Virus record (IMG/VR): IMGVR_UViG_3300017971_000001
Location: 181,277 to 245,276 of that record
Strand: one strand, 5' to 3'
Length of the DNA: 64,000 nucleotides
The notes under the pieces are model-generated. The model was not told where the DNA came from and ran no database searches. It was given only the letters and a program-made list of their open reading frames with translations. Shown piece after piece: positions 1-64,000 of the stretch. Positions within the stretch are counted from its first letter, which is position 1. Each line of letters opens with the position of its first letter. Made by a program: the position numbers and the translations under genes.

Positions 1-8191: not shown

Positions 8192-8731
8192 GTGAGACGT
8201 TGGTGCGCTGTCTGCAAATCCAGTAAGCACGACGCGAGCGAGTGCAAACGCGCGCGCGAGGTGATCGAGCGTAGGAAGAAGCGAGGCGGGAAGAATCGAG
8301 GCAGGAAGAGCGTCCTCGCAGAGGCCCGTCCTGAGCCCGCGGAGCCTTCACTCGAGCAAAGACTCAAAGAACTCGGACGTTCAGTCTCGAAGCTCAAGAC
8401 CCCAAAGAGGGAGTCCGCGACCTTCGCTGAGGTCGCAGAGAACGCCAGGTCTGAGAGCCGCTTCTTCCCCAGCTTCCTTGACGATCTGTTCAGCGGGACG
8501 CGCCTTCTTCCCGCCGGCGTTTTCCCTATCTCTTGGTTCAAGTGCGTTGGGGTCGTCGAGCGGTCGGACGAGGACTCACGCTACTACGACGAGAACACGC
8601 CGAAGTCGTCTTTGCGGGTCATGCTGAGCGACGACGATTTCGACACCCGGCTCCCGTTCTCGAGTTCTGGTTTCGGCTGGTCACCGTGCGGCGGAGGCTG
8701 GCGCAAGAACATGCACAGGAGCGATTTCTGA
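8192..8731 (+). CDS. CCHC zinc-knuckle basic protein
   Basis: CAVCKSSKHDASEC is an exact C-x2-C-x4-H-x4-C, followed by an Arg/Lys tract. Confidence 0.65.
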   Translation: MRRWCAVCKSSKHDASECKRAREVIERRKKRGGKNRGRKSVLAEARPEPAEPSLEQRLKELGRSVSKLKTPKRESATFAEVAENARSESRFFPSFLDDLFSGTRLLPAGVFPISWFKCVGVVERSDEDSRYYDENTPKSSLRVMLSDDDFDTRLPFSSSGFGWSPCGGGWRKNMHRSDF

Positions 8732-8764
8732 CCCGCAGGAGAAGGGGGCGTAGTGGATACGCTT

Positions 8765-8895
8765 CGCTCTCCATTGGAGAGGGCCAGCGCTTCGCCTGGG
8801 GCTACGGACTCGCCGTGGGCGTCTTTCACCGCGTCCCCTCTGGACTCAGGTCGTGCGGCCTGGGTCAGAAGTTCGCTTGGGGGAGAGGGGACAGC
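8765..8895. other. Hairpin-dense structured element at the convergence of the + and - blocks
   Basis: CTCTCC/GGAGAG and CTACGG/CCGTGG hairpins plus GTCCCCTCT (8833)/AGAGGGGAC (8884) enclosing two further hairpins. Confidence 0.45.
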
Positions 8896-8899
8896 GAGC

Positions 8900-9604
8900 T
8901 TATTTCTCCGTTATCTTCCGCACGAGCTCGAGCACGCCCTTCTTGTCAGCGAATCCGTAGGTCTTGATCTTGCCGCGGCGCTTGCGGCCCATGCTCTCGA
9001 CCATGGCCTCCATGAAGGCCTCTTGGCCGCTGCCGCTATCGTCGCCGGACTTCCAGTTCTCGCCCGCTTCGCGCAGCGGTCGTGCAGGCAGCTGGTGCTT
9101 GACGACGAACCCGTTGTCGATCGTGTGGATCACGACGCGAGACGGGCAGTCCTCGACCGACTCCGGGATCACGCCGCCCGAGTTGAACGCTCCGACCAGC
9201 CCGGCAGGCCCGGCAGGCCCGATCACGGCGACGGTCTCCTCAGACTCGATCTTGACGATCTCGTCCAGAGAGTCGCTCAGGGTCTTGAGGAGTTCGATCT
9301 GGTCGCTGTAAAGTTCGACCTTCCGCACGCGCTTGGCGAAGACCGTCTGGGGGTCGTCGCTCAGCGCTTTCCCGACCTTGCACTGCGCCGCTCCCTGAGC
9401 CTCTCTGGCGGCCGTGACGGCCTCGCTCTCGCTGTAGTCAAACTCGCAGACCTCGCCTTCTTCGCCCTCTGCCCAACTGGGGGCCGGCAGGGGAAACGTT
9501 TGAGCCCGAAGGAGCGACCGGCCGAGCTCCCCTTCGATCTTCACGAGGTGGAAGCGGTCGAGGAAGTTGGCGTTTTCTCCGAGGTGGATCGTGACCGTGT
9601 TCAA
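8900..9604 (-). CDS. Hypothetical protein
   Basis: 234 aa; codon pattern consistent with the minus-strand operon. Confidence 0.7.
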   Translation of the reverse strand: MNTVTIHLGENANFLDRFHLVKIEGELGRSLLRAQTFPLPAPSWAEGEEGEVCEFDYSESEAVTAAREAQGAAQCKVGKALSDDPQTVFAKRVRKVELYSDQIELLKTLSDSLDEIVKIESEETVAVIGPAGPAGLVGAFNSGGVIPESVEDCPSRVVIHTIDNGFVVKHQLPARPLREAGENWKSGDDSGSGQEAFMEAMVESMGRKRRGKIKTYGFADKKGVLELVRKITEK

Positions 9605-9607
9605 GGC

Positions 9608-10321
9608 TCAGCCCACCAAGATCTTGGCCGCGAGGCCGGCGACGGTCGCCCAGAGCAGGACTTCGCGACGCTCGGCGACGGCGTTGATCGTCCAGGCAGT
9701 CCTGTCCTTGATCTTGTCGATCAGGCGATTGGGGGCCTCGGTCGTCAGCACGCCGGCGGGGATCAGGTGTCGGTTTCCCTTGCGGTCTTCGCAGACCCAG
9801 CAGTCCTTGAGCGTGACCATGCGGTAGTGGTTCTTCTTGCCGTTGGGCTCAAGGATCGGGAACTCAGCGCCGTGAGGGTGCTGATACTTCTCGACGAGCT
9901 TGAAGGGGCCCTCACCGGCGATCCCGGCCCAGACGGTCATACCGACCTGAAGGCGCTCGCTCTTCTCCTCGGGTTCGACCGGAGCCTCAGCCGGAGTCTC
10001 AGCCGGAACCTTCGTCGCCGTGTTCTGCGACGCGGGTCCCTGGAGCCACCGGTGACGCTCGCTCTTAGGCGCTCCGCCCAGCGAGTAGGTCTGGCCGGCC
10101 CGTTGAGTCTCGCTGATCGAGAAGGCCGGCGGGCCGGAAAACCCGCTCGGATACGACTCCTTCGGGAAGCTGGCCTTGGGCTGCCCACGCGCTCCGAGCT
10201 CCGAACGTCGGGCCTGATAGGCCTCTTCGTTTGCTCGTTCACGTCCCTGGTCGCGCTCGGCCTTGTGGGACTCCCAGGACGGGCCGCCGCGATAGCCGCC
10301 CTCAAACGCAAACTCCGTCAT
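9608..10321 (-). CDS. Hypothetical protein with SH3-like segment and C-terminal hydrophobic anchor
   Basis: LQVGMTVWAG..FKLVEK; ends VLLWATVAGLAAKILVG. Confidence 0.7.
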   Translation of the reverse strand: MTEFAFEGGYRGGPSWESHKAERDQGRERANEEAYQARRSELGARGQPKASFPKESYPSGFSGPPAFSISETQRAGQTYSLGGAPKSERHRWLQGPASQNTATKVPAETPAEAPVEPEEKSERLQVGMTVWAGIAGEGPFKLVEKYQHPHGAEFPILEPNGKKNHYRMVTLKDCWVCEDRKGNRHLIPAGVLTTEAPNRLIDKIKDRTAWTINAVAERREVLLWATVAGLAAKILVG

Positions 10322-10395
10322 GCGATCTCCTCACCGCGGCGCCGGGGCCGCAGTCGCGAGTGTACGACGAAAAGCGGAAGTGAGAATGTCTAGCG

Positions 10396-10809
10396 CTAGC
10401 GATTCAGCCGCTCGAAGAGCTCGTCCGGATCATTGAGAACTCGTTCTGCGGACTCGTAGGGGCTGAGGATATCGAGGTCTCCGTCCCATTGGGACTGGGC
10501 CAGCAGGACCTTGCCCAGCATGAGGTCGAAGGACTCGACCTCCCACCCCAGTTCCTCTTCAACGACTTCCCAGGGAGCGTCCTGCATTTCCTCGCCGGCG
10601 TAGTCCTTGAAAAAAGTGTTGACGTGGTCCAGCCAGTCCTGGGGATTCTCTCCACCCCAGACCTGGAGCTCTCCCCCCGCGTCACGGTAGTTAACCAGCA
10701 GGCGAGGCCTGAGGTCGAACTGAGCAAGGAACTCAAGCAGGAGACCTGGTTCGTTGCGTAGGATCGCGCTAGCGCGACTCAGGATCTCGTCAGGACTCAT
10801 GCGGCTCAC
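10396..10809 (-). CDS. Acidic hypothetical protein
   Basis: GTGA coupling to the upstream gene. Confidence 0.7.
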   Translation of the reverse strand: MSRMSPDEILSRASAILRNEPGLLLEFLAQFDLRPRLLVNYRDAGGELQVWGGENPQDWLDHVNTFFKDYAGEEMQDAPWEVVEEELGWEVESFDLMLGKVLLAQSQWDGDLDILSPYESAERVLNDPDELFERLNR

Positions 10810-11696
10810 AGGCCCAGCCTTCCCAGCGCGCCTTCGACGCTTGCGCGCAGCTTCTCTCGCTGCTGTTCGAGTTCATTCGCGGCTCGCTCGAGCGCTTGTT
10901 GCTTGCGCTCCAGAATGTCGAGCTCGCGCGAAATGTTGGTCGTGCTGATTTCCTTCTGAGCGACCTGCATGGCGGCGGGGTGTTCAGCGACCCAGTCGGA
11001 AATGAATTCGGCGAGCGGCTCTTCGATTATGTCCCGAATTCGATTTTCAAGGTCTCGAGCTCGAGGGGGCCGGCGGCCGTGGAATTCGACCGAGAGCCCT
11101 CGCTCCATTCCGTAGAGCCCACCGAGGTATTCGACGGATCCGTCTGGGTGGACGACGAGCGCCGCCTTGCCGAACGCCTCCCAGAACTTTCCGCGGCCGC
11201 GACGCGCGCCGAGGGGCTCCCCGCGAGGGCATATGCTGTAGCTGAACGACGCCTTGCGAATCACCTGCCCTTGCCGTCCGGAGAGCGAAGAGTTGACCGG
11301 AAGCGACTCGACCACAGGAGGGTCGACGTGATCGATTCCGGCAGAGACTTCCGTTTGCTCTTCGTAGGGGTCTCGTTCGTACTTGGTGCCCGCGTTGTAG
11401 AGAGCGAGGTTGCCGACCTGAACGTAGACCACGTCGCTCGTGACGGGAACAATGCAGAGCCCTGGAGAGGGCCCTTCCGGGTTCCATTCGTAGTCGATCG
11501 GGTAGGACTGCAAAGCGTTGATCGTGACGTTGGGCTTTCCCCAGTAGCCCGTCATGTAGCTTGGCATTTCTCCTTCGACGTCGCCGCGGCGAATGAGTTC
11601 GTGTGCCAGCGCTTCAGCGGCCGCTGCGTCTCCGGCGCGGACCATGCGCGCCATGTCGCGGAGTCGCTCGTCGCTGGGGTTGTGTCGATAGCTCAT
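10806..11696 (-). CDS. NP-tagged module protein with C-terminal coiled coil
   Basis: MSYRHNPSDERLRDMARMVRAGDAAAAEAL. Confidence 0.78.
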   Translation of the reverse strand: MSYRHNPSDERLRDMARMVRAGDAAAAEALAHELIRRGDVEGEMPSYMTGYWGKPNVTINALQSYPIDYEWNPEGPSPGLCIVPVTSDVVYVQVGNLALYNAGTKYERDPYEEQTEVSAGIDHVDPPVVESLPVNSSLSGRQGQVIRKASFSYSICPRGEPLGARRGRGKFWEAFGKAALVVHPDGSVEYLGGLYGMERGLSVEFHGRRPPRARDLENRIRDIIEEPLAEFISDWVAEHPAAMQVAQKEISTTNISRELDILERKQQALERAANELEQQREKLRASVEGALGRLGL

Positions 11697-11920
11697 GAAA
11701 ACCTCGTGCTCCGGCCGGGGGAAGCCCCTCCACCGAAGCAGGATCGTATCCGAGGGCGCCGCCTGATCCTTGCTCGACTTTCCTGTATGAGCTCGAGCAG
11801 CGCCTTTCGGCGCCTTGAGCGAGTCACTCGACAGATTCCGCAGCCCTTGTATTGAGGGAGCGCGAGCGGCTCTTTGCAGGCTGAGCAGGTTGCGATTTTG
11901 AATGTTGGGTCAGCGCTCAC
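11693..11920 (-). CDS. Small CxxC..CxxC basic protein
   Basis: CSAC..CGIC; overlaps at both ends (GTGA/ATGA). Confidence 0.55.
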   Translation of the reverse strand: MSADPTFKIATCSACKEPLALPQYKGCGICRVTRSRRRKALLELIQESRARIRRRPRIRSCFGGGASPGRSTRFS

Positions 11921-12366
11921 TGGATCTCCGGGTGTTCGTTGTCCCACCATTGGACCTGGAATTCCCAGTCGTCGTAGACCAACTCGTCGTCGAGGTCGTA
12001 GGGGAAGCTATTGAAGTCAATGTCCCCGTGTCTTTCAACGTACTCTTTCGCGAATCTGAGCACTTCGCGAGCCTCTCTGGACGAGAAGCCGCCGATCGTG
12101 TTGGCGTAAGCGTAGTCGACGACCTGATAGGCGCGCCCTCCGTCCCAGGACTCGATCTCCTCGATCTCGAAGCGGCCGTCCGGAGGCCGGAAACCTCGCC
12201 GCTCGCGGTAGTCGGGCGGAAGGTAAACGATTCGGCTGCGAACCTGGTGCGCCTTGTCCCATTCGTCCTGACGTTCGAGTTCGAGCGCATACGCTTCTCC
12301 GAGCTCGCGCGATCGATCGCCGGCGAGCCATTGGCGCTCCAAGTTACGCAGGCGCTTGTCGCTCAA
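11917..12366 (-). CDS. Module protein (SDKRLRNLERQWLAGD)
   Basis: TTG start at 12366 overlapping the upstream TGA; acidic C-terminus. Confidence 0.7.
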   Translation of the reverse strand: MSDKRLRNLERQWLAGDRSRELGEAYALELERQDEWDKAHQVRSRIVYLPPDYRERRGFRPPDGRFEIEEIESWDGGRAYQVVDYAYANTIGGFSSREAREVLRFAKEYVERHGDIDFNSFPYDLDDELVYDDWEFQVQWWDNEHPEIQ

Positions 12367-14051
12367 AACAACGAGTCCCCGAGATCGTGCCCTTCCTTCC
12401 AGGCCTGGCGCATGCCTCCCGCGGGCGCCTCGGCAACGATCTCGAGCGTTTCGAGGAGCCCGTCCCGACTCTTGCGCTGAACGCGGATTTCGTCCAGCCA
12501 CTCGAGTTCGAGCCAGGGAAGCGGGATCGGCATGTCGATTTCTACTCGGTCGCCGCTCGGCTCAGGCATGTAGACGCTCCGCGTTACCGGGTCTTCGATT
12601 CGGAAGACGCCGAGCGTGACTTGGTGCTCGTCCGGGCGGACCTGAGAGAGGTCCGGTGCCATTCCTGGCAGTGGGCGAAGGGAGTCGTAGTGACTCGAGC
12701 CAGCGTATCCGTTGGGGAAGACGAAGCGCAGCGTCTCCAGAACGAGATCGCCGGCGCGTGGAATGGGGTGGGACCCCCATGCGCCCCTGCGCTCCATAGC
12801 CGCCATGCCCATGCGGAAACTTCCGGGGGCGAGGTACTCACGAATGGCGAGATCGGGCTCAGGGATCATGCCCTTGCGCACGTCGATCAGGTTCTGCAGC
12901 GCCTTCTCGCGCAGGGCGGCGGGCAGCTGGTCGAAGACGGGCGCGAACTGCGTCGTCAGTCGAGTCAGGCGCTCGATCGCGTCCGGGTCACCTGCCGCGG
13001 CCGCGCGCTCGAGCTCGCGAAGTCGGCGGTCGCCTCGCTCGGGATTGCGTCGCTTGCGACGCCGGCGGCGGAGCGGGTTGTTGCTGTAGGCGTGCTTCTT
13101 GCACTTCTTCTTGTACTTCTCCAGGCGAGCGCACATGGGGCACTCGGCGGGGGTCATGGAGGTAATCTCTCTTCGCTTCGGAGGGAGCGCGCCGGGTCCG
13201 ACGCTCCCGCGACTCTCTCCAAGCCACGCCAGCAGCAACCGCTCCATGACCTCCATGACCTGGTTGACCGAGAGGCCGATCGACGTGCCTCCGAAGCAGG
13301 GCGGGAAATGAACTCCTCCGCAGACTCCGCATTCGTGGTTTGGGTCGAAATATTCGACGTCTACGTCGAGTGGATCAAAGTCTTCGTCGAATCGATCTTC
13401 CTCGAACTCTTCAATGCTGACTTCGTCAATCTTGTTGGCCATGATCAAAGCGGCCCAAACCAGGAGATCGTAAGGCCCGATCGAGACGTAGTAGTGAGGA
13501 GGGATTTCCTGATAGGGCTCGTCCTCGCTGGAAGCGATCTGGATCAGAAGATCGGCCTGCTGGATCACGCCCTCAAAGCTGTTCGCCATGTTGAAGACGT
13601 TTGCGCGGCTCAGCCCTCGACCTGAGAGATAGTGCCGCCCCCAGTCGCTGTCGAGGATCGTAGGAATGACGAGCTCGACGTCCGAGATCGTGTGAAGCTC
13701 GATCATGGGGAGTTCGAACAGGGTCTTGCACCACTGGTTGAATTCTCGATTTCCCCAGGCTGGGTCATGGTCGAAATCGTAAAGCGCTCCTACGGTCCCC
13801 ATGCGGTCAGAGCTCTGAAGCGAGCGGACGGCACTGCGCACGAATTCGATCAGTCGGGCGCCGCCTGCGTCCTGCCCGGCGAGCTCGGCGAGGCTATGAC
13901 TACGGTTCGTTCTTGGGGTCCTGCCCGCGGCGGCGAGGAGTCGCTCGTATTCTTCCTGAGCTTCAGGGTCCCCCAGCGCTGCCGCCCGGCGCACGCGCTC
14001 GATCCGCTCGTCCAGACCTGCATTGCGCCGGTATCCGTAATAGCGCCTCAC
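12363..14051 (-). CDS. Two-module protein with an internal RRNP junction
   Basis: N-terminal RRNAGLDERIERVRRAAALGDPEA and internal RRNPERGDRRLRELERAAAAGDPDA; two CxxC pairs before the junction. Confidence 0.8.
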   Translation of the reverse strand: MRRYYGYRRNAGLDERIERVRRAAALGDPEAQEEYERLLAAAGRTPRTNRSHSLAELAGQDAGGARLIEFVRSAVRSLQSSDRMGTVGALYDFDHDPAWGNREFNQWCKTLFELPMIELHTISDVELVIPTILDSDWGRHYLSGRGLSRANVFNMANSFEGVIQQADLLIQIASSEDEPYQEIPPHYYVSIGPYDLLVWAALIMANKIDEVSIEEFEEDRFDEDFDPLDVDVEYFDPNHECGVCGGVHFPPCFGGTSIGLSVNQVMEVMERLLLAWLGESRGSVGPGALPPKRREITSMTPAECPMCARLEKYKKKCKKHAYSNNPLRRRRRKRRNPERGDRRLRELERAAAAGDPDAIERLTRLTTQFAPVFDQLPAALREKALQNLIDVRKGMIPEPDLAIREYLAPGSFRMGMAAMERRGAWGSHPIPRAGDLVLETLRFVFPNGYAGSSHYDSLRPLPGMAPDLSQVRPDEHQVTLGVFRIEDPVTRSVYMPEPSGDRVEIDMPIPLPWLELEWLDEIRVQRKSRDGLLETLEIVAEAPAGGMRQAWKEGHDLGDSLF

Positions 14052-14353
14052 GACCGCGCCTTTTCCAACTGCTTCTGCAGCTTGTCGATCTCACGCTCGA
14101 GCTTCTTGGCCTGCTTGGCCTGCTCGTCCTTGCGGGCCTTGCGCCGCTCGCCGACCTTTTCGACCGCGCAGGTCACGCCGCGGACGCCCTTGCCGAGCTT
14201 GTAGCCAATGAAGACGCCGAGCAGTCCGCCGATCAGAATGGCCGGGAGGGTCGGAATCAGGTTGACGCTGAAGGCGTCTCCGACGAACCCATTGATCCCA
14301 GAGGGCTGTTGCTGGGGCTGAGGCGCTGGTTGCTGAGGGACGGTGTAGTACAT
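14048..14353 (-). CDS. Small membrane protein with coiled-coil tail
   Basis: LPAILIGGLLGVFIGY hydrophobic helix, then charged heptads. Confidence 0.7.
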   Translation of the reverse strand: MYYTVPQQPAPQPQQQPSGINGFVGDAFSVNLIPTLPAILIGGLLGVFIGYKLGKGVRGVTCAVEKVGERRKARKDEQAKQAKKLEREIDKLQKQLEKARS

Positions 14354-14357
14354 GGAG

Positions 14358-14885
14358 CTATCCGTGCATGGCGGCCAGGAGGAGCTCGACCACTTCGTCC
14401 GTAGGGTGGTGAGGCGTGAGCTCGTCTTGGTAGTTCTCGACGACTCTCTCTATTGTCTCTGAATCTCCCTGGGCTTCCAGCAGGTCCCTTGCAAGCAGGA
14501 GGCCGAGCCAGGCCCGCGCGAGTGTGACGAAACGCAGGCGTTGCTCTGGGTCCAGTGCCTCCGCGCCCGTCAAGTCGGCTCCGCTGGCCTCCCAGTGGCT
14601 TTCTGCTTGGACAATAACGCTGTCCGCCAGGACGAACGTTAGATCGAACAGCTGCCGGAAAGCAGCCCTTTGGAGGGCGGGGCTCCGTCGGAACAGTTCG
14701 CCGAGTGCTTCGATCGCGGGTCGCTTGTAGGCATGGTCGATCCGAGCTCGGTCGAACATGCCCAGCGGGATCTCTTCGCCGCGTCCGGCCAGGATCATGC
14801 CCTGGACGTACATGTCGAGCGCGTCCTGATCGCCGGCGTTGGCCTCGCGATAGAGCTCCTGAAGCACCTCGTCACGACTGCTCAT
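14358..14885 (-). CDS. Helical protein with divergent module (LQELYREANAGDQDA)
   Basis: N-terminus parallels the shared module. Confidence 0.7.
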   Translation of the reverse strand: MSSRDEVLQELYREANAGDQDALDMYVQGMILAGRGEEIPLGMFDRARIDHAYKRPAIEALGELFRRSPALQRAAFRQLFDLTFVLADSVIVQAESHWEASGADLTGAEALDPEQRLRFVTLARAWLGLLLARDLLEAQGDSETIERVVENYQDELTPHHPTDEVVELLLAAMHG

Positions 14886-15030
14886 GGTCGTCCTTGGGTT
14901 CGTCGTGAATGAAGGATTGGCAGGAAGGGCACCACAGCAACCACAATCGGGACCCGCTCTCCTTCTCCCAAGCTGGCTTGAGCTCGGGCTTGAATCCGCA
15001 GGCGTCGCAGGGCTCGAAAAGGGGGATCAT
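14872..15030 (-). CDS. 52 aa zinc-ribbon protein (below the ORF-track cutoff)
   Basis: MIPLFEPCDACG..WCPSCQSF; ATGA overlap with the 15027 stop. Confidence 0.65.
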   Translation of the reverse strand: MIPLFEPCDACGFKPELKPAWEKESGSRLWLLWCPSCQSFIHDEPKDDHEQS

Positions 15031-16904
15031 TCTGACTGCGGCCCTAGGAGCTCGAGCGCGATCCGCCGCTTCTCCCTCCCAAGCGGAGACAGCGCGCTTG
15101 CGCCTGCGCTCTCACGAAGGAAGTAGAGGTCGTTGCTCGAGTAGCTTCCCTCACGATCTCCGTAGCGAGCGATCAGGTCTTGATCCCAGCTTCGCGCGCC
15201 CTTGTCCATGCCGGGGTAGTGGTAGAAGTCGTAGAACGACCTCCAGATCCTCCCTGTGAAGCGTTCCTGCTCGGCGGGGTAGTAGGACGTGTGTAGATAC
15301 GTGTAGGCCGGATCTGCGAACTGGTGCGGGCTCCAGAAGGGACCGGGCACGCGATCTCCTTCCTCCAAGATTCCGCGCCGCAGGAGCTCGTCCACGTAGT
15401 GCCGGCGGTCCTCGATCGATCCTGTTTGAGCCGCGCGCTCGAGCTCGCGCAGGCGCTCGTCACCTTTGTTGGGATTTTCGCGCGCCCGTCGGACGACCTG
15501 AATGTTCTTCCAGGGAATCGTGCCCAGGTAGATCGAGGCGACTCCGCCGCATTCGTAGTCGTCGACGTAGCGCTTGCCGTATTTCTTGGCCCCCTCGATC
15601 AGCCAGGCGTCTCCCTCGGGCGTGCCGAAGACGCTCCGGACGTCGAAGTATTCTTCAGGCGCGACGCCGAGGACCCAGTAGCGCTCGTAGGGGTCCATGA
15701 GGTTGTAGTCGGGGACGAGCAGGTCGGGGTCGGGCACCTCGACGCCGAGAAGTCGTCTCGTTTTTGGGTCGGTTGAGTAGTGGCCTCCCCAGCACCAACT
15801 TTCAGAGGTTTCGCTGCCAAGGAATGGATAGACCAGTCCTCGCTCGCGGATCTTGGGAAGCTTCCACTTGGTCGTGCCGTGGTAGTAGTCGAACTCCTCG
15901 AAATCGTCGATCGGATTCTTCCTCGGGCGTCGGTATCCCCGCGGCGGCCAGGTCCCAATGAAGGTCCTGAGTCCAGCTTCAGAGTCGTCCAGCGCTATTT
16001 CGAGATCCATGCCGCTTCCGCGCTCAATGAAGTCAGGGATCTCTCGCAAGGAACCGGCGGAGATCTGGAGGCGGTGATCCTCGGGGTCGAGCTCGAGGAC
16101 CTGGTCCGCCTGCCTGTTCATTCGCTTGCGGATCACGGCGATCGCGTAGGGCGTGAGCGTTCTGCTTTGATTGAGTTCGAAGATCGTGTCCAGGAAGTCC
16201 CGGTTGAGACGAACCTCCTCCAGGAGCTCCTGCGCCTGAAAGGCGTGAAAGTCGGAGCGGGCGGGATTGTTTTGCACGCTCGCGGTGATCCCGAAGTGCT
16301 CCTGCTCAGTTGGGCTGTAGATCCGATACCTTCCGCAGTGGGGGCCGTATCGCTTCCCGCGCAAGCCGACGACCTCCACGCAGGTCTTGTAGTCCAGCGG
16401 CTCCATGAACAGCAGGTCGACGATCCCGATCGGATACCAGGGCGCCGGGTTCGGCCAGTCGAGCATGTAGGTGCGGTTCTCTAGGTAGCGCAGCAGGTCC
16501 TCGTGCGTGTCGACGGTATGGAACCAGAGTTCGTCGTATGAATGAACGACGCCGCGCTCAACGATCAGGAACCGTCCCGAGAGCGCGCTGCGCATGTCCG
16601 TGTTTTCGGGGTCGAAGGCGTCCCGAAAATCGTTCTGGCTGAACTCTGTCGCCCATTCGAGATAGGGAGGCGCGGTTCCGTCCCTGATTTGATCGATCAG
16701 GGTGTAAGCGCGAACGCTGTAGTTGGACTTCTCCCCGACTGCCAGGCGCGCGTAGTGCAGCATGTCCCGCGCCTCATGGTCGCCCTCCTGAGATCGCCTC
16801 TCGAGCTCGCCGTTGCGGTAGAGTTCGATCAAGAGTTCGTCGTAGGCGTCCCGGTCGCCTTCGGCTGCGAGTCGCTCAAGCCTGCGAATCCTCGGGTCGC
16901 TCAT
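15027..16904 (-). CDS. NP-segmented multi-module protein containing an ADP-ribosyltransferase-like domain
   Basis: Starts MSDPRIRRLERLAAEGD; after RKNP comes YYHGTTKWKLPKIRERGL..SIYLGTIPWKNI; after RENP a second GDERLRELERAA module. Confidence 0.78.
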   Translation of the reverse strand: MSDPRIRRLERLAAEGDRDAYDELLIELYRNGELERRSQEGDHEARDMLHYARLAVGEKSNYSVRAYTLIDQIRDGTAPPYLEWATEFSQNDFRDAFDPENTDMRSALSGRFLIVERGVVHSYDELWFHTVDTHEDLLRYLENRTYMLDWPNPAPWYPIGIVDLLFMEPLDYKTCVEVVGLRGKRYGPHCGRYRIYSPTEQEHFGITASVQNNPARSDFHAFQAQELLEEVRLNRDFLDTIFELNQSRTLTPYAIAVIRKRMNRQADQVLELDPEDHRLQISAGSLREIPDFIERGSGMDLEIALDDSEAGLRTFIGTWPPRGYRRPRKNPIDDFEEFDYYHGTTKWKLPKIRERGLVYPFLGSETSESWCWGGHYSTDPKTRRLLGVEVPDPDLLVPDYNLMDPYERYWVLGVAPEEYFDVRSVFGTPEGDAWLIEGAKKYGKRYVDDYECGGVASIYLGTIPWKNIQVVRRARENPNKGDERLRELERAAQTGSIEDRRHYVDELLRRGILEEGDRVPGPFWSPHQFADPAYTYLHTSYYPAEQERFTGRIWRSFYDFYHYPGMDKGARSWDQDLIARYGDREGSYSSNDLYFLRESAGASALSPLGREKRRIALELLGPQSE

Positions 16905-17380
16905 GCGTAGTCGAGCTCCGTCACGGGCCAGCTTGCGTAGCACGCATTGCAGCTGATCCAGTCAGCCGGCCCTGCGTCGTCCGCGCTCTCGAACAGGCCA
17001 GTGACGTAGAGCACTCCGTCTTCGGCCTCACCCGCTTCTGCGAAGCGTAGTTCGTAGCTGCAGAGGCTGAAGCCCGCGCCTTCGATCTCGTGACCGCGGG
17101 GGCACTCGGTCACACTCTTGTGATTAGGGAACCAGCCAGCATGCGGCTCACCTCGCTGCTGCCAGGGTCGCGTGGCGTTGGCGAGCAGTAGATTCCGAGC
17201 TATGCGGGAGCAGACTTCAGGGGGCAGGGCGCCCTGCAGCCAGCGAATGTTCGCCTCGTCAGCCATGAACTCGGGGGTGAGGGCTCCTGTCCGCAGGAGC
17301 TCTTGGTACAGAAGGGGTCCTGCCTCGGGGTCGCCCTCGGCCACCCGGCGCTCCAGTTCTCGTAAGCGTCGATCGCTCAT
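16901..17380 (-). CDS. Module protein with C-terminal zinc ribbon (paralog A)
   Basis: MSDRRLRELERRVAEGDPEA; CPRGH..CNACYASWP. Confidence 0.8.
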   Translation of the reverse strand: MSDRRLRELERRVAEGDPEAGPLLYQELLRTGALTPEFMADEANIRWLQGALPPEVCSRIARNLLLANATRPWQQRGEPHAGWFPNHKSVTECPRGHEIEGAGFSLCSYELRFAEAGEAEDGVLYVTGLFESADDAGPADWISCNACYASWPVTELDYA

Positions 17381-17868
17381 ATGTCCCACTCAATCTCGAT
17401 CTGATTGATCGGCCACGAGGCGTAGCAAGTTCGGCAGGTTAGGTGGTCTGTGAGCGAAGTCGATTCGCCAATGATTCGATCGGAGCCCACGCTGACGTAT
17501 TCGCCGTCGTCGTCAGTGACCGTGTCCGTTGCAAACGAAGTTGCTTCGTAGGCGTCCAGTGTGAACGTGTGAAGCTGGTGCGAGTGCCCCCGCGGGCACG
17601 TGAGCGGACTGTGGTGATCTGGGAACCAGCCCCCAAGATTCTCCCCCTCAAAGAGCATGGTCGAGACTGCCAGAAGCGCCGTTTCTGCGATTTGTCCCAG
17701 GAGTTCGGCGGGCATTGCAGCTTGGAGCAGTCGGACGTTGTTGTGATCCGCAATGAATTCCGGCGTGATCATTCCAGCGCGAGCGAGCTCTTGGTACAGG
17801 AGGAGCCCGGCCTCGGGGTCGCCCTCGGCCACCCGTCGCTCCAGTTCTCGTAAGCGTCGATCGCTCAT
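17377..17868 (-). CDS. Module protein with C-terminal zinc ribbon (paralog B)
   Basis: Same N-terminus; CPRGH..CRTCYASWP; 5' 60 nt nearly identical to paralog A. Confidence 0.8.
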   Translation of the reverse strand: MSDRRLRELERRVAEGDPEAGLLLYQELARAGMITPEFIADHNNVRLLQAAMPAELLGQIAETALLAVSTMLFEGENLGGWFPDHHSPLTCPRGHSHQLHTFTLDAYEATSFATDTVTDDDGEYVSVGSDRIIGESTSLTDHLTCRTCYASWPINQIEIEWDI

Positions 17869-18746
17869 AGAAGGCTCTCGTCCGGCTCAATGATCGGGAT
17901 TCTCTGCCTCAGTTGCTCGCGATACCATTCGGGCAGACCGCGGAATGGGTTCATGGAGAAGGGCTTGACGTCGATCGCTTCGTAGTCGATCGCGGGGTTG
18001 TCTTTGCCGGGATCACCGAGGTCGGTCACGACCAGTTTCTTGTGGGCTGGCACGCGGTACTTCCGCTTGAGGTTGTGGCAGCGCTGCCCGACGTTCTCGA
18101 AGTGGACGTCGCCCAGCATGATCCGCTGGCGCTGATAGGCGTAGCGCAGCAGGTCGCCCACGTATTGGCCCGGGGTCTTGTTGAGCTTCTTGGTGAGCTT
18201 GTAGAACTCCTTCTCTGCTTCCTTGCGGCAGCGCGCGAGCTCCCCCGGCGTGCCTGAGGATCCAGAGAGCTCGGCGTCGATCGCTTCGTAGAGGCAGGCG
18301 CAGCATTCAGGGATCGCCTCAAGGGCGTCGTAGACCCGCTTGTATCCGCGCTTCGGCTTTCCACGCCGATCGCGGAAGTCCATGCTCACCGCTTCCCGCA
18401 GAATGAAGTAGATCGAGGAGTAGCCCTGGTCGTCGTCGTAGAAGTCCTCGGCCGACTGGCGGACCATGCGGAAGTACGCCATGCCGGGGTGGAGGCGCAG
18501 ACTGGGCTTGCTGATCACCAGCGCGACGTGCGGCCCCTCCGTGTTGTCGATCGTTGCCTTGAGCACGAATTTGGGGTCCTTGGTCGGCCAGACCGTCCCC
18601 CAGTATCCGTATCCCAGCGGCTCGTCGATATCCCCCAGGAAGTTCTTCGACGTTCGACCTAGGGACTTTGCGCACAACTTCTCAAGCTTGGGCCAGTACG
18701 GCTCAACCCACTTGATCATTCGTTCGCTGCGGCGCTTGTGGCTCAT
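17865..18746 (-). CDS. Protein kinase-like (ePK/APH fold) protein
   Basis: GYGYWGTV Gly loop, VLKAT lysine, GDVHFENV catalytic loop, VVTDLG. Confidence 0.8.
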   Translation of the reverse strand: MSHKRRSERMIKWVEPYWPKLEKLCAKSLGRTSKNFLGDIDEPLGYGYWGTVWPTKDPKFVLKATIDNTEGPHVALVISKPSLRLHPGMAYFRMVRQSAEDFYDDDQGYSSIYFILREAVSMDFRDRRGKPKRGYKRVYDALEAIPECCACLYEAIDAELSGSSGTPGELARCRKEAEKEFYKLTKKLNKTPGQYVGDLLRYAYQRQRIMLGDVHFENVGQRCHNLKRKYRVPAHKKLVVTDLGDPGKDNPAIDYEAIDVKPFSMNPFRGLPEWYREQLRQRIPIIEPDESLL

Positions 18747-18755
18747 GGGACCTCG

Positions 18756-19955
18756 CTACAACCAGTCTGGCAGAAAGCGAGGGCGCTGCCACCCGCCTGG
18801 GTTGTTGCGCAGCTTGGCCTGCTTGAGCAGGTTCCTTAGCGCTGTATCGCTGACGCCAATTTCCCTGGACGCGCTTGCGATCGAGGGGTGCCGGGACATG
18901 AGCTCCTTGAGTTCGCGTTTGGTGAATCGGTCTGCGAGCGCCTTCTTCTCGGGGATCTCTACACCCAGGCGCTGAGCCAGCGGTCGAATCGTGTCCTTTC
19001 GGACCTTGAGGATTCGGGCTGCGCCGACGATTCCGCCGCCCTCTTCAAGGGCCTCTCTCAGCTGATCGGCAAAGATCGGGTCTTCCCGCCGCTCAAGGAA
19101 CACCGCTCCTTCGTAAGTCCTCGAGACCTCCTCGGCCTTGTCCACGGCGGACGCTGGGATCGTTTTGATCTCGCGGCCTCCGACCCCAAGCCACGACTTC
19201 ATGGTCCCGTGTGACACGTCGAGCAACTTCGCCATTTGGCGAACGCTGAGGTCGAGGTATTCGCGTGTCGCTCGAAGAACAGGACGGGCCTCCTTAACGG
19301 GGACCCTCTCTTTCATTCGGACCTTTCCGATTCCCTTCTTTCCGGCCGATCGCGCTTCGGCGTTTTTTGCGCGCAGCCAATCTTCGATCTCTTCTATGTC
19401 CAGCCAGATCCGAATTTCGTTTTTCTTGGCGCTGTCGTCTCGGGTGTGAGGCGCTCCCCTTTGAACCCAGGAGAGCACGGTTCCCTTATTGGCGCCGGTC
19501 GCCTTGGCGACGTCGGCGATTGTGTCTTGACGGTCACTGCCCTTGAGCTTGTAGATTGGCCTCAAGTCGCGATACGCCTGACGCAGCCGCTCAGCCTCTT
19601 CAATTGCCGCGACGACCGCGGCCGAGACTTCCTCTAGGTTCACGCCGTAGAGGCCCCGAGGGTCTCGCATACCGAGCTCGTAAGCGAGATCTGGGTCGCC
19701 GGGGCGGAGGAACGACCGCACGCCCTTCTTGTAACGCTCGAACGCCCGTTCCTGCGAGGTCCTCGTTCCTTTAGACTTCCGCCTCTCCCCAGAAGACTCA
19801 GGCCTGTAAGCGTCGATCCAATCGTTCTTGGTGATATAGACCAAGCCATGACGGCGCCGATTGGCTGCCGCGTTGCGCGCGAGCTCCTCGAGCGTAATCA
19901 GATCGTTCATTCGCCGTCGAGCGGCTTGAACCTGCCAGGCCTGTTCGCGACTCAC
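18756..19955 (-). CDS. Multi-HTH DNA-binding protein
   Basis: TIADVAKATGANKGTVLSW, LSVRQMAKLLDVSHGTMKSW, IVGAARILKVRKDTI, SIASASREIGVSDTALRNL. Confidence 0.75.
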   Translation of the reverse strand: MSREQAWQVQAARRRMNDLITLEELARNAAANRRRHGLVYITKNDWIDAYRPESSGERRKSKGTRTSQERAFERYKKGVRSFLRPGDPDLAYELGMRDPRGLYGVNLEEVSAAVVAAIEEAERLRQAYRDLRPIYKLKGSDRQDTIADVAKATGANKGTVLSWVQRGAPHTRDDSAKKNEIRIWLDIEEIEDWLRAKNAEARSAGKKGIGKVRMKERVPVKEARPVLRATREYLDLSVRQMAKLLDVSHGTMKSWLGVGGREIKTIPASAVDKAEEVSRTYEGAVFLERREDPIFADQLREALEEGGGIVGAARILKVRKDTIRPLAQRLGVEIPEKKALADRFTKRELKELMSRHPSIASASREIGVSDTALRNLLKQAKLRNNPGGWQRPRFLPDWL

Positions 19956-19956
19956 G

Positions 19957-20523
19957 CTACTTGCTCTTCGGCTTCCACTTGCCGCTCAGCACGTCAAGGA
20001 TCCACTGCTTGGCCTTGTAGTAGCTGACCATTCGCTCTCCGCCGATCGTCTTGTAGTGGCGGCTCAGCGCGTAGGCCTCGGCTTCAGTGTCGCGCGGCGT
20101 CCAGCGACCTGCTTTCTGCAGCGTTGTGATCTCCAGGTAGCCTGCCGCTTGCTCTTCTGCCCACATGAAGTCGGCGTCGGTCAGGTAGCGAGCCGTCCAG
20201 ACCCGCAGCGCAATCTCTCCAGGCAGTCCCTTGTAACGGAACTGGCGGCGCGCGTGCTCGCGCTCGTGACGCATGAGCGCCTCGCGATCGACGCTTCCGT
20301 AAGGATAGCGCTTGTTGAAGGCGGCAATGTCTTCGACGTAGAGCTTGCTGCCGTAGGTCGTGACGGTTCCTGCGCTGGTGAAGGGAGTCGGCGGGCGTTC
20401 GACCACTTGCGTGATCGGCCGCCATTCTTCCTCCAGGTCCATGCGGTGGCACCCGGAAAGAGCGAGCAGGAGAGCCAAGGCCGCAAGCGGCTTGGTGGAG
20501 ATCGGGGATCGCTCGCGGTTCAT
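19957..20523 (-). CDS. Lipoprotein with HExxH metallopeptidase-like motif
   Basis: LALLLALSGC lipobox; LMRHEREHARRQ. Confidence 0.7.
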   Translation of the reverse strand: MNRERSPISTKPLAALALLLALSGCHRMDLEEEWRPITQVVERPPTPFTSAGTVTTYGSKLYVEDIAAFNKRYPYGSVDREALMRHEREHARRQFRYKGLPGEIALRVWTARYLTDADFMWAEEQAAGYLEITTLQKAGRWTPRDTEAEAYALSRHYKTIGGERMVSYYKAKQWILDVLSGKWKPKSK

Positions 20524-20544
20524 TTGGCTCTCCTGCTCATGTTT

Positions 20545-20826
20545 CTACAGCCCGAATGAGCTCTTCATTTTCTCGAGCTTGTCGACCAGCGCCTTCGCGA
20601 CGCGTTTGGCTTCGTAGTCGTCGTTGTCGGTCGTGGGCTGAATGTTGACCATGTTGAGACCGAGCTTGACGATCTTCCCGTCGATCTTGCTGAGCTTGTC
20701 CTTGTAGGGCTCGAGCTTCTTGACCGCAGGCTTGAGCAGCGGGTCGTCGGTCTGCAGGTCGTTCTTGAGGACTTCGAGAATGAGGGCCTCGGCCTTCGCC
20801 TTGATCAAGGTCTTGCGGTCGCTCAC
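20545..20826 (-). CDS. Hypothetical protein
   Basis: 93 aa Lys-rich helical ORF in the operon. Confidence 0.65.
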   Translation of the reverse strand: MSDRKTLIKAKAEALILEVLKNDLQTDDPLLKPAVKKLEPYKDKLSKIDGKIVKLGLNMVNIQPTTDNDDYEAKRVAKALVDKLEKMKSSFGL

Positions 20827-20835
20827 GCGTCGCTC

Positions 20836-21402
20836 CTAAAAGAGGTTGAGCAGCTTTCCGCCTACGAAGATAGCACCCCCGACCAAACCGACCTTCTTCG
20901 CTGTATCGAGCAGCGCCTTGTTCCTCTCGGACCGCTCCTTGGCCTCGCGCGCCTCGCGCTGCGCCTTGAGTTTTGCGAGCTCGGCTCGCTCCTTCGCGTC
21001 CTTTTGGGCCCGAACCCTTCGGATCACGGCGCGCAGCTGGGCGGCCTGGACCTGCTCCTGGAAGCGCCGCTCTTCGAATTCCTCGCGCTCTTGCTCCAGC
21101 TGAGCCTCGAGCGCGCGGACGTTGGCGAAGGGGTCTTCGCTGTCGGTGCTGCTGTCGTCGCTCGTAGCGATCCCTGCCTCCTCAGCCGCGGCCTGGCAGA
21201 TCGTCTTCCCGAGCGGGGCGACGTCGTAGACCACCCAGCCGATACCGGGGCAGCAGGTCTTCTTCTCTCCCGCCGCGAGCTCTGGCTCAGGTCCGCAAAC
21301 GTCTACGGATCCAAGGCTTCCCATGCCTAGGAGGCCAGCACGTCGCGCGCGCTGGCGCTTGAGGAGGGCGGACGTATTGAGCGTGAAGGGCATGTAGCTC
21401 AT
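20836..21402 (-). CDS. Tail-anchored coiled-coil protein with LLGMG motif (virion-protein-like)
   Basis: RRAGLLGMGSLG near the N-terminus; coiled coil; C-terminal VGLVGGAIFVGG. Confidence 0.72.
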   Translation of the reverse strand: MSYMPFTLNTSALLKRQRARRAGLLGMGSLGSVDVCGPEPELAAGEKKTCCPGIGWVVYDVAPLGKTICQAAAEEAGIATSDDSSTDSEDPFANVRALEAQLEQEREEFEERRFQEQVQAAQLRAVIRRVRAQKDAKERAELAKLKAQREAREAKERSERNKALLDTAKKVGLVGGAIFVGGKLLNLF

Positions 21403-21448
21403 TAGGGCTCCCTTTCTTTGATCCTACCGAGAGAGCCCGGCCCTGCAG

Positions 21449-21706
21449 CTATTCGTCCTCGTCCCAGTCAGACCCGTTCCAGGGCAGGCAGCCGTCTTCG
21501 ATCAGGCTGACAACGATCATGCAGAACAGCATGGGTAGAAACGCGACGACGGTGTAGAAGGCCAGCAGGGCGTTGATCCAGAACCCGCCCTCCTGGCCTC
21601 TCCAGTAGATCTCACGATAGACGTCGTGCATGGCGGACCCGGCCAGCCAGCAAACGAACCAGGCCGCTTCAACGAATCCGGTAAGGAGTGTTCGCAGCAG
21701 GTCCAC
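21449..21706 (-). CDS. Small two-helix membrane protein
   Basis: Two hydrophobic stretches and an acidic tail; overlaps the end of the upstream ORF. Confidence 0.5.
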   Translation of the reverse strand: MDLLRTLLTGFVEAAWFVCWLAGSAMHDVYREIYWRGQEGGFWINALLAFYTVVAFLPMLFCMIVVSLIEDGCLPWNGSDWDEDE

Positions 21707-23219
21707 CGGGCCTCCAGGGTGACGTCGGGTCGAACAGGATCCAATCGACAGCGGGTTTGGTCAGCGTGTAGAGGAAGTCTTCGTAGAACGGATCGTAGGG
21801 CCTGCGCCGGCTCGGGCCGATCATGAGCGCGTGGTCGAGCGCAAGCGGCAGTCGATCCGCAGGCCAGCCGTACGACCAGCCGAGGCAGTTCCCCTCATAT
21901 TCGTTCGAGATTCCGGCGCCGATCGCGTAGAGGAGCTCGCGCATGGCTTCAAAAGCCGCGCCGCGGACAGGGTTGATATGAAGGGAGTGGAGCTCTCGGA
22001 GTTGCTGCTGCCAGCGACTTCTGCGCTGTTCTGCAAGTCCTGGCACATGCCTGTTGAAGTTTGTCCACCCCCAGAACACCTCGGAGCGCCTGGGCCATTC
22101 TTCGTCAACAACGGGAATGAGCTCGAGCAACTCCTCGACGCGATCGCAGATTTTCCCTGAGAGCTTGTAGTAATCAGGGTCGTCGTGGGGCGTGGCGAGA
22201 AGCTCTGCGTATTCTTCTCCGATCGTAGAGAGCTCGACTGGCAGGTAGCGGCGGATCGCGCGCGCCAGGCCGACGATCAGGTTGCGAGTGATTCGCCCGG
22301 ACCCATGCATGCCGCCGAGGTCTTTGTTGTTGGTGAGGGTGCTCAGGAAGCTTCTCAGCGACTTGCCGCCCATGTTCAGACGCCAAGCACCGTAGGTCTG
22401 CGGTGTCTCTTCGGCGGCAGCAGGAAAGAGCAGCGCGTGCGCAGCTGCGTATCCCATGGGCGAGATCTCGCCAGCGCGCAGGAGGTTGAGTAGGTGTGCC
22501 TGCTCTTCTTCGATCGTCTCGAACGAGCGCTCGAGCTTTCGCGCTGGTTCGTCGGGGTTCGATCGCACGCGCGGTCCTGCGGTGCCGAGAATGTAGCGAG
22601 CGAGAAGCTGCCGCTGCGCCGCGCGGACGCGCTCCCTCAGGCCATGGTCGATTGTCTGGGCAGTGTCAATGTGGTAGGCCGCGCCCTGCTGGGATCTCAT
22701 GGTGCGGAGCACAGCGGCGGGACTACCTTCTCGCTCGACCGCCTCCACGGCTTCGATAATGGTGTAGATCGCGAGTCGCCCTCGCAGGTCGTAACCCGGA
22801 AGCTGGGTCCATGAGCCCTGGAGTTCCTCAGCAGACGCCAGCAGTGCTTTTCTGAGGCATTCCAGCGACCCGTTCTCCGCGTATTCGCGCATGATCTTGA
22901 TCGCCTTGAAGATCTTGTTCGCGAACGCCCCGACGTGATCCTCGAACATTTCCAGAGTGGACTCGGCGATATCGGCGACGTAGGAGGCTCTTTGCTGGGG
23001 CGCTAGCAGGTCCCCGACCGCACGCTGAATGTCGTAATCCCTAAAGAGGGCCGTCGCGAACGTGTTCGGTTCTTCGATCTCGGCCGCGGCGGGGTGGCCC
23101 AGCAAGGCTGCGACGCGCAAGCGGCGCTCGCTCAGGTCCCCGGCGCGCAAGCGAAGCAAGAGCGCCTCGGCCGAGTCGGGATCGAGTTCGCGCAGTCGCT
23201 CTCGAAGCCGCCGGTCCAC
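21669..23219 (-). CDS. Two-module protein with internal RSNP junction; Imm5-like helical domain
   Basis: LLLRLRAGDLSERRLRVAALLGHPAA and, after VRSNP, LLNLLRAGEISPMGYAAAHALL. Confidence 0.75.
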   Translation of the reverse strand: MDRRLRERLRELDPDSAEALLLRLRAGDLSERRLRVAALLGHPAAAEIEEPNTFATALFRDYDIQRAVGDLLAPQQRASYVADIAESTLEMFEDHVGAFANKIFKAIKIMREYAENGSLECLRKALLASAEELQGSWTQLPGYDLRGRLAIYTIIEAVEAVEREGSPAAVLRTMRSQQGAAYHIDTAQTIDHGLRERVRAAQRQLLARYILGTAGPRVRSNPDEPARKLERSFETIEEEQAHLLNLLRAGEISPMGYAAAHALLFPAAAEETPQTYGAWRLNMGGKSLRSFLSTLTNNKDLGGMHGSGRITRNLIVGLARAIRRYLPVELSTIGEEYAELLATPHDDPDYYKLSGKICDRVEELLELIPVVDEEWPRRSEVFWGWTNFNRHVPGLAEQRRSRWQQQLRELHSLHINPVRGAAFEAMRELLYAIGAGISNEYEGNCLGWSYGWPADRLPLALDHALMIGPSRRRPYDPFYEDFLYTLTKPAVDWILFDPTSPWRPGGPAANTPYRIR

Positions 23220-23221
23220 AG

Positions 23222-23998
23222 CTAGACCTCAGGTTCGATCGTAGGCCAGACCTCGGACAACAAGCAGCGCGCGAGGTGACCGTCCGCCCAGGCGAGTTCT
23301 TCGTTGTAGGTGCCCCAGGCAGCCCGACGCGTTTCTTCGTTGACGTTGTTCTGATTGGCGCCGTGGCCCGGCCCTCCGTATTCAAGGTTCTCTTCGTCGA
23401 AGAAGCGCTGCCGGTAACAGCCCGCCATTTTCAGCGGCACGGCCTTGAGGTGTTCGTGAGGCTGGCGCCGGCAGCCGATCGAAACGTAGTAAGCGAGCTC
23501 GATCGCTTGGCTGTAGGCTGAGAGGTAAATCCGCGTCACCCTTCGATACTCTGCGCTCTCGCGGAGCTCCTCTCCCGCGACGTCGGGCGGAGTCAGGGTG
23601 GAGCCGTTGACCCATGCCCTTGCAGCTTCGATTGCTCTGTAGGCGAGCTCGGGCAGCCCTGCGATATGAAGGGAATCGCTTTCGACAGCGAACTCGTTGA
23701 TCGAGCGCGTCGCACAATCGGCTGCGAAGAGGACGGCTTCCCGCTGACCGATCGCGGCCTTGTTGAGGATCTCGACGGCGAACGATCCGTCTGAGAACAC
23801 AGGCTCCGGGGTCATGTCGGGCGGGGGAGGGAGAACCTGCTGGGCAATCGGGTCACCGAGATAGCTCGCTAGGGAGACGTTTTCAGGTGCCAGCTGACCA
23901 GCGCGAATGCGCGCGATCAGATTGGCGACTGGGTCGCCCCCGCGGCGAGATCGCCGAATGCCTTCGTCCGCGTTTCTTCGGTAGAGCTTCCGGCGCAC
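23222..23998 (-). CDS. Module protein with Imm5-like helical domain
   Basis: RRNADEG..IARIRAGQLAPENVSLASYLGDP; VLFAADCA..AIEAARAWVNG. Confidence 0.72.
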   Translation of the reverse strand: MRRKLYRRNADEGIRRSRRGGDPVANLIARIRAGQLAPENVSLASYLGDPIAQQVLPPPPDMTPEPVFSDGSFAVEILNKAAIGQREAVLFAADCATRSINEFAVESDSLHIAGLPELAYRAIEAARAWVNGSTLTPPDVAGEELRESAEYRRVTRIYLSAYSQAIELAYYVSIGCRRQPHEHLKAVPLKMAGCYRQRFFDEENLEYGGPGHGANQNNVNEETRRAAWGTYNEELAWADGHLARCLLSEVWPTIEPEV

Positions 23999-24006
23999 GG
24001 CGGCTC

Positions 24007-24477
24007 CTAGATCATGGCAATCAGGAGCGGCAGTAGGGCCTTGGCAGCCTTGACGCCGATTTCCTTGAGGGTCTTCTTGAAGTCCTCGACCGCCTGGTCC
24101 AGTTGGCGCTTCTGTTCGTTTCCGCGCTCAGCGGTCGCGATCAGCTTGGCGGTGACCTCGTCCCAGGAGGACTCCTTGATCGAGATCAGCGCAGCCTGCT
24201 TGGCGGAGTCGTCATATCGACCCAGGGCCAGCAGCGAGAAAACTGAGCGCAGGCCGTGCGCGCCCAGGACGACAAAGGTTTCCCGGTTGGCCTCGAGGCT
24301 GTCGAGCGCGAACACAGCCTGTTCGCGCACTTCCTTGAGTTCGCCGTCTCCCGAGGGGACTAGATCGCGAGCCTCCTCGATTGCCTTGTCGAACCCAGAT
24401 TCCACCCATTCCCGCTGGCGCTCAGCGTCCGAGGCGGACTCCAGTCCCTTTTTGATCAGGCTGTCGAGGAGGCTCAT
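24007..24477 (-). CDS. Helical hypothetical protein with hydrophobic C-terminus
   Basis: Likely start MSLLDSL after a GGAG RBS; ends ALLPLLIAMI. Confidence 0.7.
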   Translation of the reverse strand: MSLLDSLIKKGLESASDAERQREWVESGFDKAIEEARDLVPSGDGELKEVREQAVFALDSLEANRETFVVLGAHGLRSVFSLLALGRYDDSAKQAALISIKESSWDEVTAKLIATAERGNEQKRQLDQAVEDFKKTLKEIGVKAAKALLPLLIAMI

Positions 24478-24487
24478 GCGATCTCTC

Positions 24488-24991
24488 CTAGAAGCCGGGC
24501 GGGTGGGCAATGTCGTGCAGCTTGTAGGGAGGCAGCACGAGGCTACCGCCCTTGGTCTTGCCGCCGAGGAGCTTGGCGGCGACGGCGGGGTTGCTCCGCG
24601 TCTTCCGCTTCTTGCTCGTCTTCTTCTTGGCCTTCTTGCGCGTCGTCTTCTTGCGGGCGGTCTTCTTCTTGGTCGTGCGCTTCTTGGTCGTGCGCTTCTT
24701 CTTGGCCTTCTTGCGCGTCGTCTTCTTCTTGGTCTTCTTCTTGGTCGTCCGCTTCTTGCGCGTCGTCTTCTTCTTGGTCTTCTTCTTGGTTGTGCGCTTC
24801 TTCTTGGCCTTCTTGCGCGTCGTCTTCTTGCGCGTCGTCTTCTTGCGCGTCGTCTTCTTGCGCGTCGTCTTCTTGCGGGCAGTCTTCTTGCGGGCAGTCT
24901 TCTTGGTGGTGCGCTTCTTGGTCGTGCGCTTCTTGGTGGTGCGCTTCTTGGTGGTGCGCTTCTTGGTCGTGCGCTTCTTACGGGCGGCCAT
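24488..24991 (-). CDS. Histone H1/Hc2-like Lys-rich DNA-binding protein
   Basis: About 25 pentapeptide KK(R/K)TT, RKKTT and KKTAR repeats, then RSNP and a short C-terminal segment. Confidence 0.85.
   Translation of the reverse strand: MAARKKRTTKKRTTKKRTTKKRTTKKRTTKKTARKKTARKKTTRKKTTRKKTTRKKTTRKKAKKKRTTKKKTKKKTTRKKRTTKKKTKKKTTRKKAKKKRTTKKRTTKKKTARKKTTRKKAKKKTSKKRKTRSNPAVAAKLLGGKTKGGSLVLPPYKLHDIAHPPGF
24595..24985. repeat. Degenerate 15-nt tandem repeats encoding the Lys-rich tract
   Basis: Units such as cttcttggtcgtgcg and cttcttgcgcgtcgt. Confidence 0.85.
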
Positions 24992-24993
24992 GG

Positions 24994-25368
24994 CTACTTG
25001 TCCTCCAGGAGTTCGTCGTTTTCGTCGCCAGGAAGCTCGATCGGCTTCAGGTTGAGTTGCTTGGGGTCAGGGCCTTCGTCCAGCTGGAACTGGATCGAGT
25101 GCCAGGAGAATCGGTTGGCGTGCAGCGCGTTGAGCAGCTTCTGGGTCAGCGTCTTGACCCTGGGGGGCGTCGCGGCGAGGTCGGCGCTGGTGATTCCAGC
25201 AACGCCGCCGGCGCTTTCTCCGGCGACGACCTTCGAAGCGAGTTCGTGGTAACGCTCGCTTGCGGCGACGCCAACCGCGGTCGTGTCGATCACGGCCTCG
25301 GTCGCTACAGACCAGCACCCGCTGGTGAATGCCGTCAGCGCGATCAGCAACATGGTTCGTTGGAGCAT
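24994..25368 (-). CDS. Small lipoprotein
   Basis: MLQRTMLLIALTAFTSGC lipobox signal; upstream ORF extension is probably spurious. Confidence 0.7.
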   Translation of the reverse strand: MLQRTMLLIALTAFTSGCWSVATEAVIDTTAVGVAASERYHELASKVVAGESAGGVAGITSADLAATPPRVKTLTQKLLNALHANRFSWHSIQFQLDEGPDPKQLNLKPIELPGDENDELLEDK

Positions 25369-25418
25369 GGTCTCTTCCCTTAGTTCAAAACTACCAGGCT
25401 TCTTGAGCCCTGCAGATT

Positions 25419-25838
25419 TTAGCGCCGGTCGCTGTTCCACAAACGGCACCAGCCCTTTTTGTCGATCGTTCCGCCGACCTGGGAGCAGACGACGTCGCCC
25501 TCCGAAAGGTTCTGGTAGCTGCTCGAGCAGTTGCTGCACTGCTGGGTCCCGACGGGCTTCGGCTGGTACGCTGCGTCCTCTTTGCTCATTTTCAGCGGGG
25601 CAGTCCCGGTGCCGAGCATGCTGTAGAGCAGGGGAACTTGGGATCGATCGGCTAGGGGGAGTCGGCGAAAGATTCCTGTGTAGGCCTTGACCATGGACGG
25701 CCCAAGTTGCGAGAGGTGGACCCCTTCGTGGAGGAGCTCAGCGGCAAGTTGCTCGAATTCGAGGGCGGCGAATTCGTCTGCCTTGACCCCGGCTCTGGGG
25801 TAGGTGTAGCGCTCTCCGCTCTCTTCGCTTTCGCTCAA
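25419..25838 (-). CDS. Protein with C-terminal HiPIP-like 4Fe-4S domain
   Basis: KMSKEDAAYQ..CSNC..CSQVGGTI..GWCRLW matches short HiPIP Cys spacing. Confidence 0.7.
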   Translation of the reverse strand: MSESEESGERYTYPRAGVKADEFAALEFEQLAAELLHEGVHLSQLGPSMVKAYTGIFRRLPLADRSQVPLLYSMLGTGTAPLKMSKEDAAYQPKPVGTQQCSNCSSSYQNLSEGDVVCSQVGGTIDKKGWCRLWNSDRR

Positions 25839-26176
25839 TCCTTGATCTTCCTTAGGCGCTTCAGGAGCTCTTCGTCGTCGAGGCCTTCTTCGTCGAGGCA
25901 GTCGTCGCTGTCGAGGATCGATTGCTCCGACATTGCCCGAAAAGCCATGCGCGTCTTCTTGGGAAGGGAGATCTTACTCGAGGGGGGCTTCTTCTTCACA
26001 GGAGCGGAAGAAGGCGGAGGCGGCGGCGGGGGGCAGACTGCACCGGCTCCATTGACTCCATTGACGCCCTTCCTCAGATATCGACGGGTCTCTGAGCGTT
26101 GCGCCTTGGCGTGAATCTTGGGAAGGGCTTCGTCGATCTTCGCCAAGATCTCGTCCAGGGTCTCTTTGTTCTGCAT
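25835..26176 (-). CDS. Hypothetical protein with Pro-rich linker
   Basis: 113 aa; coupled to neighbours. Confidence 0.65.
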   Translation of the reverse strand: MQNKETLDEILAKIDEALPKIHAKAQRSETRRYLRKGVNGVNGAGAVCPPPPPPPSSAPVKKKPPSSKISLPKKTRMAFRAMSEQSILDSDDCLDEEGLDDEELLKRLRKIKD

Positions 26177-26583
26177 TACTCGTCTCCGTCGAGTTCTTCT
26201 TCGATCTCTGGAGGCTCGAGGCCAGCCAGGGCCTCGACGGATCGTTGCACGCGGACGGCAAGTCGCAACATGCGCTCTTGCAGTTGATCCGTGCGCTCCT
26301 GCGATTCTGTGCGAATCGTGAGGACTTCGTCCTTGAGCGCGTTGATTTGATCCTGGAGTTGCTGCTCTCGAGAGAGGCCCTCGAGCCTCTCCATGAACTG
26401 CGTCCGCTCGGTTTCCCGGGCCTGCCAGAGTTTCCAGGAAATGGTCGCCAAGACGATCGCAACAGGACCCGACCCTGCGAGGACCTCAACGGCGCGACTA
26501 AGGAGTGTGGCTTCCACGTTGGCCTCGCTCTCTGCTTTCTCTTTCAAGCGTACGGGGTTTTCCGCCCCCTGCAATCTGCCCAA
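26176..26583 (-). CDS. Single-TM coiled-coil protein (holin-like architecture)
   Basis: GPVAIVLATISWKLW followed by heptads; start may be GTG 26517. Confidence 0.55.
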   Translation of the reverse strand: MGRLQGAENPVRLKEKAESEANVEATLLSRAVEVLAGSGPVAIVLATISWKLWQARETERTQFMERLEGLSREQQLQDQINALKDEVLTIRTESQERTDQLQERMLRLAVRVQRSVEALAGLEPPEIEEELDGDE

Positions 26584-26771
26584 AGGGCAGTGTTCGATAT
26601 TGGAGGTGAGGGGGAGATAAGGGGGAGCGCGCGGCGCGCTGCTGCGTAGGCGCGCGCGTCTACTTGCACACGAGAAGAATATTTTTTGAAAGTGTTGGTC
26701 ACGCTGACTTCACGCAGTTGCAAGTGCATGAGAGTGTGGAAAAAACTGATCGAGAGGCCTGGACCCTATAG
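26584..26771. promoter_or_regulatory. AT-richer divergent control region between the - block and the structural + block
   Basis: Switch of coding strand; AATATTTTTTGAAA and GGAAAAAA tracts; no clean -35/-10 pair identified. Confidence 0.55.
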
Positions 26772-27284
26772 GTGGGTCACCTCAACAAAACGAGGTTAGC
26801 AGGAAGGCGTTTTTCCGATTTCCGGGCCTGCGAATTCATGGCGAAGTCAGAAGATATTACGGAGGCCCCGAAGATCCCCAAGAAGGGCGAGAAGGGCGTG
26901 ACCGATCGGTTCGTGGCCTGCAACGCCGCGCCGTGGAGTCACCCGGAAGAGCCTTCAGCGTGCCGTGTCCGCTGGTCATGGAACAAGAAGCTCCACTTTT
27001 TCGCGACTTGCCCTGTCTGCCGAGCTCGGACCTTCCTGAACGACTGGCGCGTCGAGGACGGCTACAACGTAGTCGAGGCGGAGTCCCAGGGCTTGAAGCC
27101 TTACGGGCTCAAGCGTGGCGAAAAGGAGATCCTCCTCCGAGAGCTTGGGCTCCGTCCTGCCACGCCGACTCAATATCCGATTCCGCCGCCGCCCCGCCTT
27201 CCGCCACCGATCTACCGAGGACTTCCTCAGCCGCCCCGTATGCGCCTGATCAAGAAGTCGAGCAAGAAGTCAAAGAAGAAGTAG
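26772..27284 (+). CDS. Cys-containing, Pro/Lys-tailed protein (possible regulator)
   Basis: ACN..ACR..TCPVC; start GTG 26772 or ATG 26838. Confidence 0.65.
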   Translation: MGHLNKTRLAGRRFSDFRACEFMAKSEDITEAPKIPKKGEKGVTDRFVACNAAPWSHPEEPSACRVRWSWNKKLHFFATCPVCRARTFLNDWRVEDGYNVVEAESQGLKPYGLKRGEKEILLRELGLRPATPTQYPIPPPPRLPPPIYRGLPQPPRMRLIKKSSKKSKKK

Positions 27285-27308
27285 CGAGCGACTCGCCAGA
27301 GGAGAGAC

Positions 27309-30008
27309 ATGAGCGACGTTGATCACGAAGACGATCACGAAGACGATCACGACGATTCGCCGCCGGTGTTCGAGGACGATCACGAAGACGAGGCGCCGCC
27401 TCCGCCGCGCCAGGAGTCGCGTCCTCGGCGTCGCAGCGGCGGTTCCCGTCAGCAGCGCCCTCGCCGGAACCGCGATCGTCCTTACGACGACGGTTACAGC
27501 CAGGAGCCCAACTACTTCAACCGCGGTTTCGATCCCCGTCGGCGCGGGCCCCGTCCGCTGGATCTTGCGCAAGAGCGCGACGAGGCCTTTTTGCGCGTGA
27601 AGCGCGTCAAGGTCAGCAAGGGCTGCGACGAGGACGAGGTCGGAATCGGTCACGCCGGCATGGTCGCCGACGAGCTCGGCTTCGAGGAGGAGATCTCCAA
27701 GAGGTTCGGCGGAGGCGTCTACGAGGTCACCGGTCTCTACGACGGACGGCTGAAGGCGACCAAGGTCACGATCGCTGGCAAGAGCAAGCCGATCGGAAAT
27801 ACCGAGAAGGAAGAGGACGAAGACGAGGAAGAGGAGGAGCTCACGGATCTCTCCGCGATCTCTTCGTTCCGCCGTCGGCGGCGTTCATACGACGACGAGG
27901 ACTACGACCTCGGAGGGTCCATGCGAGGAGGCTACGACGACTACCCCAGCCGGCGCCGGCGCTACGGAGGCGGTTACCGGAGTCGCTACGGTCGAGGCGG
28001 CTATGAGGGGGGATACGGAGACGGGCCCTACGGCGGAGGCTCCGGATACGGTGGCTACGGGGGGCCCGGCGGCCCCGGCGGCTACGGACGCGATCCCTAC
28101 GGCGGGGGCGGTTATGGCGGAGGGGGCTATGGAGGCCCTGGCGGCTACGGGCCTCATGCTCCCGCCCCTGGCCCGCACCAGTTCCAGCCGAATCCCGGTC
28201 TGCCTGGTCCTGCCGGTCAGTTCGGCCAGAACCCCTACACGTCGCCTCAACAGCCTGGCCAGCAGGGCGTCTACGTCAAGAACGACGACAGCAAGAACGA
28301 GGAGCTTGAGGCCCTGCGCGAGGAACTCGAGGCCATGCGTGAGAAGGCGCAGGAGGTCGCTGATCGCGCTGCTGAGGAGCGCGAGAACCGGCGGCTTGAG
28401 GAAATGCGCCACCAGCACGCCGAGCGCGAGCAGGAGCTCAAGCGCCTGATCGACTCCATGAAGGGCGACAGCGAGCGCCAAATGGAACTCCTGCGCCAGC
28501 AGGCTGAGAAGCAGGTAGAGGAACTCCGCCGGCACATGGAGCAGCGCGAACGCGACGCCAAGGAGCAGCAGGCCAAGCTCGAGCAGGCCCTGCGCGAGAG
28601 TAGCCGCGATCACCAGAACACGATCGCGCAAATGCAGACACAGTTCCAGTCCGCGCTCGCTCAGGCCCAGGCCGCTGAGGGCAAGGGCGGCACCGCGATC
28701 GAGAAAATGCTCGAAATGCAAATGATCCAAATGCAGCAGGGTCAGCAGCGTTTGGAGCAGGAGCGGCTCGATCGCGAAATGCGCTGGCGTGAGGAGCGCG
28801 AGCTCAAGCGCGCCGAGGCGGACAAGCGCGAGGTTGAGTACCGGCGCGACAAGGACCGCCAGGAAGAAGTGCGCCGGGAGGACCGCGAGCGCGAGGAGGC
28901 CCGTCGGCGCGAGAGCGAGCGCCACTACCAGCAAATGCTGGAAATGGGCATGCAGCAGCGCCAGACGCCCGAGCAAATGCTCGCCATGCTCAAGACCATG
29001 GTCGACCTCACTCCCCGCGAGAACGCGACCGAGAAGGTCATGGAGCTCGCCCAGGCTGCTATGGCCATGCGCGAACTCCTCGGCGGGAACGAGCAGTCCG
29101 AGAACAAGTGGGCCGATATCGTCGAGCGCGGCGGCAAGGCTCTCGTCAGCGCGGTCGGCAACCTTCAGGCCAATCGGGCTCAGGCTCAGCAGCAGCAACA
29201 GCAGGCGCTCGTGGCTCAGCAGCAGGCTATGCAGGCCCTGCCGGGCCCGCAGCAGCAGGCTCAGCGACAACTGGCCATGCAGCAGGCGATCGCTGCTCAG
29301 CGACAGCAGCAGGCCATGCAGGCTCAGCAGGCCCACGCTCAACAGAACGCTGCTCCCGAGCAGCGCGAGCCGCAGCCGGAGCACTGGGGTCGGGTTCTGG
29401 GCTTCACGGTCGATTCGTTCAACTCGGGGAACGACCCCGACTCGACGGCGACTCACTTGCACACCATGGTCACCGTGGGCATGCAGGTGCCTCAGATCAT
29501 GGAGAAGCTCGAGGAGACGTCCCCCGACGAACTCCGTTTCCAGCTGGGCTTCCTCCAGCTTTCCCCGGAAATGCAGTCGAGTCCCTTCCTGGCCAAGGTC
29601 AACCAGTTGGTCGCGGTCATGGACACCCCGGAAGGTAAGGCGTGGGTCACCGCGCTGCTCGAGTCGATCTGCGAAATCCAGAGCGAGATTCGCGAGGCGC
29701 GTTACGGAGCCGAGCAGGCGCAGGCCCAGGCGCAGACTCAGCCTGTTCACCACGCCCAGTCGCACCAGGGCCCTCGGGCCCAGAGCTCTCAGGTTCAGCA
29801 GGCCCAGGTTCAGCAGCCTCAGATCGAGCGCCCGCCCCACCCGCCGGCCGGCGGAACGTCGGCGCAGTTCGCAGCCAACAGCAACGGCGCGGACCTCGAA
29901 GACGAGGAGGACTTCTCCAGTCCGCAGGAGGGCGGGAGCTCCGAGGCGTTCGCGGCCCAGTCTCGCGGGCCGGCGGGCGAACCGCCCCGCGGTGAGTGGA
30001 ACGAGTAG
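27309..30008 (+). CDS. 899 aa low-complexity/coiled-coil protein
   Basis: Acidic tracts, YGG/RYG-rich region, long coiled coil, Gln-rich segments; GGAG RBS; terminator downstream. Confidence 0.85.
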   Translation: MSDVDHEDDHEDDHDDSPPVFEDDHEDEAPPPPRQESRPRRRSGGSRQQRPRRNRDRPYDDGYSQEPNYFNRGFDPRRRGPRPLDLAQERDEAFLRVKRVKVSKGCDEDEVGIGHAGMVADELGFEEEISKRFGGGVYEVTGLYDGRLKATKVTIAGKSKPIGNTEKEEDEDEEEEELTDLSAISSFRRRRRSYDDEDYDLGGSMRGGYDDYPSRRRRYGGGYRSRYGRGGYEGGYGDGPYGGGSGYGGYGGPGGPGGYGRDPYGGGGYGGGGYGGPGGYGPHAPAPGPHQFQPNPGLPGPAGQFGQNPYTSPQQPGQQGVYVKNDDSKNEELEALREELEAMREKAQEVADRAAEERENRRLEEMRHQHAEREQELKRLIDSMKGDSERQMELLRQQAEKQVEELRRHMEQRERDAKEQQAKLEQALRESSRDHQNTIAQMQTQFQSALAQAQAAEGKGGTAIEKMLEMQMIQMQQGQQRLEQERLDREMRWREERELKRAEADKREVEYRRDKDRQEEVRREDREREEARRRESERHYQQMLEMGMQQRQTPEQMLAMLKTMVDLTPRENATEKVMELAQAAMAMRELLGGNEQSENKWADIVERGGKALVSAVGNLQANRAQAQQQQQQALVAQQQAMQALPGPQQQAQRQLAMQQAIAAQRQQQAMQAQQAHAQQNAAPEQREPQPEHWGRVLGFTVDSFNSGNDPDSTATHLHTMVTVGMQVPQIMEKLEETSPDELRFQLGFLQLSPEMQSSPFLAKVNQLVAVMDTPEGKAWVTALLESICEIQSEIREARYGAEQAQAQAQTQPVHHAQSHQGPRAQSSQVQQAQVQQPQIERPPHPPAGGTSAQFAANSNGADLEDEEDFSSPQEGGSSEAFAAQSRGPAGEPPRGEWNE

Positions 30009-30031
30009 AACAACAACTCCTGTTGCAGAGG

Positions 30032-30068
30032 GGTGCGGGCTCGGGGGAACTCGGGCCCGCGCCTTTTT
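30032..30068 (+). terminator. Rho-independent terminator
   Basis: 14-bp stem with GGAA loop followed by TTTTT. Confidence 0.75.
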
Positions 30069-30099
30069 GAGCAGGGGCGCAGCCGCGGGTTAGTCTGAA

Positions 30100-30930
30100 G
30101 TGAGGAGTTCCGTCATGTCGTATTTGCAAATGTCCGGCCTCTTCGACAACGCCGACTGGGCCAAGGCCGCCGGTAGCACGACCGACGTTTTCGGCTTGCG
30201 CGCCAAGGAGGCCCGCAAGGCTGCCGAGGAGCAGCAAGAGCACGAGCGCATGCTGCAGGCTCAGACTTTTGAGCAGCGGCGTCTTGTGAGTCAGGACGAG
30301 CGAGAGGCCGCCGCGGTCGATCGCATGCGGGACCGGGTCCGTCTCAAGGTCCAGGAGATCGAGCAGGTCGCACTCTCTGCTGCCCAGGCAATGGAGAAGG
30401 CCCGGAAGTTGATCGAGCTCCCCCAGCTGGCTGGCGACCCAGTCCTCGAGGAAGTGGAGAGCGAGATCGGCTCGCTCGAAGTGGCTGTTGTCCAGATCCA
30501 GGCCGGGACCGTGGTTGACACGGCGACGTTCGACACCAAGCGCCTCGCCGTTGCCTACAGCGACGCCCAGGCGGGCCTGATTGCCATGCGCTCGATTCTC
30601 TCCAGGGCTCTGGGCGTCGTCGAAAAGTTGGAAGGGCGCCTGAACGAGCTCAAGGCAGAGCGCCGTCGCCTGCAGGAGCTCGAGCGTCAGCGGCAAGCCC
30701 AGCTGGCCCAGGAGAAGGCGCGCCAGCGGGCGGCTGAAGCAGCGGCGCGCGAGCGCGAGCAGAAGGCTCGGCAAGAGGCTGAGCGCCAGGCGCGTCTTGA
30801 GAGGATTCAGGCGATCCGTCGCCTGGACGATCAAATCGCCCGCGAGCGCGCTGCGATCCGTCGCCTCAAGACGGAAGTCGTGGAGATTCGTGCGCGGGCT
30901 GCGGAGCGCGCTGCCCTGGCAAGGAGTTAG
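30100..30930 (+). CDS. Coiled-coil putative virion protein
   Basis: N-terminal MSGLFD; long E/R/Q/A heptads. Confidence 0.78.
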   Translation: MRSSVMSYLQMSGLFDNADWAKAAGSTTDVFGLRAKEARKAAEEQQEHERMLQAQTFEQRRLVSQDEREAAAVDRMRDRVRLKVQEIEQVALSAAQAMEKARKLIELPQLAGDPVLEEVESEIGSLEVAVVQIQAGTVVDTATFDTKRLAVAYSDAQAGLIAMRSILSRALGVVEKLEGRLNELKAERRRLQELERQRQAQLAQEKARQRAAEAAAREREQKARQEAERQARLERIQAIRRLDDQIARERAAIRRLKTEVVEIRARAAERAALARS

Positions 30931-30932
30931 TT

Positions 30933-31340
30933 ATGGCGAAGGACGACGTCAACGATCCGGGCCAGAAGTTCCTGCGCGACTTCTTGAGCCAACTCATGGC
31001 GCTGCAGCGAACGAATCAAGAGCTCGTCCAGGTCATGCTGAAGACGTATCAGCAGCAGCAGCAGATCCTGACCCAGCAGGCGAGCCTCACCCAGCAGATC
31101 GGGAATATGACGGCTCACCTGGACGGCCTGAGCCAGCGCGCGGACTACCTCTACGAGCGCATGGGCGAGCTCGGCTCGATCTTGATCGACGAGCAGCAGC
31201 CCCAGAGCCAGACGTATTACCCGACCCAGCCGACGCACTACGCTCCGAACCCGATCGAGCAGATCGGCGGCGCTGTCGCGAACACGCTTTTCGGTGCCGG
31301 GGCGACGCAGCGACGCAGTGGCAGGCGCCGGAGGCGCTGA
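30933..31340 (+). CDS. Gln-rich coiled-coil protein with Arg tail
   Basis: GGAG RBS; ends GRRRRR. Confidence 0.72.
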   Translation: MAKDDVNDPGQKFLRDFLSQLMALQRTNQELVQVMLKTYQQQQQILTQQASLTQQIGNMTAHLDGLSQRADYLYERMGELGSILIDEQQPQSQTYYPTQPTHYAPNPIEQIGGAVANTLFGAGATQRRSGRRRRR

Positions 31341-31399
31341 TAGGCTGAAAGCAAGTCTCGACTTGCGCACTTTTTAGTGCAAAGCCTGCGGAGCCTTTT

Positions 31400-32176
31400 G
31401 TGCTGCTGCCAATCCGTCAAATCAACGTGACGCCCGAGGGGATTCCGATCCTCGCCGGCAGCGCCTCGCCTGAGACAAAGCGTCCCCCGGCTGCGATCCG
31501 CCGAATCCGTTCCGCGGTCCCAGCCAACCCTACTATTGCGCCCATGCGCCCGACGCCCCCGATCGTGTCCATGCACGGCGCAGGCGCTCCCTACGGAAAA
31601 ACGTGGGGCCCTCCTGTCAAATACGTGCGGATCCCTGGCGGAGAGCAAGGGACCGTTGCCACGCTCAAGGTCATGAAGCAGGTCGTGCTCGGGCCCTGGG
31701 GGCACAGGAACCCCGAGGTCGTCGAACTCGCGCGTATGATCACGGACGGAGCCAGCCCCGGACCTGAGAAGAACTACCGCGAAATGGCGGGCCGGATCCT
31801 CGAGTTCATGAAGACGCACGTCGACTACCGACTCGACCCGTCCGGCCTCGAGTACGTTCCGACGCCTTGGTACACCTTGCTCGTCTCGGGCAAGGAAGAC
31901 TGCGACGGCCACAGCGTTGCGACAGCCGCCCTGGCCATGGCGCTGGGCATGAAGGCCGCCTTCCGTACCGTCAAGGGCGACCCGAATCGAAAAGATCAGT
32001 GGAGCCACGTTTACCCCGTAATCGGGTTCGTCGAACGCGGCAAGACTGTCTGGCTGACTGCGGACAGCACGCAGGCAGAAAGCTACCTGGGGTGGGATCC
32101 CCCGCAAGAAAAGCTCTTCGGAATGAAGACGTGGGTGATCACGCCCAGTATGGAGGACCGAGAATGGGAGGCCTGA
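31400..32176 (+). CDS. Transglutaminase-like cysteine protease (candidate maturation protease)
   Basis: GKEDCDGHS (Cys), WSHVYP (His), WLTADST (Asp) in transglutaminase-like order. Confidence 0.82.
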   Translation: MLLPIRQINVTPEGIPILAGSASPETKRPPAAIRRIRSAVPANPTIAPMRPTPPIVSMHGAGAPYGKTWGPPVKYVRIPGGEQGTVATLKVMKQVVLGPWGHRNPEVVELARMITDGASPGPEKNYREMAGRILEFMKTHVDYRLDPSGLEYVPTPWYTLLVSGKEDCDGHSVATAALAMALGMKAAFRTVKGDPNRKDQWSHVYPVIGFVERGKTVWLTADSTQAESYLGWDPPQEKLFGMKTWVITPSMEDREWEA

Positions 32177-34080
32177 TTTTGGGTGGGCGCGGAAGTCGCC
32201 CCCCGCGGAAGCCGGCGCGCGTTCGTCGCGCTGGACTGGGCGGCCTCGGAGCCGGCCCCTGGGACAACTTCAACGCCGCTCAGTTCACCGAGCGCTGCAA
32301 TCCTGGACTCAAGAGTCAGGCGGGCGGCAACGCTCAGCAGATCATGGCCGCGTTCAGCGCTGCAGACGCTGCTCTGACCCGAGCCGAGCGCGACCTCACG
32401 CTCGCCAGCGATCGCCTCTCGACGGTCGGCTTCGATCCCGTCGCTGACTTCGAGGCGGCGCAGCTGGAAGACGACCTCGGCTTCGCGATCGATCAGGTCA
32501 GCGATCTTCGCCGTGACCTGGGCGCGACGTTCGACGACTTCAGCAACAGCATGCGTTCTGCGTTTGACAGCAACTTCTGCCCGCTCGTCCCTGGCGCCGG
32601 GATCGCGCAGGCGGACCAGTTCCTGCCCGCGATCAAGCGAATCCAGGCCGCGGCCTCCGCTTTGACGGGTGACCTCAAGGCGCGCGTCGCTTCGACGGAG
32701 CGCGCGATCGTCGCTCGAATCGATCGCGAGAACCGCGAGCGTGCCGCGGCTGAGGCGGCCCAGCTTGCTGCTGAGCAACGGGCAATCCGCGAGGCTGAGG
32801 AGGCCCGCCGGCTTGCCGAGCTCGAGGCCGAGCGTGAGCGCCTGCGCCTGGAGGCGGAGGAGCGCGAGCGTCAGCGCGAGTACGATCTTCAGCAACAGGC
32901 CCTCGAAGAGCAGCGACTTCGCGAGCAGCGCGAGGCCGAGGCGATCGCGCGTGAAGAGCAGTATCGGCGCGAGGTCGAGGAGCGGAGGCTTGAGGCCGAG
33001 GAGCGTGCTCGGCAAATGGAGCTCGACCGAATCCGCATGGCGGAGGAGGCCGAGGAGCGCCGGCGTCAGCTGGAACTCGAGGCCGAGCAGCGCCGCGAGG
33101 CCATGGAGCAGGAGCGCATTCTCCGAGAGGAGCAGCGTCGACTGCGCGCTGAGGAGCGCGAGGCCGAGCTCGAGCGCCTGACGCTCATGCAGGAACTCGC
33201 CGCCAGCGGACTCCCCCTTCCCGTTGCCACTCCGGCGACCGGGCCGGCGACGTCGTTCGCCTACCCCGGCGCGGCCGCGGCGCAGCTTCCCGCTTCGATC
33301 TATGGCCAGCAGCTTCCTGCTGGTTTCACCACTCCGCCCGGGTTCCAGTCCCCGGCGCTCTCCCCTGGCGCCCCGCAGATCACGGCGTATCCCGGTGCGC
33401 CCGGCGCCGCTCCGGTTCAGCAGCAGATTCAGCCGTTCCAGCAGAGCGCTCCGCTGCCGTTTCAGCAGAGCGCCCCGCTGCAGCCTGCGCCCACGGCCCC
33501 GCCGCCGGCGCCTGGGTTCCAGTGGGCGTCGTTCGATCCGGCAGGCGAGCTCTTCGGTATGGGGCCGATCGCCACTTCGGCCAAGCTGCGCGGAGGCATG
33601 ATCGAGGAGGGCTTCAAGGTCTACGGACCGAATGCTCAGGGCGACTACACCTTCTTCAACCCCGACGGCCAGCGGATCTCCGTCAAGACCATGGCGGGCC
33701 GGACGACCAACCTCGTCACTGAGGACGAGGTCATGGCCGGTCCGATCATGCACGAAGTGGACGGTCAGCAGCGCGTGATCTACAGCCCGCCCGCCGAGGG
33801 TGGCTCGAGCGACGATAGCGCTGCGATCGCTTCGGCGATCGCCCAGATCGTTTCGGCGGGCGCTCAGGCGACCGGGAACGTGCTGGTCGCGCGTGAGCAG
33901 CGCAAGGCCGCGGAAAGGTCTTCCGACGGGTTCCAGATTCCTGGCTACCCCTCGCTCACGATCCGTCAGGAGGGCCCGCAGGGCCTGAACCCCCTGGTCG
34001 TCATTGGCGGCCTGGCGGTCGCTGCCTTGGGAACGTTCGCGGTGATCAAGGTCGCCACGCGCGGCAAGGACGAGGAGTAG
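32164..34080 (+). CDS. Large coiled-coil, tail-anchored virion protein
   Basis: ATG 32164 after GGAGG; RRAGLGGLG; long coiled coil; Pro/Gln linker; C-terminal TM helix then RGK. Confidence 0.82.
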   Translation: MGGLILGGRGSRPPRKPARVRRAGLGGLGAGPWDNFNAAQFTERCNPGLKSQAGGNAQQIMAAFSAADAALTRAERDLTLASDRLSTVGFDPVADFEAAQLEDDLGFAIDQVSDLRRDLGATFDDFSNSMRSAFDSNFCPLVPGAGIAQADQFLPAIKRIQAAASALTGDLKARVASTERAIVARIDRENRERAAAEAAQLAAEQRAIREAEEARRLAELEAERERLRLEAEERERQREYDLQQQALEEQRLREQREAEAIAREEQYRREVEERRLEAEERARQMELDRIRMAEEAEERRRQLELEAEQRREAMEQERILREEQRRLRAEEREAELERLTLMQELAASGLPLPVATPATGPATSFAYPGAAAAQLPASIYGQQLPAGFTTPPGFQSPALSPGAPQITAYPGAPGAAPVQQQIQPFQQSAPLPFQQSAPLQPAPTAPPPAPGFQWASFDPAGELFGMGPIATSAKLRGGMIEEGFKVYGPNAQGDYTFFNPDGQRISVKTMAGRTTNLVTEDEVMAGPIMHEVDGQQRVIYSPPAEGGSSDDSAAIASAIAQIVSAGAQATGNVLVAREQRKAAERSSDGFQIPGYPSLTIRQEGPQGLNPLVVIGGLAVAALGTFAVIKVATRGKDEE

Positions 34081-34084
34081 CGAC

Positions 34085-34411
34085 GTGTCCGGGTTGACCT
34101 TGGGGCTCGGTGACGATCTGGACGACGTGCGCGCCCAGGTCGCTGCTCAGCAGGCTGAGAAGGCTGCTGAGGAGAAGGCTCGTCAAGAAGCGAGTCGGCC
34201 CCAGGTCACCCAGGTCACCAACGAGACCTACCACATTCGCCCCTACCAGTGGGTCCCTCGGCTGACTCAGCGGCGCAGTCTGCTGAACGAACCTGAGGCG
34301 CCCGCGCCCCTTCAACTGCCCGGCATTGTTCGCGAGGGGACCAATTGGCCCCTCGTGATCGGTGGCTCGCTGGCTGCAATCGCATTCATTGCTCTCGTTC
34401 TGAAGAGATAG
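34085..34411 (+). CDS. Tail-anchored membrane protein
   Basis: MSGLTLGLGD; C-terminal LVIGGSLAAIAFIALVLKR. Confidence 0.75.
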   Translation: MSGLTLGLGDDLDDVRAQVAAQQAEKAAEEKARQEASRPQVTQVTNETYHIRPYQWVPRLTQRRSLLNEPEAPAPLQLPGIVREGTNWPLVIGGSLAAIAFIALVLKR

Positions 34412-34412
34412 C

Positions 34413-34634
34413 GTGGACTCTGCAACGAACAATCCGCTGCTCTTCGGCGCAGGCGCTGCAGCGCTGACCTACGGTCTCCGCTCGGCGTCCTCGGACAAGG
34501 ACCGTGAACGTCTTCCGACGCCACTCGCGGCGTTCATTGGCATGACGGCCCTGGTCGCGTTGCTTCAAGGGCTCGGGTCATTCTTGAGCGGAATGCGCGC
34601 GATCGATCAGCCTTCCCTCCCCTTTCCTCGTTAG
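34413..34634 (+). CDS. Small two-TM membrane protein
   Basis: LLFGAGAAALTYGL and FIGMTALVALLQGLG. Confidence 0.68.
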   Translation: MDSATNNPLLFGAGAAALTYGLRSASSDKDRERLPTPLAAFIGMTALVALLQGLGSFLSGMRAIDQPSLPFPR

Positions 34635-34642
34635 GAGTTCGC

Positions 34643-34990
34643 GTGGCTTTGCAAATGCACCAACTCCACGGCTTGGGGAATGCGGCGACGGTGATCGCCT
34701 CGGTCGTCGGGCCCGCGGCTCAGGCGGGCGCGGATATCTTCCGCACCACGCAGGAGAAGAAGATCGCCGAGAAGGAGCTCAAGCAGCGGCGCGCTGAGTC
34801 CGCGACCTACGCTGAACTCTCGAGGGAGGCGCTTGAGGCGAGCGAGCGTCAGCAGGTCCTCGCGCAAGCCCTGGCGCTGCGCCAGGCCCAAGCGCGGCGA
34901 GCTCAGACCCAAACCTACATGCCCTACTACCTGGGCCTTGGCGCGCTGGCGTTGCTTGCGGTCGCCGCGGCCGCGGCAGCGAGGAAATAG
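34643..34990 (+). CDS. Tail-anchored membrane protein
   Basis: LHGLG; coiled coil; C-terminal TM then RK. Confidence 0.75.
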   Translation: MALQMHQLHGLGNAATVIASVVGPAAQAGADIFRTTQEKKIAEKELKQRRAESATYAELSREALEASERQQVLAQALALRQAQARRAQTQTYMPYYLGLGALALLAVAAAAAARK

Positions 34991-34992
34991 AT

Positions 34993-35298
34993 ATGGCCAA
35001 GCGGCACCCCAGCGCGAACAAGGTTATCAGAGCTCTAGAAGGTTTGAATGTCGCCGCGCTCCTGCTTGACGAGAAGATCGACGACCTCCTCTATTACTTG
35101 GAGGTCGACGAGGACGACACGGAGTGGCCTGACGTCAATGCCGCCGCGCTCCTCCTCGACGAGGCGGGAGGACCCAAGCGATCTGCGGTCATGGGCAAGA
35201 TCAAGAAGATCGAGCAGGCCCAGCAAGAACTCTGCAAGGCACTCGCGGCCGCCATGCCCACGACCAAGGCTCGTCAGATTCTGAGTCGAAAGCGGTAG
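34993..35298 (+). CDS. Hypothetical helical protein
   Basis: 101 aa in the operon. Confidence 0.68.
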   Translation: MAKRHPSANKVIRALEGLNVAALLLDEKIDDLLYYLEVDEDDTEWPDVNAAALLLDEAGGPKRSAVMGKIKKIEQAQQELCKALAAAMPTTKARQILSRKR

Positions 35299-35302
35299 AG
35301 CT

Positions 35303-35650
35303 ATGCCCGTCAACCCTTCCTGGCTTCAGTCCGTGCGCGAGAAGAACCGCGCCAAGTTCGGCATGGCCGGCATGAGTGGAGGTATGTCCGGGCTCGGAGA
35401 TCACAGCGCGCAGGCGCTGGTTGACGCGCTGAACGCGAGTCGCGACCAGCGCTCGGTGGCGCTCAAGAAGGCGGAGCCTCAGAAGGAATACGAGCAGGGC
35501 TCGGTGGAGTCGATCCTTCAGTCTCTGCCCGAACTCCAGGTTCAGCCGACGCCGGAGATTCCTCGCGGCGTCTTGTATGTGGGCGGAGCGATCGCGGTCG
35601 GCCTGACGCTCTTGATCGGGATCTCGCTGTTCCGAGGAGGTTCAGAATGA
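35303..35650 (+). CDS. Tail-anchored membrane protein
   Basis: GMAGMSGGMSGLGD; C-terminal TM. Confidence 0.75.
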   Translation: MPVNPSWLQSVREKNRAKFGMAGMSGGMSGLGDHSAQALVDALNASRDQRSVALKKAEPQKEYEQGSVESILQSLPELQVQPTPEIPRGVLYVGGAIAVGLTLLIGISLFRGGSE

Positions 35651-35964
35651 TCGGCCTGGGACAGTTCGACGAAGCCGCGCTCATGTCCAAGCAGCGCGAG
35701 CTCCAGAAGTTGCGCGCTGAGCGCGAGGCGCTGGAGGACGAAGTCGACGCGCTCCGAGTTGAGCTCTCGAAGCCGGCGCCTCGCCCGGAACTGGTTCGCC
35801 AGGCCTCTCCGGACGCGGCTCGGATCCCCGTGGTTCAGCAGGAGCGCGTGCCGCAGCAGCGCGGTCCGATCGTGGTCCCGCAGGCCCCTACTTCCCAGTT
35901 CGGCTTGATTGCTGCTGGCGTGGCGGCGCTCGGCGCCTTCCTCTACTTTCGCAGTCGAAAGTAG
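35647..35964 (+). CDS. Tail-anchored membrane protein
   Basis: MIGLGQ; C-terminal GLIAAGVAALGAFLYFRSRK. Confidence 0.75.
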   Translation: MIGLGQFDEAALMSKQRELQKLRAEREALEDEVDALRVELSKPAPRPELVRQASPDAARIPVVQQERVPQQRGPIVVPQAPTSQFGLIAAGVAALGAFLYFRSRK

Positions 35965-36013
35965 TTGGTGGCAGGGCCAGCAGACTTGCCTACGATCGAG
36001 CTAGGGAGTCTGT

Positions 36014-36547
36014 GTGAGCTACCTGACCATGAGCGACCTCGGCGCGCTGGGTCAGCAGCGGAGTGCTGCTGAACAGGCGAAGAGTGTCTGCGCACAGTTC
36101 AAACAGCGCGCGACCGACGAATCGCTGACTGAAAAGAAGCGACTGGCGGCCGAGCGTGGGTACTTGGCCTGCAAGAAGTCGTTCTTGAACAAGAAGAACT
36201 CGAGTCAGGCGGTTTCTGCCGGAAGGCTCCAAGAGGACATTTTCGAGACCGGACTCCTCCCCAGCGAGGAGCGCGCGATCGAGCGGAGGGCGAAGGGCGG
36301 CACGATCGACGTCGTCCCGCCGCCCGACTGGACGGTTCGCTCCGAAGGCAGCACCGCCGACGCCCTGGAGGACATTCGCCGCCAGGTCGAACTCCAGCGA
36401 CTCGAAGAAGAGCGGGAGCGAATGCGGCGTGAACTTGAGACCCTGCGAACACGGCCCTCGGGCACTGGTCTTGCCGTTGGAGCCGGAGCGGCCCTGGTTG
36501 TGGGCACTCTGGGCGTGATCGCGTTGTTGTTGCGGAGGGGTGCATGA
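36014..36547 (+). CDS. Tail-anchored membrane protein
   Basis: SDLGALG; C-terminal TM then RR. Confidence 0.75.
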   Translation: MSYLTMSDLGALGQQRSAAEQAKSVCAQFKQRATDESLTEKKRLAAERGYLACKKSFLNKKNSSQAVSAGRLQEDIFETGLLPSEERAIERRAKGGTIDVVPPPDWTVRSEGSTADALEDIRRQVELQRLEEERERMRRELETLRTRPSGTGLAVGAGAALVVGTLGVIALLLRRGA

Positions 36548-37590
36548 GCGGACTCGAACTGGGAATGGGCGACTACATGCAGGTCGGCCCGGCGGCTCGC
36601 TTCGTGGGGCCGAACGCCGCTCAGGTGATCATGCGCGGGCCGCACGGAATGCGTCTCGCTGCTGACCCGGTCAAGACCCGCGAGGGTCGCGTACGCGGGT
36701 CCGGCTTCCGCTTCTGGGCCGAGCAGGAGCTTCCCTTCCTGGAGAAGCACCAGTCCTGGAACCCCGGGGCTCGGGTCGTGGGGCTCATGGGGCTCTCTGG
36801 GTTGGGCCTGATCAAGGGGCCCGGCTATCGCTACACCGACAGCAACGACTGGAAGAAAAAGACCAATGAGGCGATCGGCCTCCTCGCCCGTCTCACCTAC
36901 GAGCCGAATTCCGGACGCGTGCCCATTTCTAGCGCCGTTCTCAGCGGCCTGAATGTCCAGATCTCAGCAATCGACAGGGTCCTCAAAAAGGACGAGTCGA
37001 ACACTCGGATCTCGGAGGCGGAGATCGGTCAAGCAGACCGGGCGCGCCAAAACGCGATCAACATTCTCAACAAGTATCGAAGCGATACCCGCAGCTTCAC
37101 TGGCCCGGTCAGCGACTCGATCAATGCTGTGATCGGTCATTTCAACAACGTCGCCAACTACCTCCTTGACGTTCAACACGCGCGGCGATACGACCGCAAG
37201 GACGAGTTCTCCGATCTCCGGGCTCAAGCCGCCATGCGAGACCGGGAGCAGAGTTCTCAACCGCAGGTCGATCGCGACACTCGCGAGACCAGTCTCGACA
37301 GCATTCGCGCTCAAGTTGCCATGCGGGAGGCCGAGCGCAAGGGGTCGAGCTCGAGCTCTACGAACCGAAGCCAGCCCGCCAAGGCGACCGATCCCTGGTG
37401 GCGCTCGAGCGCCAAGGAAAAGGCGCGCGAAGGAGGCCGCACGACGCTCGGCACCGACGAGCTCAAGATCTCACTCAACACGGGCGGGTCGGGTAGCGGC
37501 CTCAGCACGCCGGTCATGGTCGGCGTCGCGGTCGTCGGCACGCTCGGCGCCCTGGCGGCGCTCAAGGTCCTGATCGGAGTTCGTTCGTGA
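36544..37590 (+). CDS. Tail-anchored membrane protein
   Basis: LGMGDY and LSGLG; C-terminal TM. Confidence 0.78.
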   Translation: MSGLELGMGDYMQVGPAARFVGPNAAQVIMRGPHGMRLAADPVKTREGRVRGSGFRFWAEQELPFLEKHQSWNPGARVVGLMGLSGLGLIKGPGYRYTDSNDWKKKTNEAIGLLARLTYEPNSGRVPISSAVLSGLNVQISAIDRVLKKDESNTRISEAEIGQADRARQNAINILNKYRSDTRSFTGPVSDSINAVIGHFNNVANYLLDVQHARRYDRKDEFSDLRAQAAMRDREQSSQPQVDRDTRETSLDSIRAQVAMREAERKGSSSSSTNRSQPAKATDPWWRSSAKEKAREGGRTTLGTDELKISLNTGGSGSGLSTPVMVGVAVVGTLGALAALKVLIGVRS

Positions 37591-38072
37591 GTGGGCTCCT
37601 TATGAACCAACTCGGACTTCTGCCTTCCGGCTGGAAGTGTCCTTACTCGACTCGCTCCGAGCTCGAGCGCGAGATTAGCGCGCTCGAGGTCCGCGCCTCG
37701 AACATGGATCCCGAGGACGTCCGCGCTCGCACGGAAGAACTCCGCGAGTGCCACATGCAAATGAGCGGTCAGGCGACCTATCGCTCGCACAAGGAGCGCC
37801 TCGACCTCCTGCAGCGCGCTTCCATGATCGCCCGCGGCAAGAAGTTGGCGAACGTCGATTCGACCGGACGGTTCCACCCGGATCCCCGCACGAGCGTGGT
37901 CGACCACCTCCCTACTGCAATCGAAGAGCGGGCTGAAGAGTTGCTCGAGGCGGGCGAGCGGGCCTTCGAGGCGATCACCCCCACCACGACCACCAAGATC
38001 CTGATCGGCGTCGGCCTCGGCGTGGCCGGTCTCTACTTTCTCAACAGCATTCTCAAGACCCTGAAGGGCTAG
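37587..38072 (+). CDS. Tail-anchored membrane protein
   Basis: C-terminal ILIGVGLGVAGLYFL. Confidence 0.75.
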   Translation: MSGLLMNQLGLLPSGWKCPYSTRSELEREISALEVRASNMDPEDVRARTEELRECHMQMSGQATYRSHKERLDLLQRASMIARGKKLANVDSTGRFHPDPRTSVVDHLPTAIEERAEELLEAGERAFEAITPTTTTKILIGVGLGVAGLYFLNSILKTLKG

Positions 38073-38076
38073 AGCC

Positions 38077-38904
38077 ATGCCTCCACCGATCATTCCTTTC
38101 CAACCTCAGGGCGCTGGCTGGGGTCCCCGGACTCCGCAGCACTCTCTCTACCCCAGCTTTACCCCCAACTGGAGCCCTGCTCCGGAGATCCCTGGCACGA
38201 CGGAGCCCGGCGGGGGAATGGTCTCGTTTACGTCACAAGGAGTAGCCGGTATGAACGGCATGGGCGACATGTTCACCTACCCCCAGGGCACCAACCCGCA
38301 GGAGTTCTACGCGAACTCGATCCCCAAGTCCCCGATTCCGATTCCGCAGCAACAGGCTCCCTTCGAACCTCCGCACGCGGCGCGGGTCACCGAAGGAGCC
38401 ATGGCCTGGGAAATGTCCACGGCTCCCTTCGACCTGGCCCCTCCCGCTCCTGCGCTCGCCCCTTCGGCGGCACCCGCCAAGATCGCCGAGGTTCACGCCA
38501 TGGGCCGGGCCGCGAGTGAGGCCAAGGCGCTCGAGGCCGCCCAGGCCGCCAAGGTCGCTGCCGACAACGCGGTGCGCGCGGCCCGGGTCGGAGCACCTCA
38601 GGTCGCCAACACCAACGCCGCGACGGCTGAGGCCGCGGCCAACGTGGCTGCCGCCTCTGCCAAGACCCCCCAGGGCCAGAAGCTCGCCGCTACGGCTCAG
38701 GGTCATGCGACGAAGGCCAAGGCCGCGGCTCGGATCGCTGCCAACGGCGGGAGCAACGGCATGAGCGATTTCCTGGAGCTCAGCGGCATGCACGGCATGG
38801 GTGCCGGCATGAACTGGATCCAGAGCAACAAGTGGTGGCTCCTCGGCGCCGGCGCTGTGGCCCTCGGTCTCTACATGACCAAGGGCAAGTATTGGGGCAA
38901 GTAA
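38077..38904 (+). CDS. Pro/Ala-rich tail-anchored protein
   Basis: MNGMGD, GMSDFLELSGMHGMG; C-terminal WWLLGAGAVALGLYM. Confidence 0.78.
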   Translation: MPPPIIPFQPQGAGWGPRTPQHSLYPSFTPNWSPAPEIPGTTEPGGGMVSFTSQGVAGMNGMGDMFTYPQGTNPQEFYANSIPKSPIPIPQQQAPFEPPHAARVTEGAMAWEMSTAPFDLAPPAPALAPSAAPAKIAEVHAMGRAASEAKALEAAQAAKVAADNAVRAARVGAPQVANTNAATAEAAANVAAASAKTPQGQKLAATAQGHATKAKAAARIAANGGSNGMSDFLELSGMHGMGAGMNWIQSNKWWLLGAGAVALGLYMTKGKYWGK

Positions 38905-38907
38905 GCC

Positions 38908-39225
38908 ATGCAGCACTGGAAGGAACCCGCTCCGCTGGGCGAGGCACAGCGGATCGGATACACAAAGAACTCGGTCATGGCCATGCCCGCGGCCTCGGCG
39001 TCTCGCTCGCCGAGCATGTCGGCTTACATGGCCCCGATCGATCTCCCGCCGGTCGTCAACAGCCCTGGCCCCACTTCGGGCGGAGGTCTCGCTGGCCGCG
39101 TGGGTGACTTCGCGACCTCAGCGGGCGGATCGACCGTGACCCTCCTGCTCGGCCTGGCGGTCGGCTACTACCTCGGCAAGAACTACGAACTGTTCGCGGC
39201 TCGGCCTGCGGCAGAAGAGTTGTAG
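38908..39225 (+). CDS. Small membrane protein
   Basis: VTLLLGLAVGYYLG. Confidence 0.7.
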   Translation: MQHWKEPAPLGEAQRIGYTKNSVMAMPAASASRSPSMSAYMAPIDLPPVVNSPGPTSGGGLAGRVGDFATSAGGSTVTLLLGLAVGYYLGKNYELFAARPAAEEL

Positions 39226-39228
39226 TCC

Positions 39229-39531
39229 ATGGATCGACAGCAACCCTACACCCCGTGGGTCGAAGCGCCTACGGGCTTGACGGTTCCGCCTCGGCAGCTG
39301 CCGGCGGCGCACGTCAACCAGTTGAGCAATCCGCGCCTGCTCGAGCAGCAGCGCGGCATGGCCCAATTGGCGGTAGGTGCTGCTGGATTCCTCCTCGCCG
39401 GCTACCACGGCTACCGGCGGAACGACTCCTACCTCTGGGGCCTGCTGTGGGGTCTCGGCGGATTCACTTGTCCTGTGGTGACGATTCCGATCGCCATTTC
39501 GCAGGGTTATGCCAACCCACTCAAGGGGTAG
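39229..39531 (+). CDS. Small two-TM membrane protein
   Basis: LAVGAAGFLLAGYHG and LWGLLWGLGGF. Confidence 0.72.
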   Translation: MDRQQPYTPWVEAPTGLTVPPRQLPAAHVNQLSNPRLLEQQRGMAQLAVGAAGFLLAGYHGYRRNDSYLWGLLWGLGGFTCPVVTIPIAISQGYANPLKG

Positions 39532-39533
39532 TC

Positions 39534-41039
39534 ATGCTCAGCTTCAACGAGCTCCAGGGCTTTGCCCAGGCCCACTCTGGTGACTACCGGTTCGGGCTTG
39601 ACGGCCGGAAGAAGGCGTGCTGCAGCAGCTGCGCGCACAACGGTCCGTGTGAAGGCGACAGCCACCAGCACGGGCTCGGGCGTCCGATCGATATCAACGA
39701 CTGGAAGAAGTGGATTCGTCACGAAGAAGCCGACACCATGCCGCCTGGGTTCCCTCCCCCCGCCCGTAGCTTCAGCCCGGCCTTCTCGGGACTCCGTGGC
39801 GCTACGGTCCTTACAGGCGAAGGGGATATGGACGATCCTCTGGACGCGCCACCGCTCGGGTACAAGTACGTCCAGACCACCAAGCCAAACACGACGGTCA
39901 TGGCGAAGCCCATGGGCGTTGTTCCGAAGCAGAGGCGGCGCGACGTCACGCGCATGATCGAGGAGCTCGAGTTCCTCGCGGCGACCCCCGGCGTCCACCC
40001 TCGCGCCCTCGCTTCCAAGATCTGGCAGGCGCGCAAGGCGCTCATGGAGAGCCAGGACTGGAGCTACGCCAGCTACAGCAATCCGCGCATGCGCTACGAC
40101 AGCAAGCGCGATCTGGAGGCGCGCCTTGCCTCGGTCGAGCGAGTCCTGGGTGTGGGCGACGTCAGCCCCAAGACCTTCGCGTTCTTCTACGGCATGGGCG
40201 GTCTGGGCAGGTGGCAGGGCCAGCAGGATCCGATCAAGAAGCTCGCGCAGTGCATTCAGGGGGCGATCTGCTTCCCGAAGGGCTACTGCTGCCCGTCTGG
40301 GACGCACTTCGACGAGCCCTACTACGACGACCCGCTCTACTTCGATCAGGGCTATCCCGAATACCCTGAGTACGGATACCCGGAGACCGGCGATCCTCGC
40401 CTTCCGCCGCCCATGGGCGACCCGCGTCAACCCCCTCCCTTCTTCGAGGAGACGTGGGGCGAGCCGCGTCGTCCGGGTGAGACCTATATCCCCGGACCCA
40501 AGTTGACCGAGCGCGGCCCCGTTACCTCGATCCCGGGCGCTCCGATCACGAGCATTCCTGGCGGATCGATCGGACCCGCCGGCGCCATTTCCACCGGCGG
40601 TGGAAAGATCGGACCTGCGAACGCTGGCCTGATCGCTGCGGGCGGGGTCGCTTCCGGTGCCGCGGCATCCATGCCCAACTCGGGCGCCGGTCCTGGCTCG
40701 ATCCTTCCTGGCGGAACGAAGACTTCGACTTCGACGGGCGGATCGCTTTCGGTGGACGAGGCGGTCAAGGCAGTCTCCATGCCGAATCAAAAGAAGTCCG
40801 TTCAGCTGCTCAAGCCAGGCACGGGAATCCTTTCGCGCCCGTATGTCGGCGCGCCCGAGCTCGTGCAGACGGGCCCTTCGGCTCAGGACTTTCAAGAAGC
40901 AGAGCGTCAGCGCCGCGCCGCTCGTCCCGGTTGGGGCGGAGGCGACGGCGGCGGAAGCATGGTCTCCCTGGGAGGCCTCTCTGCCCTGCAGCACAGCATG
41001 AACGCGGCCCGCATTGCGGCTCGCCGCCGGCGGAGGTGA
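39534..41039 (+). CDS. Cys/Pro/Gly-rich putative virion protein
   Basis: ATG 39534; CCSSCAHNGPC, MGGLG, CIQGAICFPKGYCC; Arg tail. Confidence 0.75.
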   Translation: MLSFNELQGFAQAHSGDYRFGLDGRKKACCSSCAHNGPCEGDSHQHGLGRPIDINDWKKWIRHEEADTMPPGFPPPARSFSPAFSGLRGATVLTGEGDMDDPLDAPPLGYKYVQTTKPNTTVMAKPMGVVPKQRRRDVTRMIEELEFLAATPGVHPRALASKIWQARKALMESQDWSYASYSNPRMRYDSKRDLEARLASVERVLGVGDVSPKTFAFFYGMGGLGRWQGQQDPIKKLAQCIQGAICFPKGYCCPSGTHFDEPYYDDPLYFDQGYPEYPEYGYPETGDPRLPPPMGDPRQPPPFFEETWGEPRRPGETYIPGPKLTERGPVTSIPGAPITSIPGGSIGPAGAISTGGGKIGPANAGLIAAGGVASGAAASMPNSGAGPGSILPGGTKTSTSTGGSLSVDEAVKAVSMPNQKKSVQLLKPGTGILSRPYVGAPELVQTGPSAQDFQEAERQRRAARPGWGGGDGGGSMVSLGGLSALQHSMNAARIAARRRRR

Positions 41040-41047
41040 GAAGAGAT

Positions 41048-42079
41048 ATGAAGCGACGCATTCGTAAGAACCCTTGGTTCAGCCCTCCGGCCATGCAGTA
41101 CGTGGCGCGGTTTACTCCGCCCCTCATGCTCAACCCGCCTCGGAGCAATCCGCGGGTCTACGGCGACTACGGCCCGCCGGCGCTGCCCCCACGGCGCAAC
41201 CCTCGGGTCTATGGTGACTACGGCCCGCCGGCGCTGCCCCCGCGGCGCAACCCTTCCCAGGTCTACTCGATCAGCTGCGACGGCGAGCACGTCGACTTGA
41301 TCCGCGCGACCTCGCCCGGCAAGGCTCGCTCGATCGCCTCCAAGCGTCACGGCATTCCCTTTCTCGAGCTCGACGTCATGGCGACCGGGGCGGCGAACCC
41401 TCCCCGCGCTCGCAAGATCGACCTCAAGGGAGACTTCCCGCTCATGAACAAGCGCCACCGACGGCGCCCGCGTTACTCGACCTATCGGACTGAAGACGTC
41501 GAGCGGCACATGCGCTACCCGCGCCGGCGTCGCTTCGATCCCGAGCCGGTCGGATACCGGGATAACCCCTGGGTCACCATGTACGGCCCGCGGCACACCG
41601 GCCCCTTCCAGCGCAAGCGCGACGCGCGGGACTTCGCTGACACGCGTCGGGGGCGCTACGGCGAGCACCACTCGGTTCACCGGCTCTACTCGCCGGGCGG
41701 GCAGTATGGTCGTCGCTCGCCGCATGTTCCGATCAAGCGTCGGCGCAACCCGGCCTACGGCGACTACAGTCCGCCTGCGGCCCCCTACGGCATGAATCCC
41801 CGGGGCCGGGGCGGGAAGCCTTCGCTTCACAGGGCGGCCGCCGCTGCTTCTCGTCGCGCTGCTCGGAAGATCGACGAGATCCTCAGCCAGATCGCCGAGA
41901 TTCCCAGTCTCACGATCCGTGATATCGAAGACGTGGTCGACGGCCTCCTCCACGTTCACGCTGGCCGAATTCTGCGCAAGCACAAGCTCTCGAGGTCGCG
42001 TCACAGCGATATCGAGCAAATGATCTCGGACGCGCTTTCGTATCGCAGCGAGGCCTACAACGAGATCATTCTCCGCTAA
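41048..42079 (+). CDS. Arg-rich NP-repeat protein (putative genome-condensing core protein)
   Basis: Nine NP dipeptides including RKNP, RSNP and three RRNP. Confidence 0.8.
   Translation: MKRRIRKNPWFSPPAMQYVARFTPPLMLNPPRSNPRVYGDYGPPALPPRRNPRVYGDYGPPALPPRRNPSQVYSISCDGEHVDLIRATSPGKARSIASKRHGIPFLELDVMATGAANPPRARKIDLKGDFPLMNKRHRRRPRYSTYRTEDVERHMRYPRRRRFDPEPVGYRDNPWVTMYGPRHTGPFQRKRDARDFADTRRGRYGEHHSVHRLYSPGGQYGRRSPHVPIKRRRNPAYGDYSPPAAPYGMNPRGRGGKPSLHRAAAAASRRAARKIDEILSQIAEIPSLTIRDIEDVVDGLLHVHAGRILRKHKLSRSRHSDIEQMISDALSYRSEAYNEIILR
41147..41254 (+). repeat. 51-nt tandem duplication (NPRVYGDYGPPALPPRR x2)
   Basis: NP codons at 41147, 41198 and 41249; a third degenerate copy near 41748. Confidence 0.85.
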
Positions 42080-42142
42080 TGGATCGGGTCGTCCGCCGAG
42101 CAGTTCGCTACTTGCTCCTAGAGAGCCTTGAGGGGTAAAACA

Positions 42143-43492
42143 ATGCACCGACGCGAATACAACCCCCGCTACTCGTTCTCCGAGCCGCGCCCAAACCCTG
42201 ATTGGCACCCGGGCGGTGGCATGCGGATCGGGGGTCGGTATCGCCCTGGCAGCGGACGCTTCCATGCGCACCGCGGATCGGGCTATCGCCACGGCGGCGG
42301 CCGTCGCTACGACGGCGAGTACTACCCCGGCGGTGGCTACTACCCCCAAGCCAATCCTGCGGTCGCCGGTATTCAGATCGGCGACAAGGTCATGCCGGCC
42401 TCGCGCTTCCATGCGCGCCGCTGCCCCTTCGTGCGCGGCCGCGTCGTCGACCTGAAGCACAAGAAGTACGGCGACCTCGCTCGCGTCGAGACAGAAGACG
42501 GTCGGATCGTGACCGTCACGCTCGACACGATCAAGCGCTGCGGCATGCGCACGCGCAGCAACCCGCGGCGTGTCCGTCGCAACTGGGTCCCCAGTCACTG
42601 GAACGAGTGCGAGTCCTGCGGCAACCGGTGCTATCCGCACGAGCGCCTGTGCGTCTACTGCGAGCAGGCTGAGTTCGATCGCCTGCCGGGTCATATGACC
42701 GAGCTCAAGCGTTGCCCGAAGTGCGACCGCTTCGCATGCCTCGGCGGGCGTCACTGCAAGCCTCGGCCTCGCGGTTCTGGCCCCGGCCCCTACCTCGAGA
42801 ACCCTTACGCCTCCAGGGCGAAGGCGAAGGAACTCGCGCGCCTGGTCGAGTCCAAGCCAGGAATCCGCAAGATCGCTCGCCGGACCTACAGCCACGGCAC
42901 GGTCCCCCGCGAGGTCGAGTGCGAACTCGAGCCCCTCGGGCCGTCCATGCTGCTCGGTAGTCGTCGCTACGGGCGGACCAAGGGTGGCATGGTCGACTCC
43001 TACGCCAAGGAGTTCGACTTCCCTGCCCCCAACGAAGAGGAGCGGAAGTTCGTTGTCTGCAAGGGCGCGAACGAAATCGAGGCTGTCGCTGACGCATTGC
43101 CTCCGGGCCGCGGCTTCAAGAAGCGGCTTGAGTCCGCGCTCTCGACGAAGCGCTTCCAGGGCAAGCTCCCCGTGCAGAAGCGAATCGATCGAATCATGAA
43201 GGGCGGCATGCTGACGCAGCGTCAGACGACTGCGTTCTTGAAAAGCACGGACGCTGATCGCCTCTACGAGTTGGCGGAGCTCAAGCGCCGGGTCGACCGC
43301 GTCTTCTACCCGAGTATGCGGAAGCTGCTCATGCACGAAGAGGTTTCGGAGAAGCTGAGGCCCGCCCCGGCCCGCAAGAAGCGTTCGACCAAGAAGAAGG
43401 CTGGCAAGAAGGTCAGCAAGAAGAAGGTCGCCGCCGCTAAGAAGAAGGCCAAGAAGAAGACGACCAAGAAGCGTCGCCGGCGGGGTGCTTAA
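42143..43492 (+). CDS. Basic NP-segmented protein with SH3/KOW-like and Cys-finger modules and Lys tail
   Basis: NP junctions separate a Gly/Tyr region, IQIGDKV..GRVV..VTV, CESC/CVYC/CPKC and a KK-rich tail. Confidence 0.78.
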   Translation: MHRREYNPRYSFSEPRPNPDWHPGGGMRIGGRYRPGSGRFHAHRGSGYRHGGGRRYDGEYYPGGGYYPQANPAVAGIQIGDKVMPASRFHARRCPFVRGRVVDLKHKKYGDLARVETEDGRIVTVTLDTIKRCGMRTRSNPRRVRRNWVPSHWNECESCGNRCYPHERLCVYCEQAEFDRLPGHMTELKRCPKCDRFACLGGRHCKPRPRGSGPGPYLENPYASRAKAKELARLVESKPGIRKIARRTYSHGTVPREVECELEPLGPSMLLGSRRYGRTKGGMVDSYAKEFDFPAPNEEERKFVVCKGANEIEAVADALPPGRGFKKRLESALSTKRFQGKLPVQKRIDRIMKGGMLTQRQTTAFLKSTDADRLYELAELKRRVDRVFYPSMRKLLMHEEVSEKLRPAPARKKRSTKKKAGKKVSKKKVAAAKKKAKKKTTKKRRRRGA

Positions 43493-44775
43493 TGGCCGCT
43501 CGCAAGAAGCGCGCCAAGCGCGCCAAGAAGAAGGTTCCGGGGCCGCGTCGGTATCACATTGAGCGCGCTATGGGCTGGGTCGATCACGGACTCGCTCACC
43601 CGGGCGAGCACGAGCACGCTTTGCGCGAGGCGCACGATCACCTGGTCCATGCCAAGCAGGCAAGGCGGAACCCTCGCCGTCTACCCGTGCGCAGCAACCC
43701 CATGCTGGCAGTTGTTGGCAATCCGCCTCGGCGTCGTCGCGTTCGCCGCAACCCCATGCTCGCGATCGTCGGGAATCCGCACGAAGAGGAAATGACCCCG
43801 GGCGCCATGCGCCGCCGGATCACCGAACTCAAGCTCGAGCTTGACGACGCGAAGTACTTCAAGCACTCGCCTATGCGGATCGCAGGACTCGAAGACGAGA
43901 TCGCCGAACTCGAAGACGCGCTTGACGCTGCAGAGGAACAGTTCGAGCGTAGGTCGCGCGCTGGACTTTCTCGCTCTCGCGTTGAAGACGAGCGCCGCCG
44001 TGAGCGCGAGCGCTACATGCGCGATCGCCGGCGCAACCCGCGTCCTGAAGTTCACCCGCTCGCCTACGAAGCGCGCCGCCGTTACCACGAAGACCTCATG
44101 GCAGGCCATGGAGACGCCGCTGAATACTGGCGCGGCCAGGCCGGGGCGTTCTTCACGGACGCGGTTCACCCCGACTACATGCGCGAGATCTACGAACTCG
44201 AGCAGCGCGAACTCGAACGCCGGAACCGAAACGCGACTGGCAAGCGCGCCAAGAAAAAGTCTGGCCGCAAGGGTGGCAAGAAGTCCAAAAAGCAAGTTGC
44301 AGGGCCAGGCGGACGGGATAGCTTGAAGAAAGAGGGCAGGAAGGTTCGCAAGAATCGGACTGCAGGGAAGTCCAAGAAGGCGAAGCCAAAACTCAAGCGC
44401 TACACGCTCGAGGAAGCCAGGAAGAAGTTCGAAGGATTCGACGAAGCGCTGAAGGCCTACAAGCGTTTTCACAAAGCGAATCCGAGCCACGTCGACGTCT
44501 ACGAAATTGACGACGGCAAGCCTGGCAAAACGGTTGACCGAGTTCATGCAGCACTCCACCGGACAGTCGAAACCAACTACCTCGTGCCTGACGGCTGGGA
44601 GTCCAACAAGAATGGCTCCCTCTGGAAGCACGAGCACGTTGAAGGCTTCAGCCTCGACAACCCCGTTGGCGAACCTGATCCGGAAGACTTCCCGCTCGAA
44701 GTGCTCGACCCAGCAACCGGCACGACTCGCAAGTTCGGCGGTCGCTTCCGCGTCACGACGTGGTGGTACGACTGA
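43492..44775 (+). CDS. Basic NP-repeat protein
   Basis: Eight NP; duplicated R(S/R)NPMLA(V/I)VGNP; TAATG overlap. Confidence 0.8.
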   Translation: MAARKKRAKRAKKKVPGPRRYHIERAMGWVDHGLAHPGEHEHALREAHDHLVHAKQARRNPRRLPVRSNPMLAVVGNPPRRRRVRRNPMLAIVGNPHEEEMTPGAMRRRITELKLELDDAKYFKHSPMRIAGLEDEIAELEDALDAAEEQFERRSRAGLSRSRVEDERRRERERYMRDRRRNPRPEVHPLAYEARRRYHEDLMAGHGDAAEYWRGQAGAFFTDAVHPDYMREIYELEQRELERRNRNATGKRAKKKSGRKGGKKSKKQVAGPGGRDSLKKEGRKVRKNRTAGKSKKAKPKLKRYTLEEARKKFEGFDEALKAYKRFHKANPSHVDVYEIDDGKPGKTVDRVHAALHRTVETNYLVPDGWESNKNGSLWKHEHVEGFSLDNPVGEPDPEDFPLEVLDPATGTTRKFGGRFRVTTWWYD

Positions 44776-44787
44776 GCGAGGTGCGCT

Positions 44788-46641
44788 GTGTATCTGATCC
44801 CTGTTCTCAATCCGCCGCCCAGCGCCATGCCCCTCGCTGGGACCAAGACGAAGCGCAAGCCCAAGCGGGCCGCGCCCAAGAAGACCAAGTCGGCCGGGAG
44901 GAAGTCCGTGGCTAAGAAGAAGGTTCGCAAGAACAGCAGCCGCAAGCGCACGAGCAGCTACTCCGGTGGCCGCGCTCAGCGCAAGCGCTACCCCAGCGGC
45001 AAGCGCCGCAACCTGACCTGGGTCGAGGCTGCGCGATCGTCTGGCGCGGTCTACACGCCGAACTCGCTCATGACCAAGAAGGACGGCCGCGGTCGGCTGA
45101 AGTTCGTCCCGGTCACGAGCGGCAAGGTCGGTAAGCCCATGTCGAAGCAGGACGCGCTCGCGGCCAAGCGCCCGGTCGTCGGCTTCCTACCCAAGTGGCT
45201 GATCGACTTCTGGTACGACTCGGGCGCTGCGGACATGAAGACCGCGCGTCAGCAGAAGAGCAAGAAGTACAAGGACGCGGTCCAGTACTTCAACGCGGCC
45301 CAGAAGGCGCTCGCCGAGCAGCGGAAGAAGCGCGGCACCAGCTGGAAGCGCGCGACCCAGTACAAGACCAAGGGCCGCGGCAAGAACAAGAAGAAGGTCC
45401 GGGTCCCGGACTTCGAGATCCTGGACGACGGCTCGGTCAAGTTCCGATCGGGCCGTGGTCCCAAGACGTCAATCACCCTGTTTCGAGGCTTTGCTCCGTC
45501 GGAGGTGCAACAGCGGCACCTCATTGAAGGCGGTTTCGCGGGCAAGGCTGGACCTGGAGGAGGTCGCGTGAAGCTGAACCGAAAGCGGAAGCGCCGGGCG
45601 AAGGTTCGCAAGAACCCGGCGCGTAAGAAGAAGGCCGTGAGCAAGAACAAGCCACGGCGTAGCAAGAAGAAGACGAAGAGTCGGAAGAAGAGCCGCCGTC
45701 GCGCGGTCCTGAACAACCGGCCCAAGTCCAAGCGTCGGAAGAAGGCGACGAAGCGCAAGGCCGCGCGCCGCAAGAGCACGAAGCGTCGGAAGAATCCTGC
45801 GCGCAGCCGCAAGCGGCGCGTGCGGAAGAACCCGGCTCGCAAGTCGCACTCGCGCAAGCGTCGTCGTCGCAAGAGCAGCGCTCTGAGCCGGGTTCGCCAG
45901 AACCCCATGGGCGCGACCAAGAAGAACCCCATGGGCGCGCTGAAGCAGTACCTCGACAAGCTGCAGACCGCTTCGCCCTACGTCACTGGCGCTCACCTCG
46001 TGATCGGCATGGGCGTCAGCGGGCTCTTCTGCGGCGGTCTCCGTCAGTTCCCCGTCGTCGGGCGGATCTTCAGCCTTCGTGGTCGTTACCTGGGCGCCGC
46101 CGGCCGTTTCGCCGGTTGCCTCGGCGCGGCTTCGCTGGCTGGCCTGACCGGAACCCTGCTCGAGCGCACCCTGGGCAAGAACGTCAAGTTCCTCCAGAAC
46201 GCTGGCGGCAACTTCTTCGTGGCTGGTGTCGCCCTCGCGGTCGGCAACCTCCTCCTCGAGCTCATTCCCGGCGCCTCGTCGATCCTGCCTGGGATCAGCA
46301 ACCCCCGCGGCATGCGCACCATGCGGCACATGTCCATGGCGGCTCCGGCCGGCGAAGAGGGCATGGGCAGCTACGGCAGCAGCGTCCTGAGTCCCGAGGA
46401 CCTGGTCGCTGGCGAGTCGAGTGCCCGTCTGACCAACGAGTTCCACGGCATGAGCGACTTCCTGGAGCTCAGCGGCATGGGCTCGTCGGGCGGTCAGCCG
46501 ATTCCGATCGAGGACCTGCGCGGCTACCCCGGCTGGTATGGCGGTGGCAACTCGATCTCGGGCATGGGCGACTACATGGAGCTCAACCCGACCGCTCCCC
46601 TCGTCACCGACGGGTTCAACCCCGGCACCGAGAACTTCTAG
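44788..46641 (+). CDS. Very basic NP-repeat protein with hydrophobic segment and C-terminal G(M)G motifs (core-precursor-like)
   Basis: Three RKNPAR, RQNPMG, KKNPMG; LSGMG and ISGMG near the C-terminus. Confidence 0.8.
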   Translation: MYLIPVLNPPPSAMPLAGTKTKRKPKRAAPKKTKSAGRKSVAKKKVRKNSSRKRTSSYSGGRAQRKRYPSGKRRNLTWVEAARSSGAVYTPNSLMTKKDGRGRLKFVPVTSGKVGKPMSKQDALAAKRPVVGFLPKWLIDFWYDSGAADMKTARQQKSKKYKDAVQYFNAAQKALAEQRKKRGTSWKRATQYKTKGRGKNKKKVRVPDFEILDDGSVKFRSGRGPKTSITLFRGFAPSEVQQRHLIEGGFAGKAGPGGGRVKLNRKRKRRAKVRKNPARKKKAVSKNKPRRSKKKTKSRKKSRRRAVLNNRPKSKRRKKATKRKAARRKSTKRRKNPARSRKRRVRKNPARKSHSRKRRRRKSSALSRVRQNPMGATKKNPMGALKQYLDKLQTASPYVTGAHLVIGMGVSGLFCGGLRQFPVVGRIFSLRGRYLGAAGRFAGCLGAASLAGLTGTLLERTLGKNVKFLQNAGGNFFVAGVALAVGNLLLELIPGASSILPGISNPRGMRTMRHMSMAAPAGEEGMGSYGSSVLSPEDLVAGESSARLTNEFHGMSDFLELSGMGSSGGQPIPIEDLRGYPGWYGGGNSISGMGDYMELNPTAPLVTDGFNPGTENF

Positions 46642-46657
46642 AGCTCTCGGCCCCAAC

Positions 46658-46690
46658 GACTCTGAGCGGGTTCGCTTTCCGCTCCGAGTC
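46658..46690 (+). promoter_or_regulatory. Stable hairpin in the leader upstream of the capsid gene
   Basis: GACTC-T-GAGCGG/CCGCTC-C-GAGTC. Confidence 0.45.
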
Positions 46691-46856
46691 GCGACTCCGG
46701 ACTTTGGCCAACATTCACGTCTGCTTGCTGTGTCATGAGGGCGCAGTGCTACTCGGCGGCAGTGCAGATTTGAGGCCAGGAATGAAGCGTCAGGATTGGC
46801 GCGCCTGGTAGCCAAGATTGGGTGACCTCGGGAGAGGCCCCACAGGAGTTTTTCGC

Positions 46857-47495
46857 ATGACCATGCGCGTTGTCCCCATTCCCGCGATCGGCGCCGTTGG
46901 CAGCCGCCCCCGCAAGGAGCCGATCTACGACACTGAGGGTTGGGCTCCGGCCGTCCCCCAGCCGTCCGAGATCGTCACCTTCGTCAACTTCTCGGGCTTC
47001 AACACTGGTGGCCTGTCGCTGCAGAAGTCCTTCGGCCGCGACACCAATCTGCAGGGTCAGAATGGTCTGCCCGCTGCACACCACCACTACTGGTATGGCC
47101 TGCGTGTCAAGATCCGCTCGCTCGACGCGGACCTCGGCACGGCCGCCAACGTCGTGGTGTTCGAGGAGATCAACCGGATCCGTGAGCTCGGCTTCACCCA
47201 GTTCCGGTTCGCCAGCAGCGAACTGATCACCGTGCAGGCGGACGAGGCCCCCAGCGGCACCGGCCCCGCCTACGCGAACACGACCCACTCGGCCGCGACG
47301 ATCCTGTCGCTCCCGAGCGGCGTGCCCACCCGCGGAAACGCGAAGGACGTCACGATCAGCGGCCGCCCGGTCGAGATCGTGGCCCTCGAGGCCTTCCGTG
47401 TCGTCTACGGCACCCCCACCGGGATCACCCCGACCGTGTCGCTGTACTGCAGCGTGATCCTCGAGGGTCTGCTGCTGCGCGGAATCACCGGCTAG
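46857..47495 (+). CDS. Single jelly-roll-like capsid protein (candidate major capsid protein)
   Basis: AGGAG RBS, ATG 46857; PIYDT..RDTNLQGQNGLP..YGLRV..LEGLLLR beta-rich pattern; strong terminator after it suggests high expression. Confidence 0.62.
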   Translation: MTMRVVPIPAIGAVGSRPRKEPIYDTEGWAPAVPQPSEIVTFVNFSGFNTGGLSLQKSFGRDTNLQGQNGLPAAHHHYWYGLRVKIRSLDADLGTAANVVVFEEINRIRELGFTQFRFASSELITVQADEAPSGTGPAYANTTHSAATILSLPSGVPTRGNAKDVTISGRPVEIVALEAFRVVYGTPTGITPTVSLYCSVILEGLLLRGITG

Positions 47496-47532
47496 AAGGT
47501 CTCCTTCTAAAGTCGTGCCATTAAACGGCTTG

Positions 47533-47563
47533 AACAGCCGGCCCGGTAACGGGCCGGCTGTTT
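47533..47563. terminator. Perfect inverted repeat, likely bidirectional terminator
   Basis: AACAGCCGGCCCG-GTAA-CGGGCCGGCTGTT. Confidence 0.85.
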
Positions 47564-47570
47564 CCATTTT

Positions 47571-49205
47571 ATGAAAGGTCTTCTTCTTCGAGTGACGATA
47601 GGCTCGATCCCTAGAAGGAGGCTCTGCATGAAGTGGAGAGGTCAGACTTTTGAGGGTGAGTCTTTCTACCTTCTTGGCTTGATAGCTGCGGACGGATACG
47701 TGGCGAAAGAAGGGGGAAGCAACCAAAGCAAGGTGTCGATCAACTGCGGCAATTCCGCCGGAGATCAAAAGTTCGCAAAGTATGTCGCCCGCTTGATTGA
47801 TTCAACGTGGGGGCAGAGATTCGGATTTTCATGCACGCTTCGCCATGTGGATCGGAGGCCGCCTCGCGTTCCTTACTGGGAGCCCCATTGCTGCTCCAGG
47901 TCCTTGGCAGGCGCCATTAGGAAATTTTGCGAAGGTCGAATCGGAACGTATTCCTGGCGAATCCCGCCCGCCCTCTTGAGGAGTCCTGGGCCTGAGCTTT
48001 TGTCTTGGATCCAGGGCTTCGCGGACGGAGACGGGACCGTATCCGTCAAGCCGCCCAAGAGGGAGGTGAGAATTTCAAGTGTGAACCGAGAGGGGATTGA
48101 AGATATCAGGCGCGCCCTGTCTCACTTTTCAATCAGCGCGAAAGTTTACGAGCACGATCGCGAGATCGAAAACTGGGAGCCCTCTATAAACATAGTCATT
48201 TGCGACCGCCGCTCGCTTGAGATCTACGCTCAGAAAATCGGATTCCGCCAACCCGACAAGAAGCGCAAGCTCGCCGAGGCGCTTGCGTCCTACAAGCGCG
48301 ATCATGCCAACCTACTTCGACATGAGGTCGAAGATCTGCTGCCCGAAGTGATCCGCAGGCGAGCATGCGGCGAGTCCTTCGCTGAGATCCAGGAGGCGCT
48401 CGAGCTCGCAACCGTCGAAGTTCCTAAGGGCATGCTCAAGCGCGCCGTTCGCTCTGCCAGGGGCAAGTGTGTCGTCTGCCTCAAGTCCCCTGCCACGCAC
48501 TCGATCCCCCGCGTGGTCCGAGGGCGGAGCGGCAAGTATGCCTGCGATCCGTGCCTGATCGAGCTCGAGCCCAAGGAGGAATGGGGCGAGGAGTTCGTCC
48601 AGCTGAAACTTCGAGAGGTTGCAGATTTCCTCGACGAGAACCATTACCTCGGGCGCCGCTCGAGCCGGAACGCGTTCGCGCTGCGGAACAAGCACGGCGT
48701 GCTCGTATTCTCCCGCAAGCCTCAGGCGAGCTCGCTCCCCCGTGACTGGCTCGAGCTCTCGCGCTGGTGCATTGTCTCGGACGACATGAACGCGGGGACG
48801 AAGCAGTGGTCTCGCGCCAAAGCTTGGCTTCGCGAGAACACCGAAGCGACGACCGTCGTCACCTACTCCGATCCGTCCCGGCACGACGGATCGCTGTATC
48901 GAGCGGCAGGGTTCCTTTGGGCTCCTTCTTCTCAGTTCCTGCTCAAGAACTTGTCGCTCACTGGGGAGCGTCACCCGGGCAAGCCTTACGTGGACAAGAA
49001 CCGCTGGGTCTACCCGCTTCGACCCGACGCCCGGCGCGCCGAGGCGCTGACGGTCCGTCACCCTTGGCTTTACAACAGCGACGAGCTCAAGTTCCTCTGC
49101 GACTGGCCGGAGCCGAAGTGGCGCGGTCGCGGCACTCGCTTCTCCGGCGGCGGCAAGGACTACCAGCGCTGGAAGGAGCTTCTCCAGGAGCGATCGAACT
49201 CCTAG
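47571..49205 (+). CDS. LAGLIDADG endonuclease-like domain fused to a Mom-like (GNAT-fold) DNA-modification domain
   Basis: YLLGLIAADG and WIQGFADGDG; CVVC..CDPC; FLDENHYL..LELSRWC..VVTYSDP..HDGSLYRAAGF; start may be ATG 47628. Confidence 0.72.
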   Translation: MKGLLLRVTIGSIPRRRLCMKWRGQTFEGESFYLLGLIAADGYVAKEGGSNQSKVSINCGNSAGDQKFAKYVARLIDSTWGQRFGFSCTLRHVDRRPPRVPYWEPHCCSRSLAGAIRKFCEGRIGTYSWRIPPALLRSPGPELLSWIQGFADGDGTVSVKPPKREVRISSVNREGIEDIRRALSHFSISAKVYEHDREIENWEPSINIVICDRRSLEIYAQKIGFRQPDKKRKLAEALASYKRDHANLLRHEVEDLLPEVIRRRACGESFAEIQEALELATVEVPKGMLKRAVRSARGKCVVCLKSPATHSIPRVVRGRSGKYACDPCLIELEPKEEWGEEFVQLKLREVADFLDENHYLGRRSSRNAFALRNKHGVLVFSRKPQASSLPRDWLELSRWCIVSDDMNAGTKQWSRAKAWLRENTEATTVVTYSDPSRHDGSLYRAAGFLWAPSSQFLLKNLSLTGERHPGKPYVDKNRWVYPLRPDARRAEALTVRHPWLYNSDELKFLCDWPEPKWRGRGTRFSGGGKDYQRWKELLQERSNS

Positions 49206-49383
49206 CAAACGCTCCCAACAAAGCAAACGCGCACTTGGAACTCGGTGGCAGGGCCAGGCAGGTCGTTTAGCCTCGAGATAGAGAACGTCTGCACCCGCAG
49301 GCAGACCGACAACTTCTCTTCTCTGGCGGGGCTCGTCGGTCCGCGGCGGGCCGGCGAGCGCCGCCGATTCCAAGGAGCACTCC

Positions 49384-50826
49384 ATGCCCGCTCACACGTC
49401 CACGGTCAGCCAGGGCTGGGGAGCCACGCACACCTGCGCCTACTGCCATGGCTTCGGCAGCATTCCGCCCCTGATTCGCGGCAGCGACGGGCGAATGCAT
49501 ATCAATCCCGACTACGAAATGGTGAAGCGGTTCCACCTCGCCGCTGAGCCGTTCGGGGAGACGCTCGGACCTGGCGAGTCGCGCACGTTCACGTTCACGG
49601 TTCCCGCCGAGGAGGAAGGTCTGGGCGACCTGCTGGTCAACGAGTTCTTCGCGCTCTACGAGCCCGAGGGGATCCGCAACGTCTTCGTCGACTTCCTCAA
49701 CCTGCAGACCGATCGCCTGTTCCAGAACGCGCCCGTCCCCACGACGCTGATCATGGGCAACGCGCACCTCAACACCTGCCTGCCCTGCTGTTTCCTGATC
49801 CAGGCGACCAACAGCCTGCAGGTTCGCGTGCGCAACGAAGAGTCGACCGACATTCAGGTTCGTCTCGTCGCCCGCGGCAAGCGCTTCCTGACTCGCGACC
49901 ACGAACTCCGCGCGCGCATGCTCCAGTACTGGAACATGCTCCCCAGCTACAGCTACTTCCTCACACTCGACGAAGAGGAGGTTGTGGTCCCTGCCGGAGA
50001 GACCGTCAGCGCGACCATGAAGGTTCCTGGCCACGGAGACTTCGAAGTCAAGTGGCCGCGCTGTGAAGTGCTGAACGCGGCGACGGGCGCGCAGGAGAAC
50101 GCCAACGGCATTCTGGTCACCGTCGCCGAAGGGATCGGTCGTCAGTGGCAGAGTGATCCGCTCCCGCTCGGCGCGTTCGTCGCGACACCGACGCTCGACG
50201 TGGCCGGGTTCCCGGGCGGGATCTACCGCGCTGCCAGCGCTGGCCACTGCCCCAGCTACACCCAGCTGTTCAAGCGAAACACGTTCGTCCGTCACACGTT
50301 CGAGAACACGAGCGGCACCGACCTGATCGTTCGTCTGACCTACGCTGGCTGCTTCCACCAGGTCGACGAGTGCCCGCCCGGACGCTCGATCGATCGGATC
50401 CGCAGTCTCGAGCCGACGATCGGTCCCATGCTGATCCCGCAGGGCGACTACTGCGCCCCGCAGCAGCAGTACTACCCCGAGGAGCCCTTCTACAACGAAG
50501 AGCCGATCTATCAGTCCCCTCAGGCTTCGGGCGGAATGCAGCCGCCTGCTCAGCAGCCGGGCGGGAGCGCGATCTTCACGACGGTCCCTGGCGGAGCGGG
50601 CTCGGTCCAGGCTGGCGGCCCCAGTAGCTACGTCCCCAAGTACTACGAGGCCGGCGGCGGCGGCATGGCCGTCCCTAAGGCTGAGATCGCCAAGGCGCAC
50701 GGCCTCAAGCCCGGCCAGGTTTACGCTCCCGGCTTCCGCGGAATGCAGGGCATGGGCGCTGGCCCTGTGATCCGCCGCGGGCCCTACGTCTGGGATCCGA
50801 TCGCTCGGACCTGGAAGCGAGGCTAG
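49384..50826 (+). CDS. Double jelly-roll-like capsid protein, paralog 1
   Basis: Two similar beta-rich halves each ending ..L..(R/A)G(K/C)(R/F); NAPVP..IMGN..LP..LQVRVRN; C-terminal MQGMG. Confidence 0.7.
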   Translation: MPAHTSTVSQGWGATHTCAYCHGFGSIPPLIRGSDGRMHINPDYEMVKRFHLAAEPFGETLGPGESRTFTFTVPAEEEGLGDLLVNEFFALYEPEGIRNVFVDFLNLQTDRLFQNAPVPTTLIMGNAHLNTCLPCCFLIQATNSLQVRVRNEESTDIQVRLVARGKRFLTRDHELRARMLQYWNMLPSYSYFLTLDEEEVVVPAGETVSATMKVPGHGDFEVKWPRCEVLNAATGAQENANGILVTVAEGIGRQWQSDPLPLGAFVATPTLDVAGFPGGIYRAASAGHCPSYTQLFKRNTFVRHTFENTSGTDLIVRLTYAGCFHQVDECPPGRSIDRIRSLEPTIGPMLIPQGDYCAPQQQYYPEEPFYNEEPIYQSPQASGGMQPPAQQPGGSAIFTTVPGGAGSVQAGGPSSYVPKYYEAGGGGMAVPKAEIAKAHGLKPGQVYAPGFRGMQGMGAGPVIRRGPYVWDPIARTWKRG

Positions 50827-50829
50827 TCC

Positions 50830-52326
50830 ATGACGTTTCCAGTCGAACCGCCGGTGATCCTCGAGTACGGCATGGGGGACTGCCGGACGTTCATGAACAT
50901 TCCGCCCCTCGTCCATTGGGACGACGGGTCGACGTGTATCAACCCTGACTTCGACGCGGTGACCAAGTTCCACCTCGCCGCCAAGGGGATCGAGTTCGCG
51001 GACCGGAGTCTCGTGACTAACGTCACGATCAACCCCGGCGAGACGGTCGACTTTCAGCTGACCGTCGAGCGTGAGGAGAACGGCCTCGGGCACCTTCTGA
51101 TCAACGAGCTCCTGATTCTGACGAACCCTGAGGGCGCGACAGACCTGACGGTTCAGATCAAGTCGATCCAGGGCGACAGCACCTACATGAACGGGCCGAC
51201 GCCGATCACGCACGTGTTCGGCAACGCGCACCTCAACTGCTGCCTGCCCTGCCCGATCATGCTGTATCCGAATCAGACCTTGATCCTCAAGGTGACCAAC
51301 AATGAGGCCTTCTCGGTCTCGACTCGGATCACGGCCCGCGGCAAGCGGTTCATGCCCTACCACAACATGAGCCTGATCTCCGAGCTCGAGCGCTGCTGGT
51401 CCATGAACCCGAGCTCGCCCTACTTCGCGAGCTTCGACCAGGGCCCGATCACGGTTCCTGCCAATGGAACCGCGCAGGGGCAGATTACGATCCCCGGGGG
51501 CGGCTGGTTCCAGATCGAGTACATCCGCAGCACGCTCGGCTCAAGCGACTTGATCGTTGACGTGACCGAGGGTCGGATCGGCAAGCGCTACATGAACCGC
51601 CCGGTCCGACTGGGCCTCTATGCCACCGAGGACCTGCAGATCACTGGATTCCCGGGCAACCTGTACCGCGCAGCCTCGGCCTGCCACTGCCCGCCGGTCC
51701 AGCAGTTGGTTCGCGGAAACATTCGCATGATCCACGACTTCACCAACCCGACCGGCGCTCCGATCACGGTGAACCTCACCTATGTCGGCTGCTTCCACAA
51801 GGGGGTTGATATCTGCCCGCCGCAGAAGGACCTCGACCGCGTTCGCCGGCACCAGCACATGATCGACTGCTGCGGAGGCGAGCTCTTCCTGGACCTCGCA
51901 GACGAGGAGCCGTGCCCGCCCGCCTCTGTGCCCGCGTTCACTTCGGAGTATCTGAAGTTTGCGGAGGACGGCGAGACCCCCTTCCCACGTCCGCTTGAGC
52001 AGAACATGCCTGCGCCTGAGCCCGTGCCTCAGGTCAAGCAACTGTGGCAACCGGGGGACCACGGCGCGCCGATCTCGCCCATGCAGCTTCCGCCCGATCA
52101 GGCGTACGCGATCAACCATGCTGGCCGCCTCGCGGTCGTGCAGATCGATTCGCAGCGCCGCCCGATTCGCTACGTGCGTCCGGAAGAGCTCCCTATGGGC
52201 ATGGACGCCTCCTACTCCATGTATCGTGCCAACTTTGGGGATCAGGACCCTGAGTTCCGCAAGTGGCTCGCCTCCCAGGGGGGTGGGGTCAGCGGACTGG
52301 GTCAAGGTGAATGGGAGGCACTCTAG
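50830..52326 (+). CDS. Double jelly-roll-like capsid protein, paralog 2
   Basis: Colinear with 49384 (INPD..KFHLAA, GNAHLN.CLPC, RGKRF, Y.GCFH); C-terminal VSGLG. Confidence 0.7.
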   Translation: MTFPVEPPVILEYGMGDCRTFMNIPPLVHWDDGSTCINPDFDAVTKFHLAAKGIEFADRSLVTNVTINPGETVDFQLTVEREENGLGHLLINELLILTNPEGATDLTVQIKSIQGDSTYMNGPTPITHVFGNAHLNCCLPCPIMLYPNQTLILKVTNNEAFSVSTRITARGKRFMPYHNMSLISELERCWSMNPSSPYFASFDQGPITVPANGTAQGQITIPGGGWFQIEYIRSTLGSSDLIVDVTEGRIGKRYMNRPVRLGLYATEDLQITGFPGNLYRAASACHCPPVQQLVRGNIRMIHDFTNPTGAPITVNLTYVGCFHKGVDICPPQKDLDRVRRHQHMIDCCGGELFLDLADEEPCPPASVPAFTSEYLKFAEDGETPFPRPLEQNMPAPEPVPQVKQLWQPGDHGAPISPMQLPPDQAYAINHAGRLAVVQIDSQRRPIRYVRPEELPMGMDASYSMYRANFGDQDPEFRKWLASQGGGVSGLGQGEWEAL

Positions 52327-53117
52327 TGGCCAGCAACATGCCCGGTTCGGGCGACCCTTTCTCGCGTGCCTACGCGGGCAAGGGCGGAGGCGGGGCTCGC
52401 AAGAAGTCCACCCCAAAGAAGAAGCCTGCTAAGAAGTCGGGCATGGGCAGCATGAACGACCCTTACGCGGGATACGTTCCTGGCATGGAGACGTGCCCGC
52501 CCCTGCCGACCCAGGCGCTTGAGGAGTGCCTGCGGTCCGCGGTCGATCTGCTGGAAGACACGCTCCAGATTTCGGATCTCGCGCCGTGGATCCACCCGCC
52601 CTACCGCTCGGCCTACTACTGCAAGGACGTGCGCGCCGTGGTCAGCACGACAGCTGGCGTCAACGCGGTGACGAACGCCTCCGGGATCGCGCTCGCGGCC
52701 GCGAACTCGACCTTTGTGGCGCTCACTCCGCTCGAAATGGAGAGCGCGGCCAAGCCGGTCACGATCTTCACGCTCAAGACGCCGACGAGCTCGGCGATCC
52801 GCGTCGCTTCCTGGGGAATCGCCAACCTGACAGGTCCGCCCGAGCAGGTCGAGATCCGGGTCAAGGCGGCCACGACCTACGGAACTCCCGGCCCGCCGAA
52901 TCCTGGGATCAGCGGGGCGCAGGTCAGCGACCACCAGCCGACCTTCTTCCTCATGCAGGGAGGTCAGGACCTAGAAGTTCAAGTGCGACTGCGCGACGTG
53001 ACCCAGGGCCCAGCGCTCCTCCGGTTCGGGATCTGCTACTGGGAGTATCCGATCTCCAAGCGCACGGACTCTCGCGACAAGACGCGCCTGCGCAGCGGCT
53101 ACGGAACGGGGTGCTAA
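52326..53117 (+). CDS. Penton/vertex-like jelly-roll protein
   Basis: Beta-strand pattern TIFTLKTP..IRVASWG..QPTFFL..LEVQV..ICYWEYP; follows the capsid genes. Confidence 0.5.
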   Translation: MASNMPGSGDPFSRAYAGKGGGGARKKSTPKKKPAKKSGMGSMNDPYAGYVPGMETCPPLPTQALEECLRSAVDLLEDTLQISDLAPWIHPPYRSAYYCKDVRAVVSTTAGVNAVTNASGIALAAANSTFVALTPLEMESAAKPVTIFTLKTPTSSAIRVASWGIANLTGPPEQVEIRVKAATTYGTPGPPNPGISGAQVSDHQPTFFLMQGGQDLEVQVRLRDVTQGPALLRFGICYWEYPISKRTDSRDKTRLRSGYGTGC

Positions 53118-53492
53118 GTGAGCTTCCTCAACAGCAAGGAAGTCGTCCCGATCTTTCTGGACGACCGAACCGGCGGATCCGGTCTTACCCCCGGCGAGAC
53201 GGTGACGACCGAGCTCTTTCTGGGGGGTATCCAGAACGGGCGGATCCAAGGCGACTTCTCTTCAAGTTCGCCCGGCGTCTTGACGATCGAGGCCGCGCCC
53301 GCGTTTCCGCTCGCGGCTTTCGGCAGTCCGGACAACCTGACCTACACGATCCCGCTGGACCCGGACCAGCCTAACTACCACTACGACTTCACGATCATTA
53401 TCGTGCTGCCGGCGATTCGGATCACGTTCCAAGATTCGGGTGCCGGAAGCACGTACTTCAGGGCCCGTGTAGCGGCTCTGCCACTTGGGTAG
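53118..53492 (+). CDS. Small beta-rich structural protein
   Basis: Directly abuts the previous gene; IRITF..FRARV. Confidence 0.6.
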   Translation: MSFLNSKEVVPIFLDDRTGGSGLTPGETVTTELFLGGIQNGRIQGDFSSSSPGVLTIEAAPAFPLAAFGSPDNLTYTIPLDPDQPNYHYDFTIIIVLPAIRITFQDSGAGSTYFRARVAALPLG

Positions 53493-53543
53493 TCGCTGCC
53501 AGAAGCAGCAACAGGAGGGGCTTCGGCCCGACAGGAGTTTGAC

Positions 53544-53996
53544 ATGGCTTTCGGAGGAACTCAGGCGAATCTCGCCGCCGGTGCGCGCACTGGTCAGTCC
53601 CGTTTCAGCATTCACGAGGTGACCGGCGTCACGCTCGCCGCTAACGCGGCCGCGTCCCCGGACCGCGCGAACGCTGACACTGGCGCTCTCACCACCAACC
53701 AGGGCGCGATCGACGCTGTCCCCGCCAACACCAACCAGCTGCTCGCTGGCTGGGGCCCCGGCGCGGACAACTGGACCCAGACCGACGTGGACGCGGTCAC
53801 CGCGCTCGCGCAGGACACGGGCGCCAACGTGACCAAGCTGGCGACCAGCAAGGCTCTCGTCGCGAACGTCAACCCCGCTCCCAGCGGCTCGACGATCAGC
53901 AACGAGAACTGCGAGGTCCTGGTCCACAACCTCGGCGCCGGCGCTGCTGACGCGGTCGAGGTCCGTCTGATTCTCGAGTCCACGCTGGTCCGCTAG
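53544..53996 (+). CDS. Ala/Thr-rich minor structural protein
   Basis: AGGAG RBS; 150 aa. Confidence 0.7.
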
Positions 53997-54024
53997 ACTC
54001 GAGTCTCAGAAAGTAGAGTCGGGT

Positions 54025-54681
54025 ATGACGATCTTCACGATCCCAGCAGGTCCTCCAGGCGCGACTGGTCCAACCGGTCCAGGTGGAGGCCCGCCCGGCC
54101 CTACGGGTCCGACTGGGGTCCAGGGTCCTACGGGCCCTGGCCCCGGAACGACTGGGCCAACCGGTCCCACTGGCCCCGGCGGCGGACCCTCGGGCGCAAC
54201 AGGCCCGACGGGTGCCGCGGGCGCCACAGGTCCCACCGGGCCTGGCTTCTCTTTCACAGTGGGCGCCGTGATTTCTCCGCCCGCGGGCGTGACCGCGATC
54301 TCGACGACACCGATCACTGACCCCACGACGGTCACGGTCAGTGACCCCAATGGCCTCCGATCTGGCGGTCGGATTGTGATCCCCCAGACGGGCGTCTGGC
54401 TGATCGTCCTCGCTGTCGCCGCGCGGAACTTTTCAACCGTCGGCAACAACGCGCTGATCGCCAGCATTCAACGCAACGGGGTGAACTTCAACGACGAGAC
54501 GATCAATATCGTCTCGAACGGGCTCGGCACCAACTTGATCGAGCAGAAGTGCGTGGTCTCCGCTCCGCTCAACTCGGGGGATCAGATCGGATCCAGGTTT
54601 GTTCTCGTCTCTGGAACCGGTGAACTCGTCGGCAGCGTCGGGCTTGGCGACACTCACCTCTCGGCTTACCGGATCGCCTAG
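54025..54681 (+). CDS. Collagen-like (GPT) fibre with C1q/TNF-like beta head
   Basis: Interrupted G-P-T triplets; [22 protein letters not shown]. Confidence 0.78.
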
Positions 54682-55463
54682 TGACCCTCTTCACGATTCC
54701 CAGACTCGGCGGCGGCGCGGGCGCGCCCGGCCCAACTGGCCCGACGGGTCCGGCGGGCGGCCCCCCTGGCCCAACGGGACCGCTGGGGCCAACGGGTCCC
54801 GGGCCTGGCGTGACGGGACCTACGGGGCCAACAGGACCCGGTCCCGGCGTGACCGGCCCGACGGGCCCGACGGGATCCGGCGCGGCGCTTCAGCCGCTGG
54901 TCGTCTACCCGAGTCAGGCGGCGAACGCAGGCGTTGGCGGCGGAGACACCGCGGCAGTCGTCTGGGGCGGCGCCGGTGTCGCCGCTTACGTCGGAGCGGC
55001 CTCTGGCTTCGGGCAGCCTGGCGACGGTTGGGCCGTCAGTATTTTCAACCCTCCTGGGAACCCCGCCACAAGCGAGACAGTCGTTCTGGAGACGGGCGGT
55101 GCCTTCACCGGCGCGATCATTGGCTTCCACCTGACACTTGCCGTTCCCAGTAACTTCACCGGCTTTCAGAGCAACGCAATCCAAATTGCGACTCGGAGCG
55201 TTGGCGGCGGCGGGACGACCAGCGTCCAACTCGATCTCTACGATCCGACCAACGACGGCTACCTTGGCACGCCCCAGGCGAGCGCCTCTCGTGCGCTTCC
55301 GACTTCGCTCGAGAACTCCTACACCGATCTCACGATCCTCAGTAGCTCGATCGTGAACTCCTTCACCCCGGGTGGCATGATTCACATTGCTTACCGCGTG
55401 GTCTCTACCACCGGTGCCACTTACGGCGCTGCCTTTTCGAACTTGCGGATCAATTGGCAGTAA
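54681..55463 (+). CDS. Collagen-like (GPT) fibre with beta-sandwich head
   Basis: Paralogous start MT(I/L)FTIP; [11 protein letters not shown] repeats. Confidence 0.78.
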   Translation: MTLFTIPRLGGGAGAPGPTGPTGPAGGPPGPTGPLGPTGPGPGVTGPTGPTGPGPGVTGPTGPTGSGAALQPLVVYPSQAANAGVGGGDTAAVVWGGAGVAAYVGAASGFGQPGDGWAVSIFNPPGNPATSETVVLETGGAFTGAIIGFHLTLAVPSNFTGFQSNAIQIATRSVGGGGTTSVQLDLYDPTNDGYLGTPQASASRALPTSLENSYTDLTILSSSIVNSFTPGGMIHIAYRVVSTTGATYGAAFSNLRINWQ

Positions 55464-55535
55464 CGCACCTGCTCGAGTGGAAGGGCCAGCGATTCGTGCG
55501 AGGCTAGAAGGAGAGAAGAGAAGGGACTCTCCACC

Positions 55536-55976
55536 ATGCAAAGTACGATCTGCGGTCGCTGCACGCGTCACCCTCAGCAGCCTGTTCACATGCCGCTCTT
55601 GGTCCAGTTCAAAGTCCACGGGCACCCCACTTTTCGCTATCAATGCACTCGCTGCGGCGGGAAGGCGGACATTCAGTTCCGTCAGGGCCCTGACGGCAAG
55701 ACGTATGGCCAGCAGGTGAACCTCTCGGGTAACCCCAGGGAGTGGCTGCCTCAGCCTGTGAGCCCCAAGGATCAACTCGAGATCCCGGTCGCTTATACGC
55801 TCGGCAACGCGCCGGCGAACGCGCGCCGAACGGAGGTCGAGCCGCTCACGATCGAGACGGCCTACAGCCTCTTGCCTGGCGGGCAGCAGCGTGAGCTTGA
55901 TCCCAACGATCCGAGTCACCCGGCCAACATTCGTCGGCGGATTCAGCCGATCAACCCCCAGAAGGAACTCTTCTAG
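55536..55976 (+). CDS. Zinc-ribbon protein
   Basis: ICGRC..YQCTRCG. Confidence 0.65.
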   Translation: MQSTICGRCTRHPQQPVHMPLLVQFKVHGHPTFRYQCTRCGGKADIQFRQGPDGKTYGQQVNLSGNPREWLPQPVSPKDQLEIPVAYTLGNAPANARRTEVEPLTIETAYSLLPGGQQRELDPNDPSHPANIRRRIQPINPQKELF

Positions 55977-55988
55977 GAGGCTCCGGTC

Positions 55989-56315
55989 GTGCCCTTCCCC
56001 GATCTGCAGTTGACCCAGGACCTGAACAAGGGTCCCGGCGGGACGAACGAGCTCTTCGCGGAGGGTGAAGGTGTCCCCGACAACGGAGACAACACGTTCC
56101 GGATCCCATTCCTCGACGCGGGGATCCTGCCGGAAAACATTGACGAGGATCAAATGAAGATCTTCGTCATTCCGGACCGTGTGACGACGGGCGTGACCGA
56201 CGCTTCCTTCGTTTCGCTCAGCGGCGACAAGCAGTTCATGACGATCAACTTTGTTCAGTCCGGCGCCGGCGTCGCGCGCGTCGTGGTCGAGATCACCCAC
56301 AGCGCCACGAGGTAG
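55989..56315 (+). CDS. Small acidic beta protein
   Basis: GGAGG RBS, GTG start. Confidence 0.68.
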   Translation: MPFPDLQLTQDLNKGPGGTNELFAEGEGVPDNGDNTFRIPFLDAGILPENIDEDQMKIFVIPDRVTTGVTDASFVSLSGDKQFMTINFVQSGAGVARVVVEITHSATR

Positions 56316-56317
56316 CC

Positions 56318-57001
56318 ATGCCCGGCCCGATCTTCGTTTTCAGTGGCAATGTGGGCGGCGGAGGTTCCCCTCCGTCGTCGTTCTCTGCGTCCCTGACGCG
56401 CCTTTTCGGCTCCCCGTTCGAGATCGGCGCCCAGCTGATCAATCCCACGTTCACTGCGACCTACAGCCCGATCGGTACCGAGACGTCAGCGACACTTCAG
56501 GACAACGACGGCAACCCAGTCCAGAACGTGCTCGCCTTGCCAAACCCATTGACCATGCCGTTCACCTACCAGCGCGACACGATCGGCGGGTCGGTGACGT
56601 GGACGCTCAACGCGAGCGACGGGGTCAACAACGACAGCGATAACGTGAGTGCCACGTGGCTGCCGCGGGTCTATTGGGGCGTGGACGCGAACCCGGCGCT
56701 TGCGACGGAAGCGGATATCGAGGGACTTACCAACAACGGCCTGCAGTCGAACAAGGCGCTAAACTTCACCTTCAGCGCGACCAACGAATACGTCTACTAC
56801 GGTTTCCCGACGGCGTTTCCAGCCGCCCCGCTCGACTTCCAGATCGGGCCTTTCCCTGGTGGATTCATTCAACAGGTCGCGAGCGTGAACGTCACGGCGA
56901 ACACGCCCGGCGCTCCTGTGCTGACGTATCAGCTATGGCGATCGACCAACGCGCTCAACACTTCGATCTCTGGACCCCAAACGCTCGTCGTGAGCGCATA
57001 G
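56318..57001 (+). CDS. Ig-like/beta-sandwich structural protein
   Basis: PTFTATYS..VTWTL..YWG..YVYYGFP..YQLWRS. Confidence 0.68.
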   Translation: MPGPIFVFSGNVGGGGSPPSSFSASLTRLFGSPFEIGAQLINPTFTATYSPIGTETSATLQDNDGNPVQNVLALPNPLTMPFTYQRDTIGGSVTWTLNASDGVNNDSDNVSATWLPRVYWGVDANPALATEADIEGLTNNGLQSNKALNFTFSATNEYVYYGFPTAFPAAPLDFQIGPFPGGFIQQVASVNVTANTPGAPVLTYQLWRSTNALNTSISGPQTLVVSA

Positions 57002-57010
57002 GAGTAGGCA

Positions 57011-57658
57011 ATGGCCTCGACGGATCCAGGACCGGGGTATCAGCTAGGCGACGTTGCCGTTCCGGCGACGGTTTCCCCGATCGCTACCACTCCAGTGGTG
57101 CGCGCGAGCGATCTCCTCGGAAGCCACCGCACCGTCGACACGATTCTTGAGCGCGATTCGATCAACGCGGTTTACCGCGACGAAGGCATGACGGTCTGGG
57201 TCACTTCGACCAACGAGCTCTACCGGCTCGTCGGAGGGATCGCCAATTCAGACTGGGTGCTCGAGACGTCTGTCACGGCGGGCGAGGTCACCTTCGCTCT
57301 GAACTACGCTGTTGGCGTTGCGGTGCGCGACGTGGTCTACCTCTCCTCGGCGGACACCGTTGATCGCGCAGACGCCTCCGCGCTGGCGACCATGCCCGCG
57401 TTCGGTGTTGTGGCTGCGCTGGATTTCCCGGCTGCCGGCCAGGCACTCGTCAAGCGGATCGGCACAGTCACCGGCTTCGCTGGCCTGAGCGCGAACGATA
57501 TCTACGTTCAAAGCACGACGCCGGGCACAATCCTTCCTGAAGGGTCAGGCGACCCAGCTTTCCCCAGCGTCGCAGGCGAAGTTATTCAGTCGATCGGCCA
57601 GGCGATCAACGCGACGGACCTGGCAGTCGATTGCAGCAGCATGCCCTTGGAGCTCTAG
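57011..57658 (+). CDS. Fibre/cement-like structural protein
   Basis: EGMTVWVT..LYRL..DW, then DVVYL..ADA..PAFGVV cement-like (DUF2190-type) pattern. Confidence 0.62.
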   Translation: MASTDPGPGYQLGDVAVPATVSPIATTPVVRASDLLGSHRTVDTILERDSINAVYRDEGMTVWVTSTNELYRLVGGIANSDWVLETSVTAGEVTFALNYAVGVAVRDVVYLSSADTVDRADASALATMPAFGVVAALDFPAAGQALVKRIGTVTGFAGLSANDIYVQSTTPGTILPEGSGDPAFPSVAGEVIQSIGQAINATDLAVDCSSMPLEL

Positions 57659-57660
57659 CC

Positions 57661-57930
57661 ATGCCCGTCCCTCCTAATTTTGAAGTCGGGGATCGAGTCG
57701 AGGTGCGCAGCGCGCCTTCGAATCCCTGGCTACCCGGAGAAGTAACTGCTCTCGGGCTCGGCGCCGCGGGCGACTGCTATCGAGTCCTGCTCGACACTCC
57801 TGTGACGGCGGACGCTTGGGGCGGGGCGACCCGCCGCTACGGCGGCTCGGACACGCTCGAGACCGTCTACGTTCACTACCAGACTGAAGAATTCAACCCC
57901 GTAACGTACATCAAGGCAGAGGGTGCTTAG
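57661..57930 (+). CDS. SH3/Tudor-like small protein
   Basis: FEVGDRVEV..WLPGEV..YRVLLD. Confidence 0.62.
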   Translation: MPVPPNFEVGDRVEVRSAPSNPWLPGEVTALGLGAAGDCYRVLLDTPVTADAWGGATRRYGGSDTLETVYVHYQTEEFNPVTYIKAEGA

Positions 57931-57932
57931 CC

Positions 57933-60509
57933 ATGGCTCAGGTTAGTCTTTTCACGCGCAGTGCGGGGCGCTCAAACCTGCGCGGGCTCGACGAGTCCGC
58001 AGATCAGGTTCTGGTAAGCCAGATCGAGGGCACGGAAGCCGCCCGCTCTTTGTGGGCGGACACGGCCGCGACGAGCGCCAACCTCGCGACCGGAACGAAC
58101 ATTACCGCGGTCCAACTGGGCGCCGCGGCCTCGACCGTCACGGTGCCTGGAAACCTGACGATCAACGGAACGACGACCACGGTCAACACGACCAACCTCA
58201 CGGTCACCGACGCGCTGATCTACGCCAACGACGGTGGCGCGGACCCCAGCTTTGCGGGTATCGCGTGGGACCAGGGCGCGGCGCTCGACGTGATCACGGT
58301 CTGGAACCCGACCAACAGCCGGATCGAGTTCGGTCGATTCAACACGGTCGGAGGAACGTCGGTCCCCGCAGCCGCTCTGACCACCCTGAGTGACGTTCGT
58401 GTCAACGACCTCTCTCTGGCAGGCACGGAGATCGCCGGCGATTCGGCCGTCACGGTTTCGGCCGCGACCGGATCGGTCACTCTCGACGCCGCTGCCGCCG
58501 GATCGGTCAACTTCGACGTCAACGGTACGACCTTTTGGCAGGTCACGTCCGGCGGTGACTTCACTGCTTTCACCGACGACCAGGACGACATTGGAACGCC
58601 GAGCGCCGGGCGCCCCGCCAACGTCTACGTGTCCAACAGCGCTGTGATCGGCGACGCGAACACAGTGACGGTCAACGGGACTTCGGTCTCGGCGAGTTCG
58701 GACCTTACGATCGAGTCGGATCAGACCACGGACTCGACGCTGACGATCCAGTCGGGTGACGCGATCGAGATCAGCGCCGGCCAGAACAGCGGAGCCGGTG
58801 ACGTCACCGTGTTCGGCGCTGGTCTCGGCACGTTCGGCGTGGGAAGCAACGCCTCCCTCTCGGACTTCATGCTGAGGATCGACAACAACAGCACCGTGAC
58901 CCTTGCCGCTGGCTCCGGCGCCGATCTCTCGCTCGGCTCGGGCGGAACGCAGTGGGTGATCGACAACGCCAACGGCGACCTCTACACGCCGGACAACGTC
59001 GATATCGGTGAGGCGACCCAGGCCAACAGCCCGGACAACATTTACGCCGCGACCAGCGTCACGGTCGGGACCACGGTCACGATCACGACCAACGCGGTGA
59101 CCGGCAGCGCCGGCCTAACGGTGGACACGGCCGCGGCCCTTAGTCTCGGAACGGCCACTGCGACGTCAATCACGATCGGCCGCTCGGGCGTTCTGACGGA
59201 CTTCCCCAGCGGTTCGTCCGTGGACTTCACGGGCGCCACTGTGACCGGCTTGGCGCTCGGGGCCAGTAGCTTGGCGGCGACGCTTGCGGTCGGTAACACC
59301 ACGGGCGGCAACGACATTATCTTCACCAGCGGAGACGTGATCCAGGGTGAAGACGCGGCGGCCGGCGGCAACCTGGCTCTGAATGGCGGCGATTCGTCGG
59401 CCAGTAACAACGCCGGCGGCGCAGTTTCCGTGATCGGCGGCGTGGGCAATGGTTCCGGGGCCGGTGGCGCGCTTACGCTTACCGGCGGCCTGGCTGGCGC
59501 CACGGGAGGCGGCGGCAACATTGTCATGTCCGGCGGCGCCGGAATCGCGGGTATCGGCGGCGCGGTCACGATCTTCGGTGGTCAGTCGGGAGGGGCGAAC
59601 CAAGGCGGAAACGTTATTGTCCGCGCCGGTGCTGCGGCAAACGCAGCCGGAGCTACGCCCGGAACGCTCACGCTCGACGGCGGCGACTCGAGCGGATCCA
59701 GTGGCGCGTCTGGCGGGAACGTCGTGATCACAGGTGGCGATAGCGGCGCTTTTTCCCAGTCCGGCGGAACTGTCTCGATCACGGGCGGCACCGGCTTGGT
59801 CACGGATAACGCCGGCGGCGCAGTCAGCGTCACGGGCGGTCCGGCGATTGGCGGCGACAACGCCGGCGGCGCGGTCTCTGTGACAGGCGGGTCGAGCACG
59901 GGCACGGTCAACGGAGCCGACGTCACGGTCGCCGGCGGTTCGGCTACGGGAACCGGCGTCGACGGTCGGGTGATCTTCACCTCGGGCGGGACGACTTACG
60001 GGCTCACTGCTTCGGGCGTCTCCGGCCCCGCGCTCACGACCACAGCCCAGACTGTGATCGAGGCGATCAACGAGGTCAACGCTAGCGCGGCGACCTTCAC
60101 CCAGACGTTCACCAACAACACGGGTTCGGCGATTCTCGAGGGCGAGGTTCTCGCTCCCAGTGCTACGACCGCAGGTGAGATCGTTCTGGGCGACGCCTCG
60201 TCCGACAACAACGCTTCGCTGGTCGTTGGCTTCGGACCTTCGGGCGGCATTGCTGACGGCGCCTCGGGCGGAGTCTTTAGCGTTCGCGGTCAGTTGGTCA
60301 CCGCTCGCTTCGACGCCTCGCTCACGCTGGCTGAGGGCGAGCTCGTCTTCCTCTCGGAGACTGCGGGCCGAATCACGAACGTGGTCCCGACGACCGTGAA
60401 CACCGTCGCGCAGCAGGTTGGCTGGATCACGGACACGCTCAGCTACGACGGCACGACCGACTTCCTGGCCCAGATCTTCTTCATGGACGGCCCTCGGCTC
60501 GTCAACTAG
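57933..60509 (+). CDS. Long Gly/Thr/Ser-rich spike or fibre protein
   Basis: Repeated GG(A/N/T)V.(I/V).GG units; cement-like C-terminal domain. Confidence 0.8.
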   Translation: MAQVSLFTRSAGRSNLRGLDESADQVLVSQIEGTEAARSLWADTAATSANLATGTNITAVQLGAAASTVTVPGNLTINGTTTTVNTTNLTVTDALIYANDGGADPSFAGIAWDQGAALDVITVWNPTNSRIEFGRFNTVGGTSVPAAALTTLSDVRVNDLSLAGTEIAGDSAVTVSAATGSVTLDAAAAGSVNFDVNGTTFWQVTSGGDFTAFTDDQDDIGTPSAGRPANVYVSNSAVIGDANTVTVNGTSVSASSDLTIESDQTTDSTLTIQSGDAIEISAGQNSGAGDVTVFGAGLGTFGVGSNASLSDFMLRIDNNSTVTLAAGSGADLSLGSGGTQWVIDNANGDLYTPDNVDIGEATQANSPDNIYAATSVTVGTTVTITTNAVTGSAGLTVDTAAALSLGTATATSITIGRSGVLTDFPSGSSVDFTGATVTGLALGASSLAATLAVGNTTGGNDIIFTSGDVIQGEDAAAGGNLALNGGDSSASNNAGGAVSVIGGVGNGSGAGGALTLTGGLAGATGGGGNIVMSGGAGIAGIGGAVTIFGGQSGGANQGGNVIVRAGAAANAAGATPGTLTLDGGDSSGSSGASGGNVVITGGDSGAFSQSGGTVSITGGTGLVTDNAGGAVSVTGGPAIGGDNAGGAVSVTGGSSTGTVNGADVTVAGGSATGTGVDGRVIFTSGGTTYGLTASGVSGPALTTTAQTVIEAINEVNASAATFTQTFTNNTGSAILEGEVLAPSATTAGEIVLGDASSDNNASLVVGFGPSGGIADGASGGVFSVRGQLVTARFDASLTLAEGELVFLSETAGRITNVVPTTVNTVAQQVGWITDTLSYDGTTDFLAQIFFMDGPRLVN

Positions 60510-60670
60510 CCTGGAAGGGCCTAAGGCACCAGAAGTGGAAACGGCAAACCGACTGTTCCTTGGGGCAGTCGGTTTGTCCGTTTCTGGTAAGTTGCAGCAA
60601 GTCCTGGCAGGGGCCTATTTACTTGCCACCAGGCCTGTGCTTGCAAGAAGCAGCTAAGAGAAGAGGTTTC

Positions 60671-61198
60671 ATGTCCAAGAGTCGAAAGCCGCGCCGGCGC
60701 AAGGGGTCACCCAAGCCGAACGTGAATCCCCAAAAACCCCAAGAGCCCCAGAAGATCACTCGCGAGCTCAACGATCTCGAGCGCTTGGCCTGCGAGCTCG
60801 TTCAAGTTCGCTCGCAGTTGGCGAACAGTCGCGAGGAACTGAAGAAGGCGGTCGTGGCGCGCTACAAGGAAGAGGCGAGGCTGCGGGAGGCGTTGGCGAA
60901 CATGGAGCTCAAGCTCCTGACCCAAGAGATCAACGATCACAACGCCAAGAACCTCGAGCTCGCCAAGGCTCACAACCTCCCCGATTCGTTCGAGTTCAAG
61001 AAGGACCCTGTGACGGGAAAGCACTCGATCGTCTACGAGAGCGGCGCACCGGTGGGAAACGACGTCGTGCCCCCCGCGGGCGATCTCCCCTCGCCTCCTG
61101 TGTCCGGCGATTCGGCTGACGAGGACGAGGACGAGGACGACTCTACCGAGCCCTCGGAGGAAATCAACGAGGAGGCGACCGCACCGGCGGCCAGCTAA
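60671..61198 (+). CDS. Coiled-coil protein with acidic tail
   Basis: ATG 60671 after a GAGG RBS. Confidence 0.72.
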   Translation: MSKSRKPRRRKGSPKPNVNPQKPQEPQKITRELNDLERLACELVQVRSQLANSREELKKAVVARYKEEARLREALANMELKLLTQEINDHNAKNLELAKAHNLPDSFEFKKDPVTGKHSIVYESGAPVGNDVVPPAGDLPSPPVSGDSADEDEDEDDSTEPSEEINEEATAPAAS

Positions 61199-61303
61199 CT
61201 CAACCAGACCAGTTTGTTCCTTGCTTGGGTCCGCCCGCTGGTGCGTTGCCAGCGGGCGGATTCGTTGGGTGGCGCCAAATGAAACTGCCTCGATAATTGA
61301 ATA

Positions 61304-62047
61304 GTGAGAGCATTCAATCTTCCATGTCCTCCGGACACGCCGCTGGGCCAAGAGATCCTCGCTCTCGCGCGCAGCGAGGATCCGCAAGACCGCGAGCGGT
61401 TGTTTCAACTGCTCGACGACGCGGGCGCCGAGATCGACGTGCCGGATCAAGGCGAGGTCGCGATCGGCGGCAGGTCGTGTGAATTCTCGTTCACGCACCA
61501 GGTCCTTGAGGTCGAGGGCGTTCTGGACGAAACCTTTTGCCGCGACGTGATCGAGCTCGCCGAATCCAAGGGCGTCTGGAGTGACAGCACGCAAGTCCGG
61601 GGCGGCGGTCCGGTCTACCAGGACGAAAATCGCACCAGCCAGTATCAGCGCTTGCGCGATATCTGCTTTCCTGACTACGCCGACCACTTGCAGCAAAGGC
61701 TGATCGAGGTCGCCAAGTTCTACCAGGCTCGCAACAAGTACCTTGTGTTCAAGGAGCAGGAGATCAGCTGGGAGCTCCTGCGCTACCAGCCCGGCGACAA
61801 GTTCGAGACGCACGTCGACATGATCGCCAACAGCAGCTGGAAGGCGCGGACGCTGACCTTGCTCGCCTACCTGAACGACGACTTCAGCGGAGGGGAGACG
61901 GAGTTCGTCAAGCCGGGCCCTGAGGTGACCGTCCAACCGAAGCGCGGGAAGGCGATCGCCAGCCCGCCGTTCTGGACACACCCGCACCGAGGCTGCCCGC
62001 CGACCAGCGGCAGTAAATACGTCGTCCTTGGGTGGCTGTACGCATGA
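61304..62047 (+). CDS. 2OG-Fe(II) oxygenase (prolyl 4-hydroxylase-like)
   Basis: RYQPGDKFETHVD, YLNDDFSGGETEF, THPHRG, GSKY. Confidence 0.88.
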   Translation: MRAFNLPCPPDTPLGQEILALARSEDPQDRERLFQLLDDAGAEIDVPDQGEVAIGGRSCEFSFTHQVLEVEGVLDETFCRDVIELAESKGVWSDSTQVRGGGPVYQDENRTSQYQRLRDICFPDYADHLQQRLIEVAKFYQARNKYLVFKEQEISWELLRYQPGDKFETHVDMIANSSWKARTLTLLAYLNDDFSGGETEFVKPGPEVTVQPKRGKAIASPPFWTHPHRGCPPTSGSKYVVLGWLYA

Positions 62048-63906
62048 GTTATTGGAAAGCCTGGCTCGCACGTCGCGGCGTGTTCAACGTTCCCGACTCA
62101 GCGCTTCCGCCGGAGCCGCCGCGCGAGACCGTGCGCAGCAACCCGGCTGAGGAGGGAAGGACTTGGTACCTCGACGAAATGGGGGCCATGCCGAAGCTCA
62201 AGAAGCAGGCCAAGGGTCGCGGACGCCGCTTCCGACTCGAACCTCCCGAGGACGCGGTCGAGGCGGTCTATCAGTTCTTGGTTGAAGAAGCTTCGATCCG
62301 CCTCGCTGCGATCAACCGGCACGTCGCTTCAGGCGGGAGCGCCTGCCGAAAGGTCCATGGCGGCTTCCCCCGCTCCCGTGGATTCAAGTGTGTTTCCTTT
62401 TCGGTGGCCTCTGAAGACCGCTGCGGCGGCCGCCCGACGATCGCGAGCATGGCGCACGAATTTGGGGTTAGCCACAAGCGCGCTCGCATGTTCGTCTGCC
62501 AAGCCCAGACGAAGATCGTCAAGGAGGGATACGAATTGCCCCTCGAGGTCCCCGACGTGAGCAAGTTCCGAGCGCTCATTGCCCGAGAGCTCCTGCTCCC
62601 CAAGTACGCTTACTACTTCGCGAGCGGTTCTGCGTCCCCGGGTGAAATCGCAGGTGCTGCTGAGCTCGGCGATCGAATCGGCGCGGGCGTCACGGTCAAC
62701 AAGTGCCGAGAGGGGACCCAGTGCTTCGCCGGCGTCATGGATTTGATTTGGCGCAAGGGGGTCAAGGTTTTCGTTGACTCGGGTGCCTTCGAGGAGGTCG
62801 CGGCCAAGGGCGGAAAGCTCAAGGTCGTCTCACCGATCGACGACGAAGCCTGGGCCGAACGACTCGAGACCTACCTGAAGATCGCGCGTGTCTTCGGCGG
62901 CCGCGCTCACGTCGTCGCTCCAGACCGAGTCGGAAGTCAGAGCGACACGCTGGAGCGCCTCAAGGCGTATCGCGATCAAATGGCCCCCGTAATCGCGAAG
63001 GGGGCCAAGATCTTGGTGCCCGTGCAGCGCGGAAGCAAGTCCGCCTCCGCGTTCTATAAGCAGGCCAAGAAGGCGCTCGGCACGAAGGAGCCGCAGTGCA
63101 TGCCGGCCTTCCCCATGAAGAAGGGCGCCTACTCTCTTGAGGAGCTCCTCTCGTTTGTCCGCAAGGAGAAACCTCACGAAGTCCACTTGCTCGGCCTTGG
63201 CCCCGGCGGCAGCGCGCAGGCCAAGAAGTCTGGAAACAAGAAGGTGGACGCCAGCGAGGTGCTTAGGCGAGTTCACGAGGTCTCTCCGAGGACCAAGATC
63301 TACATGGACTCGGTCCTGGTTCGCTCCGGCGCCGGCCGCGGCTTCCTGAGCTTGAGCCCGAACGTCTACACGCAAGCTCAGGACGTCGTCCGATTCGAGC
63401 TCATTGACGAGGCATTCCAGAAAAGCTGGTTCGGCGGCCAGTCCATGGAGAACTGGATCAAGTGGGTTCAGGGTGAAGGCGGTTACTGGGGCGACGAGCC
63501 TGTGATCGATTACACCAACTGGATCTTCGAGGGGATTGATATTTGGTTCCCACAGGACTTCCGCGAACTCATTCCGAAGGAACTCAAGTTCTTGGGATAC
63601 ACAGGACTGCCGCCGAAGTCCCTTGCGGTCGAAAGTCCCTACGACTACTTGAGCAAGGTCGCCGAGGACTACGACCTCTGGGCCGACCAGTCGTTCAGCT
63701 TCTGGCTGGATCGGCACTTCGCCGCGTTCTTGGGGAGCCTTTACGCTGTGAGGCGCAAGCGTGACGCGATCCCGCTTGCCTGGCAGCAGCGCGACCTCGA
63801 AACCTTTCTTGCTGAACTCCCTTCGCTCGAGTCGGCGATCCCTTACGTCATGTTCCAGGACGAGCACGGGGAATCCGGCCCCTTCGTTATGAGGTTTGAA
63901 TCATGA
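62044..63906 (+). CDS. TGT/DpdA-like (base-exchange fold) protein with N-terminal RSNP and HTH
   Basis: VFVDSGAF, VAPDRVG, LVPVQRG, EVHLLGLG, IYMDS; TIASMAHEFGVSHKRAR HTH; ATGA overlap. Confidence 0.68.
   Translation: MSYWKAWLARRGVFNVPDSALPPEPPRETVRSNPAEEGRTWYLDEMGAMPKLKKQAKGRGRRFRLEPPEDAVEAVYQFLVEEASIRLAAINRHVASGGSACRKVHGGFPRSRGFKCVSFSVASEDRCGGRPTIASMAHEFGVSHKRARMFVCQAQTKIVKEGYELPLEVPDVSKFRALIARELLLPKYAYYFASGSASPGEIAGAAELGDRIGAGVTVNKCREGTQCFAGVMDLIWRKGVKVFVDSGAFEEVAAKGGKLKVVSPIDDEAWAERLETYLKIARVFGGRAHVVAPDRVGSQSDTLERLKAYRDQMAPVIAKGAKILVPVQRGSKSASAFYKQAKKALGTKEPQCMPAFPMKKGAYSLEELLSFVRKEKPHEVHLLGLGPGGSAQAKKSGNKKVDASEVLRRVHEVSPRTKIYMDSVLVRSGAGRGFLSLSPNVYTQAQDVVRFELIDEAFQKSWFGGQSMENWIKWVQGEGGYWGDEPVIDYTNWIFEGIDIWFPQDFRELIPKELKFLGYTGLPPKSLAVESPYDYLSKVAEDYDLWADQSFSFWLDRHFAAFLGSLYAVRRKRDAIPLAWQQRDLETFLAELPSLESAIPYVMFQDEHGESGPFVMRFES

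Positions 63907-64000: not shown

What the first reader, a model, noticed from the sequence alone, without database searches (positions are those of the whole stretch)
46857..53492. Mixed capsid set: one single jelly roll plus two paralogous double jelly rolls and a penton-like protein
Seen: a 212 aa beta protein with its own strong RBS and terminator, then two colinear ~490 aa paralogues with internal duplication. Known: Halopanivirales use two single jelly-roll MCPs, whereas PRD1/PM2/STIV use one double jelly-roll MCP. Inference: a heteromeric lattice, possibly informative about the single-to-double jelly-roll transition and about building a larger capsid.
Basis: inference. Interest (0 to 1): 0.8.

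Follow-up and report, generated by a model that had tools for sequence, protein, structure and literature searches.

The report
Jelly-roll capsid genes, large phage
This stretch carries the conserved shell-building genes of an undescribed, very large (245 kb) bacterial virus: one small single jelly-roll protein, two duplicated double jelly-roll proteins and two smaller partners. The two halves of the double proteins still resemble each other in sequence, which bears on how double jelly-roll capsid proteins arose.

Summary
46857-47495 encodes a 212-aa beta protein with an AGGAG ribosome-binding site and the strongest terminator in the region. 49384-50826 and 50830-52326 encode paralogues that are 40% identical over about 332 aa.

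AlphaFold and Foldseek place the 480-aa protein among double jelly-roll (DJR) proteins: iridovirus, PBCV-1, STIV and PR772 capsid proteins, and cellular DUF2961. Its two halves are homologous at profile level (hhalign 97%, E 1e-10), which is unusual for DJR capsid proteins.

The 212-aa model is a single beta-sandwich. Its weak matches are almost all viral jelly-roll coat proteins, and it is the most conserved protein of the module.

"Penton-like" (263 aa, 124 aa) is unverified.

The order basic protein, SJR, DJR, about 260 aa, about 120 aa recurs in 267 metagenomic protein clusters. The ancestral set has one DJR; tandem duplication arose at least twice.

The window is the last 64 kb of a circular 245-kb contig with no Pfam, PHROG or GenBank phage match for these genes. 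No packaging ATPase or tailed-phage hallmark was found in the 134 kb examined.

Stoichiometry and lattice remain untested.

The parts
46844..46848 (+). Shine-Dalgarno AGGAG, 8 nt upstream of the ATG of the 212-aa gene
   Evidence: Read directly from the sequence.
46857..47495 (+). 212-aa single beta-sandwich (jelly-roll-like) protein. It is the most conserved protein of the module and a candidate major virion protein or penton base.
   Evidence: AF2 model pLDDT 84, pTM 0.80. Foldseek lists are dominated by SJR coat proteins, with SPV1 VP4 at prob 0.91 and BFVD I1ZBH9/I1ZBI0 at prob 0.99. 83 clusters, up to 90% identical. Identity to relatives is 58-89%, against 34-55% for the DJR on the same contigs. 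GC3 is 0.88.
47532..47573 (+). Intrinsic terminator or attenuator after the 212-aa gene: 14-bp stem with 10 GC pairs, then a T-run
   Evidence: Strong hairpins sit at the same place in L006, L008, L009, L014 and L019.
47628..49205 (+). Free-standing LAGLIDADG homing endonuclease fused to a Mom-like domain. It is a mobile insertion and not part of the capsid set. The longest ORF starts at 47571; the public gene call and the RBS GAAGGAGG favour 47628.
   Evidence: Pfam LAGLIDADG_3 at 8e-19 and Mom at 4e-8. PHROG Mom-like at 1e-11. Present at the same site in L014 and L019 but absent in L006, L008, L009, L021, L023 and L024. In two metagenomes, contigs of relatives match the SJR gene and then the DJR gene with nothing matching the endonuclease between them; the sequence between is not known.
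49384..50826 (+). DJR paralogue 1 (480 aa). JR1 is about aa 26-172 (nt 49459-49899) and JR2 about aa 186-330 (nt 49939-50373). A disordered P/Q/G-rich linker spans aa 341-393, followed by a small C-terminal domain.
   Evidence: AF2 pLDDT 80. Foldseek: SGIV MCP E 8e-6, PBCV-1, STIV, PR772 P3, DUF2961, PHM. JR1 against JR2 by hhalign: 97%. RBS AAGGAG at 49372-49377.
50830..52326 (+). DJR paralogue 2 (498 aa). The core is homologous to paralogue 1; the C-terminal extension is unrelated.
   Evidence: BLASTP E 3e-81, 40% identity over aa 18-339. Its orthologues form their own 100/100-supported clade together with L009, L014 and P0044.
52326..53117 (+). 263-aa protein (268 aa from the ATG at 52311). 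It has a G/K-rich basic N-terminal arm and a beta-rich C-terminal domain, and follows the DJR gene in every relative. Candidate vertex or minor capsid protein.
   Evidence: Orthologues lie in all loci. The match of its last strands to the G-H-I strands of JR1/JR2 is weak (hhalign E 0.003-0.006, prob 6-11%). Atlas leads are weak only.
53118..53492 (+). 124-aa protein, a conserved fourth member of the module. In some relatives it is a domain of a protein of 259-279 aa. Candidate small vertex or minor capsid protein.
   Evidence: hmmsearch E 1e-10 to 4e-16 in distant loci; hhalign 99% to the C-terminus of L009 13899-14678. The Atlas lead to XepA-type beta-sandwiches was not supported by Pfam.
53544..53996 (+).
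   Evidence: 32-66% identical in L014, L009, L008 and L006, and found in L021. GC3 is 0.85.
40931..46641 (+). Four consecutive very basic proteins (K+R 21-24%) directly upstream. The last one (617 aa) also has a hydrophobic segment. Candidate DNA-condensing or core proteins.
   Evidence: Composition scan. A basic protein (K+R 24-26%) sits directly upstream of the SJR gene in L023 and L024 as well.
31867..39531 (+). Run of at least 8 proteins, each with a single C-terminal hydrophobic segment. Candidate virion-membrane proteins.
   Evidence: Kyte-Doolittle scan. This role is an inference.
54025..55463 (+). Two collagen-like (GPTGP repeat) proteins with globular C-termini; candidate fibres or spikes
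   Evidence: Translations. PHROG 'tail fiber' hits fall over the collagen repeats only.

Best explanation
The interval is the conserved core of the virion-building module of an undescribed lineage of large dsDNA viruses of high-GC bacteria. The host lead is Myxococcota.

Shown here:
- A fixed gene order recurs across a large metagenomic family: basic protein, 212-aa single jelly-roll-like protein, DJR protein, a protein of about 260 aa, then one of about 120 aa.
- The 480-aa protein has the DJR fold.
- Its two jelly rolls are homologous in sequence.
- In this sub-lineage the DJR gene is tandemly duplicated and both copies have been kept over a long time.
- A homing-endonuclease gene has inserted behind the 212-aa gene.

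Inferred mechanism:
- The DJR proteins trimerise into pseudo-hexagonal capsomers, as homotrimers of each paralogue or as mixed trimers. These tile a large tail-less icosahedral shell.
- Their variable C-terminal extensions reach towards an internal membrane or core. The membrane would be built from the tail-anchored proteins encoded upstream; the core would be DNA condensed by the four basic proteins.
- The 212-aa protein is made in the largest amount. It has its own SD and terminator, the highest codon bias and the slowest evolution. It fills a second, highly constrained structural position, either the five-fold vertices or a second lattice or inner layer.
- The 263-aa and 124-aa proteins are vertex or minor capsid proteins.
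- The collagen-like proteins are surface fibres.
For: Fold of the DJR:
- AF2 model pLDDT 80, with two beta-sandwiches.
- Foldseek probability-1.0 hits are SGIV, PBCV-1 and STIV capsid proteins, DUF2961 and PHM; PR772 P3 scores 0.99 and PNGase 0.97.
- These are exactly the DJR families defined in PMC8812541.

Fold of the 212-aa protein:
- AF2 pTM 0.80.
- Hit lists are dominated by viral SJR coat proteins, including SPV1 VP4 and two BFVD entries at prob 0.99. Atlas features point to PM2 P2 and PRD1 P3.

Paralogy and internal duplication.

Module conservation:
- 51 and 83 clusters in the two word-based searches, and 267 representatives at E<=1e-3 in the exhaustive search.
- The same gene order holds in L006, L008, L009, L014, L019, L021, L023, L024 and L030.

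Expression and constraint:
- RBS and terminator.
- Hairpins after the SJR gene in all relatives examined.
- GC3 of 0.85-0.88.
- SJR 58-89% identical, against DJR 34-55%.

Viral context:
- The window is the end of IMG/VR contig IMGVR_UViG_3300017971_000001 (245,276 bp), whose ends overlap.
- The same length was assembled in another sample with a different start point.
- Tail-anchored and basic proteins lie upstream.
- Collagen-like proteins and a glycosyltransferase lie downstream.

Absence of tailed-phage genes: no HK97, portal or large-terminase match by Pfam or PHROGs in the window, in 70 kb of further genome, or in about 150 kb of relatives' loci (and the precomputed Pfam).
Against: - No virion has been seen and no expression or proteomic data exist. 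No RNA run was listed.
- Foldseek TM-scores for the DJR are low (0.28-0.41), so the canonical side-by-side, vertical arrangement is not proven.
- The SJR matches have E>=0.0025.
- No FtsK/HerA-type packaging ATPase was found. No Walker A motif occurs in any called gene of the window or within 10 kb of the module in relatives, apart from two motif-only matches in L009: one in a basic-protein homologue and one in the C-terminal extension of its second DJR paralogue. In 134 of 245 kb the only P-loop protein is a UvrD-like helicase.
- 111 kb of the genome was not examined.
- Automatic labels call part of the related contigs Uroviricota.
- One unidentified protein hits PHROG 'terminase small subunit' at 1e-12. 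It is probably one of the HTH_17 proteins.
- The cellular DJR enzymes (DUF2961) match the model about as well as the capsid proteins do.
Confidence: 0.65

Rival explanations
1. Canonical DJR virus. One or both DJR paralogues are the only lattice-forming major capsid proteins, with the second copy specialised, for example for peripentonal positions. The 212-aa SJR protein is simply the penton base, and the 263-aa and 124-aa proteins are spike or cement proteins.
For: - An SJR gene next to a DJR gene is the usual arrangement in DJR viruses (established knowledge of PRD1 P31/P3 and STIV A223/B345).
- DJR fold.
- SJR fold leads.
Against: - A penton base is needed in 60 copies. Yet the 212-aa gene has its own SD and a conserved terminator directly in front of the DJR genes.
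- It has the top codon bias.
- It evolves roughly 2.5 to 4 times more slowly than the DJR.
- Two further small beta proteins, of 263 and 124 aa, are equally good penton candidates.
Confidence: 0.3
2. SJR-based shell. The 212-aa protein is the true major capsid protein, forming hexameric capsomers as in SPV1 or SSIP-1. The DJR paralogues are vertex, turret, outer-layer or receptor-binding components.
For: - The 212-aa protein is the most conserved and appears the most highly expressed.
- Its best structural neighbours are the SJR capsid protein VP4 of SPV1 and two BFVD entries. Length and adjacent accession numbers fit SSIP-1 gp46 and gp47; this identification is an inference.
- The DJR copies evolve fast and carry variable C-terminal extensions.
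Against: - The Foldseek E-values are weak.
- No sequence similarity links the 212-aa family to SSIP-1 gp45-47.
- DJR proteins known from viruses are lattice formers.
- The DJR is as universally present in the module as the SJR.
Confidence: 0.25
3. Not capsid proteins. The genome would be a tailed jumbo phage, or a non-viral element, and the DJR/SJR proteins would be carbohydrate-binding, enzymatic or adhesin proteins (DUF2961-like) working with the collagen-like fibres.
For: - DUF2961 and arabinofuranosidase structures match at prob 1.0.
- Uroviricota labels appear on related clusters.
- A PHROG 'terminase small subunit' hit exists.
- Collagen-like proteins hit 'tail fiber' PHROGs.
- 111 kb of the genome is unexamined.
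Against: - No Pfam DUF2961 hit was found.
- No hydrophobic N-terminal segment was found in either DJR protein by the Kyte-Doolittle scan; this is no signal-peptide test.
- No HK97, portal, large-terminase, sheath or tube hit turned up in about 134 kb of this genome or about 150 kb of relatives' loci.
- The module is always flanked by basic and membrane-anchored proteins, as in membrane-containing icosahedral viruses.
- The 'tail fiber' hits cover only the collagen repeats.
Confidence: 0.1

Closest known systems
DJR major capsid proteins of Bamfordvirae (PRD1/PR772 P3, STIV B345, PBCV-1 Vp54, iridovirus MCP)
   Same: - Two jelly-roll beta-sandwiches in one chain, with an alpha-helix after the first roll.
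- Foldseek probability 0.99-1.0.
- SJR genes are encoded alongside.
- A probable internal membrane (inference).
   Different: - No sequence or Pfam relationship.
- Low TM-scores (0.28-0.41).
- The two rolls are still sequence-similar (97% hhalign). [quoted passage not shown] That the halves of known DJR-MCPs also lack it rests on my own knowledge and was not checked.
- A C-terminal extension of about 140 aa.
- Two paralogous copies.
- No FtsK/HerA ATPase next to the genes.
- The genome is 245 kb. The largest bacterial or archaeal genome in the review table read is 44 kb (SSIP-1), and Preplasmiviricota are described as under 50 kb.
[quoted passage not shown]
   Same: - The best BFVD structural neighbours of the 212-aa model (I1ZBH9, 211 aa; I1ZBI0, 256 aa; prob 0.99) fit SSIP-1 gp46 and gp47 by length and adjacent accession numbers.
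- JR1 and JR2 of the DJR each match the same stretch of gp47 (aa 51-120): hhalign 48% and 36%, hmmsearch E 9e-6 among 33 proteins.
- A similar run of gene sizes: 211, 256, 132 aa against 212, about 260, about 120 aa.
- The literature lists SSIP-1 with a large capsid and possible SJR MCPs.
   Different: - The identity of the BFVD entries is inferred.
- The sequence signal is a motif of 37-67 residues only.
- No other protein pair is similar.
- gp47 has no relatives from which to build a profile.
- No DJR-length protein is annotated in SSIP-1's structural gene block. Its genome is about a fifth to a sixth of the size.
Helvetiavirae / Halopanivirales (P23-77 VP16/VP17, HHIV-2, SH1) and Portogloboviridae (SPV1 VP4/VP10)
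   Same: - Jelly-roll proteins of about 200 aa as shell components of membrane-containing icosahedral viruses.
- SPV1 VP4 is among the best structural neighbours of the 212-aa model (prob 0.91).
- SPV1 also lacks a packaging ATPase (PMC8812541).
   Different: - Those viruses use only SJR proteins. Here an SJR is permanently paired with a DJR.
- There is no conserved ATPase, small MCP, large MCP gene block.
- No sequence similarity.
- The match of the 263-aa protein to VP17 is an Atlas lead of 0.74 only.
Cellular DJR proteins (DUF2961 glycosidases, PNGase F, PHM)
   Same: - Fold-level matches as strong as those to the capsid proteins.
- In DUF2961 the two rolls have also stayed structurally similar (PMC8812541).
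   Different: - No Pfam DUF2961 hit.
- Viral genomic context.
- The proteins are always linked to the SJR gene and the genes of about 260 and 120 aa.

Membership tests
Bamfordvirae-type DJR-MCP viruses | Major capsid protein with two jelly-roll domains in one chain | tested here: met
   AF2 model. Foldseek hits to SGIV, PBCV-1, STIV and PR772 capsid proteins at prob 0.99-1.0. The 498-aa paralogue follows by 40% identity.
Bamfordvirae-type DJR-MCP viruses | Trimeric pseudo-hexagonal capsomers with jelly rolls vertical to the shell | not testable with these tools
   No multimer prediction and no model coordinates were available. TM-scores of 0.28-0.41 do not settle the relative orientation of the two rolls.
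Bamfordvirae-type DJR-MCP viruses | FtsK/HerA-superfamily genome-packaging ATPase | tested here: inconclusive
   No Walker A protein was found in the window or within 10 kb of the module in 9 relatives, apart from two motif-only matches in L009. The only P-loop protein in 134 of 245 kb is a UvrD-like helicase. 111 kb is unseen. FLiP and SPV1 show that such an ATPase can be absent.
Bamfordvirae-type DJR-MCP viruses | SJR penton protein encoded with the MCP | tested here: inconclusive
   There are three candidates, of 212, 263 and 124 aa. Only the 212-aa fold was modelled. None has been shown to be pentameric.
Helvetiavirae (Halopanivirales and relatives) | Two separate vertical SJR MCPs forming heterohexameric capsomers, encoded next to the packaging ATPase | tested here: not met
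   The paired jelly rolls are fused into one DJR chain. No ATPase lies next to the module. There are no Pfam or profile hits to VP16/VP17-type families.
SSIP-1-like viruses | Homology of structural proteins to SSIP-1 gp45-gp48 | tested here: inconclusive
   Structure-level hits (prob 0.99) go to entries inferred to be gp46 and gp47. A motif-level profile match links JR1/JR2 to gp47. No other similarity was found.
Caudoviricetes (tailed phages) | HK97-fold MCP, portal, large terminase | tested here: inconclusive
   None was found by Pfam or PHROGs in 134 kb of this genome or in relatives' loci. However, 111 kb is unseen and only the top 25 PHROG families were displayed. One 'terminase small subunit' hit at 1e-12 has an unknown owner.
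DUF2961 cellular DJR glycosidases | Match to Pfam PF11175 | tested here: not met
   Pfam returned no family for either paralogue at E<=0.1.
LAGLIDADG homing endonucleases (gene 47628-49205) | Two LAGLIDADG motifs or domains; patchy presence at one genomic site | tested here: met
   Pfam LAGLIDADG_3 at 8e-19 in two stretches. Present in the window, L014 and L019, and absent at the same site in six other relatives.

The most novel reading that the evidence does not exclude
This is the morphogenetic core of a previously unrecognised group of 'giant' tail-less bacterial viruses, with genomes of at least 89-245 kb on the long contigs seen (245 kb is the one complete genome).

Their DJR capsid protein arose by a separate, comparatively recent duplication and fusion of a single jelly roll of the SSIP-1 gp47 type. 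It was then duplicated again, at least twice independently.

The shell is therefore built from one SJR and one or two DJR species. That would make it a living intermediate for the single-to-double jelly-roll transition, and an independent route to very large capsids in bacteria.
Probability: 0.3. Interest if true: 0.9.

Novelty: new variant of a known kind. Interest (0 to 1): 0.78.

Why it matters
**Origin of the DJR protein.** Whether DJR capsid proteins arose by fusion of viral SJR genes or were taken from cellular DJR proteins is an open question (PMC8812541). It is hard to address because sequence similarity among DJR capsid proteins is largely lost. Here the two halves are still alignable, and an SJR partner and a possible SJR relative (SSIP-1 gp47) exist. 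The question becomes testable by phylogeny and structure.

**Size.** The bacterial and archaeal jelly-roll viruses in the review table read here reach 44 kb at most, and Preplasmiviricota are described as under 50 kb. A 245-kb member would extend the size range about five-fold. It would raise the question of how such a shell is measured and filled without a recognisable packaging ATPase.

**Duplication.** Repeated tandem duplication of the DJR gene offers a natural experiment on homo- versus heterotrimeric capsomers.

Tried and rejected
- **Family libraries.** Pfam and PHROGs on all module proteins and most other ORFs gave no capsid family.
- **PDB by sequence.** Profile searches with the DJR, SJR and 263-aa alignments found nothing meaningful.
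- **GenBank phages.** tblastn of the 498-aa and 212-aa proteins gave no match, even at E 10.
- **SSIP-1.** Single-sequence phmmer of 37 window proteins against the SSIP-1 six-frame translation found nothing significant. The 212-aa, 263-aa and 124-aa families showed no similarity to SSIP-1 gp44-49. A homologue search for gp47, meant to build a profile, found only gp47 itself. UniProt accessions for gp46 and gp47 could not be retrieved, so the identity of I1ZBH9 and I1ZBI0 stays inferred.
- **124-aa protein.** The XepA lead was not supported by Pfam at E<=5.
- **263-aa protein.** The match to the DJR core reached only 6-11% probability.
- **Genome walking.** Three exact-protein look-ups failed because the gene calls differ. 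The first window ORF is the tail of a 1100-aa gene.
- **Expression.** No RNA runs were listed. The DNA contigs laid on the region gave no expression information.
- **Literature.** The searches found no description of this lineage.

Full report
**1. What is in the interval**

On the + strand, 46857-53492 holds six genes, not four:
- a 212-aa protein (46857-47495);
- a 525-aa LAGLIDADG/Mom-like protein (47628-49205; the longest ORF starts at 47571);
- a 480-aa protein (49384-50826);
- a 498-aa protein (50830-52326);
- a 263-aa protein (52326-53117; 268 aa from the ATG at 52311);
- a 124-aa protein (53118-53492).

The 212-aa gene has AGGAG 8 nt before its ATG. It is followed by a 14-bp, GC-rich hairpin and a T-run at 47532-47573. 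That is the strongest terminator-like site in 43-58 kb, with a fold z-score of -8.6.

Third-position GC is highest in this block: 0.88 for the 212-aa gene, 0.85 for both paralogues and 0.83 for the 263-aa gene. This fits highly expressed genes.

**2. Paralogy and internal duplication**

The 480- and 498-aa proteins are 40% identical over about 332 residues (E 3e-81). Their last 140-160 residues are unrelated.

I split a 35-sequence family alignment (A1) into residues 26-172 and 186-330. Profile-profile comparison of the two parts gave 97% probability, E 1e-10, over 111 collinear columns at 22% identity. The same profiles scored at most 11% against the other module proteins.

An HMM of the first half also picks up the second half in distant family members.

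**3. Folds**

*The 480-aa protein.* The AlphaFold2 model, built with the alignment, has mean pLDDT 80. It shows:
- two beta-sandwiches (about 30-170 and 188-326), separated by a helix;
- a disordered P/Q/G-rich linker (341-393);
- a small C-terminal domain.

Foldseek against the PDB gave 35 hits at E<=1e-3. Those with probability 1.0 are the Singapore grouper iridovirus MCP (E 8e-6), a PBCV-1 capsid chain, the STIV MCP, DUF2961 proteins (4kq7, 8ic8) and PHM. PR772 P3 scores 0.99 and a PNGase 0.97.

These are exactly the four DJR families defined by Krupovic, Makarova and Koonin (PMC8812541). TM-scores are low (0.28-0.41). The DJR class is therefore supported, but the canonical capsomer geometry is not proven.

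*The 212-aa protein.* The model (pLDDT 84, pTM 0.80) is a single beta-sandwich with one helix and an extended N-terminal arm.

Its Foldseek matches are weak (PDB E>=0.03; BFVD E>=0.0025). Even so, the lists are almost entirely viral SJR coat proteins: circoviruses, luteoviruses, picornavirus VP1, SPV1, and single rolls of PRD1 P3 and vaccinia D13.

The BFVD hits with the highest probability (0.99; a third is a Streptomyces tectivirus protein, and SPV1 VP4 has 0.91) include two unnamed entries, I1ZBH9 (211 aa) and I1ZBI0 (256 aa). Their lengths and consecutive accessions fit the adjacent structural proteins gp46 and gp47 of Salisaeta icosahedral phage 1. This identification is an inference, because the accession could not be confirmed.

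Language-model features also place the 212-aa protein nearest to PM2 P2 and PRD1 P3 among annotated families, at a score of 0.74-0.77, which is a lead only.

- The 263-aa protein has a G/K-rich basic N-terminal arm. Its last strands carry the same "L-x-V-x-x-x-N ... V-x-V-x-x-x-G" pattern as the last strands of both jelly rolls. The profile match is only 6-11% probability.
- For the 124-aa protein there is an Atlas lead to XepA-type beta-sandwiches. Pfam did not support it.
- "Penton-like" thus remains unverified for both.

**4. The module is old and conserved; the two-DJR state is derived**

Word-based searches found 51 clusters of the DJR protein and 83 of the 212-aa protein. All are unnamed metagenomic proteins. 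An exhaustive HMMER search of 1.84 billion representatives found 267 at E<=1e-3. Many are only 280-420 aa, with the full DJR core and no C-terminal extension.

In every context retrieved, the order is basic protein, SJR, DJR, a protein of about 260 aa, then a domain of about 120 aa.

| Loci | DJR genes after the SJR |
|---|---|
| L006, L008, L019, L021, L023, L024 | one |
| the window, L009, L014, the P0002 contig | two |

In a maximum-likelihood tree the 480-type and 498-type proteins form two well-supported clades (100/99 and 100/100) inside one clade (99/98). The tandem pair in a groundwater contig (L030) lies elsewhere, so tandem duplication happened at least twice.

On the same contigs the 212-aa protein is far more conserved than its neighbours:

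| Protein | Identity to the window |
|---|---|
| 212-aa SJR | 58-89% |
| DJR | 34-55% |
| 263-aa protein | 28-42% |

Strong hairpins follow the SJR gene in all relatives examined.

**5. The endonuclease is an insertion**

The LAGLIDADG (Pfam 8e-19) plus Mom-like (4e-8) gene sits between the SJR terminator and the next gene in the window, L014 and L019. It is absent at that site in six other relatives.

In two metagenomes, contigs of relatives match the end of the SJR gene and then the DJR gene, with nothing that matches the endonuclease between them; the sequence between is not known. The gene is not part of the capsid set.

**6. Genome and context**

The window is the last 64 kb (181,277-245,276) of IMG/VR contig IMGVR_UViG_3300017971_000001. 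The two ends of that contig share sequence. A contig of identical length but different start point was assembled from another sample. The genome is therefore complete, and either circular or terminally redundant, at about 245 kb. Relatives lie on contigs of 89-190 kb. One is a 190-kb contig binned in a Myxococcota MAG, which gives a host lead.

Upstream of the module:
- at least eight proteins with a single C-terminal hydrophobic segment (31867-39531);
- four very basic proteins (40931-46641).

Downstream:
- collagen-like proteins;
- methyl- and glycosyltransferases.

I read these as the virion membrane, the DNA-condensing core and glycosylated fibres. This is an inference.

I examined 134 of the 245 kb, plus about 150 kb of relatives' loci.
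- No HK97 capsid protein, portal or large terminase was found.
- No FtsK/HerA ATPase was found either.
- The only P-loop protein is an intein-bearing UvrD-like helicase.
- One unidentified protein hits PHROG "terminase small subunit" at 1e-12. Two HTH_17 proteins are the likely source.
- FLiP and SPV1 show that jelly-roll viruses can lack a packaging ATPase.

**7. Relation to SSIP-1**

SSIP-1 is an unclassified 44-kb, T=49, membrane-containing phage. It is reported to have two MCP types, possibly single jelly rolls.

Beyond the structural hits of the 212-aa model, the DJR family profile matches SSIP-1 gp47. Among 33 SSIP-1 proteins the hmmsearch E-value is 9e-6. JR1 and JR2 separately hit the same stretch of gp47 (aa 51-120) with hhalign probabilities of 48% and 36%. 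All other SSIP-1 structural proteins score below 1%.

The signal covers only 37-67 residues, and gp47 has no relatives from which to build a profile. It is a specific but unproven lead. It suggests that the jelly roll duplicated here may be of the gp47 type.

**8. Interpretation**

Best reading (0.65): this is the capsid core of a new lineage of large, probably membrane-containing, tail-less bacterial viruses.
- The DJR paralogues are capsomer formers.
- The 212-aa SJR is a second, abundant and highly constrained shell component.
- The 263-aa and 124-aa proteins are vertex or minor proteins.

The data do not decide whether the 212-aa protein is the penton base (the canonical model) or a lattice or inner-layer protein (the SSIP-1/SPV1-like model). 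Its conservation, codon bias and terminator argue for abundance. Gene adjacency argues for the canonical model.

A non-capsid role in a tailed phage is unlikely (about 0.1) but is not excluded until the remaining 111 kb is annotated.

**9. Verdict**

- No family library, solved structure (by sequence) or deposited phage genome matches these proteins.
- The literature searches found no description of the lineage.
- Novelty: a new variant of a known kind.
- Interest is high, because the sequence-similar halves of the DJR and the 245-kb genome bear directly on the origin of DJR capsid proteins and on capsid size limits in bacterial viruses.

Noticed in passing
window 47628-49205: A free-standing LAGLIDADG endonuclease is fused to a Mom-like domain. 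It is inserted directly behind the terminator of the 212-aa gene. It is present at the same site in two divergent relatives (51-54% identical) and absent in six others.
   Followed up: partly
window 31867-39531: A run of at least eight proteins (100-737 aa), each with one hydrophobic segment at the extreme C-terminus, in a tail-anchored pattern. They are possible virion-membrane proteins.
   Followed up: partly
window 40931-46641: Four consecutive proteins have 21-24% Lys+Arg and repeated R-x-NP / NPM(L/G)A motifs. The last one also has a hydrophobic segment and GMG repeats. A basic protein also precedes the SJR gene in distant relatives (L023, L024).
   Followed up: partly
window 49384-52326: The DJR family is unusually cysteine-rich, with nearly invariant motifs (CAYCHGF, LNCCLPCCF, CHCP, AGCFH..ECPP). 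These may form disulfides or bind metal and so stabilise the shell.
   Followed up: no
window 54025-55463; L013/L015 1265-6225 and 8062-10313: There are several collagen-like proteins (218, 260, 737 and 911 aa), followed by methyltransferase and glycosyltransferase genes. This recalls the glycosylated fibres of giant viruses.
   Followed up: partly
L012/L013 (contig ends); window = contig 181,277-245,276: The same 41-mer lies at both ends of the 245,276-bp IMG/VR contig. A contig of equal length but permuted start comes from another sample. The genome is therefore complete, and circular or terminally redundant.
   Followed up: yes
L027 5583-8987 (contig about 167-170.6 kb): A UvrD-like helicase is interrupted by an intein with a LAGLIDADG domain. 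It is the only Walker A protein in the 134 kb examined. A PD-(D/E)XK nuclease lies nearby, and a 1100-aa protein with a weak, below-threshold primase-type zinc-finger match runs into the start of the window.
   Followed up: partly
window 61304-63906; L028 3294-5537: Candidate DNA-modification genes: a 2OG-Fe(II) oxygenase (PHROG 2e-31), a weak tRNA-guanine-transglycosylase-like protein, a DUF5591 protein, and the Mom-like domain. Together they hint at hypermodified DNA.
   Followed up: no
window 4338-4412: A single tRNA-Leu (anticodon AAG) gene.
   Followed up: no
window ORFs not pinned down; L015 11148-12038 and 14308-15024; L020 2682-3869: Accessory genes unusual for phages: PTH2-type peptidyl-tRNA hydrolase, dual-specificity phosphatases, a patatin-like phospholipase, a papain-like peptidase, a transglutaminase-like domain and a HiPIP-like protein.
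   Followed up: no
L030 10001-12168: A groundwater contig (63 kb) carries a second, phylogenetically independent tandem pair of DJR genes (365 and 356 aa) behind its SJR gene.
   Followed up: partly
one of 99 proteins in alignment A6 (owner not identified): A PHROG 'terminase small subunit' (phrog_57) hit at 1.3e-12.
   Followed up: no

What the first reader, a model, noticed from the sequence alone, without database searches (positions are those of the whole stretch)
47571..49205. LAGLIDADG endonuclease fused to a Mom-like DNA-modifying domain, inserted in the capsid operon
Seen: two LAGLIDADG-like motifs, an HTH/Zn-finger linker and a Mom-like C-terminal domain in one frame. The 5' part looks more AT-rich than its neighbours, no intein splice residues were seen, and it sits between the terminator and the DJR genes. 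Known: Mu Mom modifies adenine to block restriction, and homing endonucleases are mobile. Inference: a selfish nuclease carrying its own protective modifier (restriction-modification-like), or a site-targeted modifier.
Basis: partly seen in the sequence, partly recalled or inferred. Interest (0 to 1): 0.68.

Follow-up and report, generated by a model that had tools for sequence, protein, structure and literature searches.

The report
Mobile LAGLIDADG nuclease fused to Mom
A 245-kb uncultured virus encodes one real protein that joins a homing-type DNA-cutting domain to a Mom-type DNA-adenine-modifying domain, and the gene comes and goes at one fixed spot among related viruses, so it looks like a mobile nuclease that carries a DNA modifier with it.

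Summary
It has four parts: a two-motif LAGLIDADG core (I-DmoI-like fold, both catalytic acidic residues kept), a three-helix HTH, an invariant four-Cys zinc ribbon, and a Mom-family GNAT domain. Mu Mom (8bv8) is the best structural match (Z 12.7), and six of seven key Mom residues are kept.

The fusion is not an assembly artefact. Nine further intact copies (51-97% identical) exist, all in the same slot. A strain about 5% divergent, from another study, also keeps the frame.

Four related loci have a clean empty site: the next gene follows p225 directly, and similarity ends exactly at the p225 stop codon. Presence is patchy on the flanking-gene tree. The nuclease half's tree strongly contradicts that tree, whereas the Mom half is more conserved and its tree is star-like.

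Best reading: a free-standing homing-endonuclease gene physically coupled to a DNA modifier. This is a new LAGLIDADG variant of the nuclease-Mom fusions already noted for REase domains, and found here also with HNH and GIY-YIG. Activities, target site and the self-protection idea are untested. The "DJR/capsid" label of the neighbours is unverified.

The parts
46857..47495 (+). p225: highly conserved upstream gene (58-90% aa identity among relatives). The cassette begins right after its stop codon. It carries ORF-less group I introns in some relatives.
47498..47507 (+). First copy of the short motif (RGGGYCTTCYNC-like; here GGTCTCCTTC), directly after the p225 stop. Present in seven of eight occupied loci, absent from empty sites.
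47532..47570 (+). Intrinsic-terminator-like hairpin (14-bp stem, 10 GC pairs, 47532-47563) plus T-rich tail.
47577..47586 (+). Second copy of the motif (GGTCTTCTTC) after the terminator, upstream of the fusion gene. Conserved in position in the occupied loci.
47615..47621 (+). Shine-Dalgarno AAGGAGG, 6 nt before the ATG at 47628.
47628..49205 (+). Fusion gene, 525 aa (M20 of the 544-aa ORF): LAGLIDADG core, HTH, zinc ribbon and Mom-family domain.
47628..48245 (+). Two-motif (monomeric) LAGLIDADG nuclease core, aa 20-225. Motif 1 is at 47670-47696 (catalytic D41) and motif 2 at 48009-48035 (catalytic D154). I-DmoI-like fold.
48318..48458 (+). Three-helix HTH-like linker (aa 250-296), pLDDT about 80-84. 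Together with the core it resembles the WhiA arrangement.
48468..48554 (+). Zinc ribbon, C300-x2-C303 ... C325-x2-C328. The four Cys and the surrounding ATHSxPRV..GR are invariant in seven homologs.
48573..49202 (+). Mom-family GNAT domain (aa 335-544). Key residues: H358, Y359, R398, T410, D434, H438, Y443.
49313..49370 (+). CTTCTCTTCTCT followed by a GC-rich hairpin, upstream of the next gene. The same element is present in the empty-site locus L014 and in other occupied loci, so it lies outside the cassette's right-hand side.
49384..52326 (+). Downstream paralog pair cp1 (49384-50826) and cp2 (50830-52326), used as the flanking marker.

Best explanation
This is a free-standing (intergenic) LAGLIDADG homing-endonuclease gene whose product is physically coupled to a Mom-family DNA-adenine modifying enzyme. 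The coupling runs through a conserved HTH and zinc-ribbon linker.

Proposed working:
1. In mixed infections of related jumbo viruses, the LAGLIDADG core (helped by the HTH and zinc ribbon) recognises a long site near the p225/cp1 junction of genomes that lack the cassette, and cuts it.
2. Recombinational repair from the cassette-bearing genome copies the cassette in, directly behind the p225 stop codon.
3. The Mom domain transfers an acyl or aminoacyl group to N6 of adenines in the virus's double-stranded DNA. By homology with Mu Mom the donor is probably a charged tRNA.
4. This protects the DNA from host restriction. Because the modifier is never made without the nuclease, it probably also protects the DNA from the protein's own nuclease.
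5. That benefit keeps the selfish nuclease from decaying.

Shown here: the domain identities and folds, retention of catalytic residues, occupied and clean empty alleles at one site, patchy distribution, recombination of the nuclease half, and stronger constraint on the Mom half.

Inferred: cleavage, the target site, the chemistry and sequence context of the modification, and self-protection.
For: Architecture:
- Pfam LAGLIDADG_3 at 8.4e-19 and Mom above its gathering score; PHROG Mom-like at 1.4e-11.
- AF2 of the N-half has pLDDT 80-90, and Foldseek finds I-DmoI (TM 0.75 by target) and intein endonucleases.
- AF2 of the Mom domain on a 92-sequence alignment has pLDDT 94.8. The top hit is Mu Mom 8bv8 (Foldseek E 1.8e-5; VIA Z 12.7, 154 residues aligned, reaching model residue 199). 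Other GNATs score Z <= 9.9 and cover the core only.

Catalytic residues:
- D41 and the acidic residue at position 154 are kept in all seven aligned copies, although the nuclease core is only 31-57% identical among most of them.
- The equivalents of Mu H58/Y59, R111, S124 (Ser or Thr), D149 and Y159 are invariant or nearly so in 92 family members.

Real fusion:
- Nine further intact copies in the same slot.
- Contigs from several studies span the gene, including a strain about 5% divergent that keeps the frame.

Mobility:
- Four loci have p225 followed directly by cp1, with no remnant of the gene. Similarity ends exactly at the p225 stop codon.
- The empty locus L014 is nested (97/94) among occupied lineages, and occupied L003 lies outside them with empty L016 and L021. 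At least three changes are needed.
- The nuclease-half tree rejects the flanking-gene clades (p-AU 3.7e-5, 5e-80, 3e-36).
- L003's flanks are far more divergent (p225 58-63% against 85-90% for the others). Its fusion gene is as similar to the others as they are to each other.

Context typical of homing elements:
- ORF-less group I introns in the adjacent p225 of relatives.
- Two LAGLIDADG inteins elsewhere in the genome.

Precedent:
- Jumbo-phage Mom domains fused to REase domains were predicted to act as restriction plus protection pairs (PMC7824862).
- Mom fusions to GIY-YIG, HNH and REase modules were found here.
- Free-standing HEGs sit between conserved phage genes (PMC2988022 and PMC10448857).
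Against: - No activity was tested, and no target site can be named.
- Presence and absence could also reflect repeated deletion of an old resident gene rather than homing. The Mom-half tree is unresolved and rejects nothing.
- The empty loci are contig fragments, so a copy elsewhere in those genomes cannot be excluded.
- Mu R151, essential in Mu Mom, has no clear equivalent. This subfamily instead has an invariant His at the position of Mu R154, so the chemistry may differ.
- Stand-alone relatives of the Mom domain (42-55% identical) work without any nuclease, so the fusion is not needed for modification.
- LAGLIDADG enzymes with intact acidic residues can still be inactive.
Confidence: 0.55

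Rival explanations
1. Domesticated nuclease scaffold. The LAGLIDADG core, HTH and zinc ribbon no longer cut. They serve as a long-site DNA-binding module that delivers the Mom domain to one or a few specific places, such as a regulatory or packaging site. The protein would be a site-targeted DNA modifier, and the presence/absence pattern would reflect ordinary gene loss.
For: - The LAGLIDADG + HTH arrangement resembles WhiA, a domesticated LAGLIDADG transcription factor (Foldseek hit 8dy9_I).
- The linker is well conserved (54-72%).
- The gene is intact in all ten copies, which is unusual for purely selfish HEGs.
Against: - Both catalytic acidic residues are kept in every copy despite low overall identity of the core, whereas WhiA-type proteins have lost them (established knowledge).
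- The nuclease half recombines between lineages.
- The empty sites are clean.
- Stand-alone relatives of the Mom domain need no targeting module.
Confidence: 0.15
2. Restriction-modification-like weapon without homing. The Mom domain marks the virus's own DNA genome-wide. The nuclease attacks unmarked DNA of the host or of competing viruses, as proposed for REase-Mom fusions of jumbo phages. The gene is an accessory defence or offence gene that is gained and lost, not a gene drive.
For: - The published prediction for REase-Mom fusions (PMC7824862).
- Recurrent fusion of Mom to several nuclease classes.
- The slot after the gene also collects other accessory genes in L002 and L031.
Against: - LAGLIDADG enzymes recognise long, rare sites (established knowledge), which suits homing or exclusion of close relatives rather than bulk degradation of foreign DNA.
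- The exact same insertion point recurs in lineages with very different flanks.
- The nuclease phylogeny is incongruent with the flanks. Both of these last points fit homing or gene conversion better.
Confidence: 0.2
3. Decaying hitch-hiker. A LAGLIDADG gene once inserted in frame upstream of a resident, useful mom gene. Only the Mom half is now functional, and the nuclease half is drifting towards loss.
For: - The nuclease half is far less conserved than the Mom half (35-53% against 60-74%).
- In the window it has a lower GC3 (0.66 against 0.82).
Against: - No copy has a stop, a frameshift or a lost catalytic residue.
- No relative shows a stand-alone mom gene in this slot. Empty sites lack both halves.
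- The nuclease halves fall into two well-supported types that are exchanged among lineages. That indicates active turnover rather than decay.
Confidence: 0.08

Closest known systems
REase-Mom fusion proteins of group 2 jumbo phages (Iyer et al. 2021, PMC7824862)
   Same: One polypeptide joins a Mom-family GNAT domain to an endonuclease domain, in a jumbo virus. It was predicted to combine self-protection by adenine modification with DNA cleavage.
   Different: The nuclease here is a two-motif LAGLIDADG core with an HTH and a zinc ribbon, not a PD-(D/E)xK restriction fold. It recognises long sites and shows homing-type presence/absence and recombination at one intergenic site. This architecture formed a single 50% cluster in an exhaustive search.
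Phage Mu Mom (PDB 8bv8; Silva et al. 2026, PMC13219725)
   Same: GNAT fold with the Mom-specific C-terminal elaboration (Z 12.7). Equivalents of H58, Y59, R111, S124, D149 and Y159 are present.
   Different: Only about 16-18% identity. The R151 equivalent is missing and there is an invariant His at the R154 position. W48, needed for the Mu dimer, has no equivalent in a by-eye alignment. The domain is fused to a nuclease, and no Com-like regulator was seen. Donor and product are unknown.
Free-standing homing endonucleases of phages (T4 Seg and Mob; F-CphI next to the psbA intron; PMC2988022, PMC2790892, PMC6083498, PMC10448857)
   Same: An intergenic gene between conserved genes, present or absent among relatives at the same site, next to a gene that carries ORF-less group I introns in relatives, with a terminator just upstream.
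   Different: Those are GIY-YIG, HNH or Endo VII-type enzymes without any DNA-modifying domain. Here the nuclease is LAGLIDADG and carries a Mom domain in the same chain.
I-DmoI and intein endonucleases PI-PfuI / TliVMA / PI-SceI
   Same: Monomeric two-motif LAGLIDADG fold (TM 0.75 to I-DmoI). The closest sequence relatives are intein-type endonucleases (1dq3 at E 3e-8; NCBIfam intein-containing models).
   Different: No Hint or splicing domain and not inside an intron. It has an extra HTH, zinc ribbon and Mom domain.
WhiA (domesticated LAGLIDADG + HTH transcription factor)
   Same: A LAGLIDADG core followed by a helix-turn-helix (Foldseek hit 8dy9_I).
   Different: WhiA has lost the catalytic acidic residues and is a chromosomal regulator. 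Here they are kept in all copies.

Membership tests
LAGLIDADG endonucleases (monomeric, two-motif) | Two LAGLIDADG motifs in one chain | tested here: met
   LLGLIAADG (aa 34-42) and IQGFADGDG (aa 147-155). Pfam LAGLIDADG_3 at 8.4e-19 with two stretches.
LAGLIDADG endonucleases (monomeric, two-motif) | Catalytic acidic residue at the end of each motif | tested here: met
   D41 is invariant, and position 154 is D or E in all seven aligned copies.
LAGLIDADG endonucleases (monomeric, two-motif) | Pseudo-dimeric alpha-beta-beta-alpha-beta-beta-alpha fold | tested here: met
   AF2 pLDDT 80-90 over aa 30-240. Foldseek finds I-DmoI at E 1e-9 with TM 0.75 by target.
LAGLIDADG endonucleases (monomeric, two-motif) | Site-specific double-strand cleavage with 4-nt 3' overhangs | not testable with these tools
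   Needs a biochemical assay.
Homing endonuclease genes (mobile element) | Occupied and empty alleles at the same site in related genomes | tested here: met
   Nine distinct occupied loci against four clean empty loci. Similarity ends at the p225 stop codon and there are no remnants.
Homing endonuclease genes (mobile element) | Phylogeny incongruent with flanking genes (horizontal spread) | tested here: met
   The nuclease-half tree rejects the cp1 clades (p-AU 3.7e-5 to 5e-80). The distribution is patchy. The Mom half is unresolved.
Homing endonuclease genes (mobile element) | Cleaves the empty allele and is copied into it | not testable with these tools
   Needs cleavage mapping and co-infection crosses.
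Mom family (GNAT superfamily, PF25680) | Sequence match above the curated threshold | tested here: met
   33.5 bits against a gathering score of 27.1. PHROG 1384 at 1.4e-11. All homologs carry PF25680.
Mom family (GNAT superfamily, PF25680) | GNAT fold with the Mom-specific extension | tested here: met
   Model pLDDT 94.8. 8bv8_B gives Z 12.7, rmsd 3.4 and 154 residues aligned over model residues 3-199. Other GNATs score Z <= 9.9 over residues 3-150.
Mom family (GNAT superfamily, PF25680) | Residues important in Mu Mom: H58, Y59, R111, S124, D149, Y159 | tested here: met
   H358, Y359, R398, T410 (Ser or Thr in all), D434 and Y443 are invariant or nearly so in 92 sequences. R111, S124, D149 and Y159 were aligned by hhalign; H58/Y59 by eye.
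Mom family (GNAT superfamily, PF25680) | R151, essential in Mu Mom | tested here: not met
   The aligned position is Ser. An Arg lies next to it in the fusion clade only. This subfamily has an invariant His at the position of Mu R154.
Mom family (GNAT superfamily, PF25680) | Gly-tRNA(Gly)-dependent N6-adenine modification of dsDNA | not testable with these tools
   Needs LC-MS and in-vitro assays as in PMC13219725.
Inteins | Hint splicing domain with N-terminal Cys/Ser and C-terminal HN plus a nucleophile | tested here: not met
   No Hint or intein-splicing family at E <= 1. NCBIfam intein models match only the endonuclease part. The genome's own two inteins do show the CxH...HN/C pattern.
WhiA-like domesticated LAGLIDADG proteins | Loss of the catalytic acidic residues | tested here: not met
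   Both acidic residues are kept in all copies.
   No Pfam, PHROG, NCBIfam or PDB sequence match. The Atlas structure neighbours are viral hypothetical proteins and GH172 at TM 0.39/0.51.

The most novel reading that the evidence does not exclude
A single-chain 'homing restriction-modification' element. The Mom domain covalently hypermodifies an adenine inside (or near) the LAGLIDADG recognition site of the carrier genome, for example in the near-invariant 3' end of p225. The carrier would then be immune while unmodified relatives are cut and converted. If so, it would be a natural gene drive that immunises its own genome chemically rather than by disrupting the target. It would also be a natural long-site-directed DNA adenine acylating enzyme. 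More broadly, Mom domains would be a standard partner of all the main homing-nuclease classes (LAGLIDADG, GIY-YIG, HNH, PD-(D/E)xK).
Probability: 0.2. Interest if true: 0.85.

Novelty: new variant of a known kind. Interest (0 to 1): 0.62.

Why it matters
- Nuclease-Mom fusions have been predicted to work as restriction-plus-protection pairs but have not been studied. This one uses a long-site homing nuclease.
- It comes with natural occupied and empty alleles, two exchanged nuclease types and a conserved modifier. The question [quoted passage not shown] is therefore directly testable with a handful of synthetic genes and PCR products.
- It extends the partners of Mom (shown in 2026 to use charged tRNA to modify DNA) to LAGLIDADG, and in this survey also to GIY-YIG and HNH nucleases.
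- If the two halves act on the same site, the protein would be a natural template for site-directed DNA adenine modification.
- It also marks a lineage of large, almost wholly unannotated sediment and marine viruses rich in introns, inteins and homing genes.

Tried and rejected
- Assembly or fused-frame artefact: rejected. There are ten independent copies, and contigs from several studies span the gene, including a strain about 5% divergent whose indels compensate each other.
- Intein: rejected, no Hint domain.
- Origin from the genome's own two intein endonucleases: rejected (24% identity, E 0.056).
- Sequence search of the PDB for the Mom half: found nothing. The first full-length AF2 model had a useless Mom half (pLDDT < 50). 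A deep alignment from the exhaustive search was needed.
- Word searches for other proteins of similar length sharing the Mom region: only the same clade.
- Pyrimidine-rich motif as a genome-wide promoter: not supported. Most genomic hits are coding-strand complements of Lys/Glu-rich repeats. It is kept only as a local feature of occupied loci.
- Remnants of the gene in empty sites: none (best tblastn E 0.07).
- Identity of p225 and cp1/cp2: Pfam, PHROGs, NCBIfam, PDB profile searches and the Atlas gave nothing usable.
- Tailed-phage hallmarks in the genome (Terminase_6N, Phage_capsid): no match. The same tool also missed the known Mom domain, so these negatives carry no weight.
- Phage GenBank DNA search of the region: no match.
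- Literature search for LAGLIDADG-Mom or homing endonuclease-Mom fusions: nothing relevant. One cited paper (PMC2995806) is not held.
- Exons of the intron-bearing p225 genes of relatives were compared piece by piece only.
Full report
**What is there**

The window is the last 64 kb of a 245,276-bp IMG/VR virus record with direct terminal repeats. It has about 63% GC. The ORF at 47571-49205 (+) exists.

Its first ATG lies in the T-tail of a strong hairpin terminator (47532-47563, 14-bp stem). The ATG at 47628 (M20) follows an AAGGAGG box by 6 nt. It gives the 525-aa product held in the protein collection, and the homologs start there too. The gene is therefore 47628-49205.

**Domains**

- Pfam finds LAGLIDADG_3 (8.4e-19, two stretches) and Mom PF25680 (33.5 bits, gathering score 27.1). 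PHROGs finds 'Mom-like DNA modification protein' at 1.4e-11.
- No Hint or intein family is present. NCBIfam models of intein-containing proteins match only the endonuclease part.
- An AF2 model on the seven-sequence alignment is confident for aa 20-335 (pLDDT 80-90). It shows two alpha-beta-beta-alpha-beta-beta-alpha halves, a three-helix unit (aa 250-296) and a small ribbon.
- Foldseek matches that model to I-DmoI (TM 0.75 by target), to the intein endonucleases TliVMA, PI-PfuI and PI-SceI, and to WhiA. A profile search of PDB sequences finds PI-PfuI at 3e-8.
- In the alignment of seven copies, D41 (motif 1, LLGLxAxDG) is invariant. Position 154 (motif 2, SGFxDxD/EG) is always acidic. C300, C303, C325 and C328 are invariant.

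**The Mom half**

The Mom half was poorly modelled at first. I collected 13 stand-alone relatives of 173-194 aa at 42-55% identity, found in actinophage-like contigs. I then ran the exhaustive profile search, which gave 1251 hits at E <= 0.001, and built a 92-sequence alignment.

The new model has pLDDT 94.8 and pTM 0.91. Its best match in the PDB is the crystal structure of Mu Mom, 8bv8:
- Foldseek gives E 1.8e-5.
- VIA-align gives Z 12.7, rmsd 3.4 and 154 residues aligned over model residues 3-199. The next GNATs reach Z <= 9.9 and cover only residues 3-150.

I mapped the residues against the Mu Mom sequence, using hhalign and the numbering of Silva et al. 2026 (PMC13219725):

| Mu Mom | This protein | Conservation in 92 sequences |
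|---|---|---|
| H58 / Y59 | H358 / Y359 | invariant / nearly invariant |
| R111 | R398 | invariant |
| S124 | T410 | Ser or Thr, nearly invariant |
| D149 | D434 | nearly invariant |
| Y159 | Y443 | invariant |
| R151 | Ser at the aligned position | no equivalent |

R111, S124, D149 and Y159 come from the hhalign alignment; H58/Y59 were placed by eye on the `HYxxRR` motif. The subfamily has an invariant His (H438) where Mu has R154. The domain is therefore a Mom-family GNAT of a divergent subfamily, and its donor and product cannot be assumed to be those of Mu.

**Not an artefact**

- The word search found six further proteins with the same Pfam pair at 51-61% identity. Later steps added L020, 97% identical to L004 in the Mom half, L031 and L007.
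- Every copy is intact, and every copy lies in the same slot: after the p225 homolog and before the cp1 homolog.
- Contigs of four public runs span the gene. Three runs from three studies may be the source of this DNA. The fourth, from another study, is a strain with 211 differences in 4 kb. Its only indels are two compensating -1/+1 pairs, so the frame is kept.

**Inserted and mobile**

A metagenome scan with the p225 alignment and a tblastn map gave four loci where cp1 follows p225 directly:

| Locus | p225 identity to the window | Gap between p225 and cp1 |
|---|---|---|
| L014 | 85% | about 250 nt |
| L016 | 80% | about 230 nt |
| L021 | 67-79% (gene split by an intron) | about 180 nt |
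| L024 | 47% | about 160 nt |

- These gaps hold no remnant of the gene; the best tblastn hit has E 0.07.
- DNA similarity between occupied and empty loci runs to the p225 stop codon and ends there.
- Seven of eight occupied loci share a short motif (RGGGYCTTCYNC) directly after the stop and again after the terminator. This includes L003, whose flanks are much more divergent. Empty loci have unrelated sequence there.
- On a tree of the flanking cp proteins, the empty L014 is nested (97/94) among occupied lineages. Occupied L003 lies outside them with empty L016 and L021. At least three changes are needed.
- The LAGLIDADG core falls into two types, {window, L004/L020, L006} and {L002, L003, L005, L008}, with 31-37% identity between them.
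- The core's tree rejects three clades taken from the cp tree (p-AU 3.7e-5, 5e-80, 3e-36).
- The Mom half is more conserved (60-75%). Its tree is star-like and rejects nothing.
- L003's p225 is 58-63% identical to the others, which share 85-90% with one another. Yet L003's fusion gene is no more distant than the rest.

Together these results fit a cassette that is exchanged among related viruses at one site, with the nuclease module turning over fastest. The window's nuclease half also has a lower GC3 (0.66 against 0.82 for the Mom half and 0.85-0.90 for the neighbours).

**Surroundings**

- p225 is the most conserved gene of the operon. In relatives it carries ORF-less group I introns: one in L020 and L021, two in L019, and up to four in L022. 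The window's genome has none.
- I compared the exons of those genes piece by piece only.
- The genome also has two classic LAGLIDADG inteins, one in a UvrD-like and one in an SNF2-like helicase. They are not close to the fusion's nuclease.
- A free-standing homing gene next to an intron-bearing conserved gene recalls 'collaborative homing' (PMC10448857, PMC6083498). Free-standing homing genes in intergenic regions between conserved phage genes, some with terminators, are well known in T4 (PMC2988022).

**Comparison with what is known**

- Iyer et al. [quoted passage not shown] They predicted modification as protection and the nuclease as the restriction component.
- Among the 150 best hits of the exhaustive search I found these Mom fusions:
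  - Mom fused to GIY-YIG (P0096, P0123, P0135, P0141). P0135 also has HTHs and a NUMOD-like domain and lies in a phage-like contig.
  - HNH with an HTH (P0102).
  - A weak REase_MTES_1575 match (P0116, P0120, P0171).
  - Several HTHs only (P0139).
  - Treble-clef zinc fingers (P0163).
- The LAGLIDADG-Mom architecture forms one 50% cluster.
- I found no paper describing a LAGLIDADG-Mom fusion. Absence from this library is not proof.
- I therefore rate it as a new variant of a known kind.

**Mechanism**

The best-supported reading is a free-standing homing endonuclease coupled to a DNA modifier (confidence 0.55). The architecture, residues, alleles and phylogenies are shown. Cleavage, the target, the chemistry and self-protection are inferred.

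Rivals:
- A restriction-modification-like weapon without homing (0.20).
- A domesticated scaffold that targets the modifier (0.15).
- A decaying hitch-hiker on a useful mom gene (0.08).

**Limits**

- The 'DJR/capsid' label of cp1 and cp2 could not be tested.
- Negative genome searches for terminase and HK97 capsid are uninformative, because the same tool missed the known Mom domain.
- The empty loci are fragments, so the gene might sit elsewhere in those genomes.

Noticed in passing
L019:5695-5987 and 6174-6470; L020:5666-5962; L021:3862-4153; L022:249-534, 729-1019, 1401-1698, 1782-2016 (homologs of window 46857-47495): The highly conserved gene just upstream (p225) is interrupted by ORF-less group I introns in relatives, up to four in one contig (Rfam RF00028, 34-70 bits). 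The window's own copy and genome have none. A free-standing homing gene beside an intron-rich gene suggests collaborative homing or intron turnover.
   Followed up: partly
G000:167175-170624 (+) and G000:143404-146799 (-), outside the window: Two classic inteins with LAGLIDADG endonuclease domains interrupt a UvrD-like and an SNF2-like helicase gene of the same virus. They are not close relatives of the fusion's nuclease (24% identity).
   Followed up: partly
window 49384-50826 and 50830-52326: The two genes after the fusion are paralogs with a conserved core of about 340 aa and low-complexity tails. Relatives L003, L016, L021 and L024 have a single copy, so the duplication is lineage-specific. 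The fold is unknown; there is only a weak jelly-roll-like hint from the Atlas.
   Followed up: partly
L002:9643-11048 and L031:1952-3357: In two relatives a sulfotransferase, an 82-aa ORF and a dual-specificity phosphatase-like gene sit between the fusion gene and cp1. The slot behind p225 is a hot spot for accessory genes.
   Followed up: no
window 47498-47507 and 47577-47586 (and the same places in L002-L005, L008, L020): A short motif (RGGGYCTTCYNC) occurs right after the p225 stop and again after the terminator hairpin in occupied loci only. Its function is unknown: a cassette end, a regulator site or a recombination scar. It is not a genome-wide motif.
   Followed up: partly
window 43492-46641: Two long, extremely Lys/Arg-rich proteins (427 and 617 aa, with repeated KKxxRK tracts) precede p225. 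They are conserved in synteny but only 30-60% identical among relatives. They may be internal or DNA-binding virion proteins.
   Followed up: no
whole window (about 20 large ORFs, e.g. 27309-30008, 31867-34080, 39255-41039, 57933-60509): None of the large proteins tested has any Pfam, PHROG or NCBIfam match. This 245-kb virus from sediment and marine metagenomes is almost wholly unannotated.
   Followed up: partly
P0096, P0123, P0135, P0141, P0102, P0139, P0163 (proteins from the exhaustive search): Mom domains are also fused to GIY-YIG nucleases (one with HTHs and a NUMOD-like domain, a typical homing-endonuclease build), to HNH, to multiple HTHs alone and to treble-clef zinc fingers. This suggests a general partnership between Mom and homing-type nucleases or DNA-binding modules.
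   Followed up: partly
window 4338-4412: A single tRNA-Leu (anticodon AAG) gene is the only RNA family hit in the window. No tRNA-Gly was seen in the window; that would have been of interest given Mom's use of Gly-tRNA in Mu.
   Followed up: no

What the first reader, a model, noticed from the sequence alone, without database searches (positions are those of the whole stretch)
62044..63906. TGT/DpdA-like enzyme with an RSNP tag and an HTH
Seen: TGT-barrel-like motifs preceded by a short leader ending RSNP and a sigma-r4-like HTH. Known: DpdA-family enzymes insert 7-deazaguanines into phage DNA, and TGTs modify tRNA. No queuosine pathway genes (folE, queD, queC, queE) were seen in the window. 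Inference: a packaged or sequence-targeted base-exchange enzyme, acting on DNA or on the tRNA-like RNAs; with the Mom-like domain and the oxygenase it forms a third candidate modification activity.
Basis: partly seen in the sequence, partly recalled or inferred. Interest (0 to 1): 0.62.

Follow-up and report, generated by a model that had tools for sequence, protein, structure and literature searches.

The report
Orphan DpdA-like base-exchange enzyme in phage
This jumbo-phage gene encodes a distant, unnamed relative of the enzymes that swap guanine for 7-deazaguanine in DNA (DpdA) or tRNA (TGT); it keeps their catalytic residues, but the phage has no genes to make the replacement base, so its substrate is unknown.

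Summary

The protein matches no Pfam or NCBIfam model, and no isolated phage carries it by tblastn. It belongs to a large metagenomic family (1149 cluster representatives), mostly from high-GC phages. About a third of the IMG/VR copies lie inside giant polyvalent proteins, and the family recurs next to or fused with Mom, methylases and helicases.

The 245-kb genome has no folE, queD, queE, queC or canonical tgt. One related phage places QueE and QueC beside its copy.

The RSNP tetrapeptide is present, but it is not part of the genome's recurrent RxNP module and no processing is shown. The HTH is plausible but weakly supported.

Verdict: a new, undescribed DpdA-like clade, probably a DNA base-exchange enzyme. 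Its substrate and any packaging are untested.

The parts
61304..62047 (+). Upstream 2OG-Fe(II) oxygenase (247 aa). Its stop overlaps the target's start as ATGA.
   Evidence: PF13640 E 2.9e-15 and phrog_61 E 2.3e-31. Overlap read. It partners the family only in the close relative.
62044..63906 (+). Target gene, 620 aa (P0001): N-terminal lineage-specific region, DpdA-like TIM barrel, helical C-terminal extension.
62134..62145 (+). RSNP tetrapeptide (residues 31-34).
   Evidence: Present. R-x-N-P is enriched in the proteome. Not matched by the RxNP-module HMM. RQNP in the homologue.
62434..62526 (+). Candidate helix-turn-helix (residues ~131-161) within the N-terminal region (residues 1-187, window 62044-62604).
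   Evidence: Helices 133-140 and 144-161 in a low-confidence AF2 model. Atlas structural neighbours are all HTH or wHTH proteins, TM 0.33-0.42. No Pfam hit. Purifying selection, 71 synonymous versus 17 non-synonymous.
62605..63378 (+). (beta/alpha)8 barrel core (residues ~188-445). Predicted catalytic residues: D245 (62776-62778, in the DSGAF motif after b3), D294 (62923-62925, APD after b4), Q328 (63025-63027, after b5), D422 (63307-63309, end of b8).
63379..63798 (+). Helical C-terminal extension shared with most relatives (residues ~446-585), then a lineage-specific tail to residue 620.
   Evidence: Profile positions up to ~352 are matched across the family. Helices in the AF2 model at pLDDT 63-79. 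No Cys/His zinc motif.
63903..64000 (+). Start of the downstream Lys-rich basic protein (236 aa). Its ATG overlaps the target's stop as ATGA, and it continues across the 123-bp terminal repeat to genome position ~733.
   Evidence: The homologue sits at the same place in the relative (L010).

Best explanation
P0001 belongs to a large, unnamed, phage-borne clade of the TGT/DpdA superfamily.

Shown here:
- An eight-stranded TIM barrel.
- An invariant Asp in a DSGAF motif at the end of b3. This corresponds to Asp95/Phe99 of Salmonella DpdA, the general acid/base and the gating Phe.
- An invariant Asp after b4, corresponding to Asp130, which reads the guanine Watson-Crick edge.
- An invariant Gln after b5 (His in 4 relatives). 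DpdA has His181 here and bacterial TGT has Gln.
- An HLLGLG strand b7.
- An invariant Asp at the end of b8, corresponding to the Asp256 nucleophile.

Inferred:
- The enzyme flips a guanine (or guanine-like base) out of double-stranded DNA.
- It forms a covalent ribosyl-Asp422 intermediate and installs another base by double displacement.
- The lineage-specific N-terminal HTH-like region and the helical C-terminal extension hold or target the DNA.
- Because the phage encodes no preQ0 pathway, the incoming base would be a host-made 7-deazaguanine (preQ0 or preQ1) or a different, unknown base.
- The likely biological role is protection of phage DNA from restriction. It is expressed as one translationally coupled unit with a 2OG oxygenase and a Lys-rich DNA-binding-type protein.
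For: Fold: TIM barrel, mean pLDDT 73 and 87-95 in the core.

Profile-profile comparison: against 9g-type DpdA, 78% probability, E 1.8e-5, 161 columns, with DSGAF, the b4 Asp, Q/H, the b7 motif and the b8 DS all in register. Against a diverse phage DpdA alignment, 88%, E 3e-6, 174 columns from b1 to b7.

HMM links: phrog_887 ('queuine tRNA-ribosyltransferase') hits only the family gene in 7 of 38 genomes, E 5e-5 to 7e-3, and G000 at residues 208-317.

Language-model neighbours: named clusters carrying PF23859 DpdA, score 0.91, 196/256 features, 22 of 30 hits.

Invariance: D245 159/160, D294 160/160, Q328 155 plus 4 His, D422 159/160.

DNA context in relatives: ScoMcrA_N fusions. Polyvalent fusions with InPase, C5 methylase, ddrB-ParB, helicase and ART. 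Mom adjacent or fused in 6 of 37 records. SNF2, ParB and N6/N4 methylase as neighbours.

Link to deazaguanine: in L026/L022 the family gene is convergent with QueE (PDB 5tgs, 7e-13) and QueC (3bl5, 6e-9), and no PF01702 or PF23859 gene is found in that 97%-complete genome.

Precedent for use of host pools: DpdA2 expressed alone in E. coli inserts host preQ0/preQ1 into DNA (PMC10516641, read).

Mechanism of the reference enzyme: PMC10164549.
Against: - No activity data of any kind.
- Pfam TGT (PF01702) and DpdA (PF23859) give no hit, even at E<=10 on the genome. The proven 9g DpdA also escapes both models, so this weighs little.
- The structural Zn site CXCX2CX22H of TGT and bacterial DpdA is absent.
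- The b6 loop reads P-M-K-K-x-A-T instead of the GG(L/M)xVG of TGT and DpdA1, so the pocket for the 7-substituent differs.
- 13 of 14 near-complete phage genomes with the family lack QueC. All known DpdA clades co-occur with deazaguanine genes.
- HHalign probability is below 90% and was computed against DpdA only, not against a full profile library.
Confidence: 0.5

Rival explanations
1. Same superfamily and catalytic pocket, but a different reaction or acceptor. Options: a hydrolytic N-glycosylase that removes a base from host or modified DNA; an enzyme that inserts a base other than a 7-deazaguanine; or a protein- or nucleotide-directed enzyme like the TGT-family Cap10 of type IV CBASS, here turned to counter-defence.
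For: No deazaguanine genes in this genome or in 13 of 14 complete relatives. The b6 loop that reads the 7-substituent in TGT is replaced by an invariant P-x-K-K motif. Polyvalent-protein domains are typically injected effectors against host systems (PMC5512222). Cap10 appears among the structural matches, and a TGT-family enzyme acting on a protein has precedent (bioRxiv 10.1101/2025.04.06.647259, listed).
Against: The residues that read guanine in TGT/DpdA (the b4 Asp and b5 Gln/His) are invariant. One lineage pairs the gene with QueE and QueC. Fused domains are DNA binders and DNA modifiers, not CD-NTases.
Confidence: 0.25
2. A TIM-barrel enzyme that only resembles TGT/DpdA by shared fold, for example a sugar isomerase/epimerase, an aldolase or an Endo IV-like AP endonuclease, with chance motif similarity.
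Against: Five motifs align strand for strand with DpdA in profile-profile comparison, with E 3e-6 to 2e-5. phrog_887 hits the family gene and nothing else in 7 genomes. Language-model neighbours are DpdA clusters. The invariant set (3 Asp, 1 Gln, 1 His, 1 Glu) is not the His/Asp/Glu cluster of a three-metal Endo IV site, as I recall that site; I did not test this. No sugar-metabolism context was seen.
Confidence: 0.13
3. A tRNA-guanine transglycosylase that modifies host or phage tRNA.
For: TGT-like pocket with Gln after b5, as in bacterial TGT. The phage carries tRNAs.
Against: No phage tRNA has a GUN anticodon. The Zn subdomain and the insertions that hold the anticodon arm in TGT are absent. 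No PUA or other RNA-binding domain is seen. All associated domains in relatives are DNA-directed.
Confidence: 0.07

Closest known systems
Phage DpdA1 (Enterobacteria phage 9g gp03 and relatives in Queuovirinae, mycobacteriophage cluster B, Dp-1)
   Same: TIM barrel. Identical F(L/V)DSGAFS motif after b3. An Asp after b4. An H-G/L-x-G strand b7. A DS motif at the end of b8. No zinc-binding Cys cluster. About 300-aa core. Phage-borne. Also escapes Pfam PF01702 and PF23859.
   Different: No BLAST-level similarity: tblastn of three family members against 50,697 phage records finds nothing. Gln instead of His after b5. The b6 loop is P-M-K-K-x-A-T instead of LGG(M/L)VG. It has an extra ~100-aa helical C-terminal extension. 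DpdA1 genes sit in folE-queD-queE-queC clusters, and this gene does not.
Bacterial DpdA of the Dpd restriction-modification system (Salmonella Montevideo, PDB 7UI4)
   Different: bDpdA has the CXCX2CX22H zinc site and the large Ins8 four-helix insertion, needs the DpdB ATPase, and sits in an 11-gene dpd cluster (PMC10164549). None of these is seen here.
Bacterial tRNA-guanine transglycosylase (Tgt; Z. mobilis and E. coli)
   Different: No detectable profile similarity to a single E. coli Tgt sequence. No Zn subdomain. No tRNA-binding insertions.
Domains of phage polyvalent proteins (Iyer et al. 2017, PMC5512222)
   Same: Relatives of this domain are embedded in 850-4271-aa proteins together with InPase, ddrB-ParB, C5 methylase, helicase, GNAT, ART and Mom-like domains, next to terminase, portal and MuF genes.
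   Different: That paper does not describe a TGT-like or TIM-barrel domain (no occurrence of 'TGT' or 'TIM barrel'). The protein studied here is a stand-alone 620-aa form.
DpdA3 (Cellulophaga phiST, Campylobacter phages) and DpdA4 (DUF6610, Halovirus HVTV-1)
   Same: Very divergent TGT-superfamily members that were found only by profile methods. A phiST protein is among the BFVD structural matches.
   Different: Both were defined by linkage to deazaguanine genes and to measured modified DNA. This family has neither, except in the L026 lineage.

Membership tests
TGT/DpdA superfamily | (beta/alpha)8 TIM barrel | tested here: met
   AF2 model with eight strand-helix units, core pLDDT 87-95. Hundreds of TIM-barrel matches, with DpdA on top.
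TGT/DpdA superfamily | General acid/base Asp in a D-S-G-x-F motif after b3 (DpdA Asp95/Phe99) | tested here: met
   D245-S-G-A-F249 at the end of strand 242-245. D in 159/160 and F in 153/160 relatives. Aligned to the DSGAF of DpdA1.
TGT/DpdA superfamily | Base-recognising Asp after b4 (DpdA Asp130) and Gln/His after b5 | tested here: met
   D294 in 160/160. Q328 in 155/160, with His in 4. Both aligned to LDG and CFH of DpdA1.
TGT/DpdA superfamily | Nucleophile Asp at the end of b8 (DpdA Asp256, Zm TGT Asp280) | tested here: met
   D422 at the end of strand 418-422, in 159/160. Aligned to the CDSSS of DpdA1. Residue-level 3D superposition was not available.
TGT/DpdA superfamily | Structural zinc site CXCX2CX22H | tested here: not met
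   No Cys cluster after D422 and none in the family consensus. Phage DpdA1 also lacks it, so it does not define the phage clades.
TGT/DpdA superfamily | Significant match to a curated family model (PF01702 TGT, PF23859 DpdA) | tested here: not met
   No hit. The control 9g DpdA also has no hit. Only the weak phrog_887 matches.
Phage DpdA (DNA 7-deazaguanine transglycosylase) | Profile-profile homology to proven DpdA | tested here: inconclusive
   HHalign 78% (E 1.8e-5) and 88% (E 3e-6). Supportive, but below 95% and not run against a full library.
Phage DpdA (DNA 7-deazaguanine transglycosylase) | Co-occurrence with preQ0/CDG synthesis genes (FolE, QueD, QueE, QueC) | tested here: not met
   None in the 245-kb genome. 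QueC in 2 of 37 related records. Adjacent QueE and QueC only in L026/L022.
Phage DpdA (DNA 7-deazaguanine transglycosylase) | Guanine exchange on DNA, or 7-deazaguanine in virion DNA | not testable with these tools
   Needs enzymology and nucleoside LC-MS.
Sigma-70 region 4 / HTH DNA-binding domain (N-terminal region) | Match to an HTH family model, or a confident HTH fold | tested here: inconclusive
   No Pfam hit at E<=10. AF2 pLDDT 47, with two helices in HTH spacing. Atlas neighbours are HTH_36, GntR, Sigma70_r4/HARE-HTH and ISL3 HTH at TM 0.33-0.42.
Genome's recurrent RxNP-DERLRxLER N-terminal module ('RSNP tag') | Match to the module profile built from 10 copies in this genome | tested here: not met
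   hmmsearch lists more than 20 proteins of the genome. The target is absent even at E<=10.
T4 Beta_protein family (PF14350; automatic name of the nearest Atlas cluster) | Match to PF14350 | tested here: not met
   No match at E<=1 in this genome or in 37 related records.

The most novel reading that the evidence does not exclude
The family is a sixth, functionally distinct clade of DNA transglycosylases. It is often packaged and injected as a domain of polyvalent proteins. It would modify incoming phage DNA (or host DNA) using a base other than the known phage-made 7-deazaguanines, either by taking the host's preQ0/preQ1 pool or by inserting or removing a new base. On this reading, base exchange is a much more widespread phage counter-defence than the que-gene-linked DpdA clades suggest.
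Probability: 0.25. Interest if true: 0.8.

Novelty: new variant of a known kind. Interest (0 to 1): 0.6.

Why it matters
All five described DpdA clades were found through their linkage to 7-deazaguanine synthesis genes. This family keeps the catalytic machinery but has lost that linkage. It is large: 1149 clusters at 50% identity. It is absent from cultured-phage genomes by tblastn and absent from Pfam and NCBIfam. It has been recruited repeatedly into injected polyvalent proteins and into Mom, methylase and helicase anti-restriction neighbourhoods. If it exchanges bases in DNA, surveys that use que genes or current HMMs underestimate phage DNA hypermodification, and it would add a testable enzyme to the polyvalent-protein toolkit. 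It also gives a concrete candidate for DNA modification in high-GC jumbo phages that exist only as metagenomic assemblies.

Tried and rejected
- Sequence searches of P0001 against Pfam, NCBIfam and PADLOC found nothing useful. PDB by sequence gave only chance hits, and the family profile hit only the ScoMcrA head domain of some relatives and a designed TIM barrel.
- tblastn of P0001, P0008 and P0013, and blastn of 7 kb of DNA, against 50,697 phage records found no match.
- HHalign of the family against a single E. coli Tgt sequence gave no similarity.
- 'T4 beta protein' (the automatic Atlas cluster name) was rejected by PF14350. A literature search on that name was uninformative.
- The N-terminal region modelled on two sequences gave pLDDT 47, too poor for a fold search, so none was run on it. 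Language-model features for residues 60-175 gave no usable hit.
- A conserved partner gene was sought. The oxygenase and the basic protein accompany the family only in the near-identical relative. No neighbour cluster recurs in more than 7 of ~50 loci, and those are terminase, portal, YqaJ, MuF, DNA polymerase, primase and methylase.
- A first neighbourhood run picked antisense shadow ORFs in high-GC DNA and was redone with a GC3 criterion.
- The polyvalent-protein paper does not mention a TGT-like domain. No paper in the library describes this clade.
- Not used: read laying, the look-up of sequencing runs, complex prediction, any alternative genetic code.
Full report
**Where the gene is.** The window is the last 64 kb of a 245,276-bp IMG/VR virus record. 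The record has a 123-bp direct terminal repeat and a CheckV completeness of 100%. It is a ~62% GC jumbo phage known only from metagenomes: DNA and protein searches of 50,697 isolate phage records find nothing.

**The observation.**
- The ORF runs 62032/62044..63906 on the + strand.
- I take the ATG at 62044 as the start. It overlaps the TGA of the upstream gene as ATGA. The one close homologue (P0003, 93% identity, from two Logan contigs) also begins MSYWK.
- The stop is overlapped in the same ATGA manner by the next gene. So oxygenase, target and a Lys-rich basic protein form one translationally coupled unit.
- The gene has the codon-position GC pattern of real genes in this genome (0.62/0.44/0.78).
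- It differs from the homologue's gene by 208 synonymous and only 42 non-synonymous codons. Purifying selection is visible in the N-terminal third as well (71 versus 17).

**What the core is.**
- Pfam and NCBIfam give no hit. PHROGs gives one weak hit, phrog_887 'queuine tRNA-ribosyltransferase', E 0.036, residues 208-317.
- The word search found 17 relatives sharing residues ~188-585.
- An AlphaFold model of residues 183-620, built with that alignment, is a (beta/alpha)8 barrel followed by a helical extension. Mean pLDDT is 73, and 87-95 over the central strands.
- Foldseek ranks xylose-isomerase-like barrels above TGT. Fold alone therefore does not decide the assignment.

**Sequence logic decides more.**
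- The full-library HMM search found 1149 cluster representatives at E<=1e-3.
- In a 60-sequence alignment and in 160 aligned members the following are essentially invariant: S194-G195 after b1; F-x-D245-S-G-A-F249-x-E251 after b3; A-P-D294 after b4; Q328 after b5 (His in 4 members); P357-x-K-K after b6; H381-L-L-G-x-G in b7; D422 at the end of b8.
- Each sits at the C-terminal end of a predicted strand, which is where TIM-barrel active sites lie.
- The DpdA structure paper defines the family's active site as follows (PMC10164549): Asp95 (general acid/base) with the gating Phe99; Asp130 and His181 on the Watson-Crick edge of guanine; Leu236; and the nucleophile Asp256. All three aspartates are invariant in TGTs and DpdAs.
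- The order and spacing here (245, 294, 328, 383, 422) reproduce that pattern.
- Profile-profile comparison with 9g-type DpdA aligns all five motifs in register (78%, E 1.8e-5).
- Against a more diverse phage DpdA alignment, which I assembled from annotated genes of 9g, BcepGomr, ZHS, Bipper, Dp-1, Qyrzula and phiFN37, probability rises to 88% (E 3e-6, 174 columns).
- phrog_887, searched over 38 genomes that hold the family, hits the family gene and nothing else in 7 of them.
- The language-model search puts clusters carrying PF23859 (DpdA) nearest: score 0.91, 196 of 256 features, 22 of 30 hits.
- Pfam's TGT and DpdA models do not hit the protein. They do not hit the experimentally proven 9g DpdA either, so this failure says little.
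- I conclude with about 85% confidence that the core is a divergent member of the TGT/DpdA superfamily with an intact catalytic set.

**How it differs from known clades.**
- There is no BLAST-level similarity to any isolate phage protein.
- There is no zinc site. Phage DpdA1 lacks it too.
- The b6 loop carries an invariant P-x-K-K-x-A-T in place of the GG(L/M)xVG that lines the 7-substituent pocket in TGT and DpdA1.
- A ~100-residue helical C-terminal extension is shared by most members.
- The genomic context also differs. Every described DpdA clade (bDpdA, DpdA1-4) was found beside 7-deazaguanine synthesis genes (PMC10516641). This genome has no QueC, QueD/PTPS, FolE, radical-SAM or TGT gene at all. 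Of 14 near-complete related phage genomes, 13 lack QueC, and none has QueD or FolE.
- The exception is informative. In L026 (a 70-kb, 97%-complete phage) and its fragment L022, the family gene is convergent with QueE and QueC, and no PF01702 or PF23859 gene is found in that genome.

**Context of the family.**
- The loci are almost all high-GC phage contigs. Only 14 loci occur in 185,579 species genomes, mostly on MAG contigs of Myxococcota, Acidobacteriota, Alphaproteobacteria and Actinomycetota.
- About a third of the IMG/VR copies lie inside ORFs of 850-4100 aa.
- The large representatives carry InPase, C5 DNA methylase, ddrB-ParB, helicase, GNAT and DUF3560 domains. The best BFVD match is an 'ART-PolyVal' protein. 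These are the phage-type polyvalent proteins of Iyer et al. 2017, whose paper does not describe this domain.
- Recurrent neighbours are terminase, portal and MuF, or replication genes and N6/N4 methylase.
- Other members carry an N-terminal ScoMcrA_N head domain or a PAPS-reductase domain.
- Mom (PF25680) is a neighbour in three records, lies in the same ORF in two, and lies in the adjacent ORF in one, out of 37 records.
- Everything the domain associates with acts on DNA.

**The N-terminal 187 residues.**
- They exist only in this phage and its close relative.
- RSNP is at residues 31-34.
- The tetrapeptide class R-x-N-P is strongly over-represented in my 361-gene set of the genome.
- In more than 20 proteins it opens a ~35-residue module, RxNP-(x)DERLRxLERAAxxGD..., that lies mostly at residues 1-40.
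- A profile of that module does not detect the target even at E<=10, and the relative has RQNP. What the target has is a bare tetrapeptide.
- I found no evidence for cleavage, targeting or packaging.
- Residues ~131-161 are predicted as helix-turn-helix, but the model is poor (pLDDT 47). Pfam is silent. The only support is that all ten nearest Atlas structures are HTH or winged-HTH proteins at TM 0.33-0.42.
- A DNA-binding accessory domain would fit the family's habit, since ScoMcrA_N occupies the same position in other members. That is inference.

**Mechanism proposed.**
- Shown: the fold, the invariant residues and their placement, remote homology to DpdA, the DNA-centred contexts, the absence of a deazaguanine pathway, and the operon structure.
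- Inferred: the enzyme flips out a guanine from dsDNA. D245 protonates the leaving base. D422 forms the covalent deoxyribosyl-enzyme intermediate. D294 and Q328 read the Watson-Crick edge. A second base is then installed.
- Because DpdA2 enzymes expressed alone in E. coli insert host preQ0/preQ1 into DNA, a stand-alone enzyme using the host pool is feasible.
- The altered b6 loop leaves room for a different base.
- I put this at 0.5. A same-fold, different-reaction reading (glycosylase, other base, protein or nucleotide acceptor as in Cap10) gets 0.25. An unrelated TIM-barrel enzyme gets 0.13. A tRNA enzyme gets 0.07; no phage tRNA has a GUN anticodon.

**Novelty.** Searches of the paper library found no paper describing this clade. 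I rate it a new variant of a known kind. It is a large, unannotated DpdA-like clade, uncoupled from que genes and recruited into polyvalent proteins.

**Limits.**
- The HHalign comparisons were made only against DpdA alignments that I built, not against a full profile library.
- Residue-level superposition on 7UI4 was not available.
- The neighbourhood census covers about 60 of more than 1100 family clusters.
- My gene sets are GC3-based heuristics.

Noticed in passing
whole genome; in the window e.g. 10806-11696(-), 12363-14051(-), 15027-16943(-), 16901-17389(-), 17377-17868(-), 21669-23219(-): A ~35-aa module, RxNP-(x)DERLRxLERAAxxGDxxA...L..R, recurs in more than 20 proteins of this phage. 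It lies mostly at residues 1-40 and sometimes internally, for example twice in genome ORF 138394-140637(-) and twice in 31039-32862(-). RSNP, RRNP and RKNP are each about 10-fold over-represented. Its role is unknown; a shared N-terminal domain of a paralogous family, a docking helix and a processing site are all possible.
   Followed up: partly
window 63903-64000, continuing across the terminal repeat to genome ~733: The downstream gene overlaps the target's stop by ATGA. It encodes a 236-aa protein with a ~90-residue Lys-rich (KKKT/KKVA) tract like a histone H1 tail, followed by a globular C-terminal part. It is conserved at the same place in the close relative (L010).
   Followed up: partly
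L026 9956-14466 (IMG/VR 3300029787_000023) and L022: One related 70-kb phage has the DpdA-like gene convergent with QueE and QueC and lies 2.4 kb from a Mom gene. The 3' end of its DpdA-like ORF also resembles part of Mom (phmmer 1.5e-8). It has no QueD, FolE or canonical DpdA/TGT. It is the best natural test case for the family's link to 7-deazaguanine.
   Followed up: partly
L053 8549-12082 (1177 aa), L015 5396-12916 (2506 aa), L025, L033, L044, L065: Mom-like domains (PF25680) are fused to, adjacent to or near the DpdA-like domain in several phages. That places two different DNA base-modifying folds in one polyvalent protein.
   Followed up: partly
I did not look for it by other means.
   Followed up: partly
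L006 3007-3960(-) (phage 9g DpdA): The experimentally characterised 9g DpdA matches neither Pfam TGT (PF01702) nor Pfam DpdA (PF23859) in this library. HMM-based surveys with those models will miss phage DpdA1 as well as the family described here.
   Followed up: yes
genome 128149-128557 (c), outside the window: ARAGORN calls a tmRNA (tag ADQKAHLPTATSRA) next to tRNA-Gly. The genome has five tRNAs (Met, Thr, Glu, Gly, Leu). The tmRNA call was not checked with Rfam.
   Followed up: no
window 57933-60509 (+): An 858-aa Gly/Ala/Thr/Ser-rich protein with long low-complexity repeats. I guess it is a tail fibre; this was not tested. It lies two genes upstream, so the target sits at the end of a late or structural block.
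   Followed up: no
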